Shown here in pieces: positions 1 through 32,000 of a stretch of 32,000 bases of DNA; within the stretch, counting starts at the first letter, position 1; every line of letters begins with the position of its first letter. The DNA is taken from positions 210,001 to 242,000 of the forward strand of contig PBAU01000003.1 in the NCBI GenBank assembly GCA_002716355.1. Direction: 5' to 3'. The notes beneath the pieces are model-generated. The model made no database searches. It had not been told where the DNA came from and saw only the letters and a list, made by a program, of their open reading frames with translations. This stretch comes from a bacterium. GTDB lineage: Bacteria > UBP7 > UBA6624. The position numbers and the translations under genes were made by a program.

Positions 1-121
1 ATGCAAAATGAACACATTCAATTGCTGTTTTATCATCAACAGAACCGCCTTGAGTAAGCCAACCACCTAAAGAAACAGCAGAGACCTTTAAACCCGATTG
101 ACCTAAATTACGATATTCCAT
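1..121 (-). CDS. aldo/keto reductase family oxidoreductase, N-terminal fragment (the gene runs off the window start)
   Basis: Not in the ORF track because it is truncated by the window edge. The reverse complement from 121 reads ATG GAA TAT CGT AAT TTA GGT CAA TCG GGT TTA AAG GTC TCT..., which is MEYRNLGQSGLKVSAVSLGGWLTQGGSVDDKTAIECVHFA. This is the typical AKR (Kv-beta-like) N-terminus YRxLGxSGLxVSxxxLGxW. Confidence 0.6.
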   Translation of the reverse strand, partial: MEYRNLGQSGLKVSAVSLGGWLTQGGSVDDKTAIECVHFA

Positions 122-127
122 AACCAG

Positions 128-153
128 AATCATAACAATATATGGTTATGATT
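128..153. promoter_or_regulatory. 9-bp perfect inverted repeat with an 8-bp spacer (AATCATAAC-N8-GTTATGATT) in the 63-bp divergent intergenic region. Candidate operator.
   Basis: Read directly at 128-136 and 145-153. It lies 7 nt from the AKR start codon (121, minus strand) and 32 nt from the NPP ATG (185). Confidence 0.4.
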
Positions 154-184
154 TCTTTCAAAGAAAGAAGAAGGTGGTGTCATC

Positions 185-1087
185 ATGAATCTATTGTTTG
201 TATTATTTTTATTTGTGGCGCCAAGTTTAGAAAAATACTTTTCATATGACTTGCCCAAAGAAAAAAAAGCCCTTGTGATCGGTATAGATGGCTTACGTCC
301 AGACTCAATGACTCACGCAAAAACCCCCAATATAGATTTCCTTATAGATAATGGGTCTGTCTCTTTTAATGCTTATGCTGGTGGCAATCTTGGAACCGAA
401 ACTGAACAGGTTACATCAAGTGGTCCTGGCTGGTCCTCAATATTGACTGGAGTATGGACCAACAAACATGGCGTTACAGACAACAGCTTTAAAAATCAAA
501 ACTACAAAGAGTATCCGCATTTTTTCAAAAGAATAAAAGATTTTGATCCAAATTTATACCTAGTTTCATTTGTGCAATGGACACCAATACATACACATAT
601 CCTTTCAGACGCTGACGAATTTGGCAACGGCAGTGATGAGTATGTCTCTGAAATGGGAGCAAAAAGCATCAAGACCGGCAAGTCAGATGTTGTTTTCTTG
701 CATTTTGATGATGTGGATCATGCTGGACATGCTTACAGATACGGTAATGATTATCCTGAATATATAGCATCAATTGAAAAAACAGACAAACTGATTGGTT
801 TTGTATTAGATGAAATCAGAAAAAAGGAAAAAGAGGATTGGTTAATTGTTGTTACGACTGACCATGGAGGAATAAATTACGGACATGGAGGGCAATCGAT
901 TGATGAGAGAACTATATTTTTCATTAGCTCTGGAGCCGGGCTGCCTATAAAAACATTTGACAAAGGGCCTGGCATGACAGCTGTTGCACCAACTGTTTTT
1001 CGCCACTTGGGCATAACTATAAAACCTGAATGGGGCTGGGAATCTAAACCTTTCCCAAGCCTAGAGAAAGGAGAAAGAGATGAATAA
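185..1087 (+). CDS. secreted alkaline-phosphatase-superfamily enzyme, nucleotide pyrophosphatase/phosphodiesterase (NPP) type
   Basis: 300-aa ORF with a hydrophobic N-terminus (MNLLFVLFLFVAPSL). NPP/AlkP metal-ligand and nucleophile motifs are present: GIDGLRPD, TSSGPGWSSILTG, HFDDVDHAGHAYRYG, VVTTDHGG. An AAGGTGG RBS lies just upstream of the ATG at 185. Confidence 0.8.
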   Translation: MNLLFVLFLFVAPSLEKYFSYDLPKEKKALVIGIDGLRPDSMTHAKTPNIDFLIDNGSVSFNAYAGGNLGTETEQVTSSGPGWSSILTGVWTNKHGVTDNSFKNQNYKEYPHFFKRIKDFDPNLYLVSFVQWTPIHTHILSDADEFGNGSDEYVSEMGAKSIKTGKSDVVFLHFDDVDHAGHAYRYGNDYPEYIASIEKTDKLIGFVLDEIRKKEKEDWLIVVTTDHGGINYGHGGQSIDERTIFFISSGAGLPIKTFDKGPGMTAVAPTVFRHLGITIKPEWGWESKPFPSLEKGERDE

Positions 1088-4000
1088 AAAAATACTTATT
1101 GGGCTAACTGCATTTTTACTTATATTTACCAACTGCAAAAACCAAAACACAACAGATGAAAACCAACTTGCATCACTTGCAAAAGCTGCAGAAGCAACAG
1201 ACAGGCCTAGAGATCCATGGGTTTTCAGGTCTGTCCTGAACGAAAAACCAAGAATGATAACAATTGCCTTGAATGAAAGACTATGGGTGGCATACGACAC
1301 CAAGTATGGAAGCATCTACAAGGCTTGGTATGGTGGCGTGAATTTCAATGGAGCTGTATACACAACATCTCATGGCCCCCAGCCTACCAGCCAAGGTTCT
1401 TCTTACATAAATGGATTGGAAGACAGCAGTGTTTGGTATTTAAATGGTCAAGAAATTGAAGATAAAGATTTTTCCTTTAAGGGTTACTCATTCCTTGATG
1501 ATGCTGTTGTGCTAAGTTACGAAATCAGCAGTTCTGAATCTGAAGTTATAAAGATTTTGGAAAGGCCTGAAGTGGTGATTACAAAATCAGGATCACTTGC
1601 ATTAAAGAGAATTTTTGAGGTTCAAGGTGCTCAAGATATAAAAGTTGAACTTGAAACACCAATCCAGTCAACCTTGGACGCAAATGGCTTAAGCATAAAC
1701 TCCCCTTATACGCTAGAGCAAACATCCACATCCTCATATGAATGGGGAGAAAAAATAAACTACATTGCAAAAATACAACTGAATAAAAACAAGAGAACAA
1801 CAGTAACCACTTTCTTCGACCTTAGGGTTGGAGAAGAAGGAGCTGCAAAAGAAGAAGTCAAAAAAACAGTGCCTTTAGACCCACAGGCAAACATCAACTT
1901 TTCAAATAAGAAAATAAATATAGACGGTCAGGTTGACGAATCATGGCAGTCTGAAGAATACCTAAAGATAGATAATCTTATATATGGAGAAAACGAAATC
2001 GAAGGTGCCTTTAAGATGCTATGGGACAATGAATTCTTGTACATACTTCACAAAATAACAGATGATAATGTAACCGAGCTTGATGGTGTTGACTTTTTCA
2101 TCGACTCAAGAAGAGAAAGAGGGTCTGAGTATGACTCAAATGATTCATACTACTCTCTAATAATGGAAGATTTGGCAAAGCTTGATGTCTCCAACACAAA
2201 AACCAATGCAAAGGTTATCGTGAGGCAAAATGATGAAGGGTATGTTGTTGAGTCGTCAATCCCATGGTCTGACCTAAACGTAAGTCCTTTCGATGGGATG
2301 AAAATGGGGTTTTCAACACATCTCAACAATGTTGGTTCAAGCACGAGCTCTAAATACTCTTGGAAATCAGTATCAAATGACCTTTTCGAAAATCCTGCAT
2401 CATTTGCATCAATAAAGCTAGTTGATCCAAAAAACAATTCAATAGAAACAAATGCTGAAGGTTTCGCAAAAGGCATACTTGTAAATATGTACAAGGTTGG
2501 CGTATCGCTTTCGAATGTTCCTGAAATAGCTGAAAACCAAAATCCAAACATATCAAAAATAATGCCTAGCTTAGATCATCTTGCTAAAAGAGGAAGTTTT
2601 CATGGGATTGATGACAGCTTTGTGATTAATGCCAAAGCTTTTGTTAACATTCAAGAGAAAGGCGAATACGAATTCAGGATAACAAGCGATGATGGGTCAA
2701 AGCTTCACATAAACAATGAACTACTAATAGAAAATGACGATCTTCAAGGCCCAACTCCAAAAAACGGAAAGGTCACTCTTGATATAGGTATGCATGAAAT
2801 ATTCATCGAACATTTTGAAAACACTGGTGGGGAAGCTCTTTTATTAGAGTGGAAGAAACCCAACTCATCAGAATTTGAAACGATTACAAAAGAAAATCTG
2901 CTTGTGAGAAGTGACAGCATCATGGAAACAGATGATGAGATCAAGGATGTAATAATAAAAAGCCCCATAAGCACTGGAGTGAAGAAAGCCATTCCTGGAG
3001 ATGGTAGCATTCTGACTGATGTCCATCCAAGCTATGACCTGTTTACAGCTAGACCTGAAACCTTTGAGCCAAAGGTTGGCGGAATGGACTGGCTTCCTGA
3101 CGGAAGGCTGATCATCTGCAATTGGGAACCTGATGGTGGAGTCTATATTCTTGATGGCATACAGGGCGATGATAGAGAAAAGATAACTGTCAAAAGAATA
3201 GCGGCAGGATTGGCAGAGCCGTTAGGTGTCAAGGTTGTTGATGGAAGAATATTCATTCTACAAAAGCAAGAGCTGACCGAATTGATAGACCATGATGGTG
3301 ATGAACTAATCGATGAATACAAGACAGTTGCAAATGGCTGGGGAGTAACATCGAACTTCCATGAATTTGCATTTGGGCTTGTCTATAAGGATGGGTATTT
3401 CTACGGAACACTTGCAACAGCCATAAATCCTGGAGGGGCAAGCACGCAACCCCAAAACCATGACAGGGGAACTGTCGTCAAGATATCAATGGATGGGGAT
3501 TATGAATTCATAGCAAGAGGCTTGAGGACACCAAATGGAATCGGTCTTGGTGTTGATGGTGAAATATTCGTTGCAGACAATCAAGGTGACTGGCTGCCAT
3601 CATCAAAGATAGTCCACATAAGCGAAGGTGCATTCCTTGGAAACAGGAGCGTGAGACCTGAAATAGATATTAATCTTGAAGAGAAACCACCCTTGGTTTG
3701 GCTTCCCCAAAACGAAATTGGAAATTCACCAAGCACCCCAAGCATACTCAATGATGGGCCTTATGCGGGACAGATGATGCATGGTGAAGTGACGCATGGA
3801 GGGCTCAAAAGGGTCTTTGTGGAAAAGGTGAACGGTGAGTACCAAGGTGCCCTATTCAGGTTCACGCAAGGTTTGGAGGCAGGAGTAAACAGGCTCACAA
3901 TCGGTCCGGACGGAGGAATCTACATAGGCGGAATCGGCAATGGCGGAAACTGGGGGCAGGCAGGAAAGAAATGGTTTGGCTTGCAAAGGCTCAAATACAA

Positions 4001-4373
4001 CGGCAAAACAACATTCGAGATGCTTGCAATAAGAATCAAGAACAACGGAATGGAAATTGAGTTCACCGAACCGCTTTCGGAAACTTCAGGAAACAATCCT
4101 GAAGATTATGCAATACAGCAATTCTGGTACAAGCCAACCGAAAAATACGGGGGGCCAAAAATGGATCTTGAAGACATTGAGGTCAAATCAGTGACAATTG
4201 ACGAATCAAGGACAAAAGCATTCTTGCAGATTGAAGGGCTTAAGGAAGGCCATGTGGTCTACTTCAAGCTCAACAGCCACATTAAAAACAATGATGGCGA
4301 GAGGCTCTGGACAACAGAGTCTTGGTACACGCTCAACAACATGCCACTTATAAAACAAGGAGAAAAAAAATGA
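1080..4373 (+). CDS. large secreted multidomain glycan-binding protein with a lipoprotein-like signal: CBM9-like, PA14, and a dehydrogenase-like beta-propeller (Planctomycete/Verrucomicrobial 'membrane-bound dehydrogenase' type)
   Basis: 1097-aa ORF. AAGGAG at 1068-1073 sits 6 nt before the ATG. The signal is lipoprotein-like (LLIFTNCKN), but Asn at -1 is atypical for a lipobox. A CBM9-like region is present (DGQVDESWQSEEYLKIDNL...FKMLWDNEFLYILHKITDD...GFSTHLNN). A PA14 region is present (EYEFRITSDDGSKLHINNELLIENDD...IFIEHFENTGGEALLLEWKKP). The propeller region has repeated blades (DWLPDGRLIICNW, DGRIFIL, DHDGDELIDEY, TPNGIGLGVDGEIFVADNQGDW, IGPDGGIYIGGIG). There are only 2 Cys and no CxxCH, so no heme domain. 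It overlaps the upstream stop by 8 nt. Confidence 0.75.
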   Translation: MNKKILIGLTAFLLIFTNCKNQNTTDENQLASLAKAAEATDRPRDPWVFRSVLNEKPRMITIALNERLWVAYDTKYGSIYKAWYGGVNFNGAVYTTSHGPQPTSQGSSYINGLEDSSVWYLNGQEIEDKDFSFKGYSFLDDAVVLSYEISSSESEVIKILERPEVVITKSGSLALKRIFEVQGAQDIKVELETPIQSTLDANGLSINSPYTLEQTSTSSYEWGEKINYIAKIQLNKNKRTTVTTFFDLRVGEEGAAKEEVKKTVPLDPQANINFSNKKINIDGQVDESWQSEEYLKIDNLIYGENEIEGAFKMLWDNEFLYILHKITDDNVTELDGVDFFIDSRRERGSEYDSNDSYYSLIMEDLAKLDVSNTKTNAKVIVRQNDEGYVVESSIPWSDLNVSPFDGMKMGFSTHLNNVGSSTSSKYSWKSVSNDLFENPASFASIKLVDPKNNSIETNAEGFAKGILVNMYKVGVSLSNVPEIAENQNPNISKIMPSLDHLAKRGSFHGIDDSFVINAKAFVNIQEKGEYEFRITSDDGSKLHINNELLIENDDLQGPTPKNGKVTLDIGMHEIFIEHFENTGGEALLLEWKKPNSSEFETITKENLLVRSDSIMETDDEIKDVIIKSPISTGVKKAIPGDGSILTDVHPSYDLFTARPETFEPKVGGMDWLPDGRLIICNWEPDGGVYILDGIQGDDREKITVKRIAAGLAEPLGVKVVDGRIFILQKQELTELIDHDGDELIDEYKTVANGWGVTSNFHEFAFGLVYKDGYFYGTLATAINPGGASTQPQNHDRGTVVKISMDGDYEFIARGLRTPNGIGLGVDGEIFVADNQGDWLPSSKIVHISEGAFLGNRSVRPEIDINLEEKPPLVWLPQNEIGNSPSTPSILNDGPYAGQMMHGEVTHGGLKRVFVEKVNGEYQGALFRFTQGLEAGVNRLTIGPDGGIYIGGIGNGGNWGQAGKKWFGLQRLKYNGKTTFEMLAIRIKNNGMEIEFTEPLSETSGNNPEDYAIQQFWYKPTEKYGGPKMDLEDIEVKSVTIDESRTKAFLQIEGLKEGHVVYFKLNSHIKNNDGERLWTTESWYTLNNMPLIKQGEKK

Positions 4374-5707
4374 TTAACTTATTGCTTATAGCTTTACTGG
4401 CAGAACCATGGATAACCCTATTCGATGGTGAAACCATGAACGGATGGAGAGGCTTCGGGAGAGATGATGTCCCCAAAGGATGGACTGTTGAGGATGGCGC
4501 AATACATTTCACGCCAGGCATAGAGGGTGGAGACATCATCACTGTCGACAAGTTCTGCGACTTTGAACTCGAAGTCGAATGGAAGATATCAAAGAACGGA
4601 AACAGCGGAATATTCTTCCGTTCCACGGAAGATTATGGCGTCCCTTGGCAGACAGCTCCAGAATACCAGATCCTTGACAACACGGGACACTGGGACGGAA
4701 AGAGCGAATACACGTCAGCAGGTTCAAACTATGCCCTGCACAAGCCTGTAATGGACATGACAAAACCGGTTGGTGAATGGAACCAGGCAAAGATCATTGC
4801 GAAAGGCAATCATGTTGAACATTGGATGAACGGCATGAAAATCGTAGAATATGAACTGCATTCGGAAAGCTGGAACAAGCTGGTTTCCGAAAGCAAGTTC
4901 AACTCAATGGCAGATTACGGAAAAAGGGATTGCGGTCACATCGACTTCCAGGACCATGGCGACAACGTCTGGTACAGGAACATCAGGATCAAGCCGCTTA
5001 TCGACAAGCATGGCGCGACAACACCGATCCCGCAAGAGGACCAATGGGCCCAGCCCTGGTGGCCATTGAGGCATATAGAGAAACTCCAGTACATCCAGGC
5101 AAACAGCGACAGGGAGCTTGTTTTCATGGGTGACTCAATCACCCATGGCTGGGAAAACCCCGGCATCAATGACATATGGCAAGAGGCCTTTTCCGAATAC
5201 AAGCCGTACAACATCGGCTTTTCGGGCGATAGGACAGAGCATCTGCTTTGGAGGATCCAAAATGGCGAGATGATGGGACTCAACCCAAAGCTTTCAGTGA
5301 TCATGATCGGAACAAACAATTCACATGGCGGACATGGCCCTGAATTGATCCGTGATGGGATAGAAAAGATTGTCAGAACCCTTAGAGACATGTTCCCGGA
5401 TATGAAAATATTGCTTTTGGGGATATTCCCATGTGGAGAGAAGCCAGACTACAATCCGGATTTTGACTGGCTTGAGAAGGGGACGCAGCCAAGGAAGGTG
5501 AATGAGGCCACAAATGCAGAGATTCTCAAATTGGCTGATGGCAAAATGGTACACTACCTTGACATCGGAAAGAACTTCATGGAAGATGACGGATTGACAA
5601 TATCATCTGAAATCATGCACGACTTCGTTCACCTTACCGAAAAAGGATACCAGATTTGGGCTGATTCAGTAATTGAAAAAATTGAAGAAATAACAAAGGA
5701 AAACTAA
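4370..5707 (+). CDS. fusion protein: DUF1080 (3-keto-disaccharide-hydrolase-like, concanavalin-type) domain plus SGNH/GDSL hydrolase (PAF-acetylhydrolase-Ib-like esterase)
   Basis: The ORF track starts it at 4322. I prefer the ATG at 4370: AAGGAG at 4357-4362 precedes it, it forms an ATGA overlap with the upstream TGA, and the product then starts with a signal-like MINLLLIALLAEP. DUF1080 signature: WITLFDGETMNGWRGFG...WTVEDGAIHF...NSGIFFR...EYQILDN...HIDFQDHGDNVWYRNIRIKPL. SGNH blocks: FMGDSITHGW (Ser), GFSGDRTEH (Gly), MIGTNN (Asn), HDFVHLT (DxxH). Confidence 0.8.
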   Translation: MINLLLIALLAEPWITLFDGETMNGWRGFGRDDVPKGWTVEDGAIHFTPGIEGGDIITVDKFCDFELEVEWKISKNGNSGIFFRSTEDYGVPWQTAPEYQILDNTGHWDGKSEYTSAGSNYALHKPVMDMTKPVGEWNQAKIIAKGNHVEHWMNGMKIVEYELHSESWNKLVSESKFNSMADYGKRDCGHIDFQDHGDNVWYRNIRIKPLIDKHGATTPIPQEDQWAQPWWPLRHIEKLQYIQANSDRELVFMGDSITHGWENPGINDIWQEAFSEYKPYNIGFSGDRTEHLLWRIQNGEMMGLNPKLSVIMIGTNNSHGGHGPELIRDGIEKIVRTLRDMFPDMKILLLGIFPCGEKPDYNPDFDWLEKGTQPRKVNEATNAEILKLADGKMVHYLDIGKNFMEDDGLTISSEIMHDFVHLTEKGYQIWADSVIEKIEEITKEN

Positions 5708-5729
5708 TAATTTTCTGGTAAGAAAAAGT

Positions 5730-5912
5730 TCATATCTGAACTCTCTTCAATAACCCTCTGTCTATTAAGCACAGGAAATGCTGTAACATCAAGATTAAAT
5801 TTAACACCTGAAATTTCATCTGGGATATTTTTGTCTTGAATCCAGCTTGTTCAATACCTAGATCCAAACCGCCGCAACCAGCAAAAAGGCCTATATGGGT
5901 TAATTTACTCAC
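5730..5912 (-). pseudogene. relic of a DNA (cytosine-5) methyltransferase. Only the N-terminal motif I is retained, followed by unrelated sequence and a stop.
   Basis: 60-aa ORF with a GTG start overlapping the M60 stop (GTGA). Its first 26 aa, MSKLTHIGLFAGCGGLDLGIEQAGFK, are a near-textbook C5-MTase motif I (compare the M.HaeIII-type ISLFSGAGGLDLGFQKAGF). No PCQ (motif IV) or ENV (motif VI) follows in any frame of 5708-5830. The region is locally AT-rich. Confidence 0.45.
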
Positions 5913-7228
5913 TGGCTAAAAAAATAATTCTCAAATACAGGATAATCTTTTAGTTCATTTTCTACTGAATCAGAAACAGGAACTCCCCAATATTCAAAGA
6001 ATGGGGCAAGATTATGCTCTGTTTCCATTGAAAGGTATTTGACGAACCAGTCAATCTTCTCAAAGTTGTCCTTTGGCCTTGTCGTGAATGTCATATACCT
6101 TTGGAACATCCTTGTGTATGGTTCCCATCCAAAAGCCTCCTTGACCATCAGCATCGTTTCAAGCGCAACCCAGACATTCCAGTTTTCAAGCTTTGCTCCA
6201 TTCTCAAAATGCTTCCTTCTCCTCTCTTCTCTGGCCTCAGGGCTTATCGCACTATGGCCGCCATCTTCCATGCCAACAACTTTCTCCAGGACATAAATGC
6301 TGAAGAGGTTGCAGGATGTTTCAGTCGTTCCGTCAAGCACCCAATCCATCCATTGGTGGTTGTGGCCCAACTCATGGAAAAAACCCCAATCGCCTTGTGT
6401 TGAAAGCCTTTCATAATTGACAAGGTTTGCAGCAACGCCTTCCGTATAGGCCATCATCGGGTACCCGGAATGCATCCATCCCATGGATATCTCATCATCT
6501 ATCGCTATCCTTTCAGCTCTCGCCCTACTCTCTCTATCAAATCCAGCAAGGTCGGCATCGGCATCAAGCACCCTATCCCAAAACTCCATCAGCCGGATTG
6601 GGTCTTCCATATTCCTCACATGTGTTGAGCGAAGCGTCAATATCATCTTGCTTGTCTCCAATTCAGCCCAAGGTGCAGGGTTCTTGCTGTGCTCTTCAAT
6701 CCATTCCTCATTTGTCATCTCACCCAAGACAAAATGGGGAGCTTTCACTGCGTTTGAGACAGTCACCTCAAAATCGCCAAGAGTGCTTCCTGTTGGGATA
6801 AGCATGTATATCAAACCTCCATATTTATTGTGGAATTCAATTGAAGCCATGTTCCTGGAAATCTTCCTGACATCCTCCTTAACCAATTCCTTTCTGGCCG
6901 TAACAATCGGATCCCTTTTAGGGTTTTCCTTTCTTGAAAGATCATCAAGATGGACACCTATAAGAACCTTCACTCCTTTGTTAAGCACATCCACTGGAAC
7001 AGTGACCATGATCTTTTCACCTGGAACTGCATACATGCCAGTGCTTTTCATCTCGTCACGCCATGGCTGACCATAAGCGTATTGCCAATGGGGCTGTTCA
7101 AAATCACCATTAACGATCAATGTCTTTGATGTTCTCTCACTTCCTTCAGGAACATCTCCTGGGAAATTCAGGTTTTCAAAACCCATCAAAAACAAAACAA
7201 CAAACAAATAAATATTTCTAACTTTCAT
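5909..7228 (-). CDS. secreted peptidase M60 family (enhancin-like, mucin/glycoprotein-targeting zinc metalloprotease)
   Basis: Gluzincin motif GFFHELGHNHQW with a downstream Glu (TTETSCNLF). Signal peptide KVRNIYLFVVLFLMGF. The ORF track start is 7234. I prefer the ATG at 7228: AGGAG at 7241-7237 is 8 nt from it, versus 2 nt from 7234, and it forms an ATGA overlap with the PfkB stop. Confidence 0.8.
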   Translation of the reverse strand: MKVRNIYLFVVLFLMGFENLNFPGDVPEGSERTSKTLIVNGDFEQPHWQYAYGQPWRDEMKSTGMYAVPGEKIMVTVPVDVLNKGVKVLIGVHLDDLSRKENPKRDPIVTARKELVKEDVRKISRNMASIEFHNKYGGLIYMLIPTGSTLGDFEVTVSNAVKAPHFVLGEMTNEEWIEEHSKNPAPWAELETSKMILTLRSTHVRNMEDPIRLMEFWDRVLDADADLAGFDRESRARAERIAIDDEISMGWMHSGYPMMAYTEGVAANLVNYERLSTQGDWGFFHELGHNHQWMDWVLDGTTETSCNLFSIYVLEKVVGMEDGGHSAISPEAREERRRKHFENGAKLENWNVWVALETMLMVKEAFGWEPYTRMFQRYMTFTTRPKDNFEKIDWFVKYLSMETEHNLAPFFEYWGVPVSDSVENELKDYPVFENYFFSQ

Positions 7229-8211
7229 AACCATTCTCCTATCTTAACTTTTTCTTTATAAACACCGCCAATTTGCGAAACGGTCAATCCGGAAATGTTC
7301 TTTGCGATATTGCAGCACTGCTCGATCCCAAGACCTTGCGTCAAGCCATAAAGGAAACCACCAGCATACGCATCACCTGCACCTGTTGTGTCCACAGCCT
7401 CAACCTCCTTTATGCCAACAGAAACAATTTCACCCTTGTGGAAAACCTGTGATCCCTTGTTGCCCTTCTTCATCACAACCGTCTCAAGGCTTGCCCTTTG
7501 CATAAGACTCTCAACAGAATCGATTCCGAACTTGGAAAAGAAAGCGTTTGACTCATCCTCATTCAAGAAGATTATGTCTGCATGGCCAGAAACCAATTCC
7601 CATAATGTATCACCAGTTGAATCAATCACTATCTTGTCTGAAAGATCAAAGGACACAAGGCCGCCATTCCTTTTCACTTCAGACATTGCATCCTTTACTG
7701 CATTTTCGTTTGGCTTGTTCATAACCGTGTAGCCTCCAAAATGGCCTATCTTGGTGTTTGAGCATTGTTTCATGAAATTTTCCATTTGGTAAGGCTGGTC
7801 TGCCACACCATAATGCACGACAAGCGTCCTTTCAGCCAGTGGCGGAGTTATGAGGCATAGGCATTTTCCCGTGGAGCCCTGCTCTGATGTTTTGATGTCA
7901 TGGGCTCCGCAAAGCTTGTCGAATCCTGAAGAGTACATCTTGCCGAACTCATCGTTGCCGACAGTGCCGTTGTAAAGGGCATTGCCTCCCAGCAAGCCAA
8001 CAGTTGCAATGGTGTTTGCCACAGAACCTCCGCTATCGGTTTTCATGCCATATGTTTTTGCAGCCTCAAAGACCTTCTCCCATTGGCTGTTGTCAACAAC
8101 CGACCAATCGCCATCCTTCATCCCAAAGCTTTCAAGAAGGCTGCTGTCGGGAAGCTCTATCAAGACATCCATCAATGCATTTCCAACCCCTATGACGTCA
8201 TATTTTTTCAT
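7225..8211 (-). CDS. PfkB-family carbohydrate/nucleoside kinase (adenosine-kinase-like)
   Basis: 328 aa. The N-terminus is DVIGVGNALMDVL and the C-terminal anion-hole motif is DTTGAGDAYAGGFLYGL, both typical of the ribokinase/PfkB superfamily. The start forms an ATGA overlap with the rluD stop at 8208-8211. Confidence 0.8.
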   Translation of the reverse strand: MKKYDVIGVGNALMDVLIELPDSSLLESFGMKDGDWSVVDNSQWEKVFEAAKTYGMKTDSGGSVANTIATVGLLGGNALYNGTVGNDEFGKMYSSGFDKLCGAHDIKTSEQGSTGKCLCLITPPLAERTLVVHYGVADQPYQMENFMKQCSNTKIGHFGGYTVMNKPNENAVKDAMSEVKRNGGLVSFDLSDKIVIDSTGDTLWELVSGHADIIFLNEDESNAFFSKFGIDSVESLMQRASLETVVMKKGNKGSQVFHKGEIVSVGIKEVEAVDTTGAGDAYAGGFLYGLTQGLGIEQCCNIAKNISGLTVSQIGGVYKEKVKIGEWL

Positions 8212-9155
8212 AAGGGCAATCCTACTTTTTCAGCAAAGGCAGACAGCTGTTTTGGAACGCTTGCCTCAAAGATGCAATCCTTGCCTGTTTCTGGATGCAC
8301 AAACTGAAGCCTTTTTGCAACAAGCGCAAACCCATCCCAATCAATCCCTGCTGATTCCCTTTTGGCTTTCCTTCCTGAATAAAGGTCATCATTGACTATC
8401 GGGAAACCTGATTCAGAAAGATGGACACGGATTTGATGGGTCCGCCCGGTTTCCAGGTTCAATTCAACCAATGAAAAGCCATTTCCCTCATTGGTTGAGC
8501 TTACATGCGTGACAGCATCCCTTCCCTCTTCCACCCTTGTTGTGAATTTCTTGCGATTCTTCGGATGCCTTGCTATTTTTGTAGATATGGTTTTCGGCAA
8601 GTTGACTGATTCACCTGCGACAATCGCAAAATATGTCCTTTTCACTTTCCTATTTCTGATCATCTCCTGCAAGTCATGATGCGTCTTCTCTCTCTTTGAA
8701 ACAACCATTAAGCCATGTGTTCCCCTGTCAAGCCTGTGAACCAGCCCTTCTCTGTATTTTTCTCCCGGCAATTCGCCAAACCTGTGCTTCAGTCCTTCTG
8801 CCAGTGTCAAGCCTCTTGTCCCTGCTCCAGAATGGCAGACAACACCCCACGGCTTTTCAACAATAGCCAAGAAATCATCCTCATAAACAACCTCGAAATC
8901 AACATGGCCTATTTCCCTCTCTTGTGGCTCGTTGTTAAGTTCAGGCCATGAAAACACGTCTCCAACATTTACTTTGGAGCTTGGCTTGAGAACTTTATTT
9001 CCATTCACTGTGACCTTGCCGCCCTTTATTTGCTCTTTGGACCACGATCTTGAAGAGCCGGTTGTCTTAGATATGAGCACATCTAGCCTCAATTCCTCAT
9101 TACTGACCTTTTCTCCTGCGGAGAATATCAAATTAGAATCTGTATCCTTAGTCAT
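8208..9155 (-). CDS. rluD: RluA-family 23S rRNA pseudouridine synthase (RluD-like) with an N-terminal S4 domain
   Basis: Catalytic motif HRLDRGTHGLMVV and the conserved block GRTHQIRVHL. The N-terminal region is S4-like (LRLDVLISK...SRSWSKEQIKGGKVTVNG). The ORF-track start at 9185 is a TTG giving a hydrophobic MIGLYVYLSF extension. The ATG at 9155 (MTKDTD...) is preferred but not certain. Confidence 0.85.
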   Translation of the reverse strand: MTKDTDSNLIFSAGEKVSNEELRLDVLISKTTGSSRSWSKEQIKGGKVTVNGNKVLKPSSKVNVGDVFSWPELNNEPQEREIGHVDFEVVYEDDFLAIVEKPWGVVCHSGAGTRGLTLAEGLKHRFGELPGEKYREGLVHRLDRGTHGLMVVSKREKTHHDLQEMIRNRKVKRTYFAIVAGESVNLPKTISTKIARHPKNRKKFTTRVEEGRDAVTHVSSTNEGNGFSLVELNLETGRTHQIRVHLSESGFPIVNDDLYSGRKAKRESAGIDWDGFALVAKRLQFVHPETGKDCIFEASVPKQLSAFAEKVGLPL

Positions 9156-10710
9156 GAATGATAAGTATACATACAAGCCAATCAATAATGCATTGGTGGA
9201 AGCCTATATCAACAATGAACTGTCATCAATTTTTGATTCAAACCCTAGCAACAAAGATGATTGGGCAAGAAAGGCGAAAGAGCTTCAAGGTGAAGAGTCA
9301 AGAATCGACTGGACAGATGCAGACAATTTGAATTCCAAAATACAACTGGAAACCCCCTCAAAAACAAAATTCAAGATACACTGCGGGCAACAGATCAGGC
9401 TTCTTTGCGGACCTGTTTTCCTTTATTACAAATGCCTGACCACCCTTGGCATAAAAAGGAAATTGAAAAAATGGGGAATCGAGGCCGGAAGCATTTTCTG
9501 GTCAGAAAACGAGGATGACGATTGGGATGAGTTGAGAAAATCAAGATGGCTCTCAAGAGATCTTCAATTAATAAAAACAAGCCTTAAAGGGTCAAAAGAA
9601 AAAAGGATGATGAACCAATACAGCTACAGTGAACCTTCAGATTCACTTTCAGAAATCTTGAATCATGACCATGATTGCACATGGTCAAGACCTTTCATCA
9701 AGAACATGAAAGAATCCTTTGAAGGCAAAAGCTTTGTTTCTGCAAATGAGAAATACCTTACAGAGAACTATCTGAAAGAGCTTGAAATGAGCTTTGTCCC
9801 TTCAAGCCTGGAAAGCATAAAGGAATCCGGATCAAGAATCCTCGCAGAGTTTGTTAATAAACATAAGCAGATAACCGACTCAATCATCAAATCACATAAA
9901 AAGATGAAAGGGCTTGGTTTTGACATATCCTTCAAAAGCAATCCATCAAAACTGAATGTCTTTGAGCTTGGACAGGGAAAAAGATACAGGATAAACATAG
10001 AGGGAGACTTTGCTGTTAGCGAGTCTGGCAAAAAATGGAGACTGGATGAATTGGGTAAAGATATAGAAAAACATCCAGGTTCATTCGGTCCTAACGTTGT
10101 TTCCAGAACACTTATAAAAGATTACGTGTTCAATGGAATTGCAGTTGTTGTAGGGCCAGGGGAAATAGCATACAGGTCTCTTTTTCAGGAAGTTTACGAT
10201 ATCCTAGGGGTCACAAGACCGATCATCATACCAAGATACTCAGCATCAATAGTTCCAGAAAAATACTCAGAACTCATTGAGATAATCAATGATTTCGAAC
10301 TGATTAAAAAAGACCCAAAGAAAGCAGTTGAGAAATATGGAATTGAAAAAAACAAAGAGCTTTTTGAAAGCTTCAATCAGTTCCAGGATGACATGAATCA
10401 AAAATCAAAACCATTCCTTGAAGATTTATCCAAGAAGATACCATCGATAAAACCATTGTCTGAAAGGGTTTCCAAGCAGATATCCTCCCCGTTGGACAAG
10501 CTGAAAGGTCAAACATTCAGGGAGATTGAACCTCATGCATTCAACCAAATAAATGAATTGAGGAAAATAATGTGGCCGGAAGGAAAATCGCAAGAAAGGA
10601 TGCTAAGCCTACCGGCAATCGAATACCTTTTCAGCAAAAGCATGAAAGAATATGAACTATTGGAGAAATTTGAAAAATGCAAAGACCGAAAATTGATAAT
10701 CTACCGTTAA
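9154..10710 (+). CDS. bshC: bacillithiol biosynthesis cysteine-adding enzyme BshC
   Basis: BshC-family blocks are present: HCGQQIRLLCGPVFLYYKCLT, SIFWSENEDDDWDE, FGPNVVSRTLIKDY...VVGPGEIAYRSLF. It is followed directly by bshB and bshA. The ORF-track start at 8932 lies antisense inside rluD. The first ATG outside the rluD body is 9154 (MNDKYTYKPINN...). The exact start is uncertain. Confidence 0.75.
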   Translation: MNDKYTYKPINNALVEAYINNELSSIFDSNPSNKDDWARKAKELQGEESRIDWTDADNLNSKIQLETPSKTKFKIHCGQQIRLLCGPVFLYYKCLTTLGIKRKLKKWGIEAGSIFWSENEDDDWDELRKSRWLSRDLQLIKTSLKGSKEKRMMNQYSYSEPSDSLSEILNHDHDCTWSRPFIKNMKESFEGKSFVSANEKYLTENYLKELEMSFVPSSLESIKESGSRILAEFVNKHKQITDSIIKSHKKMKGLGFDISFKSNPSKLNVFELGQGKRYRINIEGDFAVSESGKKWRLDELGKDIEKHPGSFGPNVVSRTLIKDYVFNGIAVVVGPGEIAYRSLFQEVYDILGVTRPIIIPRYSASIVPEKYSELIEIINDFELIKKDPKKAVEKYGIEKNKELFESFNQFQDDMNQKSKPFLEDLSKKIPSIKPLSERVSKQISSPLDKLKGQTFREIEPHAFNQINELRKIMWPEGKSQERMLSLPAIEYLFSKSMKEYELLEKFEKCKDRKLIIYR

Positions 10711-11450
10711 ATCCATTAGAGCCAGGATTGGATCTTTTGGCGATTGGAGCGCATCCAGACGATATTGAACTCTCCTGCGGCGGCATTTTGGCTAAATCAG
10801 CCAAACTTGGACACAGTACAGGCGTGCTTGATTTAACGAGAGGGGAAAAAGGAACAAGGGGAAATAAAGAAATTCGTCAAAAAGAATGTGATGAAGCAGC
10901 AAAAATTCTCAACTTGAAAATTAGATTAAACATGGAATGGCCTGATGCTTCAATACATGATACCGAAAAAAACAGAAAAGAGCTCGCCTATGTCATAAGG
11001 ATTCTTAGACCTAAGCTAGTCATTACACATCACTGGAACTGTAGGCATCCAGATCATATTGGTGCAAGCAAAGTTGTCGAAAGAACATGTATGCTTTCAG
11101 GATTGAAAAAATACCTAAATGAAGATGAGCAGGCACCTCCAGAATGGAGACCTGACAGGGTTTTGTTTTTTGGAGGTTGGCACAACAAACACCCAAGTGC
11201 AATTGTTGATATTACAGAATATTTCAACCAAAAACTAAAAGCTGTTTTTGCACACAAAAGCCAATTCTTCAATGAGGATTCACCTGATCCTGAAACCTTG
11301 CTTTCTGACCCGAAGTTTGAATCCTGGATGCATCAAAGATCCAGATATTGGGGTCAAAAGATAGGAAAGGAGTACGCAGAACCAATAACATGCAAGGGTG
11401 AAATACCATTAAATGACCCTGTTGAAACTTTTTTAAACGCTCCTTGGTAA
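10677..11450 (+). CDS. bshB: PIG-L family deacetylase, bacillithiol biosynthesis deacetylase BshB1
   Basis: LmbE/PIG-L motif LLAIGAHPDDIELSCGGILAK, then DLTRGEKGTRG and HPDHIGA. It sits between bshC and bshA. The ATG at 10677 overlaps the bshC end by 34 nt. Confidence 0.85.
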   Translation: MQRPKIDNLPLNPLEPGLDLLAIGAHPDDIELSCGGILAKSAKLGHSTGVLDLTRGEKGTRGNKEIRQKECDEAAKILNLKIRLNMEWPDASIHDTEKNRKELAYVIRILRPKLVITHHWNCRHPDHIGASKVVERTCMLSGLKKYLNEDEQAPPEWRPDRVLFFGGWHNKHPSAIVDITEYFNQKLKAVFAHKSQFFNEDSPDPETLLSDPKFESWMHQRSRYWGQKIGKEYAEPITCKGEIPLNDPVETFLNAPW

Positions 11451-12577
11451 AGAAACCTACAGTATTCATCACCTGCCATCCAACTGCGGGTGGATCAGGA
11501 ATCATCGCAACTGAACTTGCTGCAAACCTTGCTGCAAACGGGGCAAACACCCATCTTTTCTCTTATGGTGAACCTTTTAGGTTTTCATCTCTAGAGGATT
11601 CAAGTGTCACTGTTCATAAGCCAAAAGATCTCAACTATCCATTATTCAAAGAACATCATCCATATGCAATGACACTTGTTCAAAGCCTTCTTTCAGCTGC
11701 TGAAAAATCTCCACCAGACATACTGCATGCTCATTACGCTTTTCCTTTTGCTCTTGTCAACCATCTAGTTCAAAAAATACTCCTAAGAAGAAACATACCA
11801 ACGAGAAACATCGTTACCCTTCATGGGTCTGATACGAACCTTTTAGGAACAGACCCTGCTTACGGTCAGATAATCAAAGATTCTTTGGAAATGTCAGATT
11901 CAATTACTGCAGTTAGTGAATCTCTCGCACTGGAAAGCTATGCAACATTTGATTTAGATAAAAAAATAAAAGTTATAAATAATTTTGTAGACACTGAAAG
12001 ATTCACACCAAACAGAAAATCTCATCCAGCCATTGCTGCCGCAAAGTCAAGAGGAGAAAAGGTTGTTTTGCATATTAGCAATTTCAGAAAAGCAAAAAAT
12101 CCTCAACTTGTAATAAAAACATTTACTGAAATTGCAGCGTTGACTCCATCAAAATTAATATTGGCAGGTTCTGGTCCTGAATTAGAGAAATGTATAGACC
12201 TTGCAAAGAAAACAGGTATAAAAAACCATGTCGAAACATTGGGTGAAATCAAAAACATAGAAACTGTTTATCCTCATGCAGATGTTTTGCTCAATCTTAG
12301 CACCATTGAATCTTTTGGCTTAACAATCCTTGAATCTTTGTCATGTGGGGTTCCTGTTGTTGCAACAAAAGTTGGAGGAGTGCAAGAAGTATTAGGCCAA
12401 AAAGGAGATTTCTTCAAAACAACATCAAGCAAGAATCCAAAAGAAATAGCTAGGTTGGCACTCTCTGTAATCGGAAAAGGAAGGTTTCAAGCCAGACAAA
12501 GAGCAAAATTCTTCAGCAAAGAAAAGATAATAAAAAACTATCTTGATCTTTACGAAAAAGCATTAGCTAAAAATTAA
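11444..12577 (+). CDS. bshA: N-acetyl-alpha-D-glucosaminyl L-malate synthase BshA (GT4 glycosyltransferase)
   Basis: The N-terminus ITCHPTAGGSGIIATELAANLAANG matches the BshA signature (CYPxxGGSGxxATELG). The GT4 C-terminal region is ESFGLTILESLSCGVPVVATKVGG. The TTG start overlaps the bshB stop. Confidence 0.85.
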   Translation: MVKKPTVFITCHPTAGGSGIIATELAANLAANGANTHLFSYGEPFRFSSLEDSSVTVHKPKDLNYPLFKEHHPYAMTLVQSLLSAAEKSPPDILHAHYAFPFALVNHLVQKILLRRNIPTRNIVTLHGSDTNLLGTDPAYGQIIKDSLEMSDSITAVSESLALESYATFDLDKKIKVINNFVDTERFTPNRKSHPAIAAAKSRGEKVVLHISNFRKAKNPQLVIKTFTEIAALTPSKLILAGSGPELEKCIDLAKKTGIKNHVETLGEIKNIETVYPHADVLLNLSTIESFGLTILESLSCGVPVVATKVGGVQEVLGQKGDFFKTTSSKNPKEIARLALSVIGKGRFQARQRAKFFSKEKIIKNYLDLYEKALAKN

Positions 12578-13716
12578 TATTCAGGAATCTCTGAATCTAT
12601 CTCTCTAGACCAAGCAAGAATCCCGCCTTTTAGATTATTAACATCTAAAAAACCTGCACTCTTCAAAAAATTTACGACATTGGCAGACCTCATTCCAGAC
12701 TTGCAATAAACAACAATTCTCTTTGATGGATCAATCTCGTTTAACCTTTTTGGAATTTCATTCATGGGGATCCAATGCGAATTTTCTATTTTAGCAATGG
12801 CTACCTCCTCTTTTTCCCTAACATCTAAAAGAACATGCTCTTTTTTGTTTTCCCTGTAAGCAAAAAGATCACTTACTGTAATCTCATTGACAGCATTGAG
12901 TTCAAACCCTAAAGGAGAACCACAAAAAAACTCATAATCTATTAGATCTTTTATAGATGGATTTGATCCACATAATTTACAGTTTTCATCTTTTCCCAGC
13001 TTCAAATGCTTCATCTCCATTGTCAAAGAGTCAAATATAGCGACTTTTCCTACAAGCGGCTCCCCTACTCCGGTTATTATTTTTATTGCCTCTAGAGCCT
13101 GTATGCTTCCTATTATTCCAACATGTGCACCCATAACCCCAGCGTCAGCACAACTTGGAACCTCTCCTGGTTTTGGTGGTTCTGGAAACATGCACCTATA
13201 ACAAGGACCCTCATCATGGCAAAAAACTGAGACTTGCGCGTCAAAACGAAAAACAGATGCATGTACATTTAATTTATTTGTTAATCTGCAAGCGTCATTA
13301 ACTAAATACCTTGTTGGAAAATTATCCGAACCATCCAGGATAATGTCATAACAACCAATAATTTCTTTTGCATTAGAAGAGTCTAGCTTCAAGTCGTGTA
13401 CCTCAACATCAACATTGGGATTAAGGTTTTCAAGATGTTTTTTTGCTGCTTCTGTTTTCTTGAATCCCAAATCTTTAACACTGTACATAACTTGCCTATG
13501 CACGTTGGAAAGGTCAACTTTGTCAAAATCACATATTCCCAACTTTCCTATTCCAGCAGAAGCCAAATATATTGAAGCAGGGCTGCCAAGCCCACCTAGA
13601 CCAATAATCAAAACGGATGCATTTTTTAATTTTTCCTGACCTTGTTTGGATATTTCAGGAATCGCCATTTGGCGACTGTAACGAATCAGCTCTTCCTTAG
13701 AAAAATCACCAATCAT
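12574..13716 (-). CDS. moeB: MoeB/ThiF-family sulfur-carrier adenylyltransferase with a C-terminal rhodanese domain (MoeZ type)
   Basis: YSRQMAIPEISKQGQEKLKNASVLIIGLGGLGSP (E1 Rossmann fold). Two CxxC zinc pairs (CYRC, CKLC). The C-terminal rhodanese has an active-site loop VVYCKSGMRS. Confidence 0.85.
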   Translation of the reverse strand: MIGDFSKEELIRYSRQMAIPEISKQGQEKLKNASVLIIGLGGLGSPASIYLASAGIGKLGICDFDKVDLSNVHRQVMYSVKDLGFKKTEAAKKHLENLNPNVDVEVHDLKLDSSNAKEIIGCYDIILDGSDNFPTRYLVNDACRLTNKLNVHASVFRFDAQVSVFCHDEGPCYRCMFPEPPKPGEVPSCADAGVMGAHVGIIGSIQALEAIKIITGVGEPLVGKVAIFDSLTMEMKHLKLGKDENCKLCGSNPSIKDLIDYEFFCGSPLGFELNAVNEITVSDLFAYRENKKEHVLLDVREKEEVAIAKIENSHWIPMNEIPKRLNEIDPSKRIVVYCKSGMRSANVVNFLKSAGFLDVNNLKGGILAWSREIDSEIPEY

Positions 13717-14791
13717 TTTTGTTTGAGTCTTGTCTGATAGCAGCAGCTCTTAATCTCTCTCTTGCCAATTCTGCACTAGCCTGTCTAGTAGTCAGTTTAT
13801 CATCTGCTTCAACTCTTGAAAAAATCTCATCTAGGCTTTCGGCTATTTTGCCAACTTTTTCTAATGCCAAATTCTCATTCCATGATCCATTCCTCTCCAA
13901 ATCAACATTTATCAAACCACCTGCATTAATAACATAATCAGGAGAGTAAAGTATTCCGTTCCTCTTCAAGCTAAGAGCGTCTTCTTTCTTTGCAAGCTGA
14001 TTGTTAGCTGCACCTGCAACAACCTTGCATTTAAGCAAAGGTATCGTGTGGCTATTTAAGGTTCCACCTAGAGCACAAGGGGCATAAACATCTATATCTT
14101 GAAGCATCCATTCATCTGCATTGCAAGCTTTACACCCAAGTTCAGAAACCGCTTTTTCAACCATTTCTTTGTTTATGTCTGTAACTACAACACTTGCACC
14201 AGCATTCCTTAACTTTTGAATCAAGCTCCAGCCAACATGCCCAATACCCTGCACAAGAACTTTAACATCATCTAGAGTCTTTCTTTTCAGTTGATGCTTG
14301 ACTGCCACTTGCAAGCCTAAAAAAACACCCTGAGCTGTAAAAGGTGAAGGGTCTCCGGATCCACCAATCTCGATTGGAAGACCAGTTACATGACTTGTCT
14401 CTTTTTTGACAGCAACCATATCATCAACAGAAGTTCCAACATCCTCAGCTGTAATATAAGAGCCACTTAAAGATTCAACCGCCTTTCCAAAAGCAGAAAA
14501 CATTTGCTTTCTTTTTTCTTGATCAGTTGGAGCAGGACCTAAAATTACTGTTTTGCCGCCCCCTAAAGAAAGGCCTGCGCATGCAGCTTTGTAAGTCATA
14601 CCTCTACTCAATCTCAAGACATCAGTCAAAGCTTCATCCTCATTTTGGTAGGTCCATAATCTAGTCCCTCCAAGGGCTGGACCCAATAAAGTATCATGAA
14701 TTGCAATAATAGCCCTAAGGCCAGTCGCCTCATCATTAAAAAAATGCACACCGTCATGATTCTTGTGAGACTCTTTTCCAAAAACTGTCAT
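13706..14791 (-). CDS. ldh: leucine dehydrogenase (Glu/Leu/Phe/Val dehydrogenase family)
   Basis: AIIAIHDTLLGPALGGTRLWTY...LRLSRGMTYKAACAGLSLGGGKTVI is the LeuDH catalytic-Lys region. The NAD fold is VQGIGHVGWSL. The ORF-track start at 14824 is a TTG. The ATG at 14791 (MTVFGKE) has AAGGAG at 14806-14801, 9 nt upstream. Confidence 0.85.
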   Translation of the reverse strand: MTVFGKESHKNHDGVHFFNDEATGLRAIIAIHDTLLGPALGGTRLWTYQNEDEALTDVLRLSRGMTYKAACAGLSLGGGKTVILGPAPTDQEKRKQMFSAFGKAVESLSGSYITAEDVGTSVDDMVAVKKETSHVTGLPIEIGGSGDPSPFTAQGVFLGLQVAVKHQLKRKTLDDVKVLVQGIGHVGWSLIQKLRNAGASVVVTDINKEMVEKAVSELGCKACNADEWMLQDIDVYAPCALGGTLNSHTIPLLKCKVVAGAANNQLAKKEDALSLKRNGILYSPDYVINAGGLINVDLERNGSWNENLALEKVGKIAESLDEIFSRVEADDKLTTRQASAELARERLRAAAIRQDSNKNDW

Positions 14792-14813
14792 AACCAAAAA
14801 CTCCTTAAAAAAC

Positions 14814-15683
14814 TTAATCCTCAACCAAAAATATTTTTCTTACCCAAATACTTGAAGGCTCTGCCTTCATAAAGGAAGACAGCGCTGAAGAAGATTCTAT
14901 CGGAAGGCCCACCTTTAATGCATCTATTTTTTTTCCAAGCCTGCCTTCAAAGGCCAATAACATATCTTGAATAATTGAAAAATTACCTTCTTCTTCCGGA
15001 TGGATGGCGCATAGGTTTGTATTCCATAATTTAATACCTTCAGACCATAAAGAAATATGCAGCAAGCCAACTAGCTTATTATTTCTATATGCCCCTACGG
15101 GAGCAACATGAGAATCACAAAGCTTAGACCAGTAATTAAAAAAAGTTTCTTTTTCCTCTTTTAAGCCTGCTCTTTTTTCTCTTGACCTTATATTTTGTAA
15201 ATTTGCCAAAGAATAAACTGCTTCAAAATCTCCAATATCCAAAGAAGAGACAGAAGAGCTAGCGCTAATTGGAAAAAGTGTGTCTGTGAAATCAAATACA
15301 AATTCACAAACATCCCCAACATCAATCAAATTGTCTACAACATTATGCATTCTTGGAGCAGGAGCCGCACAAGTTATCCAACATTTCCTGTCTGGATTAA
15401 GCATACTCCATGCTTCTTCAAGTTCAAATTGTGTTAAATCTTGCCCTCCCCAAAAATGAATGGAATCAGTGCCATTTACAGAACGTCTACCACAAAGAAA
15501 CCTTGGTTTCTCTTTTGCATCTAGAAAGAAATCCCATTCATGACTTTTCCACCTTTCCAAAAGCGAGACCTTTTTTTTCTCTTCAGAATACCTGTTCCAA
15601 CCCGGAAACGGTGCTGGCAAATTGCTAATATCAAAATTCTTCACAATATTCTTCCCCTTGTTGAATAAATTGGATCTTTCCAA
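14814..15683 (-). CDS. hypothetical protein (289 aa from the TTG at 15683, 276 aa from the GTG at 15644). A weak, degenerate GNAT-like C-terminal half is possible.
   Basis: Long ORF in the co-directional array between the epimerase and ldh. I recognise no confident motif. The C-terminal segment KLVGLLHISLW...LCAIHPEEEG is only vaguely acyl-CoA N-acyltransferase-like and lacks a clear Q/RxxGxG/A. The GTG at 15644 would give a GTGA overlap with the epimerase stop. Confidence 0.55.
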   Translation of the reverse strand: MERSNLFNKGKNIVKNFDISNLPAPFPGWNRYSEEKKKVSLLERWKSHEWDFFLDAKEKPRFLCGRRSVNGTDSIHFWGGQDLTQFELEEAWSMLNPDRKCWITCAAPAPRMHNVVDNLIDVGDVCEFVFDFTDTLFPISASSSVSSLDIGDFEAVYSLANLQNIRSREKRAGLKEEKETFFNYWSKLCDSHVAPVGAYRNNKLVGLLHISLWSEGIKLWNTNLCAIHPEEEGNFSIIQDMLLAFEGRLGKKIDALKVGLPIESSSALSSFMKAEPSSIWVRKIFLVED

Positions 15684-16594
15684 TTTTTAATTGAACCATC
15701 TTTTAAGCATCTTTTTATCTCTTTGATCCCATCAGGAATGGAATACCTTGATTCGTAATTCCAATTTTTTTTAATCTTCTCAAAAGAAACCTTATAACTT
15801 CTTGCATCTCTATCTACGGGATGAATATTTATGTCAACACCTTCTATCTCCTCTCCAAGTAAATAAGCAATCTGCTTTACTTTTAAGTTTTGAGCAGTTG
15901 AGCCAACATTGAAAACACCATTCACCTTGTTCTTATCGAGGGTTATAGCCATGAAAAATGCCCTGGCTGCATCCTTCACATCAAGAAGCGGCCTCCATTG
16001 GTCTCCACCAAACAGCATTACTTTTCCATTTTGAAAAGCATGGCAGGTTAACAGGTTAACAACAAGATCACATCTTGTCCTGCCTGAAGCTCCAAACAAA
16101 GTGCTTAACCTCAAAGCGCACCCTCCCTCAAGAGACAAAACATCATCTTCAGAATCAAGCTTGGTTCTCGCATAAAGTGTTAAAGGGTTTGGTTTCGAAT
16201 CTTCATCCACCATTCCGTCTTGAGCTCCATAAACAGAACAGGAACTTGCAAAAGCAAGCCTGCTTATTCCAAATTCCTTGCAAATCTTAACTATATTTTT
16301 TGTAGATTCATAATTGTCTTGAGCGCATTTTTTTGGATCAAGATCACAGCTAGGGTCCCCACTTGTGCCAGCAAGGTGAACAACTGAATCAGAGCCTATT
16401 GCACTTTTTTTTAAAAGTTCTAAATCTCCAACATCACCCTCAATTAAATCAATCTTGCTAAGATGTTTTCTAATTCCATAGTCTCCATAAGATAAATCAT
16501 CAAGGATAGTAACAGAAAAACCTTTCTTCAAAAGCAAAGGCACCAAAGAGCTTCCAATATAGCCTGCACCACCAGTAACAAGAACCTTTCTCAA
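15641..16594 (-). CDS. NAD-dependent epimerase/dehydratase (extended SDR, nucleotide-sugar modifying)
   Basis: The product begins KVLVTGGAGYIGSSLVPLLLKKGFSVTILDD (TGxxGxxG Rossmann fold). A YxxxK-type segment is present (YARTK). TTG start at 16594, 2 nt after the wzt stop. Confidence 0.8.
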   Translation of the reverse strand: MRKVLVTGGAGYIGSSLVPLLLKKGFSVTILDDLSYGDYGIRKHLSKIDLIEGDVGDLELLKKSAIGSDSVVHLAGTSGDPSCDLDPKKCAQDNYESTKNIVKICKEFGISRLAFASSCSVYGAQDGMVDEDSKPNPLTLYARTKLDSEDDVLSLEGGCALRLSTLFGASGRTRCDLVVNLLTCHAFQNGKVMLFGGDQWRPLLDVKDAARAFFMAITLDKNKVNGVFNVGSTAQNLKVKQIAYLLGEEIEGVDINIHPVDRDARSYKVSFEKIKKNWNYESRYSIPDGIKEIKRCLKDGSIKNWKDPIYSTRGRIL

Positions 16595-16596
16595 GT

Positions 16597-17814
16597 TTAA
16601 AAAGGGCCCTCCCAGGAACCTCCAGGATCGATTAAACCCATGGTCATCCTCTCCCCTCCATCAAGAACAGTAAACCTATAACCTTTTTCCCTTTGGTCAC
16701 TAGGCTGCATTAAATTCCCCTCTTCAAAAACACCTACAGACAAAAAGAATTCCCTTCTTAGGAAAGGTAATTTTTGTATTCTGTATTTATACTTCCAAGG
16801 ACCATCTCCAGGTATTGAAACTGTGTGTAATATAGGGCCTATTAACGATTGTCCATAATCTCCATGAAACTGAATGGCTATAACTGCTGTGCTATCTTTG
16901 ATTGGAGCTCTTGATCCAAGCTCTATAACTAGTTCCATCGGCTCTCCATGCCTGAAGAGATGAGTTTCACTTCCTGTTGCATCTAAAAATTTCACATTAT
17001 CAATTGCAATAGGGCCATCTCCCCATCTTTGTATCCCTTCCTTGGTCCTAGTCAAATCTCCACCAGAAACAGCCAATCTTTCCCTGTACCTATCCAATAT
17101 TTGGTGCTTGTCTCCAAGGCCTTCTATCTTCCCATCCTCTAGCCATAACAATCTTTCTGAAAAATATCTAATTATGGTTAAGTTATGACTTACAAAAACT
17201 ATAGTTTTCCCTTCTGCTTTAAGTTCATTTAGTTTCGTAAAGCATTTTTGCTGAAAAGACAAATCACCAACCCCTATAACTTCATCCAATAAAAAAACAT
17301 CGGGATCAAGTGCTATGGCTATTGAGAAAGCCAAACGCAAAACCATACCCATTGAATATGTTTTTATTTGAGCATCGGCAAATTTTTCCAATTCAGCAAA
17401 TTTAAAAATAGAATCTTCTTTTTCTTTGATATCCTTCCCACTCATTCCTAGCAAGGAAGCATTTAGATGAATATTTTCTCGACCAGTTAACTCTGGATGA
17501 AAACCAGCACCAAGCTCTAGTAAACTTGCAACTTTTCCTCCAATTTCAATAGAGCCAGAATCAGATGCATAAATGCCTGCCAAAAGCTTTAATAATGTTG
17601 ATTTTCCAGCTCCATTTCTACCAATTAAGCCAATAATCTCTCCTGGCTTGATGCTTAAAGAGAGATCATCAAGAACTTTAAAGGAAGTTTTTTTACTCTT
17701 GATTCCAGCAAGCTTGTCTCGAAAACTCCTCTTTGAGCCTTGTGAAAAAGTTTTTACAAGATTTGAGACCTTTATCTCCCCTTGTTCTATTTTCGTTTTT
17801 TTCACGCTAGCCAT
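16597..17814 (-). CDS. wzt: polysaccharide (O-antigen/teichoic-acid type) ABC exporter ATP-binding protein with a C-terminal Wzt-like carbohydrate-binding domain
   Basis: Walker A GRNGAGKST, ABC signature YSMGMVLRLAF, Walker B VFLLDE. An extra beta-rich C-terminal extension of about 150 aa is typical of Wzt. The preferred start is the ATG at 17814 (MASVKK), with GAGGA 8 nt upstream and 1 nt after the wzm stop. The ORF-track start at 17832 is a TTG. Confidence 0.85.
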   Translation of the reverse strand: MASVKKTKIEQGEIKVSNLVKTFSQGSKRSFRDKLAGIKSKKTSFKVLDDLSLSIKPGEIIGLIGRNGAGKSTLLKLLAGIYASDSGSIEIGGKVASLLELGAGFHPELTGRENIHLNASLLGMSGKDIKEKEDSIFKFAELEKFADAQIKTYSMGMVLRLAFSIAIALDPDVFLLDEVIGVGDLSFQQKCFTKLNELKAEGKTIVFVSHNLTIIRYFSERLLWLEDGKIEGLGDKHQILDRYRERLAVSGGDLTRTKEGIQRWGDGPIAIDNVKFLDATGSETHLFRHGEPMELVIELGSRAPIKDSTAVIAIQFHGDYGQSLIGPILHTVSIPGDGPWKYKYRIQKLPFLRREFFLSVGVFEEGNLMQPSDQREKGYRFTVLDGGERMTMGLIDPGGSWEGPF

Positions 17815-17815
17815 T

Positions 17816-18646
17816 TCATATTTCCTCAGCAAATCTAGATTCAGATTTCATAAAAACACAATAACCCCAAACCAACAAAACCAAGCCTAGACCAAAAGCC
17901 ATTGCAAGTGATCCAGGATTAGGGTTAGATAAATCCAAAAGAACGTCTCTATATCCTTTGATAACATGCGTCATTGGGTTAAGGTAATAAATTTGATGGA
18001 TGATTTCAGCGCTTCTTTCATTCAGAAAACCTAAACTCTGAAATTTCTCTAATGTGGGAGGAGCATAAAGAACTGGGGTTCCGAAAAAAAGAACAGTCAT
18101 GAATGTATTTGCAAGCTGCTCTGTATCTCTATAAAAAACATTCATTGTAGATAGCAACAAGCCAACACCAAGTGTTATCATGAGATGCAGTAAAAGTATA
18201 ACTGGCAAATAAAAAAGCGGCAAAAGCTCAAGACCGGAACCATGATCTGGCCACCATTTAAGCAAACATGCCAAAATCAAAATCGCCAACATCATCAAAA
18301 AATGAACAGCTTCAGCTAATACAGAAGCCAAAGGCAAAACAATCCTTGGGAAGGCAACCTGCTTCAACAATCCTCCTGCTTGAACTATTGAAGGTGTTGA
18401 TTTTGTAACACCTCCAGAAAAGAAATTGAAAGCAAATAAACCGATGATCAAAAGAAATGGATAAGTTGTTCCCCCCATTCCAAATTTGTCAGTAAGCAGA
18501 ACCCCAAAAACAGCATAATAAACAAAAAACATTGTCAAAGGCTGTACAAGAGACCATAAAAAACCCAAGCCAGTATTCCTATACCTTAAACGAAGGTCTC
18601 TAAGGGTTAAATTTTTCAAAAGCTCTGTATATTCAAAAATTTTCAT
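17816..18646 (-). CDS. wzm: ABC-2 type polysaccharide exporter permease
   Basis: 276 aa with about 6 hydrophobic helices. The N-terminal motif LLKNLTLRDLRLRYRNTGLGFLWSLVQP is characteristic of Wzm/TagG/KpsM ABC-2 permeases. It lies immediately upstream of wzt. Confidence 0.85.
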   Translation of the reverse strand: MKIFEYTELLKNLTLRDLRLRYRNTGLGFLWSLVQPLTMFFVYYAVFGVLLTDKFGMGGTTYPFLLIIGLFAFNFFSGGVTKSTPSIVQAGGLLKQVAFPRIVLPLASVLAEAVHFLMMLAILILACLLKWWPDHGSGLELLPLFYLPVILLLHLMITLGVGLLLSTMNVFYRDTEQLANTFMTVLFFGTPVLYAPPTLEKFQSLGFLNERSAEIIHQIYYLNPMTHVIKGYRDVLLDLSNPNPGSLAMAFGLGLVLLVWGYCVFMKSESRFAEEI

Positions 18647-18649
18647 AAA

Positions 18650-19489
18650 TTAAAAAACAACCCTCACACCGCCATCAGCCTTCCAGCTTAAATCACTAAA
18701 AACATAAATGTTTTTGGCATAACCAGAAAAATCATCTGATTTTATCAGCAGATCTCCCTCTATTGCAGAAATGTTAAAAAAATTTTCAAAAATCTTAACT
18801 GAAGCATTTTTAGAGGAAACCATCAGATCCTTAAAATACAAAGTGAACCCAGAGATTCTCAAAAATGAATTCTTATCATCTATATACATGAAAAAATCAT
18901 CACCTTGAATGTCAAGAACATCATCCTTGAAAACATACTGAAAATACTCTAAATCAGATGAAGAAACAATGTCATTCGATTCATAATTCCAATAATAAAG
19001 AGGGGCTTTTGATTGAAAGGAAAAAAAATCACCTTTCAAGCTTGGTGAACCATACAAAAAAACATTTGAATCTTCAATGATAATTTTTTCTGCATTTAAT
19101 GCATGATCCAAATAACTTGCTTGTTCAAAAGGGCCTTCTAATGTAATTTTTCCTGACTTGTCAAAAACCGCCTTGCCATATGAGTGAAAATTAAAAAAAG
19201 AAGCATTGACATCAACACCCTTTTCCATTACCATTCTTGACTTCAAAAAACTTCCTTCCGGGGCTGAAAAAAAATATTCATCTTTATAAGTGCCATTTAA
19301 GCCTTCAGAAAAAGCAAAAAAACCTTTTCCGTCTGATGAAACATAACAAGACTGTGCTTCAAAATCATTTCTGATTATTTGAATCTGGCTATTGTTTTCA
19401 CATGATGCAATAAATGATCCATCGGCAGCCATAGAAACATTGCCATAACCTTTAATCAAGGTGTCCAAAAACAAAAAAAAATAAATCAA
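18650..19489 (-). CDS. hypothetical exported beta-rich protein (279 aa) ending in a C-terminal Phe
   Basis: Long ORF with a TTG start forming a TTGA overlap with the coaD stop. It is rich in F/Y/S/D/K with alternating patterns and ends ...WKADGGVRVVF. I recognise no catalytic motif. Confidence 0.55.
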   Translation of the reverse strand: MIYFFLFLDTLIKGYGNVSMAADGSFIASCENNSQIQIIRNDFEAQSCYVSSDGKGFFAFSEGLNGTYKDEYFFSAPEGSFLKSRMVMEKGVDVNASFFNFHSYGKAVFDKSGKITLEGPFEQASYLDHALNAEKIIIEDSNVFLYGSPSLKGDFFSFQSKAPLYYWNYESNDIVSSSDLEYFQYVFKDDVLDIQGDDFFMYIDDKNSFLRISGFTLYFKDLMVSSKNASVKIFENFFNISAIEGDLLIKSDDFSGYAKNIYVFSDLSWKADGGVRVVF

Positions 19490-19992
19490 TCTTTCTCTTG
19501 GATCCTTTTTTTAATGTTTTCAAGAATAGAAGCAGGAACCTGTTTTGAAAAATCTCCCCCCAGCAAAGCAACTTCTTTAATAAGCCTTGAAGAAACGAAT
19601 GACCATTTTGAATCTGCAACCATGAATATGGTTTCGCACCCCTTTAGCAATTGACTATTCATTAAACTCATTTGCAATTCATACTCATAATCGCTAACAG
19701 CTCTCAATCCCCTGACTATCACACTGATTTCATTTTTTCTCATCCAGTCAGTTATCAAGCCGTCAACAACATGGACTTTAACCCTGTCAAAATCATTTCC
19801 TGAAAGCTCCTCACAAGCAGCAGATAATATCATTTTCTTTCTTTCTTCAGAGGAGAACCAACATTTTTTTGCAGGATTTTTTGCAATCAATACATGAACA
19901 ACATCAAAACAAGAAACACTTCTTTTTAAAATGTTTAAATGACCCCTTGTTACAGGGTCAAAAGTTCCTGAATACACTACCTCTTTAGCCAT
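19486..19992 (-). CDS. coaD: phosphopantetheine adenylyltransferase
   Basis: 168 aa. VYSGTFDPVTRGHLNILKRS (T/HxGH nucleotidyltransferase motif) and the typical CoaD length and C-terminal SSRLIKEV block. Confidence 0.9.
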   Translation of the reverse strand: MAKEVVYSGTFDPVTRGHLNILKRSVSCFDVVHVLIAKNPAKKCWFSSEERKKMILSAACEELSGNDFDRVKVHVVDGLITDWMRKNEISVIVRGLRAVSDYEYELQMSLMNSQLLKGCETIFMVADSKWSFVSSRLIKEVALLGGDFSKQVPASILENIKKRIQEKD

Positions 19993-20548
19993 TTTTAAAA
20001 TTAAAAAAATTCAAACTTTCATTTCCATGTTCTATTTTTTGCACTAGGTCTAAATTGTAAAGCTTAGGCAATGATATTTTATTTGGCCATCTGCATACAA
20101 GCGTTGTCTGTTTTTTAACAAGATTTTGAGATGACTTTAAAACCTCACTGCCTAAATCTAAATTTTTAAAGGGCGGATCGCAACAAATGAGATCAAAAGA
20201 CAAGCCAGACTCTTCTAAGGACTTGGGTAACGAACCGTAAACCATGCTGTACCTATCCTGTGAAACCTTCAGATTAATTAAATTTTCACGAATAACACGC
20301 TGGCTAGCAGTATCTTTTTCAAAAAAAACAACATGTTTTGCCCTATTGCTCAGCATGCTTATACCCCATATGCCACTACCAGCAAACAAATCAGCAACAT
20401 TTTTTCCATCAAGATTATTAAACTTATCGGATATCACCTGTCTCCACCTACCAGTCAAAGGCCTTAAACTTGATCGTTGATAAAAAAACACCTTTCTTGA
20501 ATTTAGCTCTCCACCATGTATCTTTAAATATTTTTTAATCTTTCTCAT
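19985..20548 (-). CDS. rsmD: 16S rRNA (guanine966-N2)-methyltransferase RsmD
   Basis: LKIHGGELNSRKVFF (RIIGGxxRGRKL-like), SAM motif DLFAGSGIWGIS, and the catalytic CDPPF (DPPF/Y) motif. The classic rsmD-coaD gene pair is present. Confidence 0.85.
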   Translation of the reverse strand: MRKIKKYLKIHGGELNSRKVFFYQRSSLRPLTGRWRQVISDKFNNLDGKNVADLFAGSGIWGISMLSNRAKHVVFFEKDTASQRVIRENLINLKVSQDRYSMVYGSLPKSLEESGLSFDLICCDPPFKNLDLGSEVLKSSQNLVKKQTTLVCRWPNKISLPKLYNLDLVQKIEHGNESLNFFNFKNG

Positions 20549-20558
20549 AATCTAATAG

Positions 20559-20564
20559 TATAAT
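20559..20564 (+). promoter_or_regulatory. candidate -10 box (TATAAT) for rpmB, only 9 nt upstream of the ATG
   Basis: A perfect TATAAT lies at 20559-20564 inside the 25-bp rsmD/rpmB gap. There is no SD before the rpmB ATG at 20574. The -35 region is weak (ttaatc or taatct). Confidence 0.3.
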
Positions 20565-20573
20565 TATCTCCTT

Positions 20574-20792
20574 ATGTCAAGAAAAGATCAAATAACCGGA
20601 AAACAAGGTAAAAGTGGGAATATCGTAAGTCACTCACACAGAAAGTCTAAAAGAAGATTTTCAATAAACTTAATTAAAAAAAGAGTTTGGGATGAAGAAA
20701 AGGGGCATTACGTCATATTAAGAGTTTCAAATAAAACACTTAGAACAATTAAGAAAAAAGGCCTTTCTTCAACAGTAAAAGATAATAGTTAG
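20574..20792 (+). CDS. rpmB: 50S ribosomal protein L28
   Basis: 72 aa. MSRKDQITGKQGKSGNIVSHSHRKSKRRFSINL is the conserved L28 N-terminus. Confidence 0.9.
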   Translation: MSRKDQITGKQGKSGNIVSHSHRKSKRRFSINLIKKRVWDEEKGHYVILRVSNKTLRTIKKKGLSSTVKDNS

Positions 20793-20801
20793 ATAACCTT
20801 T

Positions 20802-22331
20802 ATGGGCAAAAAATTCAAACATATTGAAAAGAAAATTACCCTGGTGGGAACAATAAGAAAGTACTCAAGACCTTTCTTTATAACAACAGGTTTAATTTTT
20901 ATAGTTTCTATTTTTTGGAATTACGGTACAACATTTACAAAATCAACAAAAATCAGTGACGAGGCACTTCAGCAACAATTAGAAATTGCTCCATCGGTGG
21001 TTGACGGAGAGGCTGTTGATGAAAATTCAGTAAGCCGTCTTGTTGGTGCAAAAGTTCAACAATGGAGAATGCAAAATCCGTCTTCTGCTCCTGGCATCAT
21101 GGATATGATTCAATTTAGGGTAGAAAGCATTGATGAGATAATCGAAAGAAAAGTTCTTTTGAATGAGGCAAAAATCCAAAAAATAAAAATTAAAGATAGC
21201 TCTATCTCCGAAAGGAAAGAGAGAGACCTAGAAAGTTTTTTCATAGAGAAAGATCAAGAAGGTAATTTTTTCGAAAAATTCAAAAATAGAAAAGAGGCAA
21301 AAAAAGCATTTTTCAACAGAATTTCATCATTAGGGATGTCTGAAACCGATTACTTAAACTTAATCAAAGAAGATTTAATGATTGAAGAGATTGAAGTTTC
21401 AATATCTATGACAGCACAATCTGAATCAGAAACATACAAAAAAGATGCTGAAAGCATGATTCAAAACATGCTAGATGAAGGAAAAGATCTTACTGAAATA
21501 TCTCTTGAGCTAAACGGAAGGCTAGGAATAAGGACAATAGCAAGCAGATGGCTAACAAGATCTGAAGCAGATTCCTTAATGATTCCTTTTGAGGAATTGA
21601 ACCAAGAAAAAATAGCAAAATATCAATCAGGCAATGAAACAATTTTCTCCAAAGGCCTTGAATACAGGGAAGCTTCTGGTAAAGACTATGAAGATTTTGT
21701 TAAATCAAAAAAAGATCAAAAAAATAAAGAAGTCAACCTTGAGCAAATTGCCGTGGAAGCAGATTACTCAAAAGATTATGAAGCAGTTCGTATCCAAAGC
21801 ATACAAGTTTCAGCACCACTAAATGAATTTTACAGCGATATAAAAAACAAAATAACCTTGTCTCATGACATCATCATCAATGACAAAATTTATTCAATCT
21901 ACAAAGACCTTTTGCTTGGTGATTATGACTCATCTGGAGCCAAAAGCTTAGAAAGCTCAAAAGAAGAAAATGCTAGGAATGAGTATCTTGCATTATGCGC
22001 ATGGAGCTTTTTGCTAAAAAGCAAAATGTCAGAAACAGAAACAGATCAAGCTTCTTTGACTCAATCCCAATTATGCTCAACAAATCTTTTAGAGCTAGCC
22101 CCTTTTGACCCATACAACATCTTACTAGCAGCAAGAATAGAGCTCGAAGTCGGAAATCAAGAAAAAGCAATTAGCCTAATTGCAGAAGCTAAAGACTTTC
22201 GTGGGCAAAATTTAAACATATCCTTCCAGATATCCTCACTCTTTAGGGAGGCTGGAAATGAGGAAATGGCTCTTGCAGAAGATGAAGAAAGAAATAAAAT
22301 AATAGGAAACCTAAACAATAAATTATTTTGA
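20802..22331 (+). CDS. hypothetical membrane-anchored protein (509 aa): N-terminal TM helix, a charged helical body and a TPR-like tail. It is possibly a PpiD/SurA-N-like chaperone without a PPIase domain.
   Basis: Single TM helix (FFITTGLIFIVSIFWNY). A long Glu/Lys-rich region follows. The segment after the TM (APSVVDGEAVDENSVSRLV) loosely resembles SurA_N/PpiD. I see no PPIase motif. Confidence 0.5.
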   Translation: MGKKFKHIEKKITLVGTIRKYSRPFFITTGLIFIVSIFWNYGTTFTKSTKISDEALQQQLEIAPSVVDGEAVDENSVSRLVGAKVQQWRMQNPSSAPGIMDMIQFRVESIDEIIERKVLLNEAKIQKIKIKDSSISERKERDLESFFIEKDQEGNFFEKFKNRKEAKKAFFNRISSLGMSETDYLNLIKEDLMIEEIEVSISMTAQSESETYKKDAESMIQNMLDEGKDLTEISLELNGRLGIRTIASRWLTRSEADSLMIPFEELNQEKIAKYQSGNETIFSKGLEYREASGKDYEDFVKSKKDQKNKEVNLEQIAVEADYSKDYEAVRIQSIQVSAPLNEFYSDIKNKITLSHDIIINDKIYSIYKDLLLGDYDSSGAKSLESSKEENARNEYLALCAWSFLLKSKMSETETDQASLTQSQLCSTNLLELAPFDPYNILLAARIELEVGNQEKAISLIAEAKDFRGQNLNISFQISSLFREAGNEEMALAEDEERNKIIGNLNNKLF

Positions 22332-23611
22332 ATAAAAAATATCACATACGAACTTTTGGATGCCAGATGAATACAGCCGATTCAGATTCAATTGCAGGAA
22401 TGCTTGATGATTTTGGATTTGAAAAATCAACAGAAGAAAAAGCAGATATAGTTCTTTATAACACCTGTGCTGTCAGAGAGAAAGCTGAACAAAGAATGAG
22501 GTCTGAACTTGGTAGCGTAAGGATACGAAAAGAAAGCAATCCTGAAGTAAAAATAGGAATACTTGGCTGCGCTGCGGAAAGCTTAAAAGAAAAATTAGAA
22601 AAAGAAGAATGGATTGACATTGTGCAAGATGGGAAAAATCTTGAGAAAATGAAAGAAGCAGTAATGAAAATTCTTCCAGACGAATACGAAACCACTCAGG
22701 ATTCTTTTGGCTTACATAGAAGTGGTGAGAATTCAGGAATGATACCTGTAATCAGAGGATGCTCTTATATGTGCTCCTACTGTATTGTTCCAAGAACAAG
22801 AGGCCTGCAAAGATCAATACCTTTAAAAGAAATACTAAAAGATGTCGAGCTATCTATTGAAAAAGGTTCAAAAGAAATATACCTACTAGGTCAAAATTTT
22901 CTTTCCTATGGCAGAGACCTTTCAAAAAAAACATCTCCAGAAGAAATGATATCTACCGTGCATGATTCATTTCCTGAGCTTAAAAGAATAAGGTTCCTAA
23001 CAAGCCATCCTCACGACTTAACAAAAAACTTTCTGCAAACAATGAATTCCCTTCCGCGTGTTGCAAGATATCTCCATTTGCCATTTCAATCTGGAAGCGA
23101 TACTGTTCTAAAGGCAATGAGGAGAATAACCACAAGGCAAACTGTTATTGAAAAATCACAATGGGTAAGAGAGATCTGGAAAGATGCGACTCTTTCCACT
23201 GATATCATTGTTGGCTTTCCGACCGAAACAGAAAAAAACCACAAAGAAACAATTTCCCTGCTTGAAGAGGTTCAGTATGATTTTGCATACTCTTTCCTAT
23301 ATTCACCGAGACCTCAAACTAAAGCATTCCCTCTAGGGGATCCAATACCTCATAAAGAAAAAGTTAAAAGGCTTTCCGAGGTAACAAAAGTTTTAAATTC
23401 AATCTGGTTTGAAAAAAATAAAAAATACCTAGGAAAAACAGTTGAAGTTTTAGTGGAAAACAAAGAAGGCAAAAGCGAAAATAGATGGACAGGCAGATCG
23501 GAAGGCTTCCATCTTGTTCATTTTGATTCAAACACAAATCCAATAGGCAAATATGTTAAAGTAAAAATCACAAAAACAGGATCAACGTTCCTTGGAGGAG
23601 AGCTTGTTTAA
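22328..23611 (+). CDS. miaB: tRNA-2-methylthio-N6-dimethylallyladenosine synthase (radical SAM methylthiotransferase MiaB)
   Basis: N-terminal UPF0004 cluster motif TFGCQMNTADSD. Radical SAM motif GCSYMCSYCIVP. C-terminal TRAM domain (GKTVEVLVEN...VKVKITKTGSTFLGGELV). The TTG start forms a TTGA overlap with the upstream stop. Confidence 0.85.
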   Translation: MNKKYHIRTFGCQMNTADSDSIAGMLDDFGFEKSTEEKADIVLYNTCAVREKAEQRMRSELGSVRIRKESNPEVKIGILGCAAESLKEKLEKEEWIDIVQDGKNLEKMKEAVMKILPDEYETTQDSFGLHRSGENSGMIPVIRGCSYMCSYCIVPRTRGLQRSIPLKEILKDVELSIEKGSKEIYLLGQNFLSYGRDLSKKTSPEEMISTVHDSFPELKRIRFLTSHPHDLTKNFLQTMNSLPRVARYLHLPFQSGSDTVLKAMRRITTRQTVIEKSQWVREIWKDATLSTDIIVGFPTETEKNHKETISLLEEVQYDFAYSFLYSPRPQTKAFPLGDPIPHKEKVKRLSEVTKVLNSIWFEKNKKYLGKTVEVLVENKEGKSENRWTGRSEGFHLVHFDSNTNPIGKYVKVKITKTGSTFLGGELV

Positions 23612-24938
23612 ATTTTTTATTCTTTTGTTGCTGCCAATGCAGTTACAAGAGGCTCTTCAGTTACACCCTTCCGTTATCACTGCAAAAAAAAATGTTGAAT
23701 TATCAGAATTGAATTTTGCACAATCTGAATATCAAACATTTTCACCTCTTTTATCAACAAGTGGGTCTCACAGCAACAATGAAAGCAGTGTAAATTTTGA
23801 TACAAGTGAATCAAGCAGCCTTAATGCTTCAATTTCATGGCTCACAAGAAGAGGTTATTCGCTCAGTTTTTCATTGCGCAATAATGAATCTGTCTATGAT
23901 AGTTCAATAGGTGGAATAACTGACAACTATTCACTTTCTTCAGGTTTCTCGCTTAGCTATCCTCTTTTTTCTGAAAAAAGAAAATTAAGATTAAGCAATA
24001 CAGACATATCAGCATTCAACACTCTGAAAACTCATATAGACTACCAAGCGACCCTAAACCAATCAGCATATGATGTAATTTCAAGATTTTGGGATTGCTT
24101 GATTCTTGAAGAAAACTTAGCTCTGACAAGGCTTTCATTAAAAGAAAGCCAGCAACAACAATCTCAAATAGAAGCAAGAATAAACACTGGCACACTTGCT
24201 GAAAGTGAAATCTACAGTTACATAAACAGAACACTCCAGCAAGAAGCTTCAGTAATTGATGCAGAAATAAGATTACAAGAATGCAATGAACAAGCAAACC
24301 TTCTTTTTGGGAGGGAGGTTCCTAAAGAATGGTTTGAACTAGTGAAATCAATTGATTTTCAAGAAGACATTTCATATCCTGAAAAGGCATACAAAACAAC
24401 GGATGTTGAGAAAAGTGAAATCGATCTGAAAGTTGGAAAAATCAATCTAGAAAATTCATATTCTCAGGATATGGCTGATTTTGATCTCTCGTTAAGTTAT
24501 GGCTTGAATGCTAATTCAACAACCCAAACAAGCTTTAGCGATCTGGAGAACCCAAACTGGAATATTGGATTGACATGGTCAAAAAGATTAGGGAACAAAA
24601 ACTACAACCAAAAAGAATCAGAGATAAATTTCGAGAACCTCAATCTCTTTCTGGAGAGAACAATGGACAATGCACTTCTTACAGAAAGAAGCCTAGTTAA
24701 CCAAATCATCTCTATAGAAAAACTTGTTACAGCTTCTGAATCAGGAGTAAAAGCTGCAGAAAAAGCTTACGAAGGAACTAAAGCAAGATGGGAAGTTGGA
24801 CTAACAACAAACCTTGAACTTTTCACTTTAGAAAATTCATTAATGTCTGCAAGGATGTCCTTGCTTACAACAAAAAAGAATCTCTTATTAGCAAAAGCAA
24901 ATCTTGCAAGATTTAGAGGAAATATTGTTTCAAAATGA
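23592..24938 (+). CDS. TolC-family outer membrane efflux protein
   Basis: 448 aa with a two-fold repeat of helical and beta segments. The N-terminal part LQEALQLHPSVITAKKNVELSELNFAQSE and the C-terminal part AYEGTKARWEVGLTTNLELFTLENSLMSARMSLL are typical OEP/TolC repeats. The start is uncertain: TTG 23592, TTG 23604 or ATG 23637. Confidence 0.75.
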   Translation: MEESLFKFFILLLLPMQLQEALQLHPSVITAKKNVELSELNFAQSEYQTFSPLLSTSGSHSNNESSVNFDTSESSSLNASISWLTRRGYSLSFSLRNNESVYDSSIGGITDNYSLSSGFSLSYPLFSEKRKLRLSNTDISAFNTLKTHIDYQATLNQSAYDVISRFWDCLILEENLALTRLSLKESQQQQSQIEARINTGTLAESEIYSYINRTLQQEASVIDAEIRLQECNEQANLLFGREVPKEWFELVKSIDFQEDISYPEKAYKTTDVEKSEIDLKVGKINLENSYSQDMADFDLSLSYGLNANSTTQTSFSDLENPNWNIGLTWSKRLGNKNYNQKESEINFENLNLFLERTMDNALLTERSLVNQIISIEKLVTASESGVKAAEKAYEGTKARWEVGLTTNLELFTLENSLMSARMSLLTTKKNLLLAKANLARFRGNIVSK

Positions 24939-24977
24939 AGGAAGGAGAAGAAGGGTAGAAATAAATCGTCAAACTTG

Positions 24978-25262
24978 TCACCAAGTGCTGGCTGGCAAAT
25001 TTTTCTCGCCATAAATCCATCTCCCTCTCACAAGAATTTCAGAGATATAAGAATTAGAAACCCTGGTTGCGTCAATCAAAAAAACATGCCTGTTTCCAGA
25101 AACATCTTTTTCAAAACGTTTTGTGAAATTGTTTAAATCCTTGAGTTCAATCCATTGATCTGAAAAAAGGATTACAGACAAGAGCGAATCATTTTCCTCC
25201 AAAAGATAAGCTGCTTCAACACAAGACCCATCAAGGATTTCTTTCGCAATTTTTTCAATCAT
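24978..25262 (-). CDS. small protein (94 aa) with a degenerate minimal nucleotidyltransferase (MNT/Pol-beta-like) pattern
   Basis: The ATG forms an ATGA overlap with the mgtE stop. The layout parallels MNT proteins: helix, then VEAAYLL where xxFGS is expected, then DSLLSVILF where DxDxxV is expected, then VFLID...ISEILVRGRWIY where VDLV...ILKEAxxxY is expected. The catalytic GS and DxD residues are absent. Confidence 0.5.
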   Translation of the reverse strand: MIEKIAKEILDGSCVEAAYLLEENDSLLSVILFSDQWIELKDLNNFTKRFEKDVSGNRHVFLIDATRVSNSYISEILVRGRWIYGEKNLPASTW

Positions 25263-26611
25263 AACAATCCAATAATCAACGATGTATAAATGGTTACTCC
25301 GGTTATATCACAAATAGTTGAAATTAATGGTGCGCTCGCAATAGCAGGGTCAATTCTCCTCAAAGACATCAATAATGGTGTCCCTGTCCCAACTATACTG
25401 CCAGTCATTATTGCAGCTACAAGGCTTAAGCCGACCACCTTAAGCTGATTGAGCTCAAGAGACTGATTTGAAAAAAAATAAGAGATAGTGAAGACAAAGA
25501 AAGCACAGCACAAAGCCATAGCAAAGCCAACTTTTAACTGCTTTAAAACAAACCTCCATGGCTTTTCGGCTGAAAGCCTATTTGTGGCAAGAGCTCGAAC
25601 AACTATTACCGAAGACTGATTTCCAATTGCACCTCCCAAAGCCATTATCAATGGCAAAAACGCAATAAGCAAAACAAAATTCTCAATCGAATGACCTTTC
25701 GTCTCTAAAATTCTTCCTGTTAAGAAACTTCCGACCAGAGTCAAAAAAAGCCATGACATCCTTCTTAAAGCAATCCTCCAAGTTGTTTGGTTCACAGTCA
25801 GCTCCTCCTCGGAGAGACCAGCTAGCAAAAACACATCTTCAGTTGCTTCCTCTTGAACCATGTCAACAATATCATCTGGACTCAAAGCACCACAAAGTGT
25901 CCCTTCTTCATCGGTTACAGGAACCATCAAAAGACCATACTGTTCAAATACCTTAATCGCCTCTTCTTTATCTGAAGAAATTGAAACTGAAACAATTTCG
26001 TCTATAAAAACATCAGAAATAGGAAGACTTTCATCTGAATCACTAAGTTTTTTGAGGGTTGCGAAGCCTAAAAGCTTCCTATCGTCATCTACAACATAAA
26101 CAATATTTGAAAAATCATCATCAAAGCCAACAAGCTTTTCCAATGCATCTTTCACATTATCTTTTATATTTACAAACGCTGGCAAAACATCCATCCTTCC
26201 AGCTGCAGTATCTTCATCAAAATTCAAAAGATCACTTATTAAATGATTCTGCTTTTTAAGTTTTGAGGTTATCTCTTCCTTTGTAACATCCGGAAGAAAT
26301 CGGATAACAGCAGTTGCTATATCAGCTGGTAATTTGCGTAAAATTTTCATAGAATGATCTGTTTTCAATCTTGAAATCTGCTGTGCCAAAACATCCTCAT
26401 CCACTTTTTCAAGTATCAACTGCGGTCTAGGAGTTTTTAAAATTAAATCAAATAGCTTCTGCCTATTTTCTTTTTCCAATAGCGGAAAAACACTAGCAAT
26501 TTCACCAGGATGATATTTGAGTATAAATCTTCTTTTTCTTTGAATGCTCTTGTAACCTAATATCTTTTCCAAAGCTGCTAAAAGAATTGAATTACGCAAT
26601 TTGCCAGACAT
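25259..26611 (-). CDS. mgtE: magnesium transporter MgtE
   Basis: 450 aa. It has an N-terminal MgtE_N helical domain, tandem CBS region (VDDDRKLLGFATLKKL, VTDEEGTLCGALSPDDIV) and 5 C-terminal TM helices, with the conserved ICDITGVTIYTSL near the end. GGAG lies 8 nt upstream of the ATG. Confidence 0.85.
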   Translation of the reverse strand: MSGKLRNSILLAALEKILGYKSIQRKRRFILKYHPGEIASVFPLLEKENRQKLFDLILKTPRPQLILEKVDEDVLAQQISRLKTDHSMKILRKLPADIATAVIRFLPDVTKEEITSKLKKQNHLISDLLNFDEDTAAGRMDVLPAFVNIKDNVKDALEKLVGFDDDFSNIVYVVDDDRKLLGFATLKKLSDSDESLPISDVFIDEIVSVSISSDKEEAIKVFEQYGLLMVPVTDEEGTLCGALSPDDIVDMVQEEATEDVFLLAGLSEEELTVNQTTWRIALRRMSWLFLTLVGSFLTGRILETKGHSIENFVLLIAFLPLIMALGGAIGNQSSVIVVRALATNRLSAEKPWRFVLKQLKVGFAMALCCAFFVFTISYFFSNQSLELNQLKVVGLSLVAAIMTGSIVGTGTPLLMSLRRIDPAIASAPLISTICDITGVTIYTSLIIGLL

Positions 26612-26734
26612 GAATCAAGCTCCATTCAAATTGGCAAAAAAATAAAATTTTCCAGAAAACAATTTAATTTTGTACATTTTTATATGATTTTAGTTTTAAA
26701 AAAATACATTTACCCATTTTTAATACATAAAATG

Positions 26735-26749
26735 TAATCATTATGATTA
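26735..26749. promoter_or_regulatory. 15-bp perfect palindrome TAATCAT-T-ATGATTA overlapping the exbB-like start codon. Candidate repressor (Fur-box-like) site.
   Basis: Read directly. The right arm contains the ATG at 26743. The stretch TAATCATTAT is identical to positions 9-18 of the classical 19-bp Fur-box consensus GATAATGATAATCATTATC, but the overall match is only about 12 of 19. Confidence 0.3.
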
Positions 26750-27423
26750 ATCCAATTTCTTTATTTTTAAATAATTTCTTAACATCAGGAGGTCTAGGTG
26801 GATCAATCATCCTTCTAGTAATAATCCTTCTTTCAGTCTACGGCCTTGCAATAGTTTTCGAAAGAAGAAAAACATTTGCAAAAATACCCAAAGGTGGCGG
26901 CAAAGATGTCGTAAGGCGAATAATTAGCGCTTTGGAGATAAATGATATAGCTGAAGCAAAGGTGCAAACATCCTCAAGAAAAGATGTTTATTCTAGAATG
27001 CTAAAAACTGTTCTTGAATCAAGGGAATGCAGCAAGGCCATATTTGAGGAAAACATTTCAAAAACATTTCTCAAAATTTCATCTGATCTTGAAAGAAACC
27101 TGGCAAGCCTTGCAACAATTGTTGAATTTTCACCACTTATAGGTCTGCTTGGAACAATTGTAGGTTTAATGAAGATTTTTGGGAGCATCTCTGAAGGTGG
27201 GTTAGGACACCATGAAGAACTTGCAGGAGGTATATCGACCGCCCTTATAACAACAGCCGCAGGTCTTATAGTTGCAATATTCTTTGGAATAATACTCAGA
27301 TCTTACAAATCAAAAATCGAAGACATTTCAATGAATATTGAAAATTGTGTTTCAGATGTGGTTTCACATCCGTCATTTTTTCAAAAAAAAACAAATGACG
27401 GAATGGAGAATTCAAATAATTGA
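26743..27423 (+). CDS. MotA/TolQ/ExbB family proton-channel protein
   Basis: 226 aa with 3 TM helices. Family signature LATIVEFSPLIGLLGTIVGLMKIFGSI...GGISTALITTAAGLIVAI. Confidence 0.85.
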   Translation: MINPISLFLNNFLTSGGLGGSIILLVIILLSVYGLAIVFERRKTFAKIPKGGGKDVVRRIISALEINDIAEAKVQTSSRKDVYSRMLKTVLESRECSKAIFEENISKTFLKISSDLERNLASLATIVEFSPLIGLLGTIVGLMKIFGSISEGGLGHHEELAGGISTALITTAAGLIVAIFFGIILRSYKSKIEDISMNIENCVSDVVSHPSFFQKKTNDGMENSNN

Positions 27424-27830
27424 AAACTAGATTCAAAAACAAATCTGAAAATACAGAGCTAAAAATAGCCTGGACCCCTTTGATTGATATGGTTTTTATA
27501 CTACTTCTTTTTTTCGCCGTCACAACAACATGGGCCTCAAAAGAAGCTGGAATGAATATGGAATTACCAAACGCTGGCTCAGGAACACAGCAAAACAATA
27601 GCCAGATAATCTATGTGGATGAATTAGGAAGAATATACATAAACAATCAAGATACACCCCTTTCAATTTCTGATTTTCTAAATGAGCTAAATCGTTTTGA
27701 GAAAGATCAACCATGGGAAATAAGAGCTAACAAAAATGTCCCTTATGAAAAAGTTATCATTGTGCTTGACAATTTAAGAAAAGAAAAATATATGAATGTA
27801 ATACTCGCAGTTGAACCTAACAGAAATTGA
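27420..27830 (+). CDS. ExbD/TolR family biopolymer transport protein
   Basis: 136 aa. LKIAWTPLIDMVFILLLFF contains the conserved Asp in the single TM helix, followed by a periplasmic domain. The TTG start forms a TTGA overlap with the upstream stop. Confidence 0.85.
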   Translation: MKTRFKNKSENTELKIAWTPLIDMVFILLLFFAVTTTWASKEAGMNMELPNAGSGTQQNNSQIIYVDELGRIYINNQDTPLSISDFLNELNRFEKDQPWEIRANKNVPYEKVIIVLDNLRKEKYMNVILAVEPNRN

Positions 27831-28867
27831 AAAAACTAACTGAAATAGAAAAAAATATAATTCCAAAATCATTAAGGACACCTCTTAGGATTTCTATTTT
27901 CCTTCATGTTATATTGATTTCTTTTCTAGCTTTTATAAAATTTCCATTGCCTGAACCCCCTCCATTAATTTTGAAAATATCAGAAGAGCAAACAACAGAA
28001 AACGAAAAAGAAAAAGAAAATAACGAACCTGAGAAAGAACAAGAGGATTCACAAGGCCATGGTTCGAAAGAATTAAACACAGAAAGCAAAAAAGCAACAA
28101 ACAAAAAACCAACACAAGGCCAAATATACATAGTGAAATCTGGTGACAGTGTTGGAAAGATTGCTTCAGAGGCTGGAGTCAGCATTCAAGATATGAAAAA
28201 ATTCAACCCATGCGATCTTGGTAACAATCCATCACTGATAATTAAACCGGGAGATAGATTGATGATACCAGGAGCAGGAAGAAAAGAACCTGGGCCATGC
28301 AAAACAAAACAAGAAGAAAAAAACTCAAAAGAAATAACTGAAGAGGATCTTATAGAAACAATTTTAAAAACAACAGAAAACGCAGTTGAGGAGACAGTTG
28401 AGGAGACAGTTGAGGAGACAGTTGAGATAGACCCTTGCGCTGCTGATCAACCTTATGATGAAAGCTGCTGGCCATTAGACAAAGAAAGGCCAAAACCTCT
28501 TGTTACAAAATTAGCTGGATATGAGAATGTTGGCGGTTGGTTCAAGCAGCCAATAAAAGACAACAACGGTAAATTAATGGGGAGAGCTGAATTTGGAACC
28601 TCTTCATCACCATTAAATATTCCAAAAAATCTTACTGATGGTGATGGGCTTGCTAAAGGCACATCTGTAGTAATTGAAATGGAATTTTCAGAAAACGGAG
28701 AAGCCCAATCAGAACCAAAGATAATTTTGACAAGCGGATATGAATCACTCGACAAAAGAGCAATAGCCTGGATGAAGAAAACAACATTTAAAGACAGCTT
28801 CAATCGGCACCAAATGGAAAACGGTGGCATCCTGAGAATTCAATTCTATTTTCCAGGTGCCTCATGA
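27827..28867 (+). CDS. TonB/TolA-like energy-transducer protein with an embedded LysM peptidoglycan-binding domain
   Basis: 346 aa with an N-terminal TM helix (ISIFLHVILISFLAFI). A PEPPP plus Glu/Lys-rich linker follows. LysM spans aa 99-148 (YIVKSGDSVGKIASEAGVSIQDMKKFNP...IKPGDRLMIP). There is a VEET x3 repeat. The C-terminal domain is TonB_C-like (GTSVVIEMEFSENGEAQSEPKIILTSGYESLDKRAIAWMKKTTFK...GGILRIQFYF). The TTG start forms a TTGA overlap. Confidence 0.7.
   Translation: MKKLTEIEKNIIPKSLRTPLRISIFLHVILISFLAFIKFPLPEPPPLILKISEEQTTENEKEKENNEPEKEQEDSQGHGSKELNTESKKATNKKPTQGQIYIVKSGDSVGKIASEAGVSIQDMKKFNPCDLGNNPSLIIKPGDRLMIPGAGRKEPGPCKTKQEEKNSKEITEEDLIETILKTTENAVEETVEETVEETVEIDPCAADQPYDESCWPLDKERPKPLVTKLAGYENVGGWFKQPIKDNNGKLMGRAEFGTSSSPLNIPKNLTDGDGLAKGTSVVIEMEFSENGEAQSEPKIILTSGYESLDKRAIAWMKKTTFKDSFNRHQMENGGILRIQFYFPGAS
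28385..28426 (+). repeat. perfect in-frame 12-nt tandem repeat (GTTGAGGAGACA) x3 plus a GTTGAG partial copy, encoding VEET-VEET-VEET-VE in the TonB/TolA-like linker
   Basis: Read directly: gttgaggagaca at 28385-28396, 28397-28408 and 28409-28420, then gttgag at 28421-28426. Confidence 0.95.
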
Positions 28868-30747
28868 TTTTATCTCTTTTCTTAAGCCTGATCCTTAATC
28901 CGATCTCTATTGAAAATCAATTTATACAAATAAGAGTAAACCCGGGCCCATACGAGGAAGCCAGGTTTGGACTTGACACCACGCAAGGAAACCCAGAAGA
29001 ACCTAATGATGATGGAAAGAAATTAATATACGGAGCAAAAATGCCATGGTCTAGCTTTGCGATAATAAAAATAGATGAAAAAACATTCATTTTTGGTGGG
29101 CCTTCAAGAAGTGATAGAAAAAATTCTTTTGCGAACCTGCCAACCGGCAAAAAAATATCCGAACCCTATATTGAAGATGAAAAAATAATTTCAATTTGGG
29201 AATTTTCTGGAGTTGAGATTAGTCAAATTCTATCTTTTGAAAAAGGCTACTCCACAAACCTTAAAGATGCAATGGGTATTAGCTATATTGCAAAATCAAC
29301 TGACGAAAAAGAACATAGTGTTGGAATTACATTAATCCTTGACACTATGCTTGGAGAAAATGACGGAGCGCCACTAAGGGCAGAAGGAGCACAGGGGCTC
29401 ATTGAGTCAGAAATATGTTTTGAAAAGTCCGAATTACCAGAATTTTGGCAAGCTTGGGACACTGAAGATCAAGCAACAATCAAAGCTGAAGGCAGGCTAA
29501 AGATCAAAAATAAAGAAAACCCAAGAAAGCTAGTGTTAGCAAATTGGGGCAAGCTTGCAAAAACAAATTGGGATATAGAGTGTCAGCCAGGGGCAAGTTT
29601 TGTAAGAGATGGAGAATTTGAAGATGAAAAAGACACTGCTGTTGCTATAATTTGGGACTCAATCATCGTTAACAACAAAACGCAAGAATTTCATACTACA
29701 TATGGAATAGCAGATGCCCCAGCTCCTCCAGAATGCAAACCTCTATCTGCATACATAAGCGGCAAACCTTTTGAGATAGGAAGCAATGAAGAAAAATCTT
29801 TTTTTGGAAACTGGACAACTGATAAAGATTATCCTGTACAACCAAAAGAAGCAACTCTAAAAGTTTACTCTGATGATGGCTTAAAGGTGATAAATCCAGA
29901 AAAAGCAATAAATCTTCAAGAATACCCAAACGGATACCATTCATTCAAAATTTTCAACCCTGGAATAAATAAAAACAATGCTACCTATACTTTAAAAATA
30001 GAGTCGCCTGAAGGTTTTGAATGCACAACAACAAACAAAGTGAAAATATCAAAGCCTGCCAATTTAGAAATGAAGCTTATGCAAAAACCAACAATATCAT
30101 CAATTTCCGGCATACGACATGACCCTACAAAATTTTATGCAAGCTTAACTATTGAAAATTCTGGAGAAAGCAACTCTGAAAAAGGAAGTATAGAAATCCA
30201 AACAAGTCAAAAATTATCAATTTCATCAGATTTAAAAATTGATTTCGATAGCATTCCCCCAAAAGGGAAAAAAACTTTTTCATGGCTTGTCTCAATTGCT
30301 CCTGAGTCATCAGGATCAGCTTCATTAAATTGGATTTTGAACCATAAGAATGAAGAAAGAACATCTAAAAAAATTGAATTTGATATACCTTCTCTCAACC
30401 AACATATGAGAATAAAGTCAATACAAAGAAATTTTTCCAACTCTCTCGTAACGGCAGTGAAAATGAAGCCATTTTCAACTTTTTGGGGCCAATGGGAGCT
30501 TCCCGGAAAATGCTTATTTGCTGGAAATGGAGGTATAGAAAAACATGGATATACCGTTGAAACAAAATGCCATGAAAATATAGTTGAAGTTTTAATTTCA
30601 GGCAATGGAGATGAATTACCGCCTTTAGTTGGTCTTTTTAGAGTATTTCATTCTGGAAATCATGAAAAAAACTGGAATCGAATAAAAAATTGTATTAACA
30701 TTAATAAGACAAGTGAATGTCAAACATTAGAGGAGATATGGGAATGA
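28864..30747 (+). CDS. hypothetical secreted protein (627 aa): unknown N-terminal domain plus Ig/CARDB-like beta-sandwich region(s)
   Basis: Long ORF with an ATGA overlap to the upstream gene and a hydrophobic N-terminus (MILSLFLSLILNP). The first 290 aa or so (RFGLDTTQGNPEEPNDDGKKLIYG...) match nothing I can name. Residues around 400-500 (FYASLTIENSGESNSEKGSIEIQTSQ...KGKKTFSWLVSIAP) look like a CARDB-type sandwich. Confidence 0.6.
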   Translation: MILSLFLSLILNPISIENQFIQIRVNPGPYEEARFGLDTTQGNPEEPNDDGKKLIYGAKMPWSSFAIIKIDEKTFIFGGPSRSDRKNSFANLPTGKKISEPYIEDEKIISIWEFSGVEISQILSFEKGYSTNLKDAMGISYIAKSTDEKEHSVGITLILDTMLGENDGAPLRAEGAQGLIESEICFEKSELPEFWQAWDTEDQATIKAEGRLKIKNKENPRKLVLANWGKLAKTNWDIECQPGASFVRDGEFEDEKDTAVAIIWDSIIVNNKTQEFHTTYGIADAPAPPECKPLSAYISGKPFEIGSNEEKSFFGNWTTDKDYPVQPKEATLKVYSDDGLKVINPEKAINLQEYPNGYHSFKIFNPGINKNNATYTLKIESPEGFECTTTNKVKISKPANLEMKLMQKPTISSISGIRHDPTKFYASLTIENSGESNSEKGSIEIQTSQKLSISSDLKIDFDSIPPKGKKTFSWLVSIAPESSGSASLNWILNHKNEERTSKKIEFDIPSLNQHMRIKSIQRNFSNSLVTAVKMKPFSTFWGQWELPGKCLFAGNGGIEKHGYTVETKCHENIVEVLISGNGDELPPLVGLFRVFHSGNHEKNWNRIKNCININKTSECQTLEEIWE

Positions 30748-31382
30748 AAAAAATAACCTTGCTATTGATATTATCAATAATGAACATTGCAAACCTAAAA
30801 GGACTAGATGTAAGAGATCTATCTGAAGATCACCCTGCATACAACACCGTAATATACCTTATCGAAGAAGGTTTTTTAAGCACTTTTGACGGTGATGAAT
30901 TCAGAGGTGAGGAGTCTATAACTAGACTTGAGGTAGCAATGTTAGTTGACAAAATACTCAAACATGTTTCTTCCGGTGAGAAAAATCCAACAGCCCAAGA
31001 AGCTGATGCTATACGTTTATTGGCAGAAGAATTCAAAACAAACATCATAAGAATTGATGACAAGCTTTACGCTTTTGAGCAAAGAATCAAACTTCTGGAA
31101 AACGAGCAGTCTAAAGTTGTTGATGATTTTCTAGCAATCAAAATTGAAGTTGATGAAAAGCTAGCTAAATTCGAAAGTGACTTGGAATCATTACGACAAG
31201 GGTTAGAGAATCGATCCATACAGGAAGAAACAAAATTAATGCTTGATGAAATGAGCCTTAGATTAGCTGACCTTGAAACAAGAATGTCAGATTACGATAA
31301 AAAAAATGCAGATGGGTCAACAGCGCTTGAATCAAAATATGTATTTTGGCTTTTTGGACTGCTTGCTTTGGCATCCAGCTAA
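30744..31382 (+). CDS. SLH-domain / coiled-coil / C-terminal-anchor protein (Omp-alpha-like envelope tether, 212 aa)
   Basis: AGGAG at 30731-30735 lies 8 nt before the ATG at 30744, which forms an ATGA overlap with the upstream stop. Signal peptide MKKITLLLILSIMNIANL. One SLH motif is present (DHPAYNTVIYLIEEGFLSTFDGDEFRGEESITRLEVAMLVDKIL). A heptad-rich stretch of about 100 aa follows (LYAFEQRIKLLENEQSKV...LESLRQGLEN...LADLETRMSDY). The C-terminal hydrophobic helix is YVFWLFGLLALASS. Confidence 0.7.
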   Translation: MKKITLLLILSIMNIANLKGLDVRDLSEDHPAYNTVIYLIEEGFLSTFDGDEFRGEESITRLEVAMLVDKILKHVSSGEKNPTAQEADAIRLLAEEFKTNIIRIDDKLYAFEQRIKLLENEQSKVVDDFLAIKIEVDEKLAKFESDLESLRQGLENRSIQEETKLMLDEMSLRLADLETRMSDYDKKNADGSTALESKYVFWLFGLLALASS

Positions 31383-31388
31383 ACAAAT

Positions 31389-32000
31389 TTGAAAGTCCTG
31401 GTTACTGGTGGTGCTGGATTCATTGGGCACACAATATCTAAAAAATATATTGAAAAAGGTTACGACGTAACAATACTAGACAATCTTTCAACAGGGAAAA
31501 AAGAAAATATACCAGATGGTGCTAATTTTATATTTGGTGATATATGTGATTCAGAAATTATAAAAAAATTAGGATCATTTGACCTTTTAAGCCATCATGC
31601 AGCTCAAACAAGTGTAACTTTCTCTGTTAAAAATCCTTTAATTGATGCAAGGAACAATGTGTTTGGAACAATATCTTTACTTGAAAGCATGAAAGGGAAA
31701 GTGAATCAAATCATATTTGCAAGCACAGGTGGAGCGATATACGGCAATATAAAAAAAATAGCAACAGAAAAACATGCAAAAAATCCAAAATCACCATATG
31801 CGTTAAACAAAATGACTGGAGAAAAAATAGTTACCATGTGGGCCAAGCAAAACAAAACAAAAGCAACAATACTTAGATATTCAAATGTTTATGGTCCAGG
31901 TCAAGACCCTCATGGTGAATCTGGAGTTATAGCAATATGGATGAAAAACATACTTGAAAAAAAACCATGCATCATATATGGAGATGGCAACTCAGTAAGA
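31389..32000 (+). CDS. NAD-dependent epimerase/dehydratase (UDP-glucose 4-epimerase-like), 5' part. It continues beyond the window end.
   Basis: Not in the ORF track because there is no stop inside the window. TTG AAA GTC CTG GTT ACT GGT GGT GCT GGA TTC ATT GGG gives LKVLVTGGAGFIGH. Downstream are STGGAIYG and the catalytic SPYALNK (YxxxK). The reading frame stays open to position 32000. Confidence 0.75.
   Translation, partial: MKVLVTGGAGFIGHTISKKYIEKGYDVTILDNLSTGKKENIPDGANFIFGDICDSEIIKKLGSFDLLSHHAAQTSVTFSVKNPLIDARNNVFGTISLLESMKGKVNQIIFASTGGAIYGNIKKIATEKHAKNPKSPYALNKMTGEKIVTMWAKQNKTKATILRYSNVYGPGQDPHGESGVIAIWMKNILEKKPCIIYGDGNSVR

What the first reader, a model, noticed from the sequence alone, without database searches (positions are those of the whole stretch)
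26735..31382. Five-gene, translationally coupled ExbB/ExbD/TonB-LysM/orphan/SLH module: a possible non-canonical Tol-Pal-like envelope system
Genes 26743-31382 are co-directional and joined by 4-nt stop/start overlaps (TTGA, TTGA, ATGA, ATGA), so they are almost certainly one unit. In order they are:
1. a TolQ/ExbB-type channel (226 aa);
2. a TolR/ExbD protein (136 aa);
3. a protein with a TM helix, a charged linker, a LysM domain and a TonB/TolA-type C-terminal domain (346 aa);
4. a 627-aa secreted orphan;
5. a 212-aa SLH, coiled-coil and C-terminal-anchor protein.

Order and sizes of the first three parallel tolQ-tolR-tolA. Slots 4 and 5, which are tolB and pal/cpoB in the canonical operon, are filled by unrelated folds. 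One of these binds the cell wall through SLH instead of an OmpA-like domain. No TonB-dependent receptor is present in the window.

Hypothesis: this is a PMF-driven outer-membrane tethering or constriction machine for a diderm that uses SLH-type anchoring.
Basis: partly seen in the sequence, partly recalled or inferred. Interest (0 to 1): 0.8.

Follow-up and report, generated by a model that had tools for sequence, protein, structure and literature searches.

The report
ExbBD–TonB operon with SLH tether
A proton-driven membrane motor, its force-transmitting arm, a secreted sugar-binding-type protein and a cell-wall-anchored coiled-coil protein form one operon that is conserved across many double-membraned bacteria lacking Tol-Pal, so it is a candidate, so far undescribed, envelope-maintenance machine.

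Summary
Five co-directional genes at 26743-31382 are joined by TTGA/TTGA/ATGA/ATGA overlaps. They encode:
- an ExbB/TolQ channel;
- an ExbD/TolR protein;
- a TonB-family transducer with an inserted LysM domain;
- a 627-aa exported all-beta protein;
- a 212-aa protein with signal peptide, SLH domain, coiled coil and C-terminal hydrophobic helix.

Protein 4 is not an orphan. Its N-terminal domain family has at least 848 cluster representatives and relatives in 447 species genomes. The five-gene order recurs in Halanaerobiales, Limnochordia, Armatimonadota, Marinamargulisbacteria and Hebobacteria. Of 61 testable loci, 58 have the motor and TonB genes upstream; of 67, 61 have the coiled-coil anchor downstream.

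Protein 4 models as a galactose-mutarotase-like beta-supersandwich, two Ig-like domains and a cohesin-like domain. It is not a TolB propeller. Protein 5 is a homologue of the OmpM/SlpA periplasmic stalk, with a helix in place of the barrel, as in Thermotoga Omp-alpha.

The most likely function is proton-motive-force-driven action on a peptidoglycan-bound tether, analogous to Tol-Pal. That is inferred from synteny and homology, not shown. I found no paper describing the module. It is a new variant of a known kind of system.

The parts
26612..26742 (+). AT-rich intergenic region between divergent mgtE and g1; presumed promoter region of the operon
   Evidence: sequence. A weak sigma-70-like match lies at 26720-26747, but the number of such matches is not above the shuffled expectation. 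Inferred, not shown.
26743..27423 (+). g1: ExbB/TolQ-type proton channel subunit (226 aa)
   Evidence: Pfam MotA_ExbB, 95.1 bits, E 3.5e-27. Best PDB match is TolQ over the full length, E 1.1e-8. NCBIfam tolQ and exbB equivalogs are far below their cut-offs.
27420..27830 (+). g2: ExbD/TolR-type subunit (136 aa) with transmembrane Asp (PLIDMV)
   Evidence: Pfam ExbD, 90.1 bits. PDB ExbD, E 3.1e-8. Asp motif present in 71 of 73 orthologues.
27827..28867 (+). g3: TonB-family transducer (346 aa): transmembrane helix with S23-x3-H27, charged linker, LysM, divergent TonB_C domain
   Evidence: In the orthologous slot, TonB_C is found in 68 of 69 proteins, the profile hits TonB C-terminal domains at 1e-13, and its N-terminal part hits TolA at 5e-7.
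27884..27937 (+). g3 transmembrane helix (aa 20-37) carrying the SxxxH motor-docking motif
   Evidence: Sequence. H27 is invariant and S23 is at least 90% conserved in alignment A2.
28127..28270 (+). g3 LysM domain (aa 101-148), specific to this lineage
   Evidence: Pfam LysM, E 6.6e-8. Found in only 7 of 69 slot-3 orthologues.
28598..28864 (+). g3 C-terminal TonB_C-like domain (about aa 258-346)
   Evidence: Pfam TonB_C, 15.8 bits, below the cut-off. Aligns to the YPK...SSG...LD...W.F.P consensus of the orthologues, with P266 and K267 invariant.
28864..30747 (+). g4: exported four-domain all-beta protein (627 aa)
   Evidence: AlphaFold2 model, pLDDT 82. Homologues carry Sec signal peptides. 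72 homologues were found in the first search, and 447 species genomes encode a relative.
28897..29727 (+). g4 N-terminal signature domain (aa 12-288): galactose-mutarotase-like beta-supersandwich, not covered by any Pfam or NCBIfam model
   Evidence: Model pLDDT 90, pTM 0.91. Foldseek matches the N-terminal domains of GH94 phosphorylases and cyclic glucan synthase (TM 0.62), GH116, aldose-1-epimerase-like proteins and YidC P1. There are 33 invariant columns, including DT.LG.NDG.P. Family size is 848 representatives at E<=1e-10.
29743..30387 (+). g4 two Ig-like beta-sandwich domains (about aa 294-508)
   Evidence: Secondary structure of the model. Weak CARDB hit. CARDB and NPCBM_assoc domains in homologues.
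30415..30744 (+). g4 C-terminal cohesin-like domain (about aa 518-627)
   Evidence: Family profile A1 against PDB: type-II cohesins such as ScaB 3l8q, E 6.7e-13. Pfam Cohesin in the Halanaerobacter orthologue.
30744..31382 (+). g5: OmpM/SlpA-stalk-like protein (212 aa): signal peptide, one SLH, coiled coil, C-terminal hydrophobic helix
   Evidence: Pfam SLH, 26 bits. Best PDB hit is the V. parvula OmpM1 stalk 8bz2, E 1e-4. The slot-5 profile hits SlpA at 1.8e-21 and OmpM1 at 2.9e-21.
30816..30938 (+). g5 SLH domain (aa 25-65) with the ITRLE motif
   Evidence: alignment to the OmpM1 ITRYE motif.
30942..31334 (+). g5 coiled-coil segment (about aa 67-197)
   Evidence: Coiled-coil family matches over aa 67-197. 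Length varies from about 140 to 795 aa among orthologues.
31338..31379 (+). g5 C-terminal hydrophobic anchor (YVFWLFGLLALASS)
   Evidence: Sequence. Conserved feature of slot 5, with a median of 2 K/R before the hydrophobic run and 1 residue after it.

Best explanation
The five genes form one operon for an envelope-spanning machine.

How it most likely works:
- ExbB (g1) and ExbD (g2) form a proton-driven motor in the inner membrane.
- A dedicated TonB-family protein (g3) docks to the motor through its SxxxH helix and reaches across the periplasm. In this lineage it also grips peptidoglycan through a LysM domain.
- Its TonB-type C-terminal domain acts on the two exported partners, not on an import receptor.
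- g4 is a soluble periplasmic protein with a glycan-binding-type supersandwich head, two Ig-like spacers and a cohesin-like protein-binding tail.
- g5 probably trimerises like the OmpM stalk. It binds peptidoglycan or its secondary polymer through its SLH domain. It is held in a membrane by its C-terminal helix, probably the outer membrane by analogy with Thermotoga Omp-alpha.
- Motor force would engage, release or reposition this tether, for instance during growth and division. This would be the job Tol-Pal does in Gracilicutes.

Shown: gene content, coupling, homologies, folds and conservation of the gene order.

Inferred: the physical contacts among g3, g4 and g5, the membrane in which g5 sits, and the tethering or constriction function.
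For: Operon and parts:
- Gene structure and 4-nt overlaps.
- Motor homology with the catalytic Asp.
- TonB family assignment of slot 3.

Conservation of the five-gene order:
- Found in Halanaerobacter, in a lineage with only 33% g4 identity, and across 80 genome loci from several phyla.
- 58 of 61 testable loci have the upstream genes; 61 of 67 have the downstream gene.
- Only these five genes recur across the loci.

Partner proteins:
- g5 and its orthologues are homologous to the OmpM/SlpA tether stalk.
- g5 shares the Omp-alpha architecture. Omp-alpha homologues have an SLH motif, more than 75% helix and hydrophobic C-termini (PMC3387000). They are among the most abundant proteins of the toga fraction (PMC10160955).
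- g4 is exported and has a glycan-binding-type fold plus a cohesin-like domain.

Context:
- No TonB-dependent receptor is in the window or among the recurrent neighbours.
- Curated Tol-Pal systems are reported only in Gracilicutes. Among Firmicutes, Ton systems were reported only in Negativicutes (PMC12204202).
Against: - There is no experimental or structural evidence for any contact among g3, g4 and g5.
- g4 has no TolB-like propeller, and its fold also fits an enzyme or adhesin.
- The SLH domain is absent from slot 5 in Armatimonadota and Hebobacteria.
- The g4-g5 pair occurs without an adjacent motor in L038 and L056.
- With a Sec signal peptide, a C-terminal helix would by default stay in the inner membrane.
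- Only 447 of 185,579 species matched, and no Negativicutes, Cyanobacteria or Deinococcota were among the 80 best loci. The system is therefore not universal in diderm Terrabacteria.
- I could not check the source genome for tolB, pal or TonB-dependent receptors.
Confidence: 0.45

Rival explanations
1. This is an ordinary Ton uptake system. ExbB-ExbD-TonB energises TonB-dependent receptors encoded elsewhere. g4 and g5 are envelope proteins that merely share the operon, for example a periplasmic glycan-binding protein that hands a substrate on.
For: The slot-3 proteins are bona fide TonB_C proteins. tonB and TBDT genes are often unlinked (PMC12204202). The g4 head has a carbohydrate-binding-type fold.
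Against: The g4 and g5 genes follow the motor in nearly every locus across phyla, often with overlapping or tightly spaced genes. No receptor gene recurs nearby. Ton systems were not detected in the non-Negativicute diderm Firmicutes, yet Halanaerobiales carry this module.
Confidence: 0.2
2. This is a PMF-assisted cell-wall glycan processing or export system. The g4 supersandwich domain would be catalytic or bind secondary cell-wall polymer or peptidoglycan. The motor would drive its movement along or through the wall, and g5 would serve as a scaffold or ruler.
For: The N-terminal domain has 33 invariant columns rich in Asp, Arg and Trp (DT.LG.NDG.P.R, W, D), suggesting a defined pocket. The fold is shared with aldose epimerases and with domains of glycoside phosphorylases and lyases. 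g3 carries LysM in this lineage. A cell-wall hydrolase (Hydrolase_2) lies directly downstream in Halanaerobacter.
Against: In most structural matches the supersandwich is a non-catalytic accessory domain. No hit to any enzyme family was found by sequence. No glycan-synthesis genes recur next to the module.
Confidence: 0.15
3. This is a surface-layer or sheath anchoring device. g4, with its cohesin-like and Ig-like domains, would be displayed on the cell surface and docked by g5 in the way cellulosome-anchoring scaffoldins are. The motor would be only loosely related.
For: Sources annotate homologues as 'cellulosome anchor protein' or 'cohesin domain-containing'. The C-terminal domain matches type-II cohesins. 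SLH domains are classic S-layer anchors (Sap hits).
Against: No dockerin was detected in g3 or g5. The slot-5 profile matches the OmpM/SlpA stalks far better than the Sap S-layer protein: 1e-21 against 1e-8. In the window protein itself the gap is much smaller, 1e-4 against 7e-4. The module occurs in marine and groundwater lineages with no cellulosome, and it is tightly coupled to a periplasmic TonB.
Confidence: 0.08
4. This is a sporulation-linked envelope remodelling module, active when inner-membrane-derived spore membranes become an outer membrane.
For: In about 20 Bacillota loci the module lies between dacF-spoIIAA-spoIIAB-sigF and spoVA genes. An alpha-helical anchor could be inserted while the future outer membrane is still an inner membrane.
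Against: The module is present in non-sporulating phyla (Armatimonadota, Marinamargulisbacteria, Hebobacteria, the window lineage) and in different contexts there. The placement may simply be inherited synteny within one clade.
Confidence: 0.05

Closest known systems
Tol-Pal system (tolQ-tolR-tolA-tolB-pal, E. coli and other Gracilicutes)
   Same: - Same five-gene logic and order: ExbB/TolQ-type channel, ExbD/TolR, an SxxxH-helix transducer of the TonB/TolA family, an exported beta-rich periplasmic protein, and a peptidoglycan-binding membrane-anchored protein.
- g1 aligns to TolQ over its full length.
- The N-terminal part of the slot-3 profile matches TolA.
   Different: - g4 is a supersandwich/Ig/cohesin-like protein, not a TolB beta-propeller.
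- g5 has an SLH domain, a coiled coil and a C-terminal helix, not a lipoprotein with an OmpA-like domain.
- The g3 C-terminal domain is TonB_C-type.
- The NCBIfam TolQ, TolR and TolA equivalogs are all far below their cut-offs.
Ton system (ExbB-ExbD-TonB with TonB-dependent transporters)
   Same: Motor and transducer families. The TonB_C domain has the YP...SSG...W.F.P signature.
   Different: No TonB-dependent receptor is linked. Two dedicated non-receptor partners are conserved instead. The LysM insertion in g3 is found only in the window lineage and one other.
OmpM / SlpA outer-membrane tethers of diderm Terrabacteria (V. parvula OmpM1, D. radiodurans SlpA)
   Same: g5 has a single N-terminal SLH followed by a coiled coil. 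It is homologous to the OmpM1 stalk (8bz2, 8bys) and the SlpA N-terminus. The TRxE-type motif is kept (ITRLE).
   Different: No beta-barrel: the protein ends in a 14-residue hydrophobic helix. It is encoded in a motor operon. The conserved Trp of DHWAY is Pro in the window protein.
Thermotoga Omp-alpha (OmpA1/OmpA2)
   Same: Same architecture: SLH, long coiled coil, hydrophobic C-terminus. Proposed to link the outer sheath to peptidoglycan (PMC3387000; PMC10160955).
   Different: Omp-alpha is paired with a beta-barrel gene (ompB), not with exbBD-tonB. Its coiled coil is 316 aa, against about 130 aa here. Direct sequence homology to Omp-alpha was not tested.
Non-transport TonB/TolA-like force transducers (vWA-type transducers next to tolQR-like motors)
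   Same: Concept of a 5:2 motor with an SxxxH-helix transducer serving a non-import function (PMC12204202).
   Different: Those proteins carry a vWA C-terminal domain and occur in Proteobacteria, the PVC group and Bacteroidetes. Here the C-terminal domain is TonB_C, and the partners are g4 and g5 in Terrabacteria.

Membership tests
MotA/TolQ/ExbB proton channel (PF01618) | Score above the Pfam gathering cut-off | tested here: met
   g1 scores 95.1 bits against a 22.9 cut-off.
TolQ (TIGR02796) / ExbB (TIGR02797) equivalogs | Score above the NCBIfam equivalog cut-off | tested here: not met
   TolQ 81.4 against 221; ExbB 52.5 against 206.
ExbD/TolR (PF02472) | Pfam cut-off and a conserved transmembrane Asp | tested here: met
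   g2 scores 90.1 bits against 25.4. The PLIDMV Asp is present; the motif occurs in 71 of 73 orthologues. The TolR and ExbD equivalogs are below their cut-offs.
TonB family | N-terminal transmembrane helix with the S-x3-H motif that docks to ExbB | tested here: met
   S23 and H27 in g3. H is invariant and S is at least 90% conserved in A2. Motif present in 71 of 72 orthologues.
TonB family | C-terminal TonB_C domain (PF03544) | tested here: inconclusive
   The window protein scores 15.8 bits, below the 24.6 cut-off. The orthologous slot has TonB_C in 68 of 69 proteins at E<=0.01. The slot profile hits TonB C-terminal domains in PDB at 1e-13. g3 keeps the invariant P266-K267 of the YPK motif.
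TonB family | Functional partner with a TonB box (TonB-dependent transporter) | not testable with these tools
   None in the window.
TolA | TolA equivalog (TIGR02794) with a TolA-type domain III | tested here: not met
   17.2 bits against a 59.45 cut-off, covering the N-terminal region only. The C-terminal domain is TonB-type.
TolB | N-terminal alpha/beta domain plus a six-bladed beta-propeller | tested here: not met
   The g4 model is a supersandwich followed by three beta-sandwich domains. None of the 50 best fold matches listed for either model is a TolB or a beta-propeller protein.
Pal | Lipoprotein signal (lipobox Cys) and an OmpA-like peptidoglycan-binding domain | tested here: not met
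   g5 has no Cys in its signal peptide and no OmpA domain. It has an SLH domain instead.
OmpM/SlpA superfamily | N-terminal SLH domain followed by a coiled-coil stalk | tested here: met
   SLH scores 26 bits against 20.8. Hits to the OmpM1 stalk at 1e-4. Family profile hits at 1e-21.
OmpM/SlpA superfamily | C-terminal outer-membrane beta-barrel | tested here: not met
   g5 is 212 aa and ends in a single hydrophobic helix. The same holds in the orthologues.
Omp-alpha-type tethers (Thermotogae) | SLH, predominantly helical coiled coil and a hydrophobic C-terminus | tested here: met
   The architecture is met, and the definition comes from PMC3387000. Sequence homology to Thermotoga Omp-alpha and outer-membrane localisation were not tested.
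Cohesin (PF00963) | Cohesin-type beta-sandwich that binds a dockerin | tested here: inconclusive
   The family profile hits type-II cohesins at 6.7e-13, and the Pfam Cohesin domain is in orthologues. The window protein has no Pfam hit. No dockerin partner was found.
Zorya and other anti-phage defence systems | ZorA/ZorB plus effector proteins | tested here: not met
   Only weak superfamily-level ZorA hits for g1. Nothing for g2-g4, and only one weak LmuB match (E 0.003) for g5.

The most novel reading that the evidence does not exclude
This operon is the functional counterpart of Tol-Pal in diderm Terrabacteria. A proton-driven TonB-family motor would actively control an OmpM-stalk-type peptidoglycan tether (g5) through a periplasmic adaptor (g4). 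This would coordinate outer-membrane attachment or constriction with wall growth. It may reflect an ancient, pre-Tol-Pal way of energising the outer membrane.
Probability: 0.3. Interest if true: 0.9.

Novelty: new variant of a known kind. Interest (0 to 1): 0.75.

Why it matters
Tol-Pal is reported only in Gracilicutes. Diderm Terrabacteria tether their outer membrane with SLH-based OmpM/SlpA proteins. How they energise tethering, outer-membrane constriction or tether turnover is an open question (PMC12204202; Witwinowski et al. preprint 10.1101/2021.05.31.446380).

This module physically links, in one conserved operon, an ExbBD-TonB motor with an OmpM-stalk homologue. That gives a concrete, testable candidate. 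It also defines a large uncharacterised protein family, the g4 N-terminal domain, which no Pfam or NCBIfam model covers.

Cultured carriers exist for experiments: Halanaerobacter jeridensis DSM 23230 and Orenia metallireducens, with g4 homologues also in Halanaerocella petrolearia and Natronospora cellulosivora.

The module also shows a TonB paralogue with dedicated partners that are not receptors. This matters for how 'Ton systems' are scored in comparative genomics.

Tried and rejected
- Whole-chain Foldseek of g4 gave only generic multi-Ig matches (integrin legs, alpha-2-macroglobulin; TM below 0.25). It was uninformative, so I modelled the N-terminal domain alone.
- The word-indexed homologue search with g3 found only close relatives. 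The slot-3 family had to be assembled from the fetched loci.
- The profile search with the N-terminal domain (A5) returned mostly partial proteins. It did not widen the taxonomic picture.
- I looked for natural fusions of g4 with TonB, ExbB/D or the slot-5 protein among long homologues and found none. The 965-aa 'fusion' ORF in L011 is an ORF-calling artefact in high-GC DNA.
- The g3 length against g5 length correlation is weak (rho 0.36, p 0.01) and not corrected for phylogeny, so it was not used as evidence.
- A defence-system reading (Zorya) was rejected.
- TolB and Pal membership was rejected.
- Seven literature searches and five targeted look-ups within individual papers found no description of the module. 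The supplement of PMC12204202 does not mention Halanaerobiales, Limnochordia, Fimbriimonas or Margulisbacteria.
- The source organism could not be named. The NCBI labels of the closest records are 'bacterium' or 'uncultured bacterium'.

Full report
**1. Observation**

The region 26743-31382 holds five co-directional ORFs:
- g1 26743-27423 (226 aa)
- g2 27420-27830 (136 aa)
- g3 27827-28867 (346 aa)
- g4 28864-30747 (627 aa)
- g5 30744-31382 (212 aa)

The four junctions are the 4-nt overlaps TTGA, TTGA, ATGA and ATGA. g5 has a GAGGAG Shine-Dalgarno sequence before the 30744 ATG. An upstream in-frame ATG at 30717 is less likely to be the start. No convincing terminator lies inside the unit.

Upstream is a 131-nt AT-rich spacer and a divergent mgtE gene. 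Downstream, 6 nt after g5, an NAD-dependent epimerase gene begins.

None of the window ORFs scanned against Pfam matched a TonB-dependent receptor domain.

**2. The parts**

*g1 and g2, the motor.*
- g1 is a MotA/TolQ/ExbB channel: 95 bits in Pfam. Its best solved relative is TolQ over the full length.
- g2 is an ExbD/TolR protein: 90 bits, with ExbD as its best solved relative. It carries the transmembrane Asp.
- Neither reaches any NCBIfam equivalog cut-off. They are neither canonical TolQR nor canonical ExbBD.

*g3, the transducer.*
- It has a transmembrane helix carrying S23-x3-H27, then a charged linker and a LysM domain (E 6.6e-8).
- Its C-terminal region scores only 15.8 bits on TonB_C, below the cut-off.
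- The proteins in the same slot in 68 other loci settle the matter. TonB_C is found in 68 of 69.
- Their consensus shows the classical P.YPK...G.EG.V.L...V...G...SSG...LD..A...W.F.P signature. H27, P266 and K267 of the window protein are invariant.
- The slot profile hits TonB C-terminal domains in PDB at 1e-13. Its N-terminal part hits TolA at 5e-7.
- LysM is lineage-specific, found in 7 of 69.

*g4, the exported beta protein.*
- It has no Pfam or NCBIfam family, but it is not an orphan. The first search gave 72 homologues of similar length, including proteins from cultured Halanaerobiales.
- A pattern scan of GTDB species genomes found relatives in 447 genomes.
- A full phmmer pass over 1.84 billion representatives found 1626 proteins at E<=1e-3 and 848 at E<=1e-10. 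The best 150 listed are mostly about 600-720 aa, with the domain near the N-terminus.
- Homologues carry clear Sec signal peptides.
- The AlphaFold2 model is all-beta, with pLDDT 82.
- The N-terminal domain (aa 12-288) modelled alone reaches pLDDT 90 and pTM 0.91.
- This domain is a galactose-mutarotase-like beta-supersandwich. Its matches are the N-terminal domains of cyclic glucan synthase (TM 0.62), GH94 phosphorylases and GH116, aldose-1-epimerase-like proteins, and the periplasmic P1 domain of YidC.
- It has 33 invariant columns, including DT.LG.NDG.P.R and several Trp and Asp residues.
- Two Ig-like domains follow. They are CARDB/NPCBM_assoc-like in homologues.
- The C-terminal domain matches type-II cohesins at profile level, E 6.7e-13.

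*g5, the anchored coiled coil.*
- It has a signal peptide, one SLH domain (26 bits against a 20.8 cut-off) and about 130 residues that match coiled-coil families.
- It ends in a hydrophobic 14-mer at the very C-terminus.
- Its best solved relatives are the Veillonella parvula OmpM1 stalk (8bz2 and 8bys, E 1e-4) and Deinococcus SlpA.
- The slot-5 family profile hits SlpA at 1.8e-21 and OmpM1 at 2.9e-21, but the S-layer protein Sap only at 1e-8.
- g5 is therefore an OmpM/SlpA-type stalk whose beta-barrel is replaced by a single helix.
- This is the architecture described for Thermotoga Omp-alpha: SLH, coiled coil, hydrophobic C-terminus (PMC3387000). Omp-alpha homologues are abundant in the toga fraction (PMC10160955).

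**3. Conservation**

The same order appears in several places: ExbB, ExbD, TonB-like, g4 family, then a protein with signal peptide, SLH, coiled coil and C-terminal helix.
- Halanaerobacter jeridensis.
- A lineage whose g4 is only 33% identical, which also has LysM-TonB.
- The 80 best genome loci.

The labels of these loci include:
- Limnochordia
- Halobacteroidaceae, Orenia and Halanaerobacter
- many Bacillota MAGs
- Armatimonadota
- Marinamargulisbacteria
- Hebobacteria
- UBP13

I called ORFs in these loci and built HMMs for each slot. The results:
- 58 of 61 loci with enough upstream DNA have ExbB, ExbD and a slot-3 gene.
- 61 of 67 loci with enough downstream DNA have a slot-5 protein with an N-terminal signal and a C-terminal hydrophobic run.
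- SLH is found in 56 of 63 slot-5 proteins.

Several apparent exceptions are artefacts, caused by high-GC ORF calling, contig ends or runs of N.

Real deviations:
- L038 and L056 have the g4-g5 pair without an adjacent motor.
- Armatimonadota and Hebobacteria have a slot-5 protein of about 140 aa that keeps the coiled coil and C-terminal helix but has no SLH.

Clustering all flanking ORFs shows that only the five genes recur across the loci. The linkage is strongly conserved.

**4. Mechanism**

*Shown:*
- a complete 5:2-type motor gene pair;
- a TonB-family transducer with the motor-docking motif;
- two exported partners that co-occur with them across phyla;
- one of these partners is homologous to the peptidoglycan-binding stalk of the Terrabacterial outer-membrane tether.

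*Inferred:*
- The TonB_C domain of g3 engages g4 and/or g5 instead of a receptor.
- g5 trimerises like OmpM. One SLH per chain would form the three-SLH module (PMC10628300).
- g5 links peptidoglycan to a membrane.
- PMF-derived force regulates that link, as TolA-TolB regulates Pal.

*Which membrane holds g5?*
- The slot-5 C-terminal helix has a median of 2 Lys/Arg just before it and a median of 1 residue after it.
- Positive residues on the periplasmic side are unusual for an N-out/C-in inner-membrane anchor.
- They fit insertion into the inner leaflet of the outer membrane, as proposed for Omp-alpha.
- This is an argument, not a result. An inner-membrane location would make g5 an inner-membrane-to-wall ruler.

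*Supporting context:*
- Among Firmicutes, Ton systems were detected only in Negativicutes (PMC12204202).
- Halanaerobiales and Limnochordia nevertheless carry this motor-TonB module.

I put 0.45 on the tether-control reading. I put much higher confidence, about 0.85, on the narrower claim that the five genes form one conserved functional unit.

**5. Rivals**

- A normal Ton uptake system with distant receptors: 0.2.
- A PMF-assisted wall-glycan processing system with g4 as enzyme or lectin: 0.15.
- A surface-layer or cohesin-type display device: 0.08.
- A sporulation-linked remodelling module: 0.05.

The last rival comes from an observation in about 20 Bacillota loci. There the module sits between dacF-spoIIAA-spoIIAB-sigF and spoVA. 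It also occurs in non-sporulating phyla, which argues against a sporulation-specific role.

A defence-system reading is excluded.

**6. Comparison with known systems and novelty**

- The module works like Tol-Pal in gene logic. It fails membership for TolA, TolB and Pal.
- Its motor and transducer belong to the ExbB, ExbD and TonB families.
- g5 belongs to the OmpM/SlpA stalk family but lacks the barrel.
- The g4 N-terminal domain is an uncharacterised family.
- The literature searches and targeted look-ups found no paper linking ExbBD-TonB with an SLH coiled-coil protein or describing this operon. The library is incomplete, so prior description cannot be excluded.
- I rate it a new variant of a known kind of system, namely TonB/TolA-type force transduction.

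**7. Limits**

- There was no whole-genome access, so tolB, pal, OmpM, csaB and receptor counts could not be checked.
- The taxonomic labels are those of the submitters. Two loci labelled Betaproteobacteria and Actinomycetota fall outside the other host groups and may be mislabelled bins; I did not test this.
Its closest records are marine MAGs labelled 'bacterium'. One of them carries lpxK near the module, consistent with a diderm that makes LPS.

Noticed in passing
window 8932-12577 (+): Three consecutive genes resemble a bacillithiol biosynthesis set: BshC-type Rossmann protein, PIG-L deacetylase (BshB-like) and GT4 glycosyltransferase (BshA-like). The listed BshC ORF overlaps the upstream pseudouridine synthase gene by about 250 nt, so its true start is probably later.
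   Followed up: no
window ~3001-9000: GC content is 43-47% against about 35% in the rest of the window. The block carries a 1097-aa CBM9/PA14/DUF7133 protein, a 3-keto-disaccharide hydrolase-GDSL fusion, an M60 enhancin-like peptidase and a PfkB kinase. It may be a horizontally acquired glycan-use island.
   Followed up: no
window 14814-19489 (-): Polysaccharide export and modification cluster: Wzm/Wzt ABC transporter with a Wzt C-terminal domain, plus an epimerase. Two ORFs here have no Pfam hit (14814-15683, 289 aa; 18650-19489, 279 aa).
   Followed up: no
window 20802-26611; L002 1980-7742; L004 1-5693: The upstream block is SurA-like, MiaB-like, TolC-like OEP, a 94-97-aa ORF with no Pfam hit (24978-25262, -) and MgtE (-). 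It is kept next to the module even in the lineage whose g4 is only 33% identical. The small ORF is conserved in position, and its function is unknown.
   Followed up: partly
L012 1-3669 and 9672-12773, and about 20 similar Bacillota loci: The five-gene module, preceded by PHP-domain and GNAT genes, is inserted between dacF-spoIIAA-spoIIAB-sigF and spoVAD/cheW/fliM genes. A PHP-domain gene also lies directly upstream of the module in Halanaerobacter (L001 4777-5607).
   Followed up: partly
L011, L022, L030, L033, L039 (Armatimonadota, Hebobacteria and unlabelled MAGs), slot 5: The slot-5 protein is only 136-168 aa. It has a signal peptide, an Ala/Pro-rich stretch, a coiled coil and an Arg-rich segment before the C-terminal helix. 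Four of the five did not match the slot-5 HMM, and an SLH-type DVPxDHWAY start is not visible in any of them.
   Followed up: partly
L038 5914-8384; L056 5941-8459: The g4-g5 pair occurs without adjacent exbB/exbD/tonB. Upstream are NmrA-like and solute-binding protein genes, and downstream is holB, as in Marinamargulisbacteria loci.
   Followed up: partly
P0128 (Caldicellulosiruptor obsidiansis, 291 aa): A stand-alone copy of the g4 N-terminal supersandwich domain occurs in Caldicellulosiruptor, which is, from general knowledge, a single-membraned Firmicute. It has no Pfam hit. This suggests the domain has a function independent of an outer membrane.
   Followed up: no
window 31389-32000 (+): An NAD-dependent epimerase/dehydratase gene starts 6 nt after g5 and is conserved there only in the window's own lineage (L002, L003). 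There it is followed by a gene with lactate/malate dehydrogenase domains (Ldh_1_N, Ldh_1_C).
   Followed up: no
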